Source: Pelomyxa schiedti (lineage: Eukaryota; Protista; Evosea). Taken from it: a stretch of DNA of 64,000 nucleotides. Shown here one piece after another: positions 1-64,000 of this stretch. A program made the translations under genes and the position numbers. Position 1 is the first letter of the stretch. Each line of letters starts with the position of its first letter. Below the pieces are notes generated by a model, which made no database searches, was not told the DNA's origin, and saw only the letters and a program-made list of their open reading frames with translations. The stretch spans positions 1 through 64,000 of the forward strand of contig JAHLWZ010000682.1 of NCBI GenBank assembly GCA_020536535.1, in the 5' to 3' direction.

Positions 1-916
1 TAAATACGTGGTAAAGACCCCAGCCCCAATTGTGGTACAGGCCACACATGTCAAGCAAACATGTACCCAGTCAGTGTGGGGTGCCTGGGGGGGTGATGTT
101 CCCCCTGAGGAGGAGGGAATTTGGTGTGAGAGCCGAACTGTGAGAGGATATGGAAATTGGGGAATGATGAGCACGAAATGATGAAGGAACACAAACACCA
201 CATTCCCGGCCACAGGATCGAAGCTGCTCCTTGCTTGCCTTGCTGCTTTCTTCGCTTGTGGCTGCCCAGACAGACATCCCATATACTGCTGTGGTGGTGA
301 GACTCGGAGCTTTGGGGGTTTCTTGGCTTGCACTGGTTGTTGTTTGGCTGAGCCTGCTTGTGTTTTAGAGCTGGGGGGGCATACGCCCAAGGCTGATTCG
401 CAGTGTTGCCCACCACGCTTCATCCTTGGGGGAAAAATGCACACACCAGCCCCCACTCACACCCACAATGGCAACAACCAAAGCAGAACCAGAAGAACAG
501 AGAACAGTCCACCCACCAAGCAAAAGGCTGTGCACACCAAACAGGAACAGGTTGTTTGGTGGGCCCCTGAATGCCACTGCTGCTTGCTTGTGCTGATTGA
601 TGCTGGCTGATGTGCTGGTGATGGAGATGCCGCTGCATTGACTTGCTGGAATGGGGTGGTGGTGGTGGTGGTGTGCTTGGAGAAAAGAGAAGAAAGAACC
701 TTGGGAAGAACACACACCCCCAAAGCAAAAAAGCCCCAAGGCCGAGGTGATGGCCCCTGTGACACAGAAGGAACAAGGCAACAGTGACACGTAGGTAAAT
801 ACGTGGTAAAGACCCCAGCCCCAATTGTGGTACAGGCCACACATGTCAAGCAAACATGTACCCAGTCAGTGTGGGGTGCCTGGGGGGGTGATGTTCCCCC
901 TGAGGAGGAGGGAATT
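1..916. repeat. Perfect direct repeat, 1-121 = 796-916 (795-bp offset), open at the left window edge
   Basis: TAAATACGTGGTAAAGACCCC...GAGGAGGAGGGAATT is identical at both positions. The sequences diverge right after 121 and 916. Confidence 0.9.
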
Positions 917-2329
917 ATGGTTTGGGTTGCCACCAGTGCACTGACAACACCAGTCCTAGAACGATGACGCCGCTGGTTAATAGTTGTTTTTTTTTTTCCT
1001 CATCAAATCCCAGAGTTGTAGAGTTCACGCAAACATTGGAGAACAGACCCCGTACTTCTCTATATTACGGATGACAGCTTCGTGGAGTGTTATGGTGTTA
1101 CGTGGAGTTTGATGTCTCAGAGCTGGGTGGGGGAATCCAGATCAAAAAAGGAAAAAAAAAGGTGGAGACGACACCGACCAACTTGGGCGGTGGCACGCAG
1201 GTAACAGAACGGAAGAAAGGGAGTTATTGTTATGGAACGTAGGGTACGGCAACGTTGCGTTGGTGACCGATGGAGTTTCAAACATTGTGGCGCAGGGGAA
1301 GGATAGAATTCACGCACCGTACTCCTTCTCGTTCGATTTCTATCCGTCTTCTTTAACCAGGTTGTTTTTAAGTGGATTGTGGTGTTGTCGCTGTCCCCTC
1401 ACTAATCACAAAACCGGCCTTGTCTTCAACTCAAATGATTATGGTCGGTCTTAGGTGACTGGAATTATAGCCGATCCGGTCTGCTGAGGTGAACTGTTCC
1501 ATTGGATATGTTGAACAAAGGAGAAAATTCAATTTCTGGCATACGAGCTGCTGTTTGACACTGTACCATTTTGTGTCTTGGTGATCTTGGATGGGGGCAG
1601 ACATTTTCATTGGAGCTGCAAAGATCAAAATGTAGTGAACGTCTCAGAGACCTGACCATCATCACATTCTCATAGCGTAAAAAGGTGTCAAACAAGCCAA
1701 CCTTGTGGGGCATGTGTGGCAAACGAGAACTCGAGTGAATCCATACCTAGCTTGAAAGTTTACATTCCAGATAGGCCTCATTCCCACTTGTAGCAAGAGA
1801 TTCATCAGTGAACAGAGCAATGACTGTATTTTGTTTGGGTCATCTCAACAGATAGAACGAATGGCGGCACTCTTACATTCCGCGCATGTCCATCAAGAAA
1901 CCGAGTGTTAGACCGGCCACTGAATCATGTAGGTCCCGGACAAGTCCGTTGGGACAACATCTTCTGGAAAACCTGGAGAAAGTAAATGATTGATGTTAAG
2001 TAATAACAGCCACATGAGCGTCAATTTTGTCAAAGTAGCAGAACGTGGCAGGGCGCCAAGCTGGGAGCCATAGAAAGGTGCTTGCTAGGCTATAAGTATC
2101 TAATACAGAAAAACAGTAAGGGAAGAAAGAAGCCCGAATACAAACACAAGACTATTGTTTATTATTTTAGCTGAGCTTGGAATAACTACGGTGGTGTTGT
2201 TCCCGCCTTATAAAGGCGCTAGAATCAGTTCTCAGGGTCCCAAGATTCGCGGTAGTTTTCCCAGAAATCCATCAGTGATTAGAACCGACCTTAGAACTAC
2301 AGCTACGCAACATCACCTCGCCACAAAAA

Positions 2330-5300
2330 TTAACTTTTCTTTTTATCTGTACTGCTGTGCGTGCAGCTGGTCACCTTCGAGGAAGGAGCAAGAGGTATGG
2401 TATGGCTAGCAAGGCTTCCTTCCAAGTGCAGCTCGAGACGGGTGCAGCGGGCAACAATATCCTTTACAGTGGCCATGATACGAGATCTAGCATCGGAAGC
2501 AGGAGCAGTACCGGGCAGTAAAAGGGGGCCCAGCGTCAGGTGTGTCAAGGAAAGAAGGTGTCTGGAAATGGCAGTAACACCAGCATGGCTAACGTTTTTC
2601 AGGTGAAGCGTTGAGAGTCCGGCGCAGTGGGTTGCCAAGGCCGAAGCATCTTCGTTCGAGAGACTATGAGACAGAGTGAGAGATGTGAGTGATGGGCACC
2701 AAGGAGCTATTGATGATACATCCGCAGTGGAAGAGGCACCCAAGTGAAGGGAAGTGAGTGTGGTGCACGGTTGGCATCCGAGGAGAGGGAGTGGGCTGGG
2801 GAGGCGAGGCGATTTTAGGCCCTTCAGGTGGTTGACTTCCAGATGCCTGAGTTTCTTGAAGCACGACGCAGCTCCACAAAAACTATTCACACTCATCTCA
2901 CTGCAGTGCAAATCGGCGAGAGCTGTGCATGACTTGGCAATGGCAACAATGCCAATAAGAGGGCACCTTGCGCAGGTGAGGTGAGTGAGGGAAGGAAATG
3001 AATAAGCAATGGTAACGCAGGTGTGATTCGAGTCCTTCTTGGTTGCCTTGCGGAAAGGAACTTTTAGGATTGTGACTCCACTGAAGAACTGAGAAATAAG
3101 TTCCGCAGTGGGTGTTTCTTTTGTGAAAGGTAGGATGTGAGGGATGATGCTATCTATGAGGTCATTTTGTGAGTAGAGTTTACACAACTCATTCAACACG
3201 CAAGCTTGCCGATTCTTGAACGCCTCACTTGCTGCCTCGAGTGCCAGCTCCTTTTTCAGTGTGCTTTCTTCAACCTGCGCGAGCATATGGCAAACGGCTT
3301 TGTGATTGCCCATCCTTGCCGGTATTCCAATCGAAACACCACCAGCTTTCTTCTTAGCGAGCCAGTCAATGACACGCTGCTGACCAGAAACGTGGGCTTC
3401 CACCGAAGCCTGTTCCAAGTCACCAGCAGTATAATTAATCAAGAACTTGAGCATCACGAGGTTGCCGTGTTGGGCAGCAGGCTCTGTGAGCAAGCGACAT
3501 ATGCAAGGTGCAATTTGCAAGGCCAAAAAGTTTGGCATCACGCGAGAAGCCTGCCACCCAACTGGTCTGATGCTCTTAAGGAATTTGTTAGTTGCATCAT
3601 CACCAAGCAGTGTCACTGCTTCAACAACAGCATCCAATCCAAGTTGAACACGCCACTTGTCACGTGTTGGGTAAGATGCGTCCCGAGACAAATCTTGCTC
3701 TATCTCTGGCTTGTTGGCCCTATAGTTGGAGTTGAACACTGTTAGCAGGGATCTAATGAATGTTTTTTTGATGCTTCTGTACAGAGGTGAATTGACGGAA
3801 TCGTGGATGAGGCCCGAAATGAACAGAACGAGGTTGCGCTCCCTTGGTGACCACTTGAAGGTTTTTTGTGACATTTTATCACTGAAGATTCCGTCCAGCA
3901 GTGCAGCGGCATTGGGTGCATTCCTTTTGCTGCAGATATGCCAAGCTGTGAAGAATTCTTCCAAAGTCTTGTGGAGGAACCGGAACCCATGGACATTAAT
4001 ACTCATATCCTTACAGCTGCACCGCTTTACCAACCCACAGCAAGAAGTGAGACTTTCAATTTGTTTGTGCATGTCCAGGTGAAAAGTTCCAGTCACGTCG
4101 TCAGCCGCGGTGCTTATAGTTGCGTTATAGGCCCTTTCCCTGAGAAGACGATTGGCAATTTTTGTGTTTTGGTGCCACGCAGCATCGGTATTGCGCAGCT
4201 TGCTTTTTGCACGGTCCCAGGCGTACCGGACAAGAAGTTTGAAGATTGTTGTCACGCTGGGGTTTGTGTCACCTTGCAGTTTGCTGTAAACAGTGCAAAG
4301 AATTTCACAGAGAAGTGGTGTTCCAGCCATCCTGCTGCGTACTGGGTTATCTGAAATAAATTTACAAACTCTATTCACACAAGCTTGTCGTTCGTCCGCA
4401 CTGTTTCCAAATTCTTGGACGTAGTTGGAATATTTTGTGATGTAGGTATTAATCTCTGCTGAGGTCCACTGTTGAACAACAGCTACGGCAGCACCAGTGA
4501 ATATTTGGTGTCGACGGTCGTGTCTTGATGTGACAATAACACAGGGTGCCCAATCTAGCTTATTGTGGACAAGATCGGACAGAAAACTCTCCCATTTCTC
4601 AGTGTCTACTTCTTCAAACCCATCAAAGACCCACAGGATAACCCTTGAGTGCGCAAAGATGTCCTTTATCATAATGTCATCAAGCATGAGAACACGTAGC
4701 AAATAGTCTTCAACACAGTCACGTAGATTCACAGGGCCGGGGTGCAGATGTGTTGCAATTCTGCAGAGCTCCCGCAATTCCACAACAATAATGGCTCCAA
4801 ATTGCAGCTTCATCTCAGCCGTTCCTTGTTCACGTGCCAGGAATTTAACCAGAGTGCTTTTCCCTGAGCCCGGGTCACCTTCCACAACACACCGTGTATT
4901 CCCAGTTCTTAGAATAGTACTCCACAGCCGATCCATTCCAAAGGTCTGTCCGAGATAACCATACCTATTGGCAATGGCCATCTGCAGGGAAGTGTAAAGC
5001 TCCGCAAATGGTGGGGGGTTTTCCATGTGGTCCAAGTGGTCCAGAAGAGACATGCGTTCGTACAGAACAGAGTAACGTATTGGCAGCGTTTGGCGCACAT
5101 TTTCTCCCAGAGGGTTTTGCCGAGAATTCAAGGCATTTGGGATTGCAACAGAGCGTTTTGCGTGTTCCAATCTCGTGATGAACCACCGCAATCGCGCCGA
5201 TTCGGACACAACGGCGTTGAACACTGACTGCACGATCCCCTCGACGTGTCGGGGTTCATACTGCAAGTTTGCAGTGGAACTCTGCGTGTGGCACAAGAAA

Positions 5301-6574
5301 TAGGCAATTGCGGGCTGCCCAGTTCTTTCAGGACGAAAAAACCGGCATCTCTCCTGAGGTCCAAATGGCTTGGAGAGCAGGTGCCTATCTTCTTCGCAAA
5401 TGCTTATGTGACCAGCTTTAACTGCAACTGCAAGTTGCTCAGTGCCTTGGGCATCCTCTGAGGAATCCATTACAAGAACAACATCAACACCACGACCATG
5501 GAGTGCCGGAAGAGGAACATTGAAGTCAATGCCCGCGTCTCGAAGGTTCCCAATACCCTCTTCAAACGCAGTTTTGCCGAACATTTCCCGTCTTTTCCGC
5601 CCGGTTTCTGGGATTGTGAACACGGATGGATGCAACCACTGGAGTATCATCGGCATTTCTGAATGCCAACCCCTCCAGTCCACTGCGAAGAAACTGCCCC
5701 AGACAGCCATCAAATGTGGAAGGGTGTCATCACTGAGGTTTTCAGTTGCCTTCACAGCGGTACCGCCTTTCCTCACCGTGAACGGCGTGAAATCAACCCA
5801 ATCCCAGCTGTCTTGTTCGTTTTCACTTATGGCAGTGCACACCGGAATTGGAAACGACCCGTCAGCAAGCCGATTCTTGCACTGGCTGAACCTCGCCGCC
5901 TCCAGGTGACGGCCACTCAGCACAACCTTCGACATGAACCGTTCCCATCCAGCCATCAGACTTAACTTTCTTGTTATGTAGGATCCCAGCAGGCACCCCG
6001 CCCCTGCAGGGGAGTATTGGCTCAGCATATTCTTGAGCTCTGAATGTGTGTGCCTCGCGGAATCAAACGGGGGCCCACCGGCCCGCCACGGATCGTTTTC
6101 ACGCGTGCCACCGTGGAATGGGTTGCCTTCCGTGTCACACACCCACTGGCTGAGGCACCATGTGCTTCCAGAGAGACCAACGGCGAAAGTAACGGCGTCC
6201 AGCAGGCCGATGTGGCTGAGGCCGTCCATGAACCCAACCATGCTCTGCAAGGCCCTCATCCCACCACCAGACCCGCATATCGCAATCACAAGTGGTTCTG
6301 CTTCCACTTGGTGTATGCCACCGCTCCCTGTTACGCAGGTAGTACTTGCACAACTGGCAGTTGGTTTTGGGGATGACGTTGAGCTTGTTGGTCCTGAGGT
6401 TCGCCCGGCTGTCATTGGCGCGTCCTTTTTCGAGCGGAAGAGTTACAATGAAGCAACGCAAATGAATTCACGTACCCGGTGCAGGAATTTATCGAGGGCT
6501 ACACTAGCCACTCGTTTCCGTGCGTTGATTGCTACACCTTCTTCAGAAACTCTCGAGTTAAGCAGTGCACTCAT
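2330..6574 (-). CDS. NLR-like STAND protein A: cPLA2/lysophospholipase catalytic domain - NACHT - ankyrin-like - LRR
   Basis: 1361-aa ORF plus an upstream exon 6574-6476 (intron 6475-6425, GTACGT...AAAG, phase 0). cPLA2 motifs: ICGSGGGMRA, GLSGSTW, LRDAGIDFNVP. NACHT motifs: GDPGSGKST, LWVFDGFEE, VIVTSR, GTPLLC, FLHKTLEEFFTA. Ankyrin-like AAQHGNLVMLKFL. LRRs such as LTSLTLSHSLSNEDASALATHCAGLSTLHL. Confidence 0.88.
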
Positions 6575-6785
6575 GAGGTCGGCCTCTAGTTGTTAAAATT
6601 TTTTATTTTTCTCTTTATCTTTTTGTGCACCTGGACAGAAGAAGTTAACAGCCAAACAAAATTTTAGTACAAATAGTAATTCCCGTAAACATCTGAGAGG
6701 GTTCATTGCCAATCAAAACCGGTATTTTTTTTTCCTCTTTGCCGAAAAACCTAGCCGTCAGGGATGCGTAAGAACTGAGGAAGTT

Positions 6786-9700
6786 TTACAGATGAAAGAC
6801 TTGCACACAACAGGAAGGACGAAAGGCGCGAACACGAGCGACTGCGTGCTGCAGACTCGGTCCCAGATTCATCCTGCAGATAGCGGAACAGCGTTGAGCA
6901 ACGGGGGCCAGGTCGATGTTGTCTCCAGGTGTTTCTTCCCGCAGAGTAAGATGTGTCAAGGAATGTAGGTGGTTGGCAATCGCGGTGACACCGTCCCTGG
7001 TGATTCTCACAATGAAGAGAGTGGTGAGTCCGGGGCAGTTCTGTGCCAAGGCCGAGGCACCAGTGTCTGTGAGACTATGATACAAAGTGAGAGATGTCAG
7101 TGCCGGGCACCAAGGAGCTATGGAGGACACATCCACAGTGGAAGTAGCACCCAAGCAAAGAGATGTGAGTGTAGTGAACGGGGGAGAGGATTCTCGGTCT
7201 TCTGAAGACCGCCTGCCCTTCAGGTGGTGGACTTCCAGATGCCTGAGTGCCCTGAAGAATTGAGCTGTAGCACAAAAACTATTCACGCTCATCTCACTGC
7301 AGTGCAAATCGGCGAGAGCTGTGCATGACTTGGCAATGGCAACGATGCCAATACGAGGGCACCTTGCGCAGGTGAGGTGAGTGAGGGAAGGAAATGAATA
7401 AGCAATGGTAACGCAGGTGTCATTCGAGTCCTTCTTGGTTTCCTCGCTGGAAGGAACTTTTAGGATTGTGACTCCACTGAAGAACTGAGAAATAAGTTCC
7501 GCAGTGTATGTTTCTGTTGGACCGGAGCCTTCATTGAAAGGTAGGATGTGAGGGATGATGCTGTCTACGAGGTCATTTGGTGAGTAGAGTTTACACAACT
7601 CTCTCAACACACAAGCTTGCCGATTCTTGAACGCCTCACTTGCTGCCTCGAGTGCCAGCTCCTTTTTCTTTTCAATACCTTCAACCTCCGCAAGCATTTG
7701 GCAAACGGCTTTGTGATTGCCCATCCTTGCCGGTATTCCAACCGACACACCACCGGCTTTCATGGAAGTGAGCCAGTCAATGGTACTACGCTGACCAGAA
7801 AGGTGAGCCTCCATCATAGCCTGATCCATTTCACCACCAGCATAATTAACTAAACGCTTGAGCATTGTCAGGTTGCCATATTGGGCAGCAGGCTCTGTGA
7901 GGAGGCGATATATCCAAGGGGCTATTTTCAAGGTCAAAAAGTTTGGCATCACGCGAGAAGCCTGCCACCCATATGGTCTGATGCTCTTCAGGAAGCGCTC
8001 AGTTGCATCATCACCAAGGAGTGTAACTGCTGCAACAACAGCATCCAATCCAAGTTGAACACGCCACTTGTCACGTGTTGGATGAGATGCATCGCGAGAT
8101 AGATCCGCACTAAGCTCTTTATAGTTGGTGTTATAATTAGAGTTAAACACTGTAAACAATAAGCCAATGAAGGGTTCTTGGATTTGCTTGATATAGTGCT
8201 TCCTGGAACTGTGGATGAAACTGGCAATAAACAAAACGAGATTGCGCTCCTTCGGCGACCACTTTGTGCCTTTTGGTATCGTTTTATCAGTGAAGATTCC
8301 TTCAAGCAGCTCTATGGCATTGGGTGCATTCTTTTTGCTGCAGATATGCCAGGCTGTGAAGAATTCTTCCAAAGTCTTGTGAATGAACCGGAACCCATGG
8401 ATATGAGGACCACCATCCTCAAGACTGCACCGCTTGACTAACCCGCAGAAAGATGCACGCCTCTCAATTGGCTTGTTCATGTCCAAGTGAAAAAGTCCAG
8501 CCAAGTCGTTGGCCACAGTGCTAACAGTTGAATTATAGGCCCTTTCCCGTAGAACACAAATGGATTCCTTTATTTCATTGGACCAGGTGTGGTCTTCAGT
8601 AATGCCGAGCTTGTTTTTTGCACGGTCCCACGCATAACTGACAAGGTGTTTGAAGATTGTTGTAACACTACTTGTATCACTTCGCATTTTGCTGTAAACA
8701 GTGCAAATTATTTCGCAGAGAAGTGGTGTTTTGGCCATTCTTGCGAGTTCAGGATTGTCTGAAATAAATTTAGACACGCTGGGAGGCAGTAACGCTCGTG
8801 ATTCGGCGGTGAGGCCAAATTCATTGACGTAGTCAAAGTATCTTTTGATGTAGGTGCTAATCTCTGCAGGGTTCCACTGTTGTACAATAACTGTAGTTGT
8901 GTCACTGAATATCTGGTGTCGGCGGTCATGTCTTGCTGTGACCATAACGCAGGGTGCCCATTCTAACTTGTTGAGGACAAGCTTTCCCAGAAAGCTCTCC
9001 CATTTCTCAGTATCTACTTCGTCAAACCCATCAAAGACCCACAGAATGTCCTTCGAGTGTGCAAAGATAAGTTTTATCATGTCGTCATCAAGCATGAGAA
9101 CACGTAGCAAATAGTCTTCAACACAGTCACGTAGATTCACAGGCTGAAAACTGTGCGGATGTGTTGCAATACTGCAGAGCTCCCGCAATTCCACAACAAT
9201 AATGGCTCCAAATTGCTGTTCCATCTCAACCGTTCCTTGTTCACGTGCCAGGAATTTGACCAGAGTGCTTTTCCCTGAGCCCGGGTCACCTTCCACAACA
9301 CATCGCGTGCGACCTGCGAGAAGAACAGCGCTCCACAAACGCCCTACTCCAACAGCTTTTCCAAGGCCACCATACCTACTGGAACCGGCCACCTGCAGAG
9401 AAGTGTAAAGAACAGAAAATGGTGGATGTGCCATGTGGCCCAAGTGGTCCAGCAGTGCCATATACTCGTATAACTCGCAGTAACGTTGCTTCAACACTGG
9501 ACGCACAATATCTCTCAGAGGACTTTGCCTGGGACAGCATGGTATGAGAGGTGTCACAGGAACAGAGCCTTTGGCCTGTTCTACTTTTCGAATGAACCAT
9601 CTTAGTGTCTCAGATTCAGAAATAACAGCATTGTAGACTGACTGCACAATCCCATCAACTTCTTGTGGTTCGTACTGCAAGTTTGCAGTGGAACTCTGTG

Positions 9701-11476
9701 TGCTGGCCAAGAAATACGCAATTGCGGGCTGCCCTGTTCTTTCAGGACGGAAAAACCGGCATCTCTCCTGAGGTCCAAATGGAGTGGAGAGCAGGCGTTT
9801 ATCTTCTTCGCAGATGCTGATGTGACCAGCTTTTACCGCAAGTGCAAGTTCCTCAGTTCCCTTGGCATCAGCTGTGGAATCCATTACAAGAACAACATCA
9901 ACACCACGACCATGGAGTGCCGGAAGAGGAACATTGAAATCAATGCCTGCGTCTCGAAGGTTCCCAATACTCCCTTCGGTTGCTGCGGCACAGAAAATAG
10001 GTTTTCTTTTCCGCCCGGTTTCTGGAACTGCAGAAAATAGTGGAAACCAGCCGAGAATTGTAGGAATTTTTGAGTGCCAGCTCTTCCAATCGATAGCAAA
10101 GAAACTGCCCCATACGGCCATCAAATGTGGAAGGGTGTCATCACTGAGGTTTTCAGTTGCCTTCAAAGGGGTTCCACACTTCCTCACCGTGAACGGTGTG
10201 AAATCAACCCAATCCCAGCTGTCTTGCTTGTTTTCGCTGATGGCAGTGCACACCGGAATAGGAAATGATCCGTCAGCAAGCCGATTCTTGCATTGGCTGA
10301 ACCTTGTGGCTTCCATGTGACGGCCGCTCAACACGACATCCGACATGAACTGTGACCATCCATCCACCAAATTCCCTTTGCTTGTCATGCATCTCACCAA
10401 CTTTGCCCCAACAGCCGTAATTGAGTGCTGGCTCAGCATCTTCTTGAGTTCTGAATGTGTGTGCCTCGCGGAGTCAAAGGAGGGCCCGCCTGATCTCCAT
10501 GGGTCGTCTTCGCACTTGCCACCGTGGAATGGGTTGCCTTCCGTGTCACACACCCACTGGCTGAGGCACCACGTGCTTCCAGAGAGACCAACTGCTAAAG
10601 TAACGGCATCCAGCAGGCCGATGTGGCTGAGGCCGTCCATGAACCCAACCATGCTCTGCATTGCCCTCATTCCACCACCAGACCCACATATCGCAATCAC
10701 AAGTGGTTCTGCTTCCACTCTCTTCGCTCCTCCTCGTTCTGTACACGTGCTCGTTGTACACGCTGGTGATGAAGTTGATTGTGATTCTGATTTCGAGCTT
10801 GATGCAGAAGCCGATGCTATCAGTGATGCTGATGTTGTTGAGGAGGTAAATTTGGCTGAAGTGCACTGGAGGAAAGGCTTATGTGCTCTCCCTTCACTTC
10901 GCAAAGCTGTTTGTTGTTCTTCATTGGGGTGAAATTGGGAGAAATTTGTGTGGGTACAAACCTTGAGGTGTTTTGACTGGGGCTTTTCCTTTGTCATACC
11001 ACCGTTGCAATCTCAAAGCTACTCAGAATTTTAGACAAAAAAAAATACGAGAAATGCAAGTAACAGTAGGAAGGACCTAGCTACCTTCCTGCAGCTTTCG
11101 TCGATGTTGCTCAGCGGCCTCCTCTTCACTAGTCTTGGGACGAGAGTCCTCATCGCTACTGCTACTGCTGCTATCATCGCTATCATCACTCTCTCGTTTC
11201 TCACTAGATGTGTGTTTCGTAGGCCCAGAAAAGCTGCCATTGGTGCTGGTTTTTAGTGTCAGGGGGTCTGACACCTGCTGAAAGTGAAAAAAAAAAAAAA
11301 GTAAGAGCAACAACGTGTCTTTGTCACCAAATAAAAACAACAATTGAAGGCACCTTTCCTGGATCCTTTTGCAGGAACTTTTCAAGGGCCACTCTGGCGA
11401 CGATTTTCCTTGCCTTGATTGCATTATCCTCCTCTACTATTGCGTTTTTCAGTGTGGTGCTGCTTGTTTTGTTCAT
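6786..11476 (-). CDS. NLR-like STAND protein B, tandem paralog of A: cPLA2 - NACHT - ankyrin-like - LRR
   Basis: Carries the same motifs as A, with a canonical Walker B (VFDGFDE). Manual model: exons 11476-11354, 11277-11085, 11018-10962 and 10906-6786, joined by GT-AG introns in consistent phase. Confidence 0.88.
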
Positions 11477-11605
11477 CGCACCATCGTTTTCTTCTACTTG
11501 TTACAAAAAAAAACCGAACAACAAAGTTTTTTTGTTTTGAAAACTCAAAAAGGAAGGAGAACAATTACACATTGTCCCCAAATGCAAACAACTAAAGGGG
11601 TGCTC

Positions 11606-13971
11606 TCAGCTTCTTGTGCCAACAAATTCGTTCAGGTGTGGATAGAGGTTGCGGTACATGCTTTGTGGTTTTTGAGTGATGTAAGTTTGGTAAATAAGGA
11701 TAGAGGTATTAGGAATGTACCTAGATACAGTGGCTTGCGCAATGTCGGCAGCACCGGCTATTTCTTTGTCCGTGAGTGCTCCTGCATTGCTAAAAGAAGG
11801 TTAAATCAAATCGGTGAAGGATTGAACTAGGGTTGTTTAGGGTTTTTTGTTTGGGTTTGTTGAGTGCTTAGTTTGTTTGTAGTGCCTCTGTGTTCCTTGG
11901 GTTGGGAGAAAGCAAAGTGTTTATTGAGTGTTAAAGTGCAGGGCAGTTCACTCAATAAAACAGTTTAGTGTGTGATAATAATTACTATACTTCATACAAG
12001 AGCGGGGAACAAAGACAAAACGGCGGTACCCCTTGTAATTGTCTGGAGGGTTTTTACATGCAATGAAAATTGCAGTTGCAGCCAAAGAAGCAGGTCTGCA
12101 TCCTTCGACATAGGGTGCTGCTTTTTTGGCAATTTCCATGGCATAGGATTTCATTTGGAATTCAAGCTTGAGCTTGTCCCCAATCCGTTCCTTTTTTGTT
12201 TAGTTTTTGTGGTTTCCATTGTTGAGTTGACTAGAATGACAAGTACCACAAGGTCAGCAGCATGCACACTCTTCTTCTCTGCAAGCTCCGGCACTACTTT
12301 AATCAAGTTAGAGTAGGCTGTTTTGACATCTTTCTCAGGAACAATTGCAGCCTTGGCAATTTCTGTGGGAAATGTCTCAGATGGAAGCCATTAAAAAAAC
12401 CTACCTTTAATTGTCCGAGGGAAGTTGTCTCTCTTGCAACTAGAAAAGAGTACAGCGCAAACTAGTTGATCCGTTCTAAACATACGACTGCAGTGTTTCT
12501 TTGCACAAAACTTACTGTAGAGCTCCTTTGCAGTCTCCTACACTAAGAGTTAAAAGAAGTAAGTATTCTGAAGTTACTTACGACTATGCGTGATGGAAGT
12601 CCAAGAGCATCAGCAAAAGTACATATTTTCTCAAAGGCGGCCCTCTTAGTTTTAACCTCAGCAGACTAGAATAAATTTAGTAAAACAAAAGTCATCCAAA
12701 TAAGTCCGGAAATACCTCAAGCTGCCTCATTACTCTCCGAGATGGTTGCCCTCCCTTTGCCGTGTCCCCAGAAGCTGCAGCAGTTTTATCAAATGTCGAG
12801 CGATACACTGCTCCAACTCCAGTGGACAAATCGCTGATGAACTGGTCATCTTTGGTTATACGACTGCTATCCTTGTGCCCATCATCAAAGTTACGCCACT
12901 CTTGCCCCTCATCAATGATTTTTTCTGTTGGAGATTAATTAGAGAAACTGGGTAGTAGGTTGAATTGCCTCTTGCAACAGTGCCACAATAGTAACACACT
13001 ACGGTTCCATGCTTCCTATCTTCTTCATACTCACACTTCATGCCACGGCGAGAAGGTGCTGTGCATATAGGTGCATTCTCATCTTCATCACGGTAGTGGA
13101 CTTGGCTGAACTCTGGGAGCGGAACTTCGGCGGTAGGCGGAGCTTCCTCAGGCGCGTCATAAGTTACGTTGCTGTGACTACCCATTGAACCAGTCCTAGA
13201 AAAGCTAGTCGAGGTTGTGCTTGTGGTTGTGCTTGTGCCAGACGCCATCTGTGGTGGGTAATTAGACACATGAGGAGGTGCCGGATTCTGATTCATATTC
13301 ATAATGGGGTTCTGATTCATCCCTCTCTGATGCATAGGCTGAGCCACCCCCATTGGGTAAAACTGCCCGCCATGATGAGAAGAACTGCCCCCTCCATGAT
13401 ACGCCTGCACATTCTGTGGCAGCACAGCAGCAGAAGAAACAGCACCCGGATTGGGACTGGGATTGGGGATTCCAACCACCACGTTAGTAGGCGGCCCCTG
13501 CGGGTGCTGCTGGTACGGCGGCTGCTGCGGCGGCGGGGGCTGCGGCATGAGGGGGTACTGGTGCTGGGGGAGGAACCCCCCGCCGCCCTGGGGGAGCTGC
13601 AGCGAGGCAGGGGGGTAGGACGAGACCGGGGGCGGGGGCGGGGGCGTGTGCGTGGCCAGGGGGTGCTGCGAGAGCGGGGGCTGGGGCAGCGACGACGACG
13701 ACGACGAGGAGGCCGCGGGCGAGACGGCGCCGTAGGACGGCGGCGAGAGCGAGGAGAAGGAGGGGGGGGACGGGGCGGCCGGGCGGTACGAGGGCGGGGC
13801 GCCCGTGGGAGGGAGGACCGAGACGGAGGGCGAGGCGCCGACGTAGTGGCCCGGCGGCGGCTGGGGCTTGGGCCCGCCGCCCAGACCCATCTGGTACGGC
13901 TGGCCGTAGGGGCCCATTATGGGACGCGGGGCGCCGGGCACCGGTGGCGTGGCTGTCATCATGCCCTGCAT
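11606..13971 (-). CDS. TFIIB: Transcription factor IIB-like protein with a long Pro/Gln-rich N-terminal extension (spliced)
   Basis: Zn ribbon (C..KCEYEEDRKHGTVVCYYCGTV) and B-reader (EKIIDEGQEWRNF..KDSSRI). Cyclin-fold segments ETAKELY, AMEIAKKAAPYVEGCRPASLAATAIFIAC, TDKEIAGAADIAQATVSSMYRNLYP. Stop at 11606-11608. Confidence 0.85.
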
Positions 13972-14149
13972 TGTAATAATTTGAAGTCTCTGGTCGACGA
14001 ATTGGCTCACCAATTGGTGTTCGCGCAACTTTTTTTTGTCCGGAAAGTTTCGCTTTCCGGAATCTTTCGATGTGGGCGATGGGCGTCTGTTTGTGGGGGC
14101 AGCGTAAGAATTCAATTTTCAACATAAAAACGATCTTGCCGTTGTTTTG
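13972..14149. promoter_or_regulatory. Putative bidirectional promoter between TFIIB and the sirtuin
   Basis: 178 bp separate the divergent ATGs (13971 and 14150). The gap holds ATTGG and a CCAATTGG palindrome (14001-14017) and a 9-bp inverted repeat TCCGGAAAG-N5-CTTTCCGGA (14039-14061). Confidence 0.45.
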
Positions 14150-16481
14150 ATGCAGCAGCCGTTGTTGGAGCACGAGGCAGTCCCATCAAATGCGACATCT
14201 GCGACACCACCCGCGACAAATACTGACGTTGGCGTTGTTACCAAAGAGATCTCTGATACTCCAGGCACGAATACAGCAACACCTGCTGTGCGTGGTGAGG
14301 GGCCAGAAGATCCTGCGAAATTGACCGCCTCAGAAACTACACAGAGTACCGCGGTTTCTGCTACGACTTCCTCGACTTCGGCAAGTGCAGAGGAAGTAGC
14401 TGTGCCACTGCACTCTGCGAATATACCAAAGTCGGTGCTGTCTTATGGCAACTTGCACGACACGTCGTTTGTACTTGACAAACTTCGGTCTCATCTCGTT
14501 GTTTTAGTAGTGGTATGTTGGCTTTGTTAAATCCGGTCATTCATTGCCAATACATTTCACTAGGACTGTGTGAACTGCAAAATACTACTAAGAATGAATC
14601 AACGGCTTTCAATGATCCTCTTTGTACGATGCCGGTTTGCACAGCACACTCCTCGTTGTTTTCTCTGAAATGAGCCCAGAAATTGTGTAATAAAACTTCT
14701 TGACTCGGCTGTGGTTACATCCCGCACTTGTAGAATAGTTGATTGCTCTAAGTGTGATTTTGTTTTTGAAGGTATCTTCCCTGTGAATTCTATGTCTAAT
14801 GCAACCAATTTTCATAGATATTGATACCCGCAAAGTCGAAGTTTTTGGTACCAATACTTGTAAGTTTATTTTCATTGGGGACACTGTATTACTCGAATCA
14901 CAGTTGGTAATTTGGAGAAAAGGTTACCTTTCAAACAACCCAATAAAACTGAATACTGTTTCAGGGTGCACTAATAATACCATTGGCATAGCCGAGATCA
15001 CTTCATGTCGCACCATTGATGTCCAGTATGAAGTTAATTTTCCCTCAACTGGCGTTCAGTTTACGTCCTCCAGTGTGAAATGACTATCCCTGCCCCAAAT
15101 TGTTGTGGGGAGTCACAGTGGGTTTCCAATATCGACACTGCGCGTAGTATCCACCATACTCTCTTGCGTGATTATGCGGGGGCATTCGAGCAGCCAGGTC
15201 TTGCTGCCATCAATGCTGTCCTACCTTTCATAAAAGCGTCCCTGCCAAGGGATGAAACACACCATAACAGTGCCACATCTACCGTTACAGGCAGTGACAT
15301 TATTGCTGACATTACCGAGCTAGCAGCTGTACCTCCACTGCCTCAGGCAGTCATTGATCATGCATACGATGAAGAAAGACGAGAGTATCTTGAACCACTA
15401 GCTTCTCTTCAAGAAAAGGTAATATATTTCACCGGGCATTTAATTTATTTTGGCCAGGCTGCCCATGTTGCACAGCTTCTCAGGGCTTCCAAGCACACAG
15501 TAGTGTATTCTGGTGCTGGGATAAGTACTAGTTCCGGTATTTAGATCCTGCTTCACTCACTTGTTGTTTGACCTATTACAAGGTATTGGGGATTTTCGTG
15601 GCCCAAAGGGTTTATGGACTTGCTCCGATAAAGTACCGAAATTCTCTCAGAGACAATCACTAACCTACGAAAGGGGACGAAATGCGAAAGTAAAACTTAC
15701 ACTGATGTTTTACCTACATTTGCACACTATGCTATCACCGCCCTGGCAAAAAAAAAACTTGTCCATTTTGTTGTTACAACAAATGTGGATGGACTTCATT
15801 TACGAAGGTCAGACAACCCTGCCAATTCAAGTTCTAAATATGCACAGTGGTACACCTCTCCACATGCTTGTGGAGTTACATGGCTGTTGCTATAAAGAAG
15901 TCTGCACCAACTGTAAAAAGGTATTCTTTTGTCAGGGCAGCAAATTTTGTCTCATAAGGAACAAGGTTTTTCTTCGTGACTATAATGTATTCCGTGGAAA
16001 GAACACTCGTAGTGGTCATCTTACAGGAAGGATGTGTGACTTTTGCCGTTCTCCACTTGTGGTATTTCACTGTACTATACCGAGCAACATTCATTTTCAC
16101 TGTAGGAAACCAGCGTAGCTTTTGGAGAAACTTATAGGGATCCTGTTGATGCCATCAGGAGCGCATATCATGCCCGCAAGGCTACGTTGGCCATTGTTCT
16201 TGGTACATCAATGAATGTTCAGGGAGCTGCATCGTATCCAGAGAAAGTATGTATCCCACCCTCACATATGCCCTCCAAGAACAACAAAACAGGCACTGAG
16301 AAATCAAGGTGGTAGCATGATTCTTGTAAACATGCAAGCTACTCCCTATGAGTCCATTATAGGCACTAGGGTATGGGCGCGCATTGACGATTTCATGAGG
16401 CTCGTAATGGAGAACCTTGGCATTACTGTTTCCTGTGAATGTGACATGTTGTCTGAATGGGCAGGGAAATGGAGTGACTAA
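14150..16481 (+). CDS. Class IV (SIRT6/7-like) sirtuin with an N-terminal extension (spliced)
   Basis: [55 protein letters not shown] and IVLGTSMNVQGAASYP spread over several exons. Confidence 0.88.
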
Positions 16482-16779
16482 CTTGAATGCACTCACAAAC
16501 ACAAAGACATAAAATCAACTGTTACAATCAAAAAAACACCAAAGCCTTTTTTTCCCTAGTTGTCACGCACACCATGTTTTCGAATCTCATCAAGCTGGGA
16601 GGACACCATGAAAGTTATCCAAGTGGAAGTAATACAGTAAAAAACTCTTGTGTTTTGTATTTGGGCTCTTTCTTCCCTTAAAACACAAGTAAAACAACAA
16701 CCACCAACACCCCAGCACACCTCACAGTGTGGTGATCACTATCCAAACCCAATCCACCTACCTCAGCACAGTTTCTATT

Positions 16780-19700
16780 CTACAATCTAGTTTGTTTTGT
16801 GTGCTGGTAAAGTGAGGGGCATTGAGGTCTGAGGGGTGGTGGTGTTGGCAGAGAAACCTGTTGCTGTGACTGGTGTGTGGTGGTGGGTGATAGTGGAAAC
16901 CTGGGTATCTGGGTTACAGAGGTGGGTGGAAGAGCTGCGGGGAGTGGCTGGAAGGACCTGTGGGGAGGAGGAAGGGTGCTGGGCCGTGATTGGAGTTGCA
17001 CCGGAGCGCCGACCGATTGCATGGGCAGTGCTCCTGGTGGCGGGAGCGGCAGTGACATGGCTGGCTTGTTGCACTGGAGAGGTGGGAGCTGTTGTTGCTG
17101 TGGTTGTTGTGGTTGTTGTGGTGGTGGCGGCGGCGGCAGTACCTGTCCGCGTTCGTGCGTGGATGCGGGTGTTGTGTGTGTGCGTGCTTGTGTGGGTGAT
17201 GAGTACGGGGGCAGGAGGCTGGGGTGGGGGAGCGGAAATGTGGGGGGGCCAGAGCCTACGACGGGGACTTGGACGGGCGTATTTGCTGGGCCGCTGTTAC
17301 GGAACTGCGGCGGCGGCTGGGGCAATGGGGAAGGAGGTTGTTGCGGAACAACGGGAGGAGTTGGCTCCGCCAGGGCGCGGAAGGGGGGGGTACCCGGGGG
17401 CTGTAGTGAGCTGAGGAGTGGTGGTGCTGGTGCTGACTGGAACAACTGGGGATTGGGGATACCCTGCTTAATGGTCTGTACTGCAGGAGGCGGGGGTAGG
17501 ATGGATGTGAACGTGTTGGTTAGCGGGAATTGGCCGTTCTGCTGTCGGGCATGCACTGCAGGGGGGAGTACCGATTGTGAAACTGCTGTTGCTGTCTGAC
17601 GAGTTGGGGGATATTGCACTGGTGACAGTCGAGGCAGAACCGGACTGGAAACTGGCTTGTCGGCTGCTGGGCCTGGCATCTTACTTCCTTGGTGTGGAAG
17701 TGGAAGTGAAAGTAGAGGCGACTCACTGCATTGCAGTGGTATATGCTTAACCTCTTCAGATACACTCTCATGTGCTTTCATAATCTGTTCGTAGAGGACT
17801 TCGGATCTGTGTACAGTATTTGCCAGAGGTTCCAATAACTCATCTAATACTTGTAAATCAGTCTGTAAATCCCTGAGTTCAGTTCGTTCATTAAGTGCGA
17901 CACGTTCGAGAATTCTCTGCCATTGCTGTTGCCACTTCTGTTGCTTGTCCTCCGCACTTCTTTTAATTGTATTGAACTCGTCAATACATTGTCTCAGTGT
18001 AGAAGTTTTTTGTTGAATTATTGCCTGCCTAGCTGCACTTCCACATATGAGATTTTGTAGGTTCACAACTGTGGTGCTGAGTGTGCGAGAGCTATTTTCT
18101 AATTTTTCAACAAGAGTACTATATTGCACTGATTTCTTGTTTAGTTCACTACGGGTATCCTGTGTATTAAACCCTCTTCCAGGGTGAACTTGGACTGGGG
18201 TTGCATCAAGAGTGGCCGAGTCACTGCAGAAGGAAGCATGCACTTCAACCTGTGTTATGAAAGAAATCAGACAACTTTTTTAAAGTACTTGTACATCCAT
18301 ACTTCTTCCTGGGGAATGAGCTGCCCACACAAAGGGCACTCTACCTGCCTGATATCGAGTTTAGCTATTTGTAGCTACGGAGAAATGAAACATACAGGGA
18401 ATGATCTAAGGGTACGGCATTAGATGCTGCAACAGGCAGAAGGGACTCTGGTTCATTTTGCCGTGATAGCTGTGGTCTGAGGAAACTGGGTTGTGTCTGA
18501 TGTAAAGGGAGAGGTGGGTGCGGCTTTGCCGGCTCAGCAGCGAGGAGACTGGGGGCTGTGACTTGCACTTCGGACTCAGTTGGTGCTTTATGCTTGGGCA
18601 AGTTAGGTGCCCATATTTCAGCTAACTTCTTCATTAGGGTACTAGTTTCATATGTCTGTAGATAACGTCTCGTTTTTTGTGAAATATCTTTTATTTTCTT
18701 TCTGTTACTCAGGTCAAGGGGAAATTCATCGAGGTCTAACATCGGATTAAACCGGAAATAAGAAGTACTTGAATTGTTAAATCTCCGACTCATTTCTCGG
18801 TGTACATTTTCAGAGTCACTGACAATAGCAACAATATCTTTCACCAATACTGAGCCTATCCAATGATTTTGAGGTACTCCGCCTATATTGGTTGGCAGTT
18901 TTCCAGTACCAATGGATACGAGAGCGTGGAGTGTTGCCTGTGGCCACAGGAAAGAGGCTTCAGCTTCTGCTTCATTCGCTGGATTATTGGCACCAACCCC
19001 ACCATCTATGTACTGCACCCCACCAATAAGTTTTGGAGAAAAATAAGACGGAGCTGCTGACGTGGCTAATGCACCGTCGAGAAGAGTGAGGTCACCAGGC
19101 GGAGAGGAGCGTGACTGAGCAGTGTCAGGCCTTTGATAGCTGCGAAAAAGGACAGTCTCTGGTCGACCTTGTCCAATACGAGTGGATGTTACACAAACCT
19201 TCGGGAATGTTGAGGAGCATTGAGACCAGGTTCTATGTGGTGGAACCATGGTAAGAAGTAAGTTTTGCAACATTGAACTAGAATAACATCCCCCTGTTGT
19301 TGCCCAGTTGACAAACTTCTTGTACCAGCTTGATCCAAAGAGTCTAGGACCAAGTTCCATGTAAAATGAATGCAGTATATGCAAATCAATTTTTAGTAAG
19401 CCTAGTGCAATGGCCAGGATCCCTCCTGTACTTGTTCCACAAATAAGGGTGAAGATATCCCATATCTTCTTGCCCGTCCTACGTTCTAACTCCATCAATA
19501 CCTCAATCTCAACTAGTCCCCGTATACCACCTCCATCAAGGCAAAGTATATTATACTTTGACTCAGGCAAGACAAGAGAAAGTTGTCGTGCAATTTCTTC
19601 CAATGAGTCTATGACAGTTTCCATTTCTGGCCTTCTGGGTGGCTCCTGGTGGCTCATTTCATGCAAGAGTTTGTAGTATCTACTATGCGGTTCGGATCCC

Positions 19701-22698
19701 GGGGAGTAGACAGTTTGCCCGAGCTCCTCTATTGCTATACAGGCTTTCCCTAAGCTATAGAAGTCTACTCTATAGTCACTTGTGTTGCTGGAAAGTTCTG
19801 GGGCGGCGTACAATGCTGCGTCATTTGAAGGATTAAATGAACATTGAAAGTAGTTAAAGAACGCCTCCCCACTTGCGTTGATAAAAACGTTGTCCGGAAC
19901 GAATATTTTGAGAGTGATTCCGTGCCTGTGAAGAAATGTAATAACATTACACAATGTGATAACTTGCTGGACACGAGTGAGGCAATGGTACGGTAACTGT
20001 TTGGATTGCGCACGAAATGATTGCCACGTGTGGGCAACTGCAGGAAAAACCAGGGAAATATGGGTCATACCATCAGAAATCCTGAGGTACTGCAACGGGA
20101 GGATGGACCCATGATTAAGTGCCCATTGAGTCATTATTATCTTGTGTATTTCGGCAGTTTGATCCTTGGAAGTGTGGGTCAAATCTACATTTGTCACAGT
20201 GACGGTAGATGTGACTGGTTGTAATGGTGAGAGGAGGTAATCTTTAAGTACTCCTCTGGTCCCATCAGGTCCCACTTCCAGTACTTGGGGTTGTAATTCA
20301 TAATGCAGAGAAAGAAGACATACGCCTGTTCCTAAAAGTTTTTCTTCACTCCAAGTAGTACTTTCTTGTCTAGCACTCTTGCATTCACAAAGAAAGCTAA
20401 TTTGGGCTCTCAATTCATTGATATAGTTGTCACAAAAAGATTTCATCGTCTCTTTCATTTTGAGTTTCAGTTTGGGCACAACATCTTTGACAATTTTCAG
20501 AGTTGTGTCACGAGAAATTACAGCCATAGTCATATTTGGAATCATAAGTGGCTCATAGTGTACTTGTGGTACTTGCGAGAGAAGCGCTCTATAAGATGAT
20601 AGAACTAGTCGCACCTTTACGTTCCAGGGATTATTACCATCAATTCCAGAACCAGCGTATATACCAAGTTTAGTAAACGAGAAGTCAGTAGATAGAGCCG
20701 CAAGTTGATGGTGAGTATTAAATATTCCCTCACACTGCTTTTCAAAGAGTGCAACAACGTCTCGTGAAAAAGAGTGGAAGCGGTCTTGGGTTAGCATCGT
20801 TGTCACTTTTAAACGTATCCGGGAGCGTCGCATTAAATGTGTTTCGTTCTCCAGACAATTTTGTGAGTCATTGAGCAGTTCATGCTCTATTTCATCCACC
20901 TGATCAAAGAATTTGCAGTCTGGTTGCTCCAGGTAATCAATGAACGAGGCGACATGTGACTCAATGATCCTGTCCATCATTTCAAGAGTACCATTAAAAG
21001 AAATTCTCAGGTCAGTTTCAGATCTCAGTAAGTTAGCCTTAATGGTAGCAACGTTTTCGACAAGGGAGTTTATTGATAATAGAGATCTGGTCACTTCGAG
21101 AAGAGAAGCAACTGTAGCACACACTGAGCGCTTGAACAAATATTTGAGCCAAGAAACGAGCTTGATATGAAATTGGAAAATTGCCTTCGGCGCTTTGATT
21201 ATTGAAGGTTCTCCCTGGGACAAGTTGAATGCTTCCAGTGCAGAATACGGGGCGAATCGATCAAATTTAATGCTATCTGTATGTTCGGTAACCCCCCCCC
21301 CGGCGCCATCCACTATGCTCTTCACCCAATCAAAGAATGTTTCCACTGGTGAAACGTCCCCAGGGACACGCCTTATCAGGTCGAGCTGGTTCCCAACAAA
21401 GAATATTGTTGAGATGTCCAATTTGGTCTGGTTAATTATGTCAATCAAAAATGATTTCTGACGGAGTCTCCCGGCAGGGTTCTTCAAGCTGGAGAAAAAA
21501 TTATTCCCAATCGACCTCTTTGGCGTTCAACCCACTCTTCCACAACTTTACGTAGTTTCTCTTCTTCTTCCAATCCAGGGGAGTCAATAAGCTGTACACC
21601 GGCCTCTAAGAGAGGGTGCGGCCACTTGACTTGTATTTGCTTCTTCAAGAAATAGTCTAGAATATCACCTTTGCTATCCCGTCCAAAGACTGGTAGAAGA
21701 GAGGCACCTTGGAGGGTCACAGTTGGTACTGCCGAGAGCGGCTTCCATTCTTGCCACCTTATCATTCCCTGGTGATCTGGGTCTCCGATTCTATAACAGG
21801 GCTCAGCGCCATAACTGATGGTCGTCATGCACACGGTACAGCAGGAGTCCCAAGCGGGTAACAGAGGAGCCTCAATAAGAGAGTTGATGAACATACTCTT
21901 CCCAGATTTTGTCACACGAGTGACAAGAAGAGTGACATTTTCTAACGAAGTAGGCAAACTTTTAGATGTATCCTTAGCATCCAAATACCTCATAAGAGTG
22001 GTCCTTAACCCAGAGTTTTGATAAGATGTCGCATGCAGCTTCAGAATCTGTGTGAGTTGCCCAGATAATCTCTTCACCTCCTTTTCGCTTGCTACTGATG
22101 CCACCCCCCCCGGAGCTCCTTGAAAACTTGAAAAGATTTCTTGGCCACTTCGGACCTCGCAAATCCCAGCATCACTCTCACCACCGCCGAATGGGTTCCG
22201 AAATCTCGCTCGAATTTCGTAGGGACGGGCGCGGCCGCGGCGGTGCCACCGGAGCTACCGGATGCGACTGCCGGAGTCGCCTCGTCAGTTTCATCCTCGT
22301 CAAGACCTGCGAACTGCTCCAGGGTCGAGAAAGACTGAGCGACTCTGGCCGCCGCACTGCACACAGTTCCTTGGTCATACCCCCGAGTACGACACGCCGA
22401 CGGTGCTGGAAAGCCATTGTGGGATGGCCATCGTCGCCAGGTCGGCAACAACGCTCCTCAGGGCCACTACGTCCCTTGCGTTTATACGGCACTCATGCTG
22501 GGTTCCAGGTGTCTGCAGTGCTGAAAAAAATGGCTCCAGCCGGCCACCTTGCTGTTGGTAGACCTGAAGAATGCCTCCAATCTGCGGGGCCGAAAAACCA
22601 AGCTCCGTGAGTCTCTGACAAAGTTGCTGCTCTGACATCAATCGTGTTGCGTCGGACGCAACTTGCGTCTTTTGGTTTCCAAAAAAAGGAAACCGCAA
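16780..22698 (-). CDS. Multidomain protein: UBA-like - degenerate dynamin-like GTPase - helical region - pseudokinase - patatin (PNPLA8-like) - UBZ-type Zn finger - coiled coil - Pro/Gln tail
   Basis: ORF pieces 22698-22375, 22451-22092, 22104-21484, 21487-18365 and 18243-16780. GTPase motifs VTKSGKSMFINSLI, IDSPGL, FFVGNQLD. Kinase-fold remnants YAAPE, VDFYSLG, PPRRP. Patatin motifs DGGGIRG, GTSTGG, DGG. Two GTATG-donor introns near 18395-18190 give CPLCGQLIPQEEVEVHASFC. The 5' junctions are unresolved. Confidence 0.75.
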
Positions 22699-22839
22699 AT
22701 TTTGAGTACCTAAGCACCAAGTTGGGAAATTTTGGGGATTGTAACCAATTGGCGGTTGAATTGCGTATGGTGGATAGAATTAATAAGGCAGTTTGATACA
22801 AACAAAATTTGTCTACCACATGCACTGTGGTTAGTTTCT

Positions 22840-25800
22840 TCATGATTTGTTGCTGGAGGATGGTGGAGGGCTTGTGTCACTCAGGAGTGGGGAATATGTT
22901 CCAATGTCACCAGAGGACTTTAGAAGTGGGTGCCTGAAAGGCCTCGTGTGTTTGGTTGGGGGTGGTGGGTCTGGTTTGGTGGGCTGCTGTAAGTTTAATG
23001 ATGAGGTTGTTGTTAGTGTTTCTACTGGCGTTTGAGATGATGTTTCAGCTACCGCGGTGTTAGCTGCAGCTACTGCTGTTGGTTCCGCCGTGGGTGTGGA
23101 GGCAATTTCCAGAGTGTCACAGCCACTGGGCAGGGGTGACGGTACTGGAGTTGATATCAGCCTGGGTGATGGCGATGGAGATGGCGATGGTGATGACGAA
23201 AGCAAAGGGGAGGGTGACAGCGAAACAGAAAGTGAAGGCGACGGTGAGGGTGAAGACGAGAGCGACGGGATGGAGTCCTGCGAGCTCGACAGTTGAAGTG
23301 CCTGTGCTGTCCGGTGCTGCGGCGTGGGCGGCAGCGGGTGCTGGGGCTGCTTCCTGTGGACGTGCGGCGAGCGCGCTTGCGTTGGCGAGTGTGGCGGCTG
23401 GGCCGGAGCCACTGGGGTCGCGGCAGAAAGGGGCTCTGAGTGCTGCTGCGGCTCTGCTTGTTGCTGTGTGCCTTGTGGTACCTGTGGCTGCTTTTGGTCT
23501 TGGCCTGGTGTGGGCGGCACTTGCGGCTGGGCTTGCGTTACCTCCTGTATCTCTATGCTGCTTGAAGACAGAGACAGCGGCACTTGCGTGGGTTTTACTG
23601 GTGTCTGTGGCAGTGTCTGGGATTGCCGAGTGGGGGTTGATGGTGGGGCAGTGGGGGGTGGGGCGACTGGGTGCTTTTTGGGTTGCTTTCTGGTAAATCT
23701 GCCGAAAAACGATGTTGAGGCCGCTTGGGGCATCTGAGGGGTGGTTGCAGGCGTGGGTGTAGCAGGAGTAGGAAAAAGAGGGGGGGTGGCGATTGACGGG
23801 TTGGATGAGGTAACTGGCGTTGGAGAAGTTGATGATAGGGGGAGAAGTGGGAGGGGTGGTTGCTCAGACGGTGTAGTTGACAAAAGTTGGGATTTTGGGG
23901 GAGGCACCGGGGACAAGGTGGGTGACGTTGATGGAGAGGGTATAGGCGAAGCCACGGACAGTACGGACGGAACTATTGGGGTGCTTTCTGTTGTTGGCTG
24001 TGAGGATGTCGAAGTTACCGGAGCTGCAACGGGGGTGGAGGTTGAAAGTTTTGTTGTATCACTACTGAGAGTTCGTTGGTGAAGCATAACGGGTAACGCG
24101 GACTTTGTAGGAGTTGCAGCAGGGGTAACTGAAGGCCTTAAAGGGCTGGAAATTCTGAGTAGGTGGTTAGAGGTGACTAACAGTTTAAAGACGTACTTGA
24201 GATTCACTGAACTTGCACTTCTCATTATGGTAAAGTGACTGTGATCTACAGAGGCAGCATGTTTCTTATGCCCCAGGGAAAAGGCAGATGTGGAAGGAGG
24301 TTGTGGGGGTGTTATGGACCATATTCTGGCAGTTGAGTCCCGAGAGGCAGATAGAATGCGCAATTTACTTGGGGCATAAATAGATGTGAGCTTTATTTTT
24401 CAGTTAGCTTCGTATAAGTGGACTTCTTTCGCCTCACCCGGTCATCATGTCCCCTAAGCTGCTTCATGCAGTCACCATTCAGTGTCCACACTCTAACAGT
24501 CTTATCTTCACTTCCTGATACTACCCTAGCATTTGTGATTTGAAGTATTGTAATCAAGAGAGTATACCAGCCATCCACACATGTCAAACAGGTCACTTCC
24601 GCAGAATGACCCCTTAAAACGGCACAACAATTTGGGGATTCAGCATCCCACACGCGAATGACGTTGTCACCTGATCCAGATACAATTTTGGATGACAATT
24701 TATCGACGACGAAGCAGTTCACACTTCCTTGGTGACCTGTTAATGTGCGGGTACACCTCCCAGAGTCTTGAATGTCCCAGCACTTGACGGCAAAAGGAGG
24801 AAATGTTAGTCCACAGAAATTCTGCTCATTAGGTCACCTTAAGTGTGCAATCATAGCTTGCACTTATCACAGTTTTAGAGTCAAAAAGAACTTGGGTAAT
24901 AAAGTCTGTATGGCCCTCAAGTGTATACAGACATTCCATTTTCTTGATATCCCACACCTACATTGCTATGAGAAGGAGAACGCAATAGATCCTGACCTTA
25001 ATTGTATTATCGTCACCAGCAGAAACTATGATAGATGAAGGAGCATCCAAAGTTGATTCAGTGAGAGTTCTTATGGGACCCTTATGTCCTATAAGAGAGT
25101 TCACAGAATTGGCCATTCGCATGTCCCACAGACGAACAACATTATCAGCACCACCACTATACAAAATGTCAATATCACAAGGTTGTGAATAAAATTGTTT
25201 TCCTGGCAACAATTGAACTACGGTGTAAAATCGAAGAATAAATTGGACCAACATGGCCTTTAAGCTCTGAAGTACATTTGTGGTTGCTTGGGTCCCATAC
25301 CTTGTTATAGCTGTAACAATGCAACAGGAAAGTTATAAGTGATACCCTTAAGGTACTGTCACACGATGAGCTCACAATAGAAGACCCAAAGTGCACTGCA
25401 CTTACCTTCAAAATGTGAGCTCACTAAATAGAAATCTCGTTTTGGTTTTTGTACCTTATCTGTATGTCCTGTCAATTTACTTATGAATTGCAGAGATTCT
25501 GTATCCCACAGACTTATAGGACCCAGTGTACTGCCACTGAGAAGTATGTGTCCATGCATGGATGTGCAGGAGATGGGACCGATTCCTCCTGTGAAGAATG
25601 GTTAAATGAAAGAATAAGATGCAGTTAGTACTCACCCTGCAATGTTGTAACCGTGAAGCCGTCTTTTTTTTCAGGACCAACAACACCCAATCCAGTACTT
25701 TCTTTCTCATGACTGAGAATCTGGGAAGATGACAAAGGCTGTTTAGTGGGGTGGGTCTTTGGGTCTTCTTTAGACTTGGTGGCTGGTTTGTCAAGTCCTT

Positions 25801-28800
25801 TCATCTGCATCATTGGTTTATAGCACTACATACGTATAGGTTACCTTGGACTTGATTGTTTGAAGGTGTGCCAGGGATTCCTCATGTGCTTTTGCTCTGT
25901 AAGGCCTGTTACAAGCTACTTAGTCTTTGGATGGAAAATACAAATTCTTTATGAGGACAATCATTTGCTCGTGTTTATCAGATTGAAGAGAGCACTGATT
26001 GGCAACTTTATTTACAAAAGACTTGACTGAAGGAGCCTCAACACCCAGAGATAACATAAGAAAGACTACTGTGAGTTAGTGCCTTCTACATTGTAGGGAA
26101 TCAACCCTGTGAGCCTAAAACTCGGATTATGACCTCCTCTTCTTTTTGGGTGATCAGAAGTTGATTTGAAGTAGAAAAAGTCCCCCAGTCATCACCATAA
26201 CTCTTGTAGTGTGTGTCGAGAGTCTTCCGGTTTGTGTGGATTTCGCCTAATCTATAATGAATGCCTGGAGTAAGAAGGGTCTTAGATACTGGAGAAATAG
26301 AAATCCCAAAATTCATCCAACTTCCAGATTGGGGCACTGCCAATCCGATACTGGAAAAATTAGAACAAGGGGAAAAAAAAAATAACATACTGCTAAACAT
26401 TCCTGAGCAGTATCAATTTTCTGATAAAAAGAGGTGACAACTCCAACGAGTTGTGCAGGTGATCTTGAGAGTTATGACTTCAACTAAACCCTACAAAAGA
26501 GGAAACCTGAAATCAGAGGTATCATTCGAAACTCCTAAGCAGATCAGCAACAGTGTAGAGAGTACATCAAATGTAACATTGGTTAAACACATGTCGTTGT
26601 GCTTCTGCTGGTGTGTGTGCATATATGAAACCAGTAGTGTTGTAAAAGCAAGCACTCCAGATGCGTTGCCATTCAAAACAGAAAATGGCGCAGGTTCATG
26701 CCTAGAACGAACTTAGTGTGTTAGTCAAAGAAGGTTTCAGACTAACACATCAGCTTGTTCTGAGACAAACAGAGCTCGTATGAAAGGCTCAACCAGTTCT
26801 TTATTTTTTTGGAAATTGGGTGTAGCGTCATCAGACTCAATGTAATCAGTATCCTGGAGTTACATTTTATTTGTGTAATTTTCCTAAATTTTTCTAACCT
26901 GAGAGAATTCCACAGAAGGGTCTGGGGGAAGTGCACTATTCGGGGTACTACTGGGTACCGGGAGTGGATCAGATATCACAAATGGCTGCAACGTCGGGAA
27001 ATCATAATACCGACCTGTGTCTGAAAACTATTGGTATTTCTTGTGCAAGGCAACATACCATTAAGCTCTGAGGGAAATTGTGCTGCAGGGCTAAGAGCCA
27101 TGGGCATCGAACTTTCAATACTGAAGTGTAACTGGTCAAGATCTAGATTCATTGAAGAGAAAAGAAATGTGAGGAATTGAAAATCTTTGGCCACATCCTC
27201 CCCAATCGAACTTTAAACCCAATACACAACTGTGATGCTGAGAGTAGTGACAAATAGACAAATCAAACATGCTTCGACTGTGCAAGAAGTATACATCCAC
27301 CATATCAGTAAACGCTGGAGTGTCAACAATTGCTCGGGCGAAATCCTATGCACTTATAAATATTTTGGTATTATCTGAGTGAGGTATTACTTGTAAATGT
27401 GGAGGTTGGGCTCTTATAAACTGCTTCTTATCAAAGCTAAAAATTGGCTTGGGATATTTCCTTGTGTTATTTTAGGCAAACAGTAAGGGAATAAGCTATT
27501 ACCTCATAACTCTCAAGTTTGATCGGAATTGATGCAACATTCCAGTAAAAAATTCAAGCCACACCAACCTTATTTGCGCATCCTCACTCACTTTTGTACA
27601 GGGCTCTGTTCCACCAGTTACCCACATTGGAGACTCTTCCTATTATATTTTTAGTTAGGTTCTTGTTTTTATGGCACAGATACCAGCGCAAATGCATTGT
27701 CCAAGTTCACAATAGAAGGATGTAAAACAGCATGGAGTTTATCAGTCAGAGGCTGGATTGCCTGAGGAGATAAGGAGCATTTAGCCATCGAACTGGGAAT
27801 ATCCTTGTTGACGATCCGACTAGTATCCAGATTAACAATGATGACCTTGCTAATGTTATTTTTACTGGGAGGGCCAAAGAAGCTAACATCAGATAACTCG
27901 GCCAGCAACGAGTCGGTGTTTGAATCAGTAATCATGCCCATTATGTAGGGGGTCGGTGCCTGCAAGTAGTCACCAAGACTGCTGTTCAGCGTGGGTATGT
28001 ACACCTGTAATGTGAAGGTTGCGTGAATACTTGATTAACTTAACTCGTGCAATTGCTTTAAAAAGTGAATTACATGCAAGTATCTGAAAGGGTACAACAA
28101 GGAAATCAGAGTTTCTGCAGCTGTGGATTTCAAAAATTGTGTTAGAAATATGTTTTACACAGGATTTATTACCGATTGTTAAAAGGCTGTGTATTCTTGA
28201 TAGAAATAGTACTCGTTTTTCTTCTAATACACCAACGACAAGTGATACAACAGCATCAATCCCTATGCAATCAAAAAGGTACCGGAACGGTATCTTTTGG
28301 GTGTGAGTTTAGTAGGGGGAAAAAGAACCAAACCTCTACAAGGGGAAAGTTGTCTTGTTTAGGTCTGACTATGTTACAGTGATGTCCAACCAAAGGGAGA
28401 TGTAGAGTATAGCCCGCTGTAAGACATTAGAAGTAGATAGAGTCTGTCCAATAAACACACCTGGAGGCAGGGGAATATTATACACAACTTGTTTTACAAA
28501 ATTTGCTACTATCTCTGCATTGGATTGAATTCTTGATACCTTTGTGAACTTAAGAAGAGTTGTGGTGATGAGGATGAACTTTGTAGATGGCCATGAGTAA
28601 TTGTTTGAAAGTGTTGTAGAACGCGAAACGGGATAATATACATAAACAAACTGGTGTGAAGAGCTAAAATCTGGTTAGATTAAATAGTGGAAGGGTAGAA
28701 CTTCACAGGAATGTTTGGAGACTCTTCAAACAGTTCATCAATATCAATTGGTGCAAATTCGTTTGGCTGATACACCTGGTGAAATGAGAATGTGTATGAG

Positions 28801-30348
28801 CATTCTCAAAAAAAAAGATCTCAGGTACTGTAAGTGCAGTTCCAAAGTATTTGCTGCCGTTCACTTCAGTCACAACAAAAGTGAAAAATTTGGGTGGCTT
28901 GGGTTCCTTAGCCAGAATGGCACCATTTGGGAAGCACAACTAAAAACTGTCAGTTACTTATTGGTGCACCCACCTCGTAATGAGAGAAACACCATCCAAA
29001 CAAGTGGTGGCACAGGAGACTTGGGGTAATCTTTTACAGGAATTCGATCCACCACTTCAGCCTGGGTTTGTTCAATCGAACAGAAAAAAAGGATGCGAAG
29101 GAAAAACTTTAAAGGGTCCAAGAATGTTTTCACAGGATGTACTGGAGGGTAACTCGGTTGCTGACGAACTGAGGGTTGAAGCTGATCTCCCACGTTTCAG
29201 CACTAAATCTCGGTCACTAAACAAATTCACCTGTTAGCAGAACCTCGAGATTTGAGATGCACACACTGTTGAGGTGGTGAACATGACAAGGCAGAGGACG
29301 TAGCCGAAGATGAGGAAGAGGATGATGATGGAGACTGTGTTCCTGAAGCTGAAGATGAGAGTGAGTCAGGGGTATTTGTAGCTGCTGGTGAAGATGAAAG
29401 TCGTGTGTGGAAATCTCGTGAGCCGCTTGCAGGGGGCTGTGAAAAACGAGGAGAAGGACTTGATGAGAGTGACGGGGAAGAGCGTTGTGAATTAACAGCG
29501 AGTCTTGAAATGCCCTTTGGTTTCGTGGATAAATTAGGTGCTGAAATACTGTACACAGAGGAACTGCTGGCAAGTGAAGCTGTATTATTTAATTCCGGCA
29601 TGAATCTTTCCTTGGTTGCCTTAACCACCAAGAAGTAATCAATGAACCTTTGCTGCTCACTGTCAGCATCAATAACCGGCTGTTTTGGTGGCGCCACGCC
29701 GCCGCCATCCGGCTCTGGTTTGGTTTGATCAACCGAGGGAGGTTGCTGCTTTGGAGCAGGTGGTGGAGGCAAGGCATTAGTAGGCACAGGAGGCCTGTTC
29801 CTGTGCAACAGAGACGATTCACGTGGGGCAGACGAGGACGTGGGTGATGGTGGTGCGGACAGCAACAATAGCGATGAAGGCTCCAACAAAGACGAGCTGA
29901 AAGGAGATGATTCCGGTTGTGATTGTGATTGCGACTGTGAGTGTGATGGAGTGGATATGGGTTCACTCGATGTACACGTCGGATGAGCAGAATCAGCCAC
30001 CGTAGTTGTAGTAGTAATAGTAATAGTAGGAGCATTTGTAGCAGTGGCAGTGGTGGTGATTTCGCCCGCGTCGTTTCGCTGGTGATCGTGATGGTGATCC
30101 CGCCGCGTTAGTGTCCCTTGAATCGTCGCAGCCGCCGGCGTTGATGTCGTAGCGTCTTGCGCGGCGGGCGGCGTTGTTTGGGTTGACGCGCGCTCGGCGG
30201 GTGCCGCAAGGTCGGTGCAGCGGCCGCCGTTTGGCAATTGTGGGTCGCCGCGCTCGGCGGTGGTGGAGCCGCCACCGCCGCCCAGCCCCACGAACGAGTC
30301 GTCGTCTTGCAGAAGTGACAGGACGTCGTACTCCATTTCACTTCCCAT
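22840..30348 (-). CDS. DENN-domain (Rab GEF) protein with WD40 repeats and a Pro/Ser/Thr-rich tail, DENND3-like architecture
   Basis: uDENN/cDENN motifs FIDYFLVV, CFPNG, FFTFVVTEVNGSKYFGTALT, LQAPTPYIMG, VIIVNLD. WD40 motifs SGGADNVVRLWD, VSGSGDNVIRVWD, LRGHSAEVTCL, ILSASRDSTARIW. Confidence 0.8.
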
Positions 30349-30645
30349 TTTCGATTGAATCTACAACAAGAAGAAAGTGCCTGCTGTGATGATGGTTTTT
30401 TGTTTCTTCCCGGTGCCTTTTTTACGGGTGTTTGCTGTGAGCACAAATTCAGAGGTGTTTACCGTAAGAAAGTGCACTAGGCAAAGGAAGATTGCGTCTT
30501 ATGAAGGTAACATAACGTTGGGAGTTGACCTCATCGTTTTGCTCCTTGCTTTGGGGGTGGCGACACCACACCCCGAGTGCAGCAGGTTTTTCACATTGTT
30601 TTGACTGGATCTCCACCCACTGATCCAGAAAAACAAAGACTCCGT

Positions 30646-32480
30646 TCACAGAGCCACGTTGTCAAAGATGAAGAAGTCGAACTCCGAAGAGGGCTGCCGG
30701 TCGACGACGAGGAGCTGGTTTGTTGACGAGATCCACGATGTCAGCAGCACGCAGGTGCCGGAAGTCGGGAGTGTGTTTCTGTAAGTGCCATCATAAACAC
30801 CAGTCGCGGTGTCATACACCCCATTGATCTTCCTGCTGTTGTGTGCCTTTCCAAAGTAGAACTTCCCACACACAACAAATGCAAAGCCTGTCTTCCTCTT
30901 GACGCGTGGCACCACCCACGTCTGCAAGATCGCGAGGGAGTCGGGGTCCACCCTCGTGATGTGTGTGTTGCCGTTGTTGGGTGGTGCGTGCACCACAAAC
31001 AGCACACCCCCAGCGTCGACATGCCAGCAAATATCCGTGTACCCACCCCAGCTCCACGACGATTGGTTTGCGACGCCGGCGTTGGGGAGTGGTGCAGTTG
31101 CCACTGTCGATCCATCACTCACACGCACCTTGGTCATGGTGGCGGCGTCGCGAGGGTTGCAGTACACGTGGCCGTTGTGCACTGCCTGGCAGGTGCCGCC
31201 GGGGCTGCCGGGCAAGTCCTTGAGTGTGAATTGTCTTGGGTTGGTGTTGCTGATGAAGCTGGTCATGCTTTCGAATTCTGAGAGTTCCTTACGATTGTAG
31301 TTGGAATCCCAGTACACTTTCCCGGTTGCGTTGTCGACAAACACCCTGAGTGCCTGGCGAGGTGTGATGGAGGGCACCATCGACGTGCCAAGCTGTTTGA
31401 GCGTCCTCGCCGTCGTTGTTGCGGGTGTTGTTGCCTTTGTTGTCACTGACGTCAGTGAACTCGATGCTGAATTGTGAACAAGTTTTCCCAGCGAAGAGAC
31501 TGCACCACAAACAGCAGCTGATTCGCACTCAAGGCTCACCTTTGGGTTGTTGTCATCAGACACGGTTTTTTTGGGGATATATATATATATATATGGGATG
31601 AACAGTTTTAAAGAATTTCATTGCCAAACATGCCTTCAGTTTCTGTGGAGTTGCAAGATCATCACGGGATTTGCATACACTCTCAATCTGTGCTGTGAGT
31701 GCTTGATTCACTGAAACAACCTCGACATCGGAGAACAGTGTCGTTGCTTGATGTGCATATTCCTGTGCCTCTTGTGCGATCTTCAACCTCCGATCGCATC
31801 CCTCGATGTGCTCTTGGAACGTCTTCAAAGTTGTTTTTTTTTGGTTTTTTTTTTTTTTTTTGGTGTCAGTGAAATTGAGAAAAAGGGCAACTCTTGCCTT
31901 GTTGGCGGCTTCGTTGATTGTTTTCAGTTCAGAGAGCAATTGTGCCTCTCTGGCATTGACAGCACCAACGATCTTGGCAAATTCAGATCTTATTTCTGCC
32001 CCGATTTTATCTGTGGCTGCTTGTGCATTTTTGCGACACTCCTTTTTGTTTTTTTTTGGTTTTAATACCGATATCGTTTACTTGAACAGGATTGATTGGG
32101 CTTCGCACAATTGCCGTGATTTTGGAATTTGTGACTTGCTCCAAGTGCGACGCCAAATTGGAACAGGTCGAGGCAATCTTCTCCTTGAACTTGGAGCTCA
32201 GGTCGGTGACAAAAACCAAGTCGTGGTTCTTGTGCTCAATCAGCCTGATGATAAATTTTGGTTTTTTTTCAAAAAGATCGAAAGAGAGNNNNNNNNNNNN
32301 NNNNNNNNNNNNNNNNNNNNNNNNNNNNNNNNNNNNNNNNNNNNNNNNNNNNNNNNNNNNNNNNNNNNNNNNNNNNNNNNNNNNNNNNCATGAAGTGTGG
32401 CCACTTTCTTCTCTGGCATTTTTTCGCTTCTCCTGACCTTCCTTATTCCTTGCATAGATTTTCTCCAGACGCTTGGCGGT
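30646..32480 (-). CDS. B-box/coiled-coil protein with a C-terminal olfactomedin (OLF) domain; the 5' part is interrupted by the N-gap
   Basis: OLF motifs GTCQAVHNGHVY, LPNAG..WSWGGYTDI..VDAGG, ITRVDPDSLAILQTW, FAFVVCG. Upstream exons give a B-box end (EHKNHDLVFV) and a TRIM-like coiled coil (IRSEFAKIVGAVNAREAQLLSEL). Confidence 0.72.
32289..32388. other. Assembly gap (100 N)
   Basis: A run of exactly 100 N, a scaffold placeholder. Confidence 1.
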
Positions 32481-32708
32481 AGTCATTACCTCTTCAAACT
32501 CCTTGAACTGTATATTTATTCTCACATAGAAATCCATCACACCTCGCCACAAGAAACAATAAACAATCGGGATCAATGTTCATTGTTGTATATATCTCAA
32601 ACAAACAATGAAAAAATGCAGTAACAAACTCTTGTGTGTGACACTTCCCACTTTTTATTCCCTTTCAATTCACATTTAGCTCATCGGCATTCATCGACAC
32701 AACGCAGT

Positions 32709-33926
32709 TCAGACTTCTTGGGTGTCATCCTCACTCAGCTCGATGCGGAACGTGATGACGGGTGGCAGGGCAGTGATGTGGGTCACGTGGAATACACCGG
32801 TCCAGCAGAAGCTGTGGAAACGAAACTTGGTGGTCTGCATCTTGAGTGTCTTGCCGGCCTTGGTTTGCAGGTTCGAAGTTACCTGTGTTGGAGTGATTCC
32901 TAAGCCAAGAAAAGAAGAGGTGTAGTACATTAACTTGCATCTGCTGTCCATTGAAATCGGGATTGCGAGACTTTATTTTGACCCAGACCCGGTACTCGTT
33001 CACGTGGTCGTACTCCCACAATGTATACGCCAGAGTGGGGCCCCAGTCCCCAAGCACACCCTCACTCACTATGGCTCCTCCAATATCAGTGTGAATAGTA
33101 ACATTGACCAGCATCGCTAATCCATCTGACGAGGTAGACGCTGTCCCAGCGGCAATAGCAGGAGTTGTCGTAGATTCATCTGGGGAATGTTATGTTGTGC
33201 AAAGTTATTGTCTTATCACAATTACCTTGTTCCTTGGGGCTTGATTCCTTTGGGATACTGGGAATGCTGCTGCCGCGCACCGGTGAGGCCGACGCCGATA
33301 CTGTAGTAGAGGAAGTTGATGAAGCAGAGGGAGGCACAGGAACGCCGTCGCTTTCGCTGCCGTTGTTGTCGCCACGCGAGGGCTTCGTAAGTGCAGCGGC
33401 CGATGTAGTCGTAGTCGCAGTTTCTTTATGCGCTCGCCCGCCGTGGTTTTCTACGATTTCTTCTTCGGCACAATCGCTTTGGACGGCCCCCTCAGTCTCC
33501 TGCTCCTCGTCGTCGTCTTCATCTTCATCGTTGTCACCAAGAAGCATCGCCGTGAACTCATTGCACTTAGCGCACCTGTGTCCACATGTATTGGTGCACC
33601 TGTGGCCGCACTCGCTCCGCAACATCCGGATCTAGATCTCGGTGTTTGGTTGTAGTGTGGTTGTGGCTTTGTTTTTTCCCATTTGATACTTGAGGCACCT
33701 TTTTCTGCCAGCAACACGGGTGACGTTTCACCTTCCAACATTTTTTGAGCATTTTTTTTTTTAATTCTTTTCTGAAGAGAACATCGGTCTTGGTGAGCTG
33801 TGTGGCATCGATGTGGGCGCAGGATGTGAGACCAACCTGGGCATCACCATTACTCATCAATCTGTCAGATTCGTTTGTCGTCTCCCAGATTTCCGTGATC
33901 CTGGTTTTCGGCGAATGGAAACACAC
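32709..33926 (-). CDS. Hypothetical spliced protein with a Cys/His-rich segment and an acidic/Ser-rich linker
   Basis: CGHRCTNTCGHRCAKC, DNDEDEDDDEEQE, and beta-strand-like downstream exons with GT-AG boundaries. No family recognised. Confidence 0.4.
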
Positions 33927-33942
33927 CGAACAAAAAAAAGGG

Positions 33943-36140
33943 ATGAAGGGTACGGAGAGACCGTTGTTAGTTGGGCTCGTGTGGCTGTCAATATTATCAA
34001 TATGTGCGGGGAGTGGTCGCGACTATGACTTGCCAGATCCACCGCAGGAGATGTTGGACTCCATCACCCCTGACATGGTTGGTGCACATTTTCTGCGTGG
34101 GCCCACGTCAGCTTGGTTTCGTTGACGATCGCGTAGATTCGCGCTCATCTGAAATTTATTGGCGACGCGTTACTTGAAGGAAGAGCACCAGGAACCAGAG
34201 GAGAGCAATTGGCCGCTAATTACGCAGAAGCCCAATTGAGGTTTTTGTGGACCCAACCCCTTTGTGGCTCTTTTTTTTTTTTTTTTTTTTTTCTTAAATT
34301 GCTTCATAGGTCTTATGGGATTTACCCAGCTGGTGGGGATAGTGCGGACTCATATTTCGAGAAAATCCCTCTCCAGGTAGATTGGTTTTTTGCACCTCTT
34401 CTTTATTTATCCCACATGCGGGAGTAGGGCTGCACAGCAATCGAGGAATCGGATTTGCTTTTAACGAGCAGTCAAGGAACCCCCTGGACTCTAGATCTTA
34501 TCTGGGTCGACGACTATGTTGGGACTACACAGTTGTCACCAAGTGATGACGAGTGGGTTTCTCTGGACAAAGTCGGTATGTTTCTGAAACGACAGTAGCG
34601 TTGCATTCATCATCCACTATGATGTCAACAGACCTTGTATTCGTTGGGCACGGCATTGATGCTCCTGAATATGAGTGGAATGATTACAAAGTAGATGTTA
34701 CTGACAAAGTTGTTGTTATTCTTCTGGGGCAACCAACAGTAGATTTATGGGCAAATCAGTCATACACTTATTACTCTCGTTGGGATTACAAGTTTCTCAG
34801 CTTCATTACATGTCATTATAAATTAACTTCTCCTTCAAAGGTACGCTGAGGCATCACGTAAAAAAGCTAAAGCTGCGTTAATTGTCCACACCCCTGAAAC
34901 AGCCGGTTATGACTGGAGTGTGGTTCAATCAAGCTGGTCTGGGACAAACACCAGGTCCGCCACGCCTCCTGATTACCCACTTACCTTTACTGGATGGGTA
35001 AATTCTTGCTGTATTCACATAAATGAACCTCTGATTTGTTCTCCAGATGACTGAAGATTACTCCAATGCCCTCGCTGTGAACTGTGGTTCTTCTCTAGAT
35101 CAATGGTTCGTGAAATCCAACGATTCTGCTTTCGTTCCACAATTTCTACCTGGACAGGCTTCCCTTGAAATGAGATATGGTGTGTGGATGGAGTTTGTGC
35201 TGGTTTTGGACTCACTTCCTCAGATGTTGTCAATTACAATGGAATCAACGTTATCGGTTTTCTGCCTGGAACTACGCACCCTGAAGAATTGGTGGTTTTT
35301 TCCGCTCATCTAGATCACCTTGGAACAAAAAATGGAACTGTTTACCCAGGTTTCCACCTCTTCCATTCCTATTGAGATTTACCAACACCAGGTGCACTTG
35401 ACAATGGGTCTGGAGTTAGCATGGTACTCACTTTGGCCTACGCCATTTCCCGTGTCTTGTGTGTACATGTTTACTTGTACTCACTCCTAATTTCCTTACA
35501 GATATCAACTCGACCGGACCATCATCTTCCTCATTTCCACCGCTGAAGAGTCAGGCTTACTGGGGTCTGATTACTTTGCAAAGAACCTCTCCCCTCTCGT
35601 AACAGGCCAAGCTTTAGCTGATATAAACTTTGACATCGGAAACGGCTGGGGTGCTACATATGATGTAAGTATCATTGGACAAGAAAAAAGTACTCTTGGG
35701 GATATGTTTGTGTATGGAGTTTCACTCTTTTCTTTTTCACTTTTATTCACCCCAACTAGATCCTGCTCCGCGAAAGAAAACATGTATGTCTCTCCTGACC
35801 CGTTTCCCGACAGTGGCTACTACTACCGGGGAGACCAGTTTTCCTTTGCTAAGCAAGAAGTACCAGGGGTGTGGGTTTTCACAGGTACGTCAAAAACATC
35901 CACGACATTTTCTAGACTGAACTTGGTACAGGTTCTTCCTTTGTTGGTCAACCAGATGACTACTTCGAAATTGTGGTGGATGAAGGATATTTTGGAACTT
36001 GTTACCACCAGCCATGTGATTGTTACTCTGATTCTCTCATCATGGACGGCATGGTGCAACAAGCCAGAGTTGGTTTGCGTGTTGCCTATGGAATCGCGGC
36101 TTCTACAGTTGTACCAGAGTGTGAAACCAACTGTATGTGA
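33943..36140 (+). CDS. Secreted M28-family Zn aminopeptidase with a PA domain (bacterial-type sequence, many introns)
   Basis: Signal-like N-terminus, EGRAPGTRGEQLAANY, FVGHGIDAPEYEWNDY, SAHLDHLG, GALDNGSGV, TAEESGLLGS, YYRGDQFSFAK, YHQPCD. Confidence 0.88.
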
Positions 36141-36195
36141 CATGAATAGAGTGAAAAAAATAGTTTTTGCATTTTTTTTTTCTATTGGAGGTCAA

Positions 36196-39100
36196 TCAAG
36201 GGCTTTGTTGTTGCGTTTCCTCTGTCACTTTGCCCACCCTTATGTACAACAGACTTGTGTGATCCACCTTTCCAGGGAAGTCTGCAGAACTATCTGGTTG
36301 ACGGGCATTCGGGTTATTCAGCAGCCAGTTTCTATCAAGTGAAAATGTGAGATAAGAAACGTACCAAACAGCCAAATGAAATGTAACCTTATAGGTTCAG
36401 TGGTATCCCTGCAGTACTTCAAAACTCCGTTGACAACTTGCTTTGGGTCATCTATCCCACCACAGTGCTCATTGATTATTGATGTCAGTCTGTCAGAACT
36501 GTGGACACACAGTCAGGCTTACAGTAACAGCACACTATCTTAATTCATAGCATTCACATACATGAATTGTTCCTTTAGGTCTTGCAGTAGAGCGGGGAAT
36601 TTGGTTGCAGCATCATCCCATGACAATCCATTCATAGTAGGTGACAAGTCTTGAGGGTGTTTACCCAGATTCTTAGCATCCAGATTATCATGAACGCCAT
36701 CGCTAAAAAAGGAAAGAGTCAGCGTAATAGGAACAAGGATACCCCCAATCAATGGCAGATAGATGGATATTCACCTGCACATTAAAAATACATCCCCCTC
36801 CTCCACCTCATGGCATAGAATGGTCAAGTTACGTAAGTCAGGGCTGCCATCAGCTGTATGCATTCCTATCCTTCCTCCTGGGTCTCTCACACTATCCCCA
36901 CGGTTTTTGAGTCTATTGAGGAAAGCTTGGTTAGATTGCACCCCAAGTGATTTGAAAGTCCTAACGTGAAATCAGGAAGAATTCGAGCTAGTCTTTTGGA
37001 CCAGTGGAAAACCTATGCGGGTTGGAGTCAAAACGCAAGAGAAGGGAATGATACTTTGCAGTCTCCTACAGAAACTAGCATGCACATCCATTTAAAGGGT
37101 ATCTTTTCCGACTTTTTCTTCACAATAACCTTTGCAGGAGAGGATATTACTCCAGATGCTCTAAGGCTCCCGAGTCTTGGAGCACTCCTGTTGGGATTTT
37201 CGTTATGGGAGGGTTTTAGGAGCAAGGGGAACATACGTGTGAAGTACTTTTGGGGAAGGCAGAAAAGTGTTTGACAAGGCATGCCCAAGGTTTACTGTAC
37301 AGGAACTGGCAACCTGAGAAACCTCATCAAGACATACTACGGGGGCTGATATTTCTTCCGCTCTAAATACAATCCCAGCAAGGATAGTGGTTGACCCAAT
37401 GGCTTCAGTTCTAGGGATTGTAAAAAATTTGGGGAAAATGTATACATCATCCTACGTATTATCTTGGAAGTGAGAACCAAAAATAGATCGATTCGCATGC
37501 GCCAGGGCCCTGAGTAACATCTTGCCAAGTTCTTTTACAGTTTTTACATTTCTAGGATGGGAGGATATTAAGTAGCTGTAGTGCCTACAGAATCTACCTG
37601 CAGTATGTTTTGGAAAATTCTACAAAATTGTTGACAGCATTAGAAGCTGCGTTCTTAGGTTTATCGCCCCAATTGCCTTTAAAAAGTTTCAAGGCTAGTT
37701 TGAGTTACAAGACTTACATCCATCTGCTAATGCAAAAATAATTTTATCTGTTGCCAGGGATACAGAGTATTGATCACAAATGGGGTCTCCCACCTTGGGA
37801 AAACCAAAATTATGGGGAAAAAGCCGTGAATAGAATGGACTACCTGCTTTCCAGGTGTTGTGCTTGGTGGGTATGTTGAGATGACATTTGCACAAAACGA
37901 GGGCAGTAGACATTGCAAACCAGAAATCGAGCTATCAAAATTCCCAATAATTGCGGATTTGGGTGCATGGGCTATTGGTATCTATGGCTCCGTGAGTGCA
38001 ATAAAAAGAGCCATCGAGTTACTTCAGGGAGGCTGGATATATGCTGGTACAATGGAAAAATAATATCCGTTTTTGAAGTCAACTCGACCCTTGAGGTTTG
38101 GTGTTATGTTGTGTGTATGTAGTTTTCTGGCATACCAGACAAAAAGGGTAGACATAGTTGGTTGGTCATCATCATGACCAACCATTTGTATTACACGATA
38201 GCCAGTTTGCATACAATTGACGGGAAGAGCATAATGTGCTATCTGAGCAATACTTCCTGTGATATTTCTTACGCCAAGGCTTATGTATCGTTAAGAGGAA
38301 CAATAGCTTCTCCTTATTGTTAAGAGAAAAACCTAAAAACGAGTACGTCAAGAGAGCTATTTTCAAGAGGAGCTTCAAACACTTGATCCCACTGGGGGTT
38401 GAATGTGCCCCCCTCTGCTCATAAGGTTGGAAAACTCAACAAACAGGAGACTACTTTGTGGTTTAAATCGCTGGGATCTTGTGGCATCAGGCCCCAGGAT
38501 TTTGACTTCCAGTGTGATTTCCAGTGGCTCAGAAATTTTTGATAACCCCCTGGCACTAGAAATCTAGAATACACTAAACAAATAAAGAGCAGTAAATAGC
38601 TAGGTTACCTTAATATGCACATAGGTGTAAACATTGGAATTTGCTGTACTAGGAATAGTATTCTCGAAAACACAGGGATCCTTTGTCATAAACCAAGGTT
38701 TACGAACATAACCAGATGACCCATTCTGTGTGAAAAATCCTAGTGGGAATAAGTTGGGATACCTTAAATCAAAGAATAACCATCATTTGCCCAGTGTTCG
38801 GGAGTGTTCTTATTGGGGAAGAAAGGCACGATTTGTGTGCCATGTGACCACCAGGATATGCTGCGAGGGAAATCAATATATTGAAGAACTGGAGGAGGTT
38901 GCAAACGGGTCACTGTCCGTTATAGACTTCGATGGCAGAATTGCTGTTAGGCCTGTAAAGTTGCGACTTGGAGAGGTGAGGAAAGCATAAGCAGCTTTTC
39001 TTTTGATAAAGGAGAATTACTGTGCAAGTCCAGCCCATTCAATCCGCCCAAGTTGTTTTTCTTTGAGAACAAGAACATCCCAAGCTTTCACTGTTTTCCA

Positions 39101-41697
39101 ACATCAAACTGTGTAAATAGAAAAATAATGATACTGTTCTCTGGCATATTAGGCAGATAGTGCCCATGGAGATAGAATAAATTTTGAAGGTCTGGGTGGG
39201 TATCTTGTGGGTGCCCCTAGCTGTTTTGTAAGAAGTAGAAGAAACAAAGAGAAGAAGAACCAGGAGAATAATTTTTCTTTGCAAAGACATAGGAGAAGGA
39301 AGAACAAGAAGTTTGGTTGGTCGTTTGGCTAAAAGATGGCCAAGTTTTTCTTGAAGTATAGTGGCCGCACCTGCCTTGTTTGACTCAACAAAGATATAAT
39401 GTGGCCAAATTAAGCCTACCTGTTGCTCCTCTGTAGCACCTCTCAAACAAATGTAGATGATAACAGGCCATCTGATGTGAAAACGCACAATAAATGACAA
39501 AAGGAAATAAATCCAATAGGAAAAGTGTACTGTGTGGTTTTGAAGGCATGGTCTTGGAGAAGTGTGACAAAGTGTTCAAACAAACAACACTGGGTCATAG
39601 GTTGCTTGTCTTTGCCTTCCACAAGACAAACTGAAATAAGTAAGAGTAGCAGCAAGCGAAAAACATGAAATCATAACCTTGGAAGAACTTGACACATCCT
39701 TTGGACAAGGCAGAAGAATACGATTCCAAGGAGCTGTGCCTTGCACTAGAATTGATAAAGTACTGGGAAAGAGGTGCACTCATATCCTAGAGTTTTCTTA
39801 TTTTCCACAAGTGGTTATTTGTATTTTTGAGAATTGTGATGGCAATTTTACTTGGTTAAGCTTATGCTGAAGTGGAGCAAAAATTGAGTTTTCTGAAGAA
39901 ATGAGATATTGTTCAAATCCATCCAATTGAAGGGATCCTTCATCCCCATAGGCACCAATGATCTCTCGAGCATCACTAATAGATGATCCCTTTTCCTGAA
40001 GAACCAGTGAAAGTGAGAAACTGATACACATGGTTTACATTTTGGTGGTCCCGCAAGAAAGATACAAGGGAAATTTCGGACAGACTTTCACCTGGGCAAA
40101 TTTGCTCAAATAAATTCACGATCTCATCTCTTCTTAAAAGCTCATAAAGTAAAATATTGAACTTTGTGAAATCAAGCCCTGGCTTATTTGCTGCCATATC
40201 CTATAAAGGACATCACAACCCATAACAAATGAAAAGAAGAGAGTAATAACATCATATAATGTCTTCAGAAGAGCCTTTGTCACTTTGACATCCCTTCAGG
40301 AAATAAATTCAAAGAAGTTAGGGAGTGTATTAGCACATACAGTGTTTTTAAAAGCTCCTTAACTTGCTGTCTGGTCACTAGGGCATCGTCTTGATTAGAC
40401 GTAAGTGAGCACCAGGCAGTTTGAAGTAGCCTAAGTAATGTTGTGGGAAGGGGAAATAGGGTAGTTTATCCCCCCAAACCTACTCTTTGTAAAAATTATC
40501 AACTTGGAATGTATTTACTCTGATATATTCAAAAGCTTCCACCCATTTGTCCCTCAATTCGGAACTAGAGGCAATAAAATCATGTATGGCCCTGAAGGTG
40601 GGATAAGAACATTGTGCAGGTTAGGCAAAGAACCCTTCACGTGTAACGATGCTGAAGGATTTTGCAATAGAAGCTTCTGCTGCCATTTTGCATCTCATGA
40701 ATGTGTGAGTGACTTGACCTTTATGGCATTCGGAAATCATTGTACCATAAAATGTTACACTTCCTAAACACTTGCAGTCAGCAGGAGTGGTGTGACGAAA
40801 CTTCATTACATGAAAGAGTAGTGAAAAACTGTCATATGGGACTTCACATACCCCATAGATGAACTCCGCTGTTTGACCCTGGGAAGCGGAAGAATCTGTG
40901 TTTTTGGTCTGACTCTGGCGTCGTTGGTGGTGTGATTATAATGCACCGCCTGTTGTTACTGTCCACTTTCACTTCGCCCATAACAGGCACCATCTTGCGA
41001 CGCCACCGCATTTGAAGGGTCATATCTGTCATCTACATATTGTTAGCCATTCCAGGCCAAAAAATACAAATTACATTACCAATGAAGGTGCACTAAGTGA
41101 AGAAGGTTTTGAATTTGATCTCCTCAGTAAGGCAGCAACCGAACCCTTTCTTCCCTATGTTGTTTTTTTTTTCCCCTGTAAAAAAGAAGAAGAAGAAGAA
41201 GAAAGAGAATGACAAGGGCATTGCAGGCAAATTTATACCCGCGTAATGATGTCATCACCAGAGGTGGTCAACACAGCTGTGGCAGTAGCCAGACCCGACG
41301 ATGCCTTGGCCCCACTGCCGCCCTCGACTACACCCACGTTTGTAGTTCCACTATTGCTGCTGCTGCTGCTACTACTACTACTACTACTAGTACACGATGA
41401 CGACGACGCTGTTGTGCTTGCTGTGCTTGTTGTGGCCGAGGATGATGATGATGAGGTGGTGGTGAAGGACGAGGACGGCAGAGACGACATGACGGCTCGT
41501 GGCGGGGGCGAGGTGCCTGTCCTGGTGCCCTTGCTGCTGCCTGACGAGCCAAACGAGGAGGTGGTGGAGGAGGATGAGGAGGAGGAAGGAGGGGGGGAAG
41601 GGGGGCTGTGGGAGGAGGAGGAGGTTGTGGTGGGTGTGGTGGCTGGGGATGACACTGGGCCCGAGCTGCACAGCCGTGAGGTTCGGCGGGTAGACAT
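36196..41697 (-). CDS. Pseudo-PI-PLC (PH - EF - degenerate X/Y - C2) fused to a PP2C-like (CG9801-type) phosphatase domain
   Basis: PH: KHRFFRF, SFSIVT. EF: RRDEIVNLF, DGFEQYLISSENSIF. X: DMSAPLSQYFINSS, LPSPMSLQRKIIL. Y: WWSHGTQIV. C2: FNPQWDQVF, QTGYRVIQM. Phosphatase: GDPICDQY, ADGCNWG, LMCSDGVHDN, GKVDHTSLLYIRVG. Stop at 36196-36198. Confidence 0.78.
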
Positions 41698-41884
41698 GGG
41701 GTTTTTTCCTTTCTTCTTCTTTTGGTTTTTTCTGATTTTTTTTGTTGGTTTTAAAGGTCTTTTTGTTTGGTGGAGGTTGTGATGTTTCTCCCCCCTCTCG
41801 GTTTTTTTCGAGCACAGCAACGCAGACGAAAAGAAATCTTTTCGTCAAACCCTCAAAGCCTATGATTACAACCAGGACCGAGCA

Positions 41885-43787
41885 TTAGGTTACGTCGTGG
41901 GGCTCAGTTGTTTCCAGTGCCGTGCGCTTCTTCTTGGAACAGATTCCAAAGATCCCATAAGCCACATCCACGATAACCACCACAGCATATATTACTCCAC
42001 CAGTGAGGTAGGCAACAAATAATCCACAGCACGACCAACCTGGAACCATCAAAAAACTCATGGAAAACCCTGTGAAAGTTGTGGTTGGTATGAAGATAGA
42101 GGATTAAAAAAAAAATTACCAAGAAAAAGTGAAGTGCAATGTAGGCCAAAGACATTCTCAGAGTCTTGAAAACTCCTGACACCTTTCTTTTTTTGTATGT
42201 CCACAATAGTATTAAAATACCTGGTTCAAAAGGTCAACTATATCCGCGCTAAGAGGTGGTACTCATACATGACAAAAGGTGGCAGGAACCCCATTTGCAA
42301 AATTGTAGCGTAAACTGCATAGCAGAATGCAAATCCTATCGGATCCGTGATGTTGACAAGTACCAGAGATAGTAGGATAGTGCCAAACCCAAGTATGACC
42401 ATAGAGGGAATAACAAACCAGTGCCACTTGTCAAGAAGTTTTCCTAGGCATAACGTCCCGGCAATATTGAGAAGAAAACCGGCTGAAAAGACTGTACCAA
42501 TAGCACCAGAACTGGTTTTTGTTGTTAGGAAGATAGTTCCGCAAAGAAAAGTGTGGTAATGCTCACTTGTATCCTAGCTCGTCTGTCATATAGAGGGGAA
42601 TAGCTTCATACGTGAACCCAAAAAACATAAACGCTGCAGCAAGGTCAGCAAATGCACACCATGTTCCCGGATGTTTGGCCATGTCGAATAGTGTCACACG
42701 GTCATGACCGATAAGCTTTCTTTCCTCATCTGGGGCACTGTTCTTGACTTCGTCAACTTGTTCCTTTTGTGGGATTTGAGCCACAGGATCCGTTCCTTCT
42801 ACAGGGGGCTCACTGATAACGTCCTCTGTGAACACTTCAATTTCTTTCTTGAATGATGGTAGTGCAAGGTTCAGCAAAGTAACGAAGAAACTGATTATTG
42901 CAGCTACAATGCAAGGCAGAAAGACATCATCATTAACTTCATACAACCAACCCGAGAGAACAGGAGCAATGAGGGGGCCAAAGAAAGCCATGCTCTACAT
43001 GAAATCCGTAAGTATACAGTAAATTCAAGTGGCTCATACCTGAGATATTCCAAGTGCCCAAGGAAAGTTGTTAGAGTAAGGGTACACCAAGTAAGCTGTG
43101 CACACAGTCCAGGAAATACCAGAACCAATTCTACAGGATATTAAGGATGGAAAGAGAAATGACAAACGCACCCTTGAAATACTCTGGAAACCATAAGTCC
43201 TGTATAAGTTGTAGCAAATGAAAATCCAAGCAAAGATACAGATAGCACAGCAGCAGAACCAGCCATCCATCTTTCAAGAAGGTCAAATTTACACAACGCA
43301 AGAATCAAACCCACATGTTATAGTGCTGAGTGAGACTTGCAAAGTATCCAGTCGGGATCGCAGTGACCAATCCTGCAACCGCCCATATTGCCATAAATCC
43401 CCCCACTTGTGTTGTGCTCAGACTAAGTAAACAATTTCAATCGACAATCACATATATATTATTAACTATTAAATAGTCCTACCCCAAGTCAGTCTGATAC
43501 GCCGGCAACAGTGGTGTTATCAGGTCGAACACACCAAAGTCCAGGATTAGTTGCACACACGTGATCCACAGGGCCCTCTCCTTCTTCCCAGCGACCAGCC
43601 TGGCGCCCCTTCGCGCCCCCCTGCACACACACTCCCACGGAGACGCCCTGGCCTCCTGCGAGTGTGTCACTGTGTTGTCACCGTCTCCCTCGGCCTGCTG
43701 TTGTGAGGATATTGAGGTGGTAGGCGTAGGCGCAGGCGCAGACGCCGACGTGGGTGGTGGGGGTGACAAAGGTGATGTATCTCGCAT
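41885..43787 (-). CDS. Major facilitator superfamily transporter (SLC18/TetA-like)
   Basis: Many hydrophobic exons: CVQLILDFGVFDLITPLLP, FFGPLIAPVLSGWLYE, FMFFGFTYEAIPLYM. Central hydrophilic loop. Confidence 0.75.
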
Positions 43788-44055
43788 TGTTGGCTAACCC
43801 TCCTGAGGATCAGTGGGGCAACGTGCCGTCGGAGTAAACGCACAAAAAAACAAAAAAAACGGATTGGGTCAATGAATGCCCTGAAGGAGAACACATTTTT
43901 TCGTGCAGTGGAAGTATTGCTGGAAGCGGCGAAAAGGATCCAAACAACCGGGCGAACGAACAACTTGGGGGGACGGAAGAGAAAAACTGCAGGGCTGATT
44001 TATTGTAATTTATTTCGGCCACTTTTCGTTGATGAATTGCATGGAGGCTGCGACC

Positions 44056-45926
44056 CTAGAGTTTTTGCTTAGTAAGAACGTAGACTGATGTGGATATGCC
44101 GGAGTTGTCAACCTTCAGGGTTGCGTTGTAAGTGCTGTTTGTTGCTTAAAGGAAAGTGAGATGGATACCTTGAATTCTGATACAAGCCGCACAATGGGCC
44201 CAAGAGAGTCCAGAACGGACTTGACAAGGGCTCTTTCTGAGGTCAAAAAAATAACTCTTCCTTCTGGTCTTACAACCCGGATAAATTCCCGAATGACAGC
44301 AGGATATAGCTTTCTGTTGATCCGGTTGTTCCCTTATGCATTTTAGGATTTTGGTTGGATTTTACTTTTTCGCGTACCACATCTCACTCCATATGGCATG
44401 TCAGATAAAACAATGTCAAGTGAGCCTGTTCGAAGGGGTATTCTTGTTGCATCCCTGGGCCGTTTTGAGTGGTTTTCAATTAGCAGCTTGCATATACCAT
44501 CGTGCAATCTCCAGGTTATGTGAGGTGATAGCTCTCAAATTGGCTTGATTTTCGGCTGCTTTTTCCACAGATAGCCCTTCTATATCTGCCCCAAGGAAAA
44601 CAGTGCGTGGCCATTGAATTGCTCCCTCTGTTGTCAATTGTAAAGGCTCAAATATTTGTTTCATTTCTCATACCAATGGGTATAGTACCACACCCACACA
44701 TGGGGTCACACACAAAGTCTCCATCAGTAATACTTGCAGCTCTTAACATACCATAGGCAATGCTGGGCTTGAGAGATGTTCGCCCTAAAGCCACTCTGTT
44801 TCTTTTGAATAGGGCTTTTCTTCCTCGGTGTGTTAATGAAAGGCCAATCCATGCATATGCTTGAATCACATGAGTGTATACTGTTTTTTGGGGTATGGGC
44901 TTAAGATGTGGCTTCCATTGAGTTTATAAACCTTCCACATCAAAAAATTTCAAGTTGACCTTGAAATTTGTTCATTAAAAAGTCGATAGTAAAGGTGGAA
45001 ACATACTTTCCACTTAACAGAAGCTATAACACCAGCCCCAACGTTTGCTGCAATCTGTTTAGTTAGATGCATTCTACAACAAGTCTTGGGTGGCTCCTAC
45101 TTGGGTGGATGTATAATTGTGGGTGCCCTCTCTGACACAAGTCCCACGAAATGAAAGTGAAGTTGGATTGTGAAGCACTTGGGGTGGACTAAGGTGTTCA
45201 AGTGAGCTTGCTGTGACGTTGGAGTCGGCTACTATTGCTCCACTGTTATCTTGTGATGGTGGGGAAGTAGAAAGGCTCAAAGGAATTGTTTGCTTGGTAG
45301 GTGTTGATGAATCAGCCTGTGGCTTGGGTGGAACCAGAGCCTCCGCTTTCTTTGGCAAGTTACATTTTAGAGTAATTATAGAGACACACCTTCCACAATT
45401 CAACTGCGAATTCCCATGCTCTCACAGGGAATGCCCCAACAACATTTTCGAAGTATGGCAAACCCTCATCTACTTTCTCAGGTACATCTTAAAAAGCAAG
45501 CAAATAAGCTCCCAAAATGAGGAGAAAAGGAAAATGAACCAGATAATAAAGCTACAAATGCAAACACGTTATCTGCACACCTAGTTTGTGGGATTTAGAG
45601 AGTAAGAAAGTGACATAAATAAAAAAAAAAAAAAAAAAGCCAACCTGAGCTTGTAGACGAGCTCTATCGGCGAATCAGAAGGAACGTGGAAAATAACCGC
45701 CCCTGGTGTCTCTTCAACCGTCGCGCTGGTCGAAACAGCACGAAATACTACGGCTGAGGGGATAATCTCACTCAATTCGCGCTCCGCTATAAACTCGAGG
45801 CCTGTGGGTGCACCAAAGTGAATTGGGGGACAGGTCAACCAACACAACGAAAGTGGGCACACCAGCAGGGCACGTCAAAAAGAACCAGTCACGTGCTGCC
45901 TGGTTCGTTCCAAATGTCACGGACAT
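44056..45926 (-). CDS. THUMP-domain RNA (m2G) methyltransferase, THUMPD2/3- or Trm14-like
   Basis: FFLTCPAG|LEFIAEREL, RTSLKPSIAYGML, VCDPMCGCGTIP, VVRPEGRVIFLT. Confidence 0.8.
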
Positions 45927-46411
45927 TCGATGAGAATGATGAAAGTGTGTTTCTGAGAAGGGAGTGGATGATGGTGGTATGTACAACATCGTCCTCGAAG
46001 CTCCTTGATTCCCTCCACCCACTCCCTTCCTAGGTACCCTGCACCCCAATCTCCGCCGCTACACTGGAGTTTGGTACCCCTGCACATATCATTTCCGTAG
46101 TTGGACAAATTCATCATCCATCAAGGGCCAGTAACTGACCCGGTACTCTAATATAGCAATCAAACTTGCCCGAGGAAGGAAGGGACGGATTACTCTAAGG
46201 TGTATTTTGTGCCCAAGGCAACAAAAATAATCAAACCACCAATAGCAGGGAAGTGTCGTTCAGGAAAAAAAAGACGACAACAACCCACCCATACAGTGAG
46301 TTGTTTGTTTGTTTTCTTCTTCATTTTTTTAAATGTCTGTGGTGGTGCACACACTTCGAAAAAATGCTTTTTATTTTTTTTTTGTTTTACACTGACATTT
46401 TTTCCCACACA

Positions 46412-47198
46412 AGTAACGTGATGAGGCCAAATACTGGTACAAGTAGGCAGTCAAGCTTTATAGTAAAAAGAACTCAATTCAACGAAACAAACGAGTTTGA
46501 AAGAAGGGAGAACTGGCGTAAGGTAGCTCTCTATCGATTGTATTTGTTTGAATCGGCGCCGATGTGTTAGTGCTATCCTCTATGATGTTTAGTCGGGATA
46601 CAGATTGAAGTGCGGAGTCAGGAAATCATTACTATCTGTGATGGCGCTGTGGACAATCCATCCGGAACAGTAGACTCTGTCAGTAAAATAAAAACGGCAG
46701 CAAACACAATACAGGTTCTGGCCGACAACATCGCTGTAAACGAGGGTGGCTCTACGGTAACTGCATAATTCCTCACTCCATAGCGGCATTCTAATTCCCG
46801 CTTGACAGAAACGGCGCAGGAAGTCCATGCCTCAACCTCTTACAGAAGACCCCCCACAGATTGTGCCACACCCTCCAGGGGACCCTCCACCTGCTGTGTC
46901 TACTGTCACCGTCACCCTCACCCCCACCCCCACTACCACTGCTACTACTACTACATCTGCTACCTCCAATTTCAACTATTCCAACATAGCCACCACAACT
47001 TTAACTGAATCACAGCGCAATAGACATCATCACCAACACTCCACTTCACTTCCTCCACAATCTGCCATTGATGCCGTAGTACGAGGAGGGAATCAAGCTG
47101 ATCAAAGAACCGCCGATTCCCCCGGTACCGTTCCTGTTGATGTGCCTGTAATAGGTTCTCCCAATCAAACAAAATCCAATCAGCCTCAACAGTCGTGA
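46412..47198 (+). CDS. Small hypothetical protein, three exons, Pro/Thr-rich tail
   Basis: MRPNTG...ENWRK|VGIQIEVRSQ...ADNIA|KRRRKSMPQPL... joined by GT-AG introns in phase. Confidence 0.5.
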
Positions 47199-47912
47199 CC
47201 TTTTCGAGTGTGGTTTGTAAGGAACCTTCTTTCAACGTTGCCTTCGCAACGAAATTAAAAAAAAAAAAATAAAAAAAAAAAAAATAACAATAAAAGAAGT
47301 TGCCTTCAGAGTTGTTATGGTTATTCTTATTCCATCACCACCCCAAATCCCCTATCAAAAGGAGAAGAGAAGAAAGAAAGAAAAAAAAGCCACACATTCC
47401 CAGAGAAGGGACAGACATTGAAGCACCCATAACTTGGTCAGGCCCTACTGCCCGGTCCAGATGGCCGTTGGCAATTTTCTATCAAGGCTATCCGGCACCG
47501 ACATAAACAGGGTGACGCCACTGCCCTTTGCTCCTTCGTAGTCCCCGGATCTCGGAGCGGGATGTGCGTCACTACCGTCAATGGTGACACGCCCTGCTTT
47601 TTTTGTGCTGGGGTTGATCACGCAACAGACGTGGTAAACATCAACGGCTAAAATGGAAGGCAGGGCCTGGGACATGCAAGAAACGGAAAACAATGTACAC
47701 CGAGAAATTATCCACTAATCAACCGGAGCGAACCACCAACTTCCAGGTTTGTGCCCCGGATGTCCATCTCAGCCCATCACGACTCGAAAAAGAGCACAAG
47801 AGCCAACCCGTTTAAAGGCCACCACTAGTGATGTGTTGATTTGCAAAACATTGTTGTTCTTTTTCTTTTCCCAAACGAAATACAGTGTATGCTGTTGTTA
47901 TTTATGGGTGGT

Positions 47913-48557
47913 TTATAGTGTTGATGAGGTTTGGTAACCCTGGTAGGTAGTGGTTGTTGTGCTTGTATTCTGTGGAATTGTCTCGCCAATAATAATTGGC
48001 GCCTCGGCAACTACGAAACAAAAGTCAACAAGAGTCACAAAATGGGGGAATATGGCAAGTGGGAGTAGAGCGGGGAACAACCTGTCACTGCAGGAACAAC
48101 CGTTGGAACAGGCGCGGGGGCATGCTGGACCTCATTGCGTGTTAAGATAGTGTCACGAAGCTCAAACAATGACATGCAGACTTCAAGCACCAGCCTCATC
48201 ATCAAGATAAAGGCGATGCCGTAGACGAGGCCAGACACGGTTCCGAGGATGGCACCACCCGCCCCGTTTGTGAGGGAACCCCTGTAGATTCTGTTCACAA
48301 GGAACATGATGCTAACAAGGAATGAGCAGTAGTACATCCATTGTGCCAAAGCTGTGCCCTAGTATATCATGTAATGTATAGTGATTTAGGGGAGGGGTTC
48401 ATAAAGTTATGTGCGAGTACAACAAGAGAGAATGCAGAAAAGAGGGTGTTACGATGCGCACCTGGTAAATGCGGAAAAAAACAAGCTCAGCAGGTGCCAA
48501 GTGCCCGTTGGGTATTATAGAGAACCGGTCGCCGCCCATTGGTGCATAAGACGTCAT
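47913..48557 (-). CDS. Small two-TM membrane protein, DUF4282-like
   Basis: Spliced model FFRIYQVRI|GTALAQWMYYCSFLVSIM...GLVYGIAFILMMRLVLEVCMSLFELRDTIL. Assigned on pattern resemblance only. Confidence 0.5.
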
Positions 48558-48778
48558 GATCTCCGCTCCGTCCTTTGTCGTATTTTCTTTACAGTTTTCT
48601 TGAGATCTTGAGATCTTCACCTACCGTTCCTCTGGACCCAGAGAGCCATACTTGAAGGATTAAATACCCACAGTGTACGTGGCAGATTGTTTTTTTTCTC
48701 TCCGCAGGTAACTTATGCCAAGAGCCCAACCTTCGAGCAAATCTCGAAACAACATTTCGTACGTGGCCTTTCAAGGCG

Positions 48779-50393
48779 ATGCTTATGGATGCCACGTTGC
48801 CCGCAGCGATGCACGCGTCTGCCGTCGCCGCGGCGGTGGCGGAGAGCTCAGCAGTAGCCGCGGCGGTCTCGGCCGCGGCGGCCTCCGTCCCGCCGTGCCG
48901 CCCCGCCTCGCCCGACGTCCCGCCCCTGACCCCCGAGGAGATCGAGCACGAGATCGCCGCCGAGACCGAGATGCTCTCCGCCGCCACGCAGCGCGGCCGC
49001 CCCCTCGCCGCGGGCCCGGCCGCGGGCAGGGCAGGGGCGGCCGCGGGGGGCGGGGGCGCCGCGGCGGCCCGGGTGGGGGTGCTTGCGGCGGTGGGGGTGG
49101 CGCTGTGGGCGGTGTTCGGGCCGGTGGTGAGCCGGGTCCTGCGGACGCTGCAGTGGCTGGTGATCAGGGCCGCGAGGGTGGGGCCCGTGCCGCGCCACGT
49201 GGCTTTCATAATGGACGGGAACAGGAGGTTCGCGAGGAAGCACCACATGCCTAGCAAGGCGGGGCACGCGGAGGGGTACATTGCCTTATTGCGCGTAACC
49301 TTCCTTTTCTTCTTTATCTTTGGCCGTCCCTCTCCCTCCCCTTCTCTCTCTTTTTTAAGTGTGAAGAAGTTTTTTTTTTTTTTTCCCCAAAAACAAGTGC
49401 TACACTCTTTGTTTTTGGTTTGTAAAGTATTTACGTATTTGTATTTAGACAATGCAATGGTGCTTGGACTTGGGGATTAAAACTATCACGGTGTATGGAT
49501 TTAGCATTGAGAACTTCAATAGACCCCCAGAAGAAGTGGCTGTTATAATGGATCTTGCTGAGCAGAAACTGCGTCAATTCTTAGCTTCTGGACTTGAGTA
49601 TGTGTAAATAACAACTTAGAACCGCAATAAAGGTTCCTTATATTCAATTTATAACAATATTAAGGTAAACAACTCATCTTACCCATCGTCAGTATTCGTG
49701 CAAGGAAAATGGGTGCTTCTCTAAAATTCATTGGCGATCTTTCACGCCTTTCATTGCCCCTACAGGAGCTAATAAAACAAGCGGAATCAAAACTTGATCG
49801 CCATGAGTGAGTTACTTCGCTTTTTTTTAAAAACATAAGGAAATGGAAATTAAAGGCCTCAGAAGCAATAAGATTAACATACCCACCCCCTCTTGACAGG
49901 TTGCAGTTAAATATCTGCTTTTCTTATACTTCTACCTACGAGATAACAAATGCAATAAAACAAGCTGTAGATGGTGTTCAACAGGGCCACTTTACTGTAA
50001 AGTTTGTGCCTCCTCGCGAGATGAGTATTAACAACCCAAAAACTAGTGATATTACACAAGACACAATCGAGCAGCGACTTCTGCTTCAGAGTTCACCATC
50101 ACTCATTGTCCGTACAAGTGGCGAAATGAGGCTCAGTGACTTCTTGCTATGGCAGGTAAATCCAACCCTAACCCTAAGTCCAACTTAAATTCTCCTAGGG
50201 TATAAATTCATATTTCCATGTGACAAAGACATACTGGCCAGAGTTTTCCTTTTTTGAAATGATGAAAGCACTCTTCTGTTACCAAATTCATTGGCCAGAA
50301 CTATCGGTTTCGCTTCTCTCCCTACAACACACTCCTTTTTGTCTAACTAAAAAGAAAACAGAGAAGAGAGCAACAAGCCCTTTCCTATCATGA
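48779..50393 (+). CDS. DHDDS: cis-prenyltransferase (dehydrodolichyl diphosphate synthase catalytic subunit)
   Basis: [66 protein letters not shown]. Confidence 0.9.
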
Positions 50394-50533
50394 GTCTCAA
50401 CACACAAAGACCGAATAAAGGGAAAGAAAAAAAGTTTTTTGCTATGAACTGTTAGGCTAAGAAAATATACACCCACAAAACAACTGTAGTGGAGGGACAA
50501 AAGAAATTGGCTAAGTGGAAATGTACAGTTTTT

Positions 50534-60711
<10,178 letters not shown>

Positions 60712-61004
60712 GATTTTTTTGTTTTCTTTTACCCCCTTTTGGGTGTTCACAGAAGGAAAGGATGGTGATCCTCACACACCCGAAGTTATTTTTCTTAAAT
60801 GATATGCCAGCTTCGTTGTGCCTGCCCAACCACTGAGAGTGACATCTGATCCGGGGAATGATGTATGCAGAAAAGTGAAGAATTTGGCAAATGACTCGGC
60901 GATCAGACAGTATTTTTTTTCGAGTGGTTATTGAGGCTGCGTGAGATCCATTGCGGAATAGCAATAACCATCGCTAAAGTAGTTGACGAGGGCAGTGAGA
61001 GGCC

Positions 61005-64000
61005 ATGTTCGAATGGTTGGTGAGTGACATTTTACTCCGTTTTGTTGGCGATTACGTGAGGCACTTGAACGCTGATCAACTGCGTCTAGATGTCTTATCT
61101 GGTGCGCCTTCCTTCGTGCCCTTTTTTTTTTTTTCCCCTACTTCTCCCCAATTGCACTAGGTCTTGTTGTGCTCAAGGACTTGGAGTTAAAGGCAGATGC
61201 ACTGGCGAAGTTTTCTGACTTGCCTGTTTTTGTGAAACAAGGTTTCTTCGTGGGCTTGTTCTTGTCTTATCTTTTTAGGCTACTTGAAGTCACTTGAACT
61301 AAAACTCCCATGGAAGAGTCTTGGGTCTCAACCTGTCGAAATTAAGATTGATGGTGTTTACCTTGTTGTAGAAAGGGTTAAAGCAACAACCACGACATCT
61401 CCTCAATTTGATTTGGAATCTCTTCATTCCCTTAAAATGAAGAGATTGGCAGCTTATGAAGAAGCTCGCAGCAAACGGACAAATAAACCAAGTTACTTGA
61501 TTACCCCATTTGTCCTCTCTGAACAAGTTCAGGTGTTGAACCTTCAAAACAGTCAGGTAGCACCTTTGGTCAAAGAATTTTGGCAAAAGTGTTGGCAAAC
61601 CTTCAAATCACTCTCACCAATATTCACGTGAGGTACTGTCTTTCCCTGTTGAAGGCTTCGATTTTCACTTTCTACTTTCCTTCAGATATGAAGACACTAA
61701 TGAGCGAGGGGAGTCTTTTGCGATTGGAGTAGCCATTCGTGCAGTGAGAGCTGGTAAGCCCTCACCCTCTCCTTTGTAAGAATAACCTCAGCCAGAATCA
61801 ACCAACTCAAACTGGGAGCCTTGCTTTATCAATACTGATACCCAACTGGATCTTATTTTCAATGTTTGGCTTCATTACTATTCAATAATTTCACCTCTAA
61901 AAGATGGTTACAATTGATAGTTTCTCTGTCTACTGGGACACAGGCTGTACCCATATTGATTCAGATATTAACCTTTTTTCAGAACAGATGACGGCCTTGG
62001 TGATTACTATTTGTTGTTTCAGCATTTACTAACTGCTATTCAGATACCCCCATGCAGTTATCCACATTCATTCATTCTAGAGCCTATATCAGGAAAAATG
62101 AAACTCACTGTGAATAATGCTCAATCTGTGTCAACAACTGCTCCAACACCTAAATACACTGCCAGTATCAATTTCGACAATATATCCATTGAGCTCCACC
62201 ACCAGCAATATGTCAATGGCCTAGAATTGGCCAATACTTTTCACGCACAACGAAAGGCCTTCATAAAGGTTAGGTGCCTACTATCTGTTGATTTGCCCAT
62301 TAAACTCTTGACAGCAACGGAAAGGCAGACCAAGTGTTGAAGTTCATGGGAATGCCAAACTTTGGTGGAAATATGTGCTGAATCGTGTTACAGAAGATGT
62401 TAGGAAACACAAAACATTTAATTGGAGGTTTCTGTCACATAGAAAAGAGCTGAGGTTGAAATATGTGGCACTGTACACCAAAATCATGGATTCTCAGGTA
62501 GCAGAAAAGTTATCAAAAATAATTCTTAGTCTTTACATGGGCTTCACATACAGGCAACTGCTGAAGACAAGCTTGCCCTTGATGCACTAGATAGAGAATT
62601 AAGCTTTGAAGATATCATTTTCTTTCGCTCTCTTGCAACAATTCAGTTGAAGCCAAAACCCACCCCAGAACCCACTGCAGCACCCCAACCACAACCAACG
62701 GCAGTTCAACAACGTGGATGGGTATCCTGGCTGACAATGGGCATGTGGGGAGCTCCTCAAGTCCAAACTACACCACATTTATCTTCAACTACAACAGCCC
62801 CAACACCGACAGCAGCTACCCCACAAAGAATTCTCAATGCAGAGCAACGTCTGGAATTACTAGAAATTTTTGGCTATGATGCAGTTAAGCATGACTTCAT
62901 GCAGGATGGTGCACCCCCAATGCACATACGCATATTTTTTGAACTTGGGGCACTTCATATAGATTTGCGCGGGAAAACCAATACAAAAGTTGCCGAGTTT
63001 TGTGTCCAGCGTACTACTGTTCAGTGGAATTCCACCCCTTCCCACTTTGATGTTAAGGCCACTGTTGGAGGAATTTCTGTGGATGACCTACAAGCTGCAA
63101 ATAGGGGAGAACTGTTTCCCAGAGTTGTGTCTGTTCGCCAGTTGCCACCAACAGCATGCCCGACAAGGGAAATCACTGGTTTACCAGACCAAACCTCTCC
63201 ACAAGCCATGTTTGAATTTTCATTGGAGAACAGGCCTCCTGAAAGTGATGCTGATTATGTTCTTTCGATGCGTTTGCTCCCACTGGAAGTGATAGTGTCA
63301 CCTTCAACTATTCATCGGGTAGGTAGTGGCACAAAATGCAGCACATCTAATTTGACCATTTGGCAGGTGTGCTCTTTCTTTTATGTTCCCAAGAATGTCC
63401 ATATCGATACTGTGACTGGTGGAGTAAATGAGTGGTTATCACAAAAAACTACAGTGAACTGGCGTGAAGCACTGGAGAACCACATTAAAGTTCGGCCCCT
63501 CACTGCTCCCCCTTTTTTCATGCAGTCTTTCTCAATAATTGACAGGTTGACATGGATGTAGATTTACATGCCCCAGTGTTGATTATTCCACAAAATAACA
63601 CTGCAGGCACACCTCTACTAATCTTGGACCTTGGTAGACTTCGTATAAAGGTGTGGCCTAGATAGTGTGCAACTAATAAATTTTTGTAGAGCGAACTTGG
63701 CTCAAAAAGTGAACCCTTGGAACACTTAGAGACAACTGCATATGACCACTACAACCTCCAAGCCTCTGATATACACACGTTGCTCATGTATTCGTCTGAT
63801 GGAGACTGGCGTAACCAAGTTTCTGCCAATGCCTTTCCTCTCATCCCACCCTTCGCCATCAACCTCAGATTGAGCCAATTTGTTCTGGATACCAACGAAA
63901 CCCATTATAAACTGAAAGCCGCCGGTTCAATTCCTGACTTGCATGTGAAGCTATCTGGGGAAATTGTTCAAATAGTGAAGAATATTTTGGAAAGCTCTGC
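61005..64000 (+). CDS. VPS13: VPS13-family lipid transfer protein, 5' part (runs off the window)
   Basis: Chorein-N motifs MFEWLVSDILLRFVGDYV, LKDLELKADAL, LPVFVKQG|YLKSLELKLPWKSLGSQPVEIKIDGVYLVV. Later WWKYVL and DLHAPVLIIP..LDLGRL-like segments. Confidence 0.9.

Follow-up and report, generated by a model that had tools for sequence, protein, structure and literature searches.

The window, a 64,000-nucleotide (64-kb) stretch of contig JAHLWZ010000682.1 of the anaerobic amoeba Pelomyxa schiedti, carries two tandem genes on the minus strand: gene A (2330-6574) and gene B (6786-10997), the latter with a likely 5′ exon at 11354-11476. Both contain a long uninterrupted open reading frame (2330..6415, 1361 aa, for A; 6786..10997, 1403 aa, for B), their products are 72% identical over 1286 aa, and no third copy of this type was found elsewhere in the 64-kb window. 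A preliminary description of the window had proposed tandem paralogues in a phagotrophic protist, and both the two minus-strand frames and the identity of the host agree with it. A VPS13-type reading frame, typical of eukaryotes, also lies within the window. Each protein begins with a cPLA2-type lipase. After a three-helix linker come a NACHT NTPase and a winged-helix/helical module, then a block of about four ankyrin repeats, divergent in sequence, and finally LRRs of the Cys type, about nine in number. The NCBI label for these genes is just "cytosolic phospholipase A2"; to describe them as a plain cytosolic phospholipase A2 is a mis-description.

Table 1. Features of the two receptor genes, in positions of the window.
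Feature	Position	Strand	Evidence or remark
Gene A main exon, including stop	2330..6424	-	Lipase, NACHT, ankyrin-like block and LRR unbroken; fits NCBI P0002 (1397 aa)
Gene A intron, 51 nt, GTACGT...AAAAAG	6425..6475	-	Removal recreates the P0002 N-terminus exactly
Gene A exon 1, 33 codons	6476..6574	-	Conserved helix ahead of the first lipase strand
Gene A cPLA2-type (PLA2_B) lipase	5156..6304	-	Pfam PLA2_B 27.7 bits, cut-off 23
Gene A lipase residues	Arg 6254-6256, Ser 6170-6172, Asp 5537-5539	-	Checked by translation
Gene A NACHT core	4430..4894	-	Pfam NACHT 44.6 bits, cut-off 26.7
Gene A NACHT residues	Walker A Lys 4859-4861, Walker B Asp 4622-4624, sensor-1 Arg 4523-4525	-	
Gene A winged-helix His	3971-3973	-	Outside the NACHT core, further on
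Gene A divergent ankyrin block, about 4 repeats	3104..3526	-	Alignment A4, profile against PDB
Gene A C-terminal Cys-type LRRs	2426..3007	-	Start at AYSFPSLTHL motif; end by alignment to gene B
Gene B candidate exon 1, 41 codons, then GT	11354..11476	-	Homologous to exon 1 of gene A
Gene B main ORF, 1403 codons including stop	6786..10997	-	100% identity to NCBI P0001 over 97%
Gene B cPLA2-type lipase	9570..10715	-	Pfam PLA2_B 32.1 bits, cut-off 23
Gene B lipase residues	Arg 10665-10667, Ser 10581-10583, Asp 9951-9953	-	Checked by translation
Gene B NACHT core	8835..9305	-	Pfam NACHT 51.1 bits, cut-off 26.7
Gene B NACHT residues	Walker A Lys 9270-9272, Walker B Asp 9030-9032, sensor-1 Arg 8931-8933	-	
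Gene B winged-helix His	8379-8381	-	Checked by translation
Gene B divergent ankyrin block	7500..7937	-	Helix-hairpins, period about 30 residues (AF2 model)
Gene B C-terminal LRRs	6864..7466	-	About 9 strand-helix units, F-box/RI-like type (AF2 model)

P0003, P0004 and P0005 have N-termini homologous to exon 1 of gene A. The candidate exon of gene B begins with an ATG at position 11476 and is homologous also to exon 1 of paralogue P0003; manual GT-AG joining of this exon to the main ORF gave no trustworthy in-frame solution. The NCBI model P0001 uses different 5′ exons, and its 5′ end is probably wrong. Transcription was checked in single-cell RNA libraries, in which contigs matching both A and B were present. 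These are assembled contigs from two 3′-biased libraries that leave the 5′ third and 5′ exon of gene B uncovered: over gene B they extend across 6767-9692 without joints, with none found in the 468-nt intergenic gap and none, in these runs, at the candidate exon. One contig (8910-9692) spans the lipase-NACHT junction. Because of this contig, and because the frames are open over 1361 and 1403 codons and the fusion recurs in other species, an artefact of two merged genes was ruled out.

The full cPLA2 catalytic set claimed in the preliminary description was found in both paralogues by translation (Arg in GSGGGMR, Ser in GLSGS and Asp in RDAG), and the three gene B residues align with Arg200, Ser228 and Asp549 of human cPLA2-alpha (1CJY). 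The oxyanion Gly-Gly-Gly-x-Arg and the Ser/Asp dyad are conserved in the receptor family and in 41 PLA2_B sequences. The Pfam PLA2_B match exceeds the curated cut-off in both copies and covers positions 1-185 of the 491 in the profile only, in a single stretch. No Pfam match to a C2 domain was obtained in A or B, nor any to Patatin (PF01734) at E up to 0.1. The AF2 model of the gene B lipase (pLDDT 83.7, with the entire core fold above 90) is folded as cPLA2: the best Foldseek matches were cPLA2 delta and alpha (5IZ5, 1CJY; E 5e-18 to 1e-17; TM by query 0.55), followed by PlpD, VipD, CapE, patatin, ExoU and CapV. Similarity to patatin-type lipases is distant and confined to the fold (E 2e-5 or worse). 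The cap region comprises about 70 residues between aligned blocks, compared with about 185 in cPLA2-alpha, and this shortened segment was modelled with low confidence. As read from sequence and model, the domain is a cPLA2-type Ser/Asp lipase without C2 and with a much shortened cap, for which catalysis is predicted.

A NACHT module had been proposed from Walker A, Walker B, sensor 1, PLL and winged-helix FxHKT motifs. All were recovered in both copies (Walker A GSGKS, Walker B VFDGF(D/E)E, a sensor-1 Arg, TPLLCE and FRF(I/L)HKT), and the Pfam NACHT scores lie above the cut-off. Across 16 family members with 22-32% identity to P0001, the lipase has an invariant catalytic Ser, Asp and Asn; likewise invariant are the Walker A Gly and Lys (G572, G574, K575), the first Walker B Asp (D655), the sensor-1 Arg (R688) and the HD1 Pro and Cys (P757, C764). 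The oxyanion Arg and the winged-helix His (H872) are retained in nearly all members; by analogy, we infer that this His contacts ADP. Searches of the NACHT part against the PDB with phmmer returned marginal matches to NLRC4 and NOD2 only (E 0.2-0.8), and membership of the NACHT clade therefore rests on Pfam and the motifs. The feature clusters nearest to the protein are animal NACHT families.

The ankyrin-like block and the LRRs proposed for the C-terminal half also stood, though both are sub-threshold in Pfam. Ankyrin families reached at most 21 bits (Ank_2, cut-off 27.3), and the sub-threshold Ank_2 match recurs in six of seven family members. When the A4 family profile was searched against the PDB, Ankyrin-1/2 gave the best match (E 2.8e-10), with Kidins220 (1e-7) and DARPins also found, and almost all of the 60 PDB matches listed were natural or designed ankyrin-repeat proteins. 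No ankyrin protein was among the best 50 Foldseek matches of the C-terminal model, and the block is assigned to ankyrin repeats on the basis of the profile search. Atlas features indicated ankyrin clusters (score 0.84), as a lead only. For the LRRs, Pfam LRR_4 was sub-threshold in A and B, LRR_6 was above cut-off in paralogues, and the repeats, about nine in the model, match the LRRs of FBXL17 (E 3e-6). With the C-terminal (helical and LRR) model, Foldseek returned autoinhibited NLRC4 first (E 3e-8), then NLRP2/3/9, NAIP and NOD2, with COI1, TIR1 and FBXL also among the matches. Sequence and models together indicate a NACHT combined with LRRs, the strict definition of an NLR.

Among 1.84 billion proteins, this architecture was found in about 20 cluster representatives (50% identity): six are P. 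schiedti paralogues, and the others come from Mastigella, a Papus transcriptome and metagenomes. The distribution across eukaryotes is patchy, and the family belongs neither to this locus alone nor to this species alone. The paralogue count in P. schiedti is at least six, this tandem pair included. One paralogue has an extra C-terminal SKICH domain (26.1 bits, cut-off 23.4), a domain also present in NDP52, an adaptor for xenophagy. Copies from Pelomyxa and Mastigella group in a single clade (P0009-P0010 pair, support 99), and the receptor lipase domains form a separate PLA2_B clade (support 100) with Bodo saltans proteins of about 1000 aa and a few others. A viral or contaminant source of the window was ruled out because of the spliceosomal intron in gene A, the VPS13-type frame and the Pelomyxa-Mastigella clade. 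No viral relatives were found in IMG/VR with P0028, P0017 and the family alignment as queries. A pattern-limited scan of 185,579 bacterial and archaeal species genomes, non-exhaustive because a single Walker-B pattern was used, found no fusion of PLA2 and NACHT and gave matches to the NACHT part alone (residues 543-932).

Both copies are intact and under purifying selection. Pairwise dN/dS between A and B was 0.23 for the lipase, 0.35 for NACHT and 0.37 overall; these pairwise values are below 1 in every domain, and an arms race is therefore not indicated. The lipase is the most conserved domain among deep paralogues (44-47%, compared with 27-32% for NACHT), and the LRR has diverged between the close paralogues B and P0003 (49%, compared with 66-79% in other domains).

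No description of a receptor combining cPLA2/PLA2_B with NACHT was found in the literature searched. The preliminary description had doubted that a PLA2_B domain was known in this position, and a full-text search and term searches of fungal-NLR papers bear this out, with Patatin-type lipases and no PLA2_B as STAND N-terminal domains. N-terminal Patatin lipases occur in fungal NLRs (Dyrka et al. 2014, PMC4986451; Sordariales survey, PMC12258605), whose authors infer that they act in cell death or in the response to non-self. As portrayed there, the fungal proteins resemble the Pelomyxa receptors in that a STAND NTPase with C-terminal repeats is preceded by a lipase from the same fold superfamily. 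They differ in that the lipase is Patatin (PF01734), mostly with NB-ARC and ANK/TPR/WD repeats and no LRR, whereas the Pelomyxa receptors combine PLA2_B (PF01735), with cPLA2 as the closest fold, with NACHT, ANK and LRR.

Animal NLRs (NLRC4, NAIP, NLRP3, NOD2) share with the Pelomyxa receptors Walker A, a DGFDE-type Walker B, the sensor-1 Arg, TPL-x-C and the winged-helix His, as well as the order of NACHT, helical module and C-terminal LRRs, and the C-terminal half folds closest to autoinhibited NLRC4. However, the animal proteins have a CARD, PYD or BIR adaptor at the N-terminus, where a cPLA2-type enzyme is found here; the Pelomyxa receptors also have an ankyrin block between helical module and LRR, their host is an amoebozoan, and they resemble solved NLRs only marginally in sequence (E 0.2). 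Animal group IV cPLA2 (alpha, delta; PDB 1CJY, 5IXC) matches the lipase in the aligned Arg/Ser/Asp, the closest fold and Pfam PLA2_B, but the Pelomyxa lipase lacks the Ca2+-dependent C2 domain and has a cap/lid of about one third the length. The CBASS proteins CapV and CapE are likewise patatin/cPLA2-superfamily lipases, serving as immune effectors; PDB titles describe them as ligand-bound filaments, and they provide a model for oligomerisation-switched lipolysis. Unlike the Pelomyxa receptors, they are small stand-alone proteins that respond to cyclic nucleotides as activators and have no STAND NTPase fused to them, and their fold similarity to the Pelomyxa lipase is distant (E 2e-4 to 1e-2).

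Genes A and B are two intact tandem members of a family of NLR-type STAND receptors in Archamoebae. They probably act as ligand-gated lipases, and we lean towards a cell-autonomous defence role. A putative immune or cell-death role through oligomerisation-activated lipolysis is consistent with their anatomy and can reasonably be inferred; the targets suggested in the preliminary description, endosymbionts or giant viruses, would fit this anatomy as well. In the resting, ADP-bound state the ANK-LRR arm would be folded back on NACHT, as in NLRC4, keeping the protein monomeric and the lipase inactive. Once the repeats bound a ligand of microbial or danger origin, nucleotides could be exchanged and NACHT would oligomerise. 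The lipase domains, now clustered, would begin to hydrolyse phospholipids in a nearby membrane, so that either the compartment of the invader would be damaged or the amoeba itself would undergo regulated death or produce lyso-lipid signals. Against a role in defence, a family of six genes is small compared with typical expanded NLR repertoires, and the adaptive value of suicide-type defence is less obvious for a free-living unicellular organism. Some NACHT proteins have non-immune roles.

One such role, which we consider rather unlikely, would be that of a nucleotide-regulated housekeeping lipase. NACHT-ANK-LRR would then serve as scaffold or switch, directing a cPLA2-type enzyme to particular membranes in phagosome or vacuole remodelling or in lipid signalling, and no non-self would be sensed. 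Purifying selection on all domains, the modest paralogue number and a family older than the Pelomyxa/Mastigella split (P0009-P0010 pair, support 99) would suit such an enzyme, and so would the absence of a C2 domain, for which another targeting device is needed. However, the proteins have the domain order and the motifs of signalling NLRs, the helical and LRR half is closest to autoinhibited NLRC4, the LRR is strongly divergent between close paralogues in which the enzyme is conserved, and a core trafficking enzyme would not usually be distributed so patchily across eukaryotes.

Pelomyxa species are multinucleate and contain endosymbionts. In such a host the receptors might serve self/non-self recognition or symbiont control instead of defence against pathogens, policing fusion of the multinucleate amoeba or culling prokaryotic endosymbionts, and a lipase output would fit attack on a symbiont membrane. 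A fungal precedent is the Patatin NLR from a vegetative-incompatibility gene (PMC4986451). We nevertheless regard this as improbable: the data fit pathogen sensing equally well, and close relatives occur in organisms of another lifestyle (Papus transcriptome). It is very improbable that the lipase is a lipid-binding sensor or dead scaffold and that the real output comes from partners recruited to the oligomer. The single-stretch Pfam match to the first 185 or so of 491 positions and the short cap with low model confidence (about 70 residues, compared with about 185 in cPLA2-alpha) would be expected of an inactive enzyme, but Ser, Asp and Asn are invariant and SGGG-R nearly so at 22-32% identity to P0001, dN/dS is the lowest of the domains (0.23), and the entire core fold is predicted at pLDDT above 90.

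Receptors combining NACHT and LRR are usually regarded as an animal invention, with adaptor domains as outputs. Here an amoebozoan has the full NACHT-helical-LRR chassis, structurally closest to NLRC4, joined to a type of enzyme predicted to be able to act alone on membranes. As putative ligand-gated lipases, the receptors would be a simple model for a STAND switch gating a lipase and would connect three cases of lipases in immunity, namely fungal patatin NLRs, bacterial CapV/CapE and animal cPLA2; they also add a data point on when the NACHT-LRR combination arose. A bolder reading, which we consider doubtful, is that they represent a pre-metazoan NACHT-LRR innate-immune lineage of Amorphea, in which ligand-induced oligomers would arrange cPLA2 domains in a ring and digest the membrane of the invader's compartment or of the cell itself. 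If so, they would be the eukaryotic counterpart of the filament-activated CBASS lipases, and relatives on ORFan-dense, possibly giant-virus-like metagenomic contigs would be captured decoys or weapons. One relative, P0028, is carried on a 90-kb JGI contig, of which about 60 kb was examined and the larger ORFs scanned. No virus hallmark genes were found in the part examined, which contained ORFans and SET, Pkinase, ANK, HNH_2, T5orf172/MUG113 and DUF5710 only. An Atlas look-up for the origin of this contig gave a score of 0.65.

The tandem genes A and B encode proteins that are 72% identical over 1286 residues (78% at the DNA level), and a tblastn search of the whole window with the family found no third copy. 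In a search of 5.8 billion proteins, the gene B ORF was 100% identical to an NCBI entry, 'cytosolic phospholipase A2 [Pelomyxa schiedti]', from the host, a free-living anaerobic amoeba of the Archamoebae. Both reading frames are intact. The two-exon structure of gene A exactly reproduces its NCBI model, P0002. The end coordinate 11476 of the preliminary description proved to be the start of a candidate first exon of gene B, homologous to gene A exon 1. This exon codes for a conserved helix that opens the lipase and is common to the P. schiedti paralogues P0003 and P0004 and to P0005, a EukProt transcript. P0001, the NCBI model of gene B, uses other small 5' exons (window 10866-11190) without this helix, and its 5' end is probably a wrong gene model. 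A manual search found no convincing in-frame join from the candidate exon to the main ORF, and no RNA contigs fall there.

Coordinates of the gene pair and of other annotated frames in the window
Feature	Position	Strand	Details
Gene A main ORF	2330..6415	-	1361 aa
Gene A exon 1	6574..6476	-	33 codons
Gene A intron	6475..6425	-	51 nt, GT...AG
Gene A main exon to stop	6424..2330	-	single exon
Gene B main ORF	6786..10997	-	1403 aa
Gene B candidate exon 1	11476..11354	-	41 codons, then GT
Olfactomedin (OLF) domain frame	30646-31563	-	E 1e-28
VPS13 N-terminal-like frame	62647-63561	+	E 8.5e-10, below Pfam cut-off

Pfam PLA2_B (PF01735) and NACHT both scored above their curated cut-offs in the proteins of A and B. 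By sequence, the lipase matched human cPLA2-alpha (1CJY, E 2.5e-11) and also cPLA2-delta, with its oxyanion Arg, nucleophile Ser and Asp aligned to Arg200, Ser228 and Asp549 of cPLA2-alpha. An AlphaFold model of the lipase (input of 41 sequences, mean pLDDT 83.7) gave cPLA2 delta and alpha as its top PDB fold matches (E 5e-18 to 1e-17), followed by weaker matches to PlpD, VipD, CapE, patatin, ExoU and CapV (E 2e-5 or worse). The earlier assignment to a cPLA2-type rather than a patatin-type lipase was right. Unlike animal cPLA2, the Pelomyxa lipase has no C2 domain, and the cap between its catalytic halves is shortened to approximately 70 residues, partly modelled with low confidence. In the AlphaFold model the lipase is connected to the NACHT domain by three long helices. 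The NACHT domain carries Walker A, a DGFDE-type Walker B, the sensor-1 Arg, TPLLCE and the winged-helix His.

The C-terminal third was predicted (pLDDT 84.5) to form helix hairpins with a period of approximately 30 residues, followed by nine strand-helix LRR units. The best PDB match of this model was autoinhibited NLRC4 (E 3e-8), followed by NLRP2/3/9, NAIP, NOD2 and F-box-type LRR proteins; the LRR also matched FBXL17 by sequence (E 3e-6). The hairpin block fell below Pfam cut-offs, with Ank_2 a recurrent weak match in six of seven members. When a profile of the block built from 16 family members was run against the PDB, the matches were almost exclusively ankyrin-repeat proteins (Ankyrin-1/2, E 2.8e-10; Kidins220, 1e-7; DARPins, 1e-5), and on this profile evidence the block was accepted as a divergent ankyrin domain, about four repeats long. 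Pfam, profile and fold evidence thus bear out the order first read from the DNA: cPLA2-type lipase, NACHT with helical modules, ANK and LRR.

When 1.84 billion representative proteins were scanned exhaustively with HMMER, 19 matches fell below 1e-30; approximately 20 representatives span both lipase and NACHT. Six members belong to P. schiedti (P0001-P0004, P0010 and P0011, on five contigs), one is a Mastigella eilhardi transcript (P0009), and EukProt holds two more transcripts (P0005 and P0006). A further transcript, P0014, is filed under the prokinetoplastid Papus ankaliazontas and may derive from prey or a contaminant. The remaining members are metagenome proteins. Among the P. schiedti members on other contigs, P0004 has a C-terminal SKICH domain (residues 1612-1692; 26.1 bits against a Pfam cut-off of 23.4), a domain that also occurs in the autophagy adaptors NDP52 and TAX1BP1. 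P0003 has a partial duplicate of the lipase start at residues ~95-175, with a second ...CGSGGG stretch ahead of the true start; a Ser/Thr-rich linker, also present in gene B, lies between them.

In a tree of 138 PLA2_B domains, all NACHT-fused lipases fell in a single clade (support 100), together with some 20 others that include Bodo saltans proteins of ~1000 aa; a further 98 PLA2_B proteins of conventional type, an animal cPLA2 among them, lay outside it. The nine Archamoebae rows formed a clade (support 99) with a Pelomyxa-Mastigella pair nested within it. The closest NACHT relatives beyond the family include the amoebozoan Dracoamoeba and a starfish, and the language-model neighbours were animal NACHT clusters; the PLA2_B and NACHT combination was in no large language-model cluster. 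A scan of bacterial and archaeal genomes, limited to a single Walker-B pattern, matched the NACHT part only.

Two metagenomic relatives lie on ORFan-dense contigs, P0028 on the 90-kb JGI contig Ga0606305_0018 and P0017 on an ENA contig. Recognisable genes there were SET, Pkinase, ANK, HNH_2, T5orf172/MUG113, DUF5710 and GIY-YIG with a zinc knuckle. The make-up of these contigs resembles that of a giant virus or some other large element; no virus hallmark gene was found in the ~60 kb examined, and no relative was found in IMG/VR.

RNA evidence came from assembled contigs of two single-cell libraries (two cells) of one study. In gene B, 6767-9692 was covered, and one contig (8910-9692) spans the lipase-NACHT junction. 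Gene A was represented by two short pieces, 5700-5826 and 6148-6298. The contigs of both genes showed no splice joints. The 468-nt intergenic gap and 9693-11569 had essentially no contig cover. At contig level and in two cells, this pattern fits cDNA that is 3'-biased and made from one long transcript, and argues against stray DNA. In both libraries a contig matched 8052-8178 (or 8020-8178) exactly and then diverged, the 30 letters beyond that point being the same in the two; its source is probably the transcript of a paralogue sharing that stretch. At window position 9750, G>A was present at ~43% of depth (109.5 of 253.3) in DNA run X1, which may reflect a second allele or the collapse of a paralogue.

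Lipase effectors on STAND/NLR receptors are a known type, to which the Pelomyxa proteins, already public, belong. Fungal NLRs carry N-terminal Patatin (PF01734) lipases, mostly on NB-ARC and with ANK, TPR or WD repeats but without LRR, and PLA2_B is absent from the fungal NLR catalogues (PMC4986451, PMC9815663, PMC12258605). A full-text search for PLA2_B paired with NACHT gave no relevant literature, its sole match being an unrelated snake-venom paper; nothing relevant was found on NACHT in Archamoebae or Amoebozoa, and the word NACHT is absent from the P. schiedti genome paper (PMC8887013). Compared with this literature, the new elements are the different lipase family, the composite ANK and LRR arm, and a host lineage without prior NACHT-LRR discussion; a database may already list the architecture.

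The proteins are built like an NLR: the N-terminal lipase would be the output and the NACHT domain an ADP/ATP switch, with the C-terminal repeats keeping the receptor shut and binding the trigger. The helical-LRR half, similar to NLRC4, and the conserved His of the winged helix would both fit an ADP-locked resting state. Oligomerisation would then cluster many lipase domains. The related bacterial lipases CapV and CapE were solved as ligand-bound filaments, according to their PDB titles, which suggests that this enzyme superfamily can occur as ligand-bound oligomers. With no C2 domain, membrane attack would rely on the oligomer or the repeats for its targeting. Possible outcomes are cell death, lyso-lipid signalling or the breakdown of an invader's vacuole.

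The reading we favour, at somewhat better than even chances, is a defence or cell-death receptor of the NLR type whose lipase effector is active. An inactive lipase appears very improbable. The 16 members of an alignment, 22-32% identical to P0001, share without exception the catalytic Ser, Asp and Asn, and likewise the Gly and Lys of Walker A, the first Asp of Walker B, the sensor-1 Arg and the Pro and Cys of HD1. The His of the winged helix is almost fully conserved, and each member in which the oxyanion segment is present retains its Arg. Among deep paralogues the lipase is the best-conserved domain, and between A and B it has the lowest dN/dS (0.23, against 0.37 overall; NACHT 0.35, LRR 0.42, ankyrin block 0.65). 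The unusually low dS of the ankyrin block (0.22) hints at gene conversion there. Close paralogues differ most in the LRR, which is 49% identical between gene B and P0003 compared with 66-79% in other domains. A regulated lipase serving a non-immune function is unlikely, and a role in fusion incompatibility or symbiont control is less likely again.

Elsewhere in the window, 12856-14127 has 64% G+C against ~46% for the window and contains long frames that overlap on opposite strands (419 aa on minus, 285 aa on plus) and match nothing in Pfam. A 1040-aa frame at 18365-21487 (-) has a strong Patatin domain (E 3.9e-24) and lies ~7 kb from the gene B 5' exon, so two different lipase-bearing giant proteins occupy one neighbourhood.

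Follow-up and report, generated by a model that had tools for sequence, protein, structure and literature searches.

The window analysed here, a 64,000-nucleotide stretch of contig JAHLWZ010000682.1 from the free-living amoeba Pelomyxa schiedti, contains, on the minus strand (22638 to 16780), a large transcribed gene encoding a confirmed series of domains in the order Dynamin_N GTPase of the mitofusin/BDLP type, helical region, kinase fold, and patatin phospholipase, followed by a RAD18/RAP80-type zinc finger, a coiled coil, and a Pro/Gln-rich tail (Table 1). The GTPase end of this gene is frameshifted in the reference copy. With a probability of roughly 0.55, we favour the interpretation that the gene belongs to a small family found only in Pelomyxa, whose members would carry a patatin/iPLA2/CapV-type phospholipase A on one chain with a mitofusin/BDLP-type GTPase, a helical stalk, and a protein kinase domain. 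The window copy would be a derived member with a dead kinase, weakened GTPase motifs, and an added zinc finger, coiled coil, and Pro/Gln-rich tail, and its fusion is possibly intact in a second haplotype. All of the individual domains are already known. We found no described example of a protein joining a mitofusin/BDLP-type GTPase, a kinase fold, and a patatin lipase, and when 1.84 billion representative proteins were searched exhaustively, the GTPase–stalk–kinase part turned up in Pelomyxa alone.

Table 1. Features of the gene, listed in the direction of transcription
Feature	Coordinates	Strand	Evidence
Piece A, ATG-initiated ORF with "UBA-like" LTELGF stretch	22399..22638	-	Frame analysis
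Piece C, acidic/Ala-rich open frame leading into GTPase	22095..22400	-	Frame analysis
Piece D, N-terminal two thirds of mitofusin/BDLP-type GTPase	21487..22104	-	Dynamin_N E 2.9e-10
Frame break within GTPase, then G4 NQLD (21380-21391) in next frame	21380..21500	-	Frame analysis
G-domain end and helical "stalk"	20291..21379	-	Holds NCBI model start, Met 20980
Pseudokinase domain, GPDGTRG loop	19568..20290	-	Pkinase, phmmer, MkoA, paralog alignment
Patatin-type phospholipase A, intact catalytic apparatus	18614..19555	-	Pfam Patatin 3.9e-24
Intron 1, 47 nt, GT..AG	18349..18395	-	Joint in X3 RNA contig; same splice in NCBI model
UBZ4-type zinc finger, C-x2-C-x11-H-x3-C, split by intron 2	18225..18348	-	RNA joint, spliced reading
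Intron 2, 53 nt, splitting zinc finger	18250-18302	-	RNA joint
Helical, probably coiled-coil segment, about 130-170 residues	17700..18224	-	Weak NCBIfam matches
Pro/Gln-rich low-complexity tail and stop codon	16780..17699	-	26% Pro, 13% Gln

The patatin domain scored 86.3 bits against PF01734 (cut-off, 27.7) and, as originally predicted, retained every catalytic motif (DGGGIRG, 19517-19537; GTSTG, 19424-19438; DGG as DGGVG, 18992-19006); judged by these residues, the lipase is predicted to be live. It also matched the NCBIfam CBASS_lipase/CapV equivalog (NF041079) with 147.2 bits, under the cut-off of 200, and the PADLOC profile of the CBASS phospholipase effector (1.4e-50), and its PDB matches were CapV and iPLA2beta (about 1e-18). 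The nearest patatin proteins were eukaryotic and included fungal ones also bearing NACHT, NB-ARC, or ankyrin domains. Two PLA2_B–NACHT genes are located 6-14 kb from the window gene.

Pkinase matched the segment preceding the lipase at a level that, alone, is below the Pfam cut-off (E = 0.0042, 17 bits). Kinase homology was further supported by phmmer matches to real kinases (E = 7e-5 and 4e-4 among 1.84 billion proteins), a match to the kinase region of MkoA (1.4e-6), and alignment of the segment with the kinase of a Pelomyxa paralog, which itself scored 89 bits for Pkinase. At the positions aligned to the beta3 Lys, the HRD Asp, and the DFG Asp, the window copy has Thr/Asn, LKI (in LKIFVPDN; 19889-19912), and NYF (19847-19855), respectively, and APE and DFYSLG are kept, in agreement with the motifs quoted in the original prediction. 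Since all three of these residues are missing, the domain is a pseudokinase and not an active kinase, leaving it a role only as a scaffold or regulator. The reading as a multi-domain protein that combines a predicted live patatin lipase with a dead kinase is supported. The parallel that had been drawn with animal DSTYK was not sustained, as the host is an amoeba and not an animal, and the literature searched contained no link between DSTYK and a dynamin domain.

Dynamin_N matched the 206-aa piece D with 40.9 bits (cut-off, 27) over profile positions 3-128 of 168, and this piece could be aligned with the Pelomyxa paralogs and a bacterial dynamin-type protein. Its motifs are RVTKSGKS at G1 (21918-21895) and DSPG at G3 (21574-21585), with NQLD at G4 in the following frame. 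In G1, Arg replaces the first Gly of GxxxxGK[ST], the paralogs having GQTNSGKS, and an RNA haplotype (X3) reads Gly at that codon; in G4, Gln stands in place of Lys, versus NKLD or NKVD in the paralogs and NYWD in the bacterial relative. The assignment to the bacterial-dynamin type and the motifs originally quoted were therefore correct, whereas the description of the GTPase as degenerate was overstated, since G1 departs from the consensus at its first Gly and G4 at its Lys, with Gly present at the G1 position in X3. The GTPase motifs of the window copy appear weakened, and the data did not bear out the classification of the GTPase as a dead enzyme. For the helical stalk, an exhaustive phmmer search recovered the paralog protein P0002 alone and no relative outside Pelomyxa; Atlas yielded leads only, and the AlphaFold2 (AF2) model was unusable (pLDDT 34). 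Hydropathy revealed no hydrophobic membrane hairpin (transmembrane/paddle).

A paralog (L002) on contig JAHLWZ010001256.1 has the same order of Dynamin_N GTPase (52 bits), helical region, kinase fold, and patatin, with 29-49% identity to the window copy along the chain; a truncated copy (L001; protein Pelo_5400) lies on JAHLWZ010000433.1. L002 has the canonical G1 GQTNSGKS and G4 NKLD in contrast to the window copy, and its kinase keeps both HRD and DFG, which the window copy lacks. Downstream of L002, neither a zinc finger nor a coiled coil nor a Pro/Gln tail could be found. The recurrence of the same order on another contig indicates that these genes form a small Pelomyxa family, of which the window copy is a derived member. 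The paralog also bears on whether two adjacent genes, one for the GTPase and one for the pseudokinase–patatin, have merely been read as one. NCBI annotates the 3' part alone, and the whole gene is not spanned by any single RNA contig, as two genes would allow; however, the frame break nearest the kinase sits inside the G domain and not between domains, the region from G4 to the kinase fold lies in one 1040-aa ORF with no stop-to-start gap, and L002 repeats the order, with a single 492-aa ORF covering its G domain and the beginning of its stalk. We consider it very improbable that two genes are involved.

The giant fusion originally envisaged was confirmed as a series of domains and not as a single continuous ORF, since the window has four minus-strand frame pieces (22638-22399, 22400-22095, 22104-21487, and 21487-18368), after which two real introns follow; both introns were spliced out in RNA. 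The frame changes near 22397, at 22104, and at ~21495, and the last of these falls between G3 and G4, inside one GTPase domain. The G domain is not one uninterrupted frame in the window or in the X1 contigs, which match the reference haplotype exactly at the breaks. Conversely, the paralogs have one continuous frame across the site equivalent to the 21495 break; frame changes without an obvious intron were also found in the paralog. As a consequence of the length changes in the first 1.2 kb of the reference, the sole long intact ORF is that for the stalk, pseudokinase, patatin, and zinc finger, corresponding to the NCBI gene model, which covers just the 3' 1350 residues and begins within the stalk.

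Contigs from a second single-cell DNA run (X2) and from RNA (X3) span the breaks at 22104 and 21495 and have, relative to the reference, two letters fewer at 22104 and one more at 21495. By frame arithmetic, the two letters fewer at 22104 bring pieces C and D into one frame, and in the X2 haplotype one frame crosses both G-domain breaks, running from a point upstream of the GTPase to the end of the patatin. Thus, pseudogenization of the 5' part, which had been named as an outcome that would speak against the fusion, was seen as frame breaks in the reference haplotype and not in X2. The X3 RNA contig carries a stop in piece C and is put out of frame by two more single-letter insertions, at 21446 and 21421. 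RNA contigs whose upstream ends lie at 22616, 21649, and 20792 carry template-switch primer sequence at those ends, indicating that the 5' part is transcribed in the sense orientation. When the contigs were compared, the 5' 1.4 kb contained 16 substitutions and 10 length differences, and the next 3.9 kb, up to the Pro/Gln-rich tail, contained two substitutions; most of the coding changes alter the amino acid. This excess of polymorphism in the 5' 1.4 kb looks like relaxed constraint.

These observations must be weighed against the alternative that the gene is a decaying copy with a pseudogenized GTPase end, from which a truncated stalk–pseudokinase–patatin–zinc finger protein starting at Met 20980, or nothing, is made. 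Such decay would fit the three reference frame breaks and their repetition in X1, the start of the evidence-based NCBI model at 20980, the substituted P-loop and G4 residues and the dead kinase (the paralog has the canonical residues in all three), and the highly polymorphic, mostly non-synonymous 5' part with its extra frameshifts in the RNA contig. Arguing against it are the X2 haplotype, in frame over both G-domain breaks, the sense RNA over the 5' part, the Gly in the P-loop of the X3 haplotype, and a codon-frame score by which the ORF frames remain the favoured ones in pieces A (weakly), C, and D. We regard decay as possible but rather unlikely. A second natural haplotype has a frame running from upstream of the GTPase through the lipase, and RNA contigs share its two length differences.

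The extreme 5' pieces resembled no known family. Piece A, where a UBA-like N-terminus had been proposed, is out of frame with the rest in both the window and X2; it had no Pfam match at E up to 10, an Atlas best score of 0.53, and no similarity to the region upstream of the paralog. Its AF2 model had four helices (pLDDT 74), for which the best Foldseek match in the PDB had an E of 2.0, with nothing below that value and no UBA among the matches. The UBA-like call is thus unsupported by Pfam, language model, or fold, and the next piece is read in a different frame. Piece C contains an ATG at 22172, ends at a stop just past a G8 run at about 22104, and had no Pfam family match.

At the other end of the chain, the zinc finger matched the RAP80 zinc finger (2.7e-6), the RAD18 UBZ (0.019), and the WRNIP1 UBZ (0.027) in the PDB, and scored 15.1 bits for Pfam zf-WRNIP1_ubi (cut-off, 26.4), with Znf_XAF1_N also below its cut-off. 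Its C-x2-C-x11-H-x3-C spacing and CP-x-C start are identical to those of the RAD18, WRNIP1, and RAP80 UBZ4 fingers. In contrast to RAD18 (HLDSC) and WRNIP1 (HLDRC), it has Ser instead of the aligned Asp two residues after the His; the RAP80 finger likewise lacks Asp at that position. This Asp of UBZ4 fingers is needed for ubiquitin binding, and we know of no established ubiquitin-binding role for the matched RAP80 finger. In NCBIfam, the probable coiled-coil segment weakly resembled HmpF and SMC, which are coiled-coil proteins (E 6e-4 to 0.07). In the tail, the C-run at 17382 is one letter longer in an X1 contig, with which the frame would end near 17300, and the NCBI model switches frame by a predicted intron; the reading frame past 17382 is uncertain.

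The original prediction saw in the protein a phospholipase that senses ubiquitin through UBA-like and UBZ-like modules at either side, is activated in the manner of ExoU, and attacks ubiquitin-coated vacuoles or microbes. The UBZ4-type spacing and the place of the finger after the lipase, ahead of a coiled coil, would suit this model, as would the intact lipase motifs, the similarity of the lipase to defence-effector profiles, and the lipase–NACHT genes nearby. However, the bracketing is lost with the UBA call, which found support in none of the tests and lies out of frame; the finger carries Ser where RAD18 and WRNIP1 have Asp, its best match also lacks the Asp, and its absence from the paralog places it outside the core mechanism of the family. 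This model is therefore improbable as a whole, and ubiquitin sensing and an immune role are functions that we infer rather than observe.

In a derived member of a Pelomyxa family, the GTPase and stalk might self-associate on a membrane in a nucleotide-dependent way and so position the lipase, with the pseudokinase possibly acting as a latch and the zinc finger and coiled coil perhaps bringing the protein to a tagged partner or membrane. Control of phagosome or symbiont membranes, or cell-autonomous defence, would be a likely setting. A bolder proposal, to which we assign a low likelihood, is a single-chain defence or membrane-surveillance machine combining a dynamin-superfamily GTPase, a CBASS/NLR-type patatin executioner, and a kinase switch; a ubiquitin-binding zinc finger would have re-targeted the window copy to tagged phagosomes or endosymbiont membranes, and the high 5' polymorphism would be a sign of diversifying or balancing selection acting at the sensor end and not of decay. 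If the chain works as a unit, it would provide a naturally occurring physical link between a GTPase that remodels membranes and an effector that cuts lipids, and a useful system for studying the restraint of patatin executioners, with live-kinase and dead-kinase paralogs as a built-in comparison. Pelomyxa is packed with bacterial and archaeal symbionts, and the protein may bear on how such an amoeba polices its internal membranes. Its value is tempered by the frameshifted reference copy and by a function predicted from sequence.

Among known systems, bacterial dynamins and mitofusins share the G domain family (Dynamin_N, PF00350) with the Pelomyxa protein. The best solved relatives of the family G domain are mitofusin-1/2, Nostoc BDLP, and IniA, with the paralog G domain matching mitofusin-1 (5e-4) and BDLP in the PDB, and the database proteins closest to it from outside Pelomyxa are a dynamin-type protein of Deferribacter and a metagenomic protein whose domains are of the bacterial-dynamin type. 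Unlike these GTPases, the Pelomyxa protein has no hairpin by hydropathy and a stalk without detectable homology, and it is fused to a kinase fold and a lipase. CapV, the cGAMP-activated phospholipase of CBASS, and animal iPLA2 (PNPLA8/PNPLA9) have the same patatin fold, oxyanion motif, and Ser-Asp dyad motifs, and CBASS effector profiles match the Pelomyxa lipase over their full length; in contrast to CapV, it falls below the equivalog cut-off, its closest proteins are eukaryotic, and no cyclic-nucleotide signalling partner is known. In animal GBP/IRG immunity, the dynamin-superfamily GTPase acts as a separate protein. Fungal NLR-type proteins with an N-terminal patatin effector, such as PLP-1 of Neurospora, use a related patatin as the output domain of a large protein with a regulatory NTPase, but their NTPase is a NACHT or NB-ARC domain and their lipase is N-terminal, whereas the Pelomyxa protein has a dynamin-type GTPase and a C-terminal lipase.

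The multidomain gene on the minus strand between 22638 and 16780 is genuine, transcribed, and restricted to its lineage; its domains are individually known, and their combination is new. In an NCBI protein search, its 1040-aa minus-strand ORF (21487-18365) was 100% identical to a Pelomyxa schiedti protein model (P0001, 1350 aa) that NCBI names "calcium-independent phospholipase A2-gamma", and a word-indexed protein search with this ORF returned the gene's own NCBI model as its sole match. The NCBI model starts at an internal Met (window position 20980) and leaves out all sequence upstream. Coding potential starts at an ATG at 22638 and passes through four consecutive frame pieces; two short introns come next, and then the final exon, which ends at 16780. 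Since three frame changes separate the pieces and remain unrepaired, the giant fusion protein that had been proposed is not a single ORF in the window. Introns of the size found in this gene (47 and 53 nt) were sought, and none was able to mend the three changes. Joining the 5′ pieces through introns of 21-27 nt was rejected, since the confirmed introns measure 47 and 53 nt and splicing at the candidate sites would either leave stops or fail to fix the frame. Pelomyxa schiedti is an anaerobic, free-living amoeba and not an animal. For its genome paper (PMC8887013), sequence from seven whole-genome-amplified single cells was co-assembled with Nanopore reads of a polyxenic culture.

Reading-frame pieces of the gene and neighboring features in the window
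Feature	Position	Strand	Basis or remark
Two tandem ORFs (1361 and 1403 aa), each PLA2_B lysophospholipase + NACHT	2330-10997	-	domain search
Sir2-family ORF	15561-16118	+	E 9.7e-6, 26 bits against a cut-off of 24
Piece E	21487-18368	-	frame analysis
Piece D	22104-21487	-	frame analysis
Piece C	22400-22095	-	frame analysis
Piece A	22638-22399	-	frame analysis
Frame changes	near 22397; G8 run at 22104; ~21495	-	frame analysis
WD40 repeats, then a 500-residue Ser/Thr/Pro-rich region	22840-24722	-	upstream neighbor
Olfactomedin domain ORF	30646-31563	-	E 1e-28
VPS13 N-terminal-like ORF	62647-63561	+	below cut-off

Logan contigs of four runs were placed along the gene. Contigs of the DNA run X1 matched the window sequence exactly over the 5′ part; the reference haplotype is truly frameshifted. 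In X2, a different DNA library from the same sample, a single 5.2-kb contig spanned 18224-22698 and, compared with the window, had two letters fewer at 22104, one more at 21495, and insertions of 3 and 6 letters that keep the frame. By frame arithmetic, pieces C, D, and E of this haplotype share a common frame, with an ATG at 22172. Contigs of the single-cell RNA library X3 crossed 22104 and 21495 with the same two length differences as X2, and their upstream ends (22616, 21649, and 20792) bore the sequence of the template-switch primer, which fits sense transcripts extending to the proposed start. X3 also showed 5 extra letters at 22397, which would connect piece A with piece C, and a nucleotide change converting the P-loop Arg to Gly. 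Further single letters were inserted at 22523, 21446, and 21421, and piece C contained a stop. The 5′ 1.4 kb held 16 substitutions and 10 length differences, and its coding changes were mostly non-synonymous; the 3.9 kb from there to the tail held two substitutions. In at least one natural haplotype the frame stays open across the GTPase and the lipase, with allelic variation and amplification slippage not separable at every homopolymer. Pseudogenization of the 5′ part, named in the original prediction as counting against it, thus holds for the reference haplotype and not for the X2 haplotype.

At the 3′ end, an X1 contig had one extra letter in the C8 run at 17382 relative to the window; read this way, the protein would stop near 17300. 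In the NCBI model, the tail changes frame by way of a predicted intron. Because the two treat this frame differently, the last ~200 residues (16780-17300) are uncertain. One X3 contig ended at 18212 with 18 untemplated T (plus strand), corresponding to poly(A) on a minus-strand transcript; the last exon has run for 36 nt at this site without reaching a stop codon, and the contig end may reflect premature polyadenylation or a library artefact.

A Dynamin_N domain scored above the cut-off in piece D, with G1 (RVTKSGKS) and G3 (DSPG), and G4 (NQLD) was located in piece E, the next frame, so that the G1 and G4 motifs originally quoted are both present. As judged via the paralog, the nearest solved structures to the G domain are mitofusin-1/2, Nostoc BDLP, and IniA. 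Outside Pelomyxa, a search with the paralog G-domain ORF gave only two weak dynamin-type matches (one metagenomic, one from Deferribacter), and the G domain had no Eleos-like match (dynamin-type defence) in PADLOC.

The paralog on JAHLWZ010001256.1 (L002) has the same domain order at 29-49% identity: a canonical G domain in a single 492-aa ORF (GQTNSGKS, DSPG, NKLD; Dynamin_N 1e-13), then a kinase (89 bits) with intact HRD and DFG, and the patatin domain last. Both L002 and a further copy on JAHLWZ010000433.1 (L001) are continuous at the very point where the window breaks (21495). The paralogs show that the GTPase–kinase–patatin order is an inherited architecture and not a chance adjacency, with the break at 21495 lying inside one domain. 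They also show the window copy to be the derived member: its kinase is dead, its G1 and G4 are altered, and it has gained a finger, a coiled coil, and a tail, none of which was found beside the paralogs. The L001 gene model (Pelo_5400) continues from the GTPase stalk into retroelement-like, reverse-transcriptase-like sequence at 2262-2891, suggesting that a retroelement inserted there or that the model is chimeric. In L002, the frame changes at 5560-5610 and 4800-4900, once within the patatin domain and once where the kinase ends; no GT..AG intron is available at the first of these sites. These changes are either further frameshifts or assembly errors in the family, so these loci are in general imperfect in quality or integrity.

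Residues 400-640 of piece E, which form the kinase fold, matched the Pkinase profile with an E of 0.0042, genuine kinases with 7e-5 and 4e-4 (phmmer against 1.84 billion proteins), the MkoA kinase region with 1.4e-6, and many PDB kinases weakly, and an exhaustive protein search found a single paralog plus two kinases that matched weakly. Alignments confirmed the dead motifs reported earlier: the beta3 Lys is absent, LKI replaces HRD, and NYF replaces DFG, while PDN, APE, DFYSLG, and the subdomain XI Arg are retained. An AlphaFold2 model of residues 1-645 of the long ORF, made with no alignment, had a pLDDT of 34 and was discarded, leaving the stalk and pseudokinase without fold evidence; in the ESM Atlas, the best value for the stalk was 0.80, below the useful level. 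No hydrophobic hairpin was found in the gene product.

The protein had been described as bracketed by a UBA-like N-terminus and a UBZ-like finger. A C-x2-C-x11-H-x3-C finger begins in the exon after the 47-nt intron and is completed past the 53-nt intron, both introns being spliced out in an RNA contig. This predicted finger matched a RAP80 zinc finger (2.7e-6) and, at about 0.02, the RAD18 and WRNIP1 UBZ4 fingers, whose Asp is Ser in this gene. Beyond it lies a helical, probably coiled-coil stretch and then a tail with 26% Pro and 13% Gln. Conversely, the UBA-like start (piece A) found no support: it had no Pfam match, its ESM Atlas value was 0.53 (below the useful level), its four-helix AF2 model (pLDDT 74) had no PDB match below E 2, and pieces A and C showed no similarity to the upstream ORFs of the paralog. 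The original prediction was thus largely right on the motifs and wrong on continuity and the UBA domain, and its functional reading, a ubiquitin-sensing, membrane-targeted phospholipase, is putative.

The Sir2-family ORF sits just downstream on the opposite strand, and the WD40 neighbor ends about 200 nt ahead of the ATG. The tandem PLA2_B–NACHT proteins are NLR-like, with the lipase as the N-terminal module. These two genes and the SIR2-like ORF are compatible with a defence-type neighborhood, proximity being weak evidence in a eukaryote.

Mitofusin/BDLP GTPases undergo nucleotide-dependent self-association on membranes, and patatin domains of this clade are membrane-attacking outputs of CBASS and also outputs of fungal NLR-type proteins. 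The presence of a GTPase and a patatin on one chain suggests that the GTPase could drive positioning or licensing of the lipase; the kinase would be a switch in the paralog and a latch in the window copy, and the finger and coiled coil may contribute recruitment to a tagged partner. Literature searches for dynamin–patatin–pseudokinase architectures and for DSTYK with dynamin returned nothing relevant. The patatin domain (residues 645-958) keeps all catalytic motifs (DGGGIRG, GTSTG, and DGG), as predicted. Its nearest relatives are eukaryotic, namely a Pelomyxa paralog, fungal "FabD/lysophospholipase-like" proteins, some of which carry NACHT, NB-ARC, or ankyrin domains, and proteins of stramenopiles and animals. 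Although it scores under the cut-off of the CapV equivalog, the domain matches the profiles of CBASS phospholipase effectors along the whole length of those profiles.

Follow-up and report, generated by a model that had tools for sequence, protein, structure and literature searches.

TRIM proteins are sorted into classes by their C-terminal domain, which may be SPRY, NHL, filamin, MATH, ARF or PHD-bromodomain; to our knowledge, the olfactomedin (OLF) domain is absent from the recognised classes. Elsewhere, OLF is known as a domain of secreted proteins in animals and bacteria, and we know of no description of an OLF propeller other than outside cells. Two kinds of TRIM come close to the proteins of the amoebozoan Pelomyxa schiedti treated here. 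In the TRIM-NHL proteins (TRIM71/LIN-41, TRIM2, and TRIM3), a RING, one or more B-boxes, and a coiled coil come before a C-terminal beta-propeller responsible for target specificity, which is the same arrangement; however, the Pelomyxa propeller is a five-bladed OLF (PF02191), whereas that of NHL is six-bladed, a filamin domain is missing, and the host is not an animal. TRIM28/KAP1 (TIF1 family, 6H3A) is the top sequence match of the Pelomyxa N-terminal module and collinear with it through RING, B-box 1, B-box 2, and coiled coil, but this nuclear corepressor and SUMO/ubiquitin ligase ends in a PHD-bromodomain and the Pelomyxa proteins end in OLF.

On the propeller side, noelin (olfactomedin-1), myocilin, latrophilins, and gliomedin share the domain family and the fold of the Pelomyxa OLF. 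Noelin and myocilin also place a coiled coil before a C-terminal OLF, and the cysteine of the motif 'F[IV][IV]CG' is kept in Pelomyxa. Unlike the Pelomyxa proteins, the animal OLF proteins are secreted or exposed on the cell surface and have coiled coils of a non-TRIM type. Bacterial OLF lipoproteins (e.g., MSP62909.1 from a Myxococcales MAG, with Stig1-like repeats and OLF) belong to the same clade as the Pelomyxa OLFs; they differ by their N-terminal lipoprotein-type signals and cysteine-rich extracellular repeats, by having no RING, B-box, or coiled coil, and by an Asn at the 'CG' cysteine position of Pelomyxa and animals. A propeller also occupies the substrate-receptor slot of a ubiquitin-ligase component in the BTB-BACK-Kelch (KLHL) cullin-3 adaptors, as it does in a TRIM-OLF protein. 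In the BTB-BACK-OLF proteins (Mataza sp. D1, P0020), the propeller in this slot is an OLF of the Pelomyxa clade, but BTB-BACK replaces the RBCC module and the supergroup is Rhizaria.

Here we analysed a stretch of P. schiedti DNA of 64,000 nt (the window). It probably carries the 3' part (453 codons, two-thirds of the gene) of a member of a P. schiedti family of putative cytosolic TRIM-type (RBCC) ubiquitin ligases, in which an OLF propeller serves as the C-terminal target-binding domain. The features of the locus are collected in Table 1.

Table 1. Features of the probable TRIM-OLF locus in the window, in window coordinates
Feature	Coordinates	Strand	Length	Details
Last exon	30646..31539	-	894 nt	stop codon 30646-30648
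Intron	31540..31633	-	94 nt	GC-AG (GCATGT...CAAAG)
Coiled-coil exon	31634..31822	-	189 nt	'...TFQEHIEGCDRRLK...TPQKLK'; RNA contigs
Intron	31823..31897	-	75 nt	GC-AG (GCAAGA...TGAAG); contains a 17-A run
Coiled-coil exon	31898..32041	-	144 nt	'ECRKNAQAATDKIGAEIRSEFAKIV...EAANK'
Intron	32042..32108	-	67 nt	GT-AG (GTGCGA...AAAAG); 67-nt skip in X2 and X3
B-box 2 tail exon	32109..32244	-	136 nt	phase 1; 'LIEHKNHD' and coiled-coil start
Intron end	32245..32288	-	44 nt	last 44 nt before the B-box 2 tail exon; acceptor ...CATCAG
Assembly gap	32289..32388			N100; stands for collapsed repeat and repeat element
Dispersed repeat start, outside the gene	32389..32640	-		continues on contig C2648 (121-nt overlap)

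The OLF exon and its propeller

The last exon encodes, in order, VSLECESAAVCG, a Ser/Thr-rich linker of ~60 aa, and the five-bladed OLF propeller. An RNA splice junction fixes its start, as does the motif 'ECES..CG', which is conserved among the paralogs; together they rule out an alternative junction with a GT donor in GCATGTTTGG and the acceptor 'GGTGCAG'. The Pfam profile PF02191 matches positions 30793-31329 at E 1.1e-28 (101 bits vs a cut-off of 23.9), in line with the OLF domain that an earlier note on this DNA had proposed. Noelin is the top PDB sequence match of the window OLF (E 5.6e-25), and myocilin and latrophilin were also matched. The AlphaFold check suggested in the earlier note was run on the last exon: the AF2 model (pLDDT 81.6, pTM 0.81) is confident over residues 61-297 and has 19 strands across residues 65-293, arranged as a five-bladed beta-propeller. 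When the OLF model was submitted to Foldseek, all top matches were OLF structures (E down to 9e-20), and TM scores by target length reached 0.75-0.81 with the ten best single-domain chains and 0.57-0.59 with the longer latrophilin chains; the model resembles the structures of noelin, latrophilin, and myocilin. The last exon in the window encodes a genuine OLF domain.

Splicing of the window copy and architecture of the family

The earlier note had placed the OLF behind the end of a B-box and a coiled coil. This order holds in transcripts, as RNA contigs splice the OLF exon to three upstream exons. Three splice junctions with GT/GC-AG ends are present in contigs from single-cell RNA runs, some of which carry window-copy letters only. 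The RNA-run contigs X2 and X4 skip the 94-nt intron, as does X3; X2 record 12 has none of the paralog's letters and thus derives from the window copy. At the donor position of this intron, more distant paralogs have GT instead of GC. The next intron is crossed by X3 record 19, which connects 31822 to 31898, and X4 record 23 stops at the same junction. The exon upstream of it (31898-32041) is matched without foreign letters by X2 record 13, which is spliced on the upstream side. For the 67-nt intron, a first model with a donor at ~32070 and an acceptor at ~32030 was replaced by the coordinates of the RNA junctions. Finally, X3 and X4 contigs match up to 32244, and the letters that follow are, in exact reverse complement, those at the end of the B-box 2 exon ('...DKALICRDC'). 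RNA contigs splice the coiled-coil exon to that for OLF and the B-box 2 exon to its successor, which makes the whole chain, from B-box 2 via the coiled coil to OLF, a spliced and transcribed one. The spliced window model is open over all of its codons up to a single terminal stop; this joined model served only for the stop count and the frame, the Pfam and PDB searches having been made by single exon.

The three exons between 31634 and 32244 encode ~155 aa. Their counterpart in paralog P0002 can be aligned with the TRIM28 coiled coil as far as residue 293, including the segment equivalent to exon 31898-32041. Exon 31634-31822 is homologous to coiled-coil exons of the paralogs, with the frame open across the spliced model, and Pfam gives a weak PML_CC hint in the coiled-coil region. 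The motif 'LIEHKNHD' in the tail exon corresponds to the last two zinc ligands (H-x2-H) of B-box 2. Pfam returned nothing significant for this tail exon alone or for the pre-gap ORF, and the tail is recognised only via the paralogs and via letters beyond the aligned ends of read contigs.

At least 23 OLF exons above the Pfam cut-off are spread over many contigs of the genome, among amoeba genes. At least 10 paralogs have a B-box 2 at a distance of 750-950 nt upstream of their OLF exon, and it is above the Pfam cut-off in the three that were checked; the PF00643 search proposed in the earlier note gave 26-44 bits vs a cut-off of 24.1. Of the B-box 2 pattern C-x2-H-x7-C-x7-C-x2-C-x4-H-x2-H, the window holds the final H-x2-H only. 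All paralogs that were read show the Cys/His pattern 'CxxC...WWCxxC...LCxxD..HH' of a B-box 1, which can be aligned with B-box 1 of TRIM28, although the Pfam scores obtained from genomic DNA stay below the cut-off (PF22586, 15-21 bits; PF00643, 17 bits). Paralog P0002 (GenBank KAH3745893.1, 644 aa, automatically named "TRIM71") scores above the Pfam cut-offs with RING, B-box, and OLF alike. Its N-terminal C3HC4 RING has all eight ligands (PF00097, 21.7 bits vs a cut-off of 21), its residues 19-293 are collinear with the RBCC module of TRIM28 (6H3A, E 3.3e-19), and its spliced product CRDCTLIDHKNHD aligns to B-box 2 of TRIM28. TRIM2 and TRIM3 are also among the PDB sequence matches of the paralog RBCC. 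The split RING halves read from genomic DNA score below the Pfam cut-off. As read from the paralog sequences, the family proteins begin with a RING, continue with a putative B-box 1, a B-box 2, and a coiled coil, and end in OLF, which agrees with the TRIM-like reading first put forward.

The N-termini of the family read MEKRELIAQITCPCC... (the window copy's candidate first exons) or are near variants such as 'MDKKEV...'. The RING starts at ~residue 12, and these N-termini therefore contain no signal peptide. The OLF exon itself has an internal phase and is joined to the coiled coil by splicing, and neither feature points to the secretion seen in all described animal OLFs. A RING finger as the family N-terminus favours the intracellular location suggested before. 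Separate transcription of the OLF exon, a signal peptide, and failure against the OLF HMM, the three outcomes named in the earlier note as speaking against its proposal, were all absent.

The assembly gap and the 5' exons

The gap is more than a hole of 100 nt, and its two sides are not continuous. It spans at least ~1 kb, as DNA contigs enter it by 809 nt from one side and by 208 nt from the other with unlike letters. The first reading of the locus had included positions 32389-32480 in the gene, and this part of it has to be withdrawn: the segment has no homology to the upstream regions of the paralogs, RNA contigs are absent over 32389-32621, and the segment belongs to a repeat shared with C2648. 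Therefore, the sequences on the two sides of the gap do not belong together. For the window, this means that the gap is a collapsed repeat and that the 92 nt upstream of it lie outside the gene. C2648 continues with unrelated sequence, and further copies of the repeat (86-90% identity) are found on C827 and C571. A Pfam search of C2648 and of the neighbouring gene's ORF gave a weak retropepsin hint alone (E 0.066). Candidate B-box cysteines upstream of the gap, in the frames of 32389-32620 (e.g., CLLFLVARCDGFLC), were rejected on the same grounds of missing paralog homology, missing RNA, and membership in a dispersed repeat. In the scaffold order, the repeat element stands directly upstream of the gap, and an insertion that severed the 5' exons is a caveat.

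On the side of the gene, homology to the paralog begins exactly at the intron end that borders the gap. The RING, B-box 1, and B-box 2 exons and the B-box cysteines are absent from the 64,000-nt window. Following contigs into the gap, which the earlier note had advised to close, led to RING/B-box exons that are located on the collapsed contig C682:100160-100898 and not inside the window. This is the only such contig in the assembly. It contains the second half of the RING, the first half ('CPCC') being on C1667/C1348; it is entered by two 5'-end contigs and continues into two 3' copies, the overlap being exact and 121 nt long in each case. DNA contigs from 32288 and RNA contigs from 32244 run straight into it, and the DNA contig X1 record 6 follows 32010-32288 without a mismatch and then extends for 809 nt through the remainder of the intron into the B-box 2 exon. 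These links use de Bruijn contigs, which are able to switch between 94%-identical paralogs, and the RNA contig X2 record 13 connects the window-copy exon with an upstream one in which 9 letters differ. We infer that C682:100160-100898 holds the window copy's own RING and B-box exons and that C1667 or C1348 supplies its first exon.

Alternatively, the window copy may be truncated at its 5' end, or interrupted by a repeat or retroelement upstream of 32288, so that it encodes at most a coiled-coil-OLF protein and only the sister copy (C682:98319-100898) is a full TRIM-OLF. We regard this as unlikely. The scaffold does set the repeat flank 32389-32640 (continued on C2648) beside the gap, the assembly does have a single RING/B-box contig, and X2 record 13, with window-copy letters over 31898-32040, is joined to the deviating upstream exon with the acceptor at 32244 unused. 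However, the stretch that X1 record 6 covers without mismatch on its way into the B-box 2 exon is one in which the sister differs in at least 2 places. Furthermore, two distinct first-exon contigs (C1667 and C1348) feed the one RING/B-box contig, as is expected from two complete genes with an identical middle, and the window copy is transcribed and spliced, with a dN/dS of 0.59 to its sister.

Variation, relatives, and the calcium site of the propeller

If the window copy belongs to a complete TRIM-type ligase, as we favour, its RING would recruit an E2 as in other TRIMs, its coiled coil would make a dimer, and its propeller would select the target through variable loops, candidate targets being a protein, an RNA, a glycan, or a microbe. 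The dN/dS of the window copy is 0.27-0.59 against the paralogs, the upper value being that against the sister; the copies are therefore under constraint. Entropy is 0.73 bits in loops vs 0.39 bits in strands, and dN/dS is 0.31-0.84 in loops vs 0.19-0.33 in strands. Judged by these sequence comparisons, the loops are more variable than the strands between copies, as expected for diversified ligand binding. It is improbable, more so than a truncation, that the gene encodes a full TRIM-OLF whose propeller has no part in choosing ubiquitination substrates and instead binds RNA (cf. the NHL of TRIM71) or acts as a scaffold or assembly module. Propellers of TRIM-NHL proteins bind RNA, the GenBank pipeline named a paralog TRIM71, and TRIM2 and TRIM3 appear among the RBCC matches, but we know of no OLF domain that binds RNA, PDB titles show OLF partnered with proteins (FLRT and teneurin in the case of latrophilin, the AMPA receptor N-terminal domain in that of noelin), and the variation between copies is concentrated in loops.

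The closest OLFs outside Pelomyxa are bacterial, at 41-45% identity (E 1e-41 to 1e-48). A phylogeny that included bacterial matches, a check also put forward in the earlier note, nested the Pelomyxa OLF clade in a non-animal clade of 20 rows (SH-aLRT 96) together with the Myxococcales MAG protein, metagenome proteins with lipoprotein-like N-termini, and the BTB-BACK-OLF proteins of the cercozoan Mataza sp. D1 (EP00462_P024806; Rhizaria) and P0020. Animal OLFs fall in a separate clade. Among the 150 best cluster representatives, B-box and OLF are paired only in Pelomyxa. The genome comes from amplified single cells carrying prokaryotic symbionts (PMC8887013, PMC10579272) and the nearest OLF relatives are bacterial, but it is hardly credible that the OLF sequences are contamination from an animal or from bacterial partners of the amoeba, or an assembly chimera, given that spliceosomal introns join the OLF exon to TRIM exons in RNA contigs, that at least 23 copies stand on many contigs among amoeba genes, and that the best bacterial match is only 45% identical.

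The central Ca2+ site of myocilin (D380, N428, and D478) is not conserved in the window OLF, which has C (GYTDIC), F (GFAF), and S at these positions. The first two substitutions are as the earlier note described them, and the third is added here. Most animal OLFs bind Ca2+ via Asp, Asn/Glu, and Asp, although the site is typical of the family rather than universal, gliomedin being without it. Alignment A2 contains six family sequences, five of which carry a Cys and an aromatic residue at the D380 and N428 positions; the sixth, P0003, has G and F. The closest relatives, bacterial proteins with lipoprotein-type signal sequences, share the Cys and the aromatic residue, so the substitutions do not mark cytosolic adaptation. 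Of the calcium-independent cytosolic version proposed earlier, the loss of ligands stands and the cytosolic adaptation does not; judged by the sequence comparison, the loss is inherited. Binding by the propeller would be calcium-free. As a separate observation, the disulfide cysteine pair of secreted animal OLFs is retained in the window copy ('..VCG..' and 'FVVCG'), which is unexpected for a cytosolic protein and counts against our best explanation.

A literature search, with subscription journals outside its scope, found no paper on fusions of OLF with TRIM/B-box or BTB modules, in Amoebozoa or in other protists. The TRIM37-like RING-B-box-MATH architecture was the sole type found widely outside animals (Marin 2012, PMC3503706), and one TRIM is reported from Dictyostelium (PMC5758549). 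In the anaerobic amoeba P. schiedti, a canonical RBCC with two B-boxes, aligning end to end with that of human TRIM28, appears to have been multiplied ~20-fold with OLF. For OLF biology, the family would offer an intracellular, calcium-free, and experimentally tractable example; for TRIM biology, it would offer an expansion outside animals in which to test target-binding diversification as a general property of the scaffold.

Tentatively, we propose that a calcium-free, bacterial-like OLF was captured by a eukaryote and wired independently into two types of intracellular receptor of ubiquitin ligases, the RBCC/TRIM proteins (Pelomyxa, Amoebozoa) and the BTB-BACK proteins (Mataza), and that the ~20 copies with variable loops may sense microbes, symbionts, or viruses cell-autonomously; this proposal names neither the donor nor the direction of transfer. 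If it is true, the extracellular OLFs of animals would represent just a single branch of a generic ligand-binding propeller of greater age. The putative sensor role may be likened to that of TRIM5 and fish finTRIM in vertebrates.

The OLF propeller and the exons of the window copy

The product of the minus-strand ORF at 30646–31563 scored 101 bits (E 1.1e-28; cut-off 23.9 bits) with the Pfam olfactomedin (OLF) family, PF02191, and in the PDB it matched OLF domains of known structure, from noelin (E 5.6e-25), myocilin and latrophilin. With a 32-row alignment as input, AlphaFold2 modelled the OLF exon product alone at a mean pLDDT of 81.6 and a pTM of 0.81, with residues 1–60 forming a disordered, Ser/Thr-rich linker and residues 61–297 a confident, all-beta structure. 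In a Foldseek comparison of this model with the PDB, the top matches were OLF propellers throughout (E down to 9e-20), and the TM scores by target length were 0.75–0.81 for the best single-domain OLF chains. The OLF domain proposed in the earlier note is therefore real.

Logan contigs from four public runs of one study (sets X1 to X4) were placed on 30400–33400; two of the runs are single-cell RNA-Seq, and one, of unrecorded type, also contains spliced forms. The contigs defined four exons that, when joined, can be read through 453 codons to a single stop at the end. The joined product was used for this frame check alone, and every homology search and the fold refer to single exons. Contig X2 record 12 spans the 94-nt intron and lacks any letters that mark the sister copy on the same scaffold; therefore, the window copy yields RNA of its own, in which the OLF exon is joined to the coiled-coil exon rather than being transcribed separately. 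Two of the three confirmed introns are GC-AG, a class that makes up 1.59% of introns genome-wide in Pelomyxa schiedti (PMC8887013), and in more distant paralogs (loci L015, L016 and L017) the last intron has GT, not GC, as its homologous donor.

Features of the window copy and its 5′ flank (positions on the forward strand)
Feature	Position	Strand	Basis or remark
OLF exon, last	30646–31539	-	RNA contigs, open frame
'FVVCG' cysteine	30817–30831 (approximate)	-	conserved motif
'AVCG' cysteine, just ahead of propeller	31506–31514 (approximate)	-	conserved motif
Intron, 94 nt, GC-AG	31540–31633	-	splice junction in contigs
Coiled-coil exon	31634–31822	-	RNA contigs, open frame
Intron, 75 nt, GC-AG	31823–31897	-	splice junction in contigs
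Exon	31898–32041	-	RNA contigs, open frame
Intron, 67 nt, GT-AG	32042–32108	-	splice junction in contigs
Exon	32109–32244	-	RNA contigs, open frame
Dispersed repeat	32389–32640	-	continues on C2648:1–1255 (L019)
Upstream neighbour gene	32709–33625	-	RNA contigs

A collapsed repeat at the assembly gap

The closest paralog of the window copy, the sister copy at C682:98319–99236, shares 91% protein identity with it. Their homology starts precisely at 32288, the edge of the assembly gap (N100), and in this comparison the sequence past the gap (32389 onward) had no counterpart in the sister-copy region. The DNA contig X1 record 6 matched 32010–32288 without mismatch and continued for 809 nt, of which the first 30 letters are the remaining intron and the end of the B-box 2 exon, identical to the paralog piece. 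Contigs of X3 and X4 ceased to match at 32244, the predicted acceptor, and proceeded into the exact end of the same exon ('...DKALICRDC'). The piece encoding RING, B-box 1 and B-box 2 is present once in the assembly (C682:100160–100898). Contigs C1667 (L022) and C1348 (L023), each with its own upstream (promoter) region and first exon 'MEKRELIAQITCPCCSSFLRDPR', both end in the first 121 nt of this piece with exact overlaps, and both downstream copies start with one common 121 nt. Because two contigs enter a single piece and two copies leave it through 121-nt overlaps, the RING/B-box contig is a collapsed repeat of two genes that share an identical middle part. Given the contig run-ons and this collapse, N100 represents about 1 kb or more, and the sequence does not continue from one side of it to the other. 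The analysis gives the window copy an exon model derived from RNA and resolves its gap. The sister copy's own N100 is flanked twice by the same 121 nt and is therefore an unmerged overlap.

The stretch 32389–32480, previously counted as part of the gene, does not belong to it, as it lacks a sister counterpart and RNA contigs and begins a repeat that continues on contig C2648. Contig C2648 opens with 121 nt identical to 32389–32509 and past this overlap carries unrelated sequence with a retropepsin-like 'DTGADVS ... LGLDWL' motif interrupted by a stop. The repeat encodes a basic, coiled ORF ('FKEFEEVMTTAKRLEK...'), and further copies lie on C827 and C571 (86–90% identity). Pfam gave a weak retropepsin hint alone (RVP_2, E 0.066), and no RNA contig of the runs used covered 32389–32621. 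Probably, this repeat is what remains of an LTR retroelement and caused the assembly to break. RNA contigs of the neighbour gene extend down to 32642 and skip two 46-nt GT-AG introns (32879/32926 and 33179/33226). Its product has a Cys/His-rich start ('CGHRCTNTCGHRCAKC') followed by an acidic Ser/Thr-rich middle; the ORF tested had no Pfam match.

The TRIM-OLF family of Pelomyxa

The genome contains 29 OLF-like matches, of which 23 exceed the Pfam cut-off, and Pfam B-box matches lay 750–950 nt upstream of at least 10 of them on the same strand, covering positions 2–30 of 42 with the remainder past an intron. Four further paralogs shared one order: a first exon with 'C-x-C-C', an intron, RING (second part 'LLPCLH..C..C...CP.CH'), B-box 1, B-box 2, coiled coil and OLF. 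In genomic DNA, B-box 2 scored above the cut-off in all three paralogs tested; B-box 1 and the two halves of the split RING fell below threshold there. In the deposited protein KAH3745893.1 (P0002, 644 aa), RING, B-box and OLF all exceeded their cut-offs, and residues 19–293 were collinear with the RING, B-box, coiled-coil (RBCC) region of human TRIM28 (PDB 6H3A, E 3.3e-19), followed by TRIM3, TRIM2, MID1/2 and many other TRIMs. OLF therefore does occupy the TRIM-like slot suggested earlier, and judged by sequence the N-terminal module appears to be a canonical two-B-box tripartite motif. The family lacks a signal peptide, since RING starts at about residue 12.

The TRIM-OLF sequences are already public under automatic names: proteins with 72–79% identity to the query are deposited as 'E3 ubiquitin-protein ligase TRIM71' and 'hypothetical protein Pelo_7241', a more distant one (55%) is entered as 'Olfactomedin-like domain', and all three come from Pelomyxa schiedti. 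No paper on a fusion of OLF with either a TRIM or a BTB module was found in the openly accessible literature. Outside animals, TRIM37-like genes alone are reported widely (Marin 2012, PMC3503706), and Dictyostelium has one TRIM according to a review (PMC5758549). The B-box/TRIM-like expansion in Pelomyxa is very large for a non-animal. With an E limit of 10, the 52 Mb genome gave at least 151 Pfam B-box matches, nearly all of which passed the cut-off; 150 of 309 first-look candidates were scored. Only about ten precede OLF exons, which means that there must be other C-terminal domains.

Animal TRIMs carry NHL or SPRY in the C-terminal slot, whereas the Pelomyxa family carries OLF. By homology with TRIMs, RING would recruit a charged E2 and the propeller would bind the target, on a dimeric scaffold made of the B-boxes and coiled coil. 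The data show the architecture, transcription and fold, and from the likeness to TRIMs we infer ligase activity, dimerisation, ligand and localisation. We speculate that the family senses microbes or symbionts, a role that would agree with the number of copies and the variable loops.

Relatives, calcium site and selection

HMMER, run exhaustively over 1.84 billion cluster representatives, gave 279 matches to the OLF query. Those above 50% identity whose source was looked up came from Pelomyxa only. Next, at 41–45%, were a protein of a Myxococcales MAG and metagenome proteins that have either Stig1-like cysteine repeats or N-termini resembling those of lipoproteins. Among the best 150 of the 279, B-box was combined with OLF in two Pelomyxa proteins only, and BTB-BACK with OLF in two others: P0018 from the transcriptome of the cercozoan Mataza sp. 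D1 (EukProt EP00462_P024806, 605 aa) and the Logan protein P0020 (561 aa), both BTB-BACK-OLF, with OLF in place of the Kelch propeller of BTB-BACK-Kelch cullin-3 adaptors. In a quick, unrooted maximum-likelihood tree of 115 OLF domains, most without taxon label, the Pelomyxa clade (support 100) was nested in a 20-row clade (SH-aLRT 96) that also includes bacterial-type OLFs and the BTB-BACK-OLF proteins. This clade is apart from an 85-row clade, which contains the animal OLFs recognised by their names as well as some bacterial-type proteins.

Alignment to noelin and myocilin-type sequences placed Cys (GYTDIC) at myocilin D380 and Phe (GFAF) at N428 of the window copy, as the earlier note had observed, and revealed a third substitution, Ser at D478. 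The earlier reading of these residues as a cytosolic sign does not hold: because bacterial lipoprotein relatives and the Mataza protein have the same Cys and an aromatic residue, the predicted calcium-free state would be a character of the OLF clade and does not speak for a cytosolic protein. The 'AVCG' and 'FVVCG' cysteines, which form a disulfide in secreted animal OLFs, are kept in nearly all Pelomyxa copies despite the lack of a signal peptide; in the bacterial relatives the second of them is replaced by Asn.

Pairwise dN/dS between the window copy and eight paralogs was 0.27–0.59 over the propeller, with higher values in loops (0.31–0.84) than in strands (0.19–0.33), and column entropy was 0.73 bits in loops versus 0.39 in strands. 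The paralogs are under constraint, and their differences concentrate in the loops.
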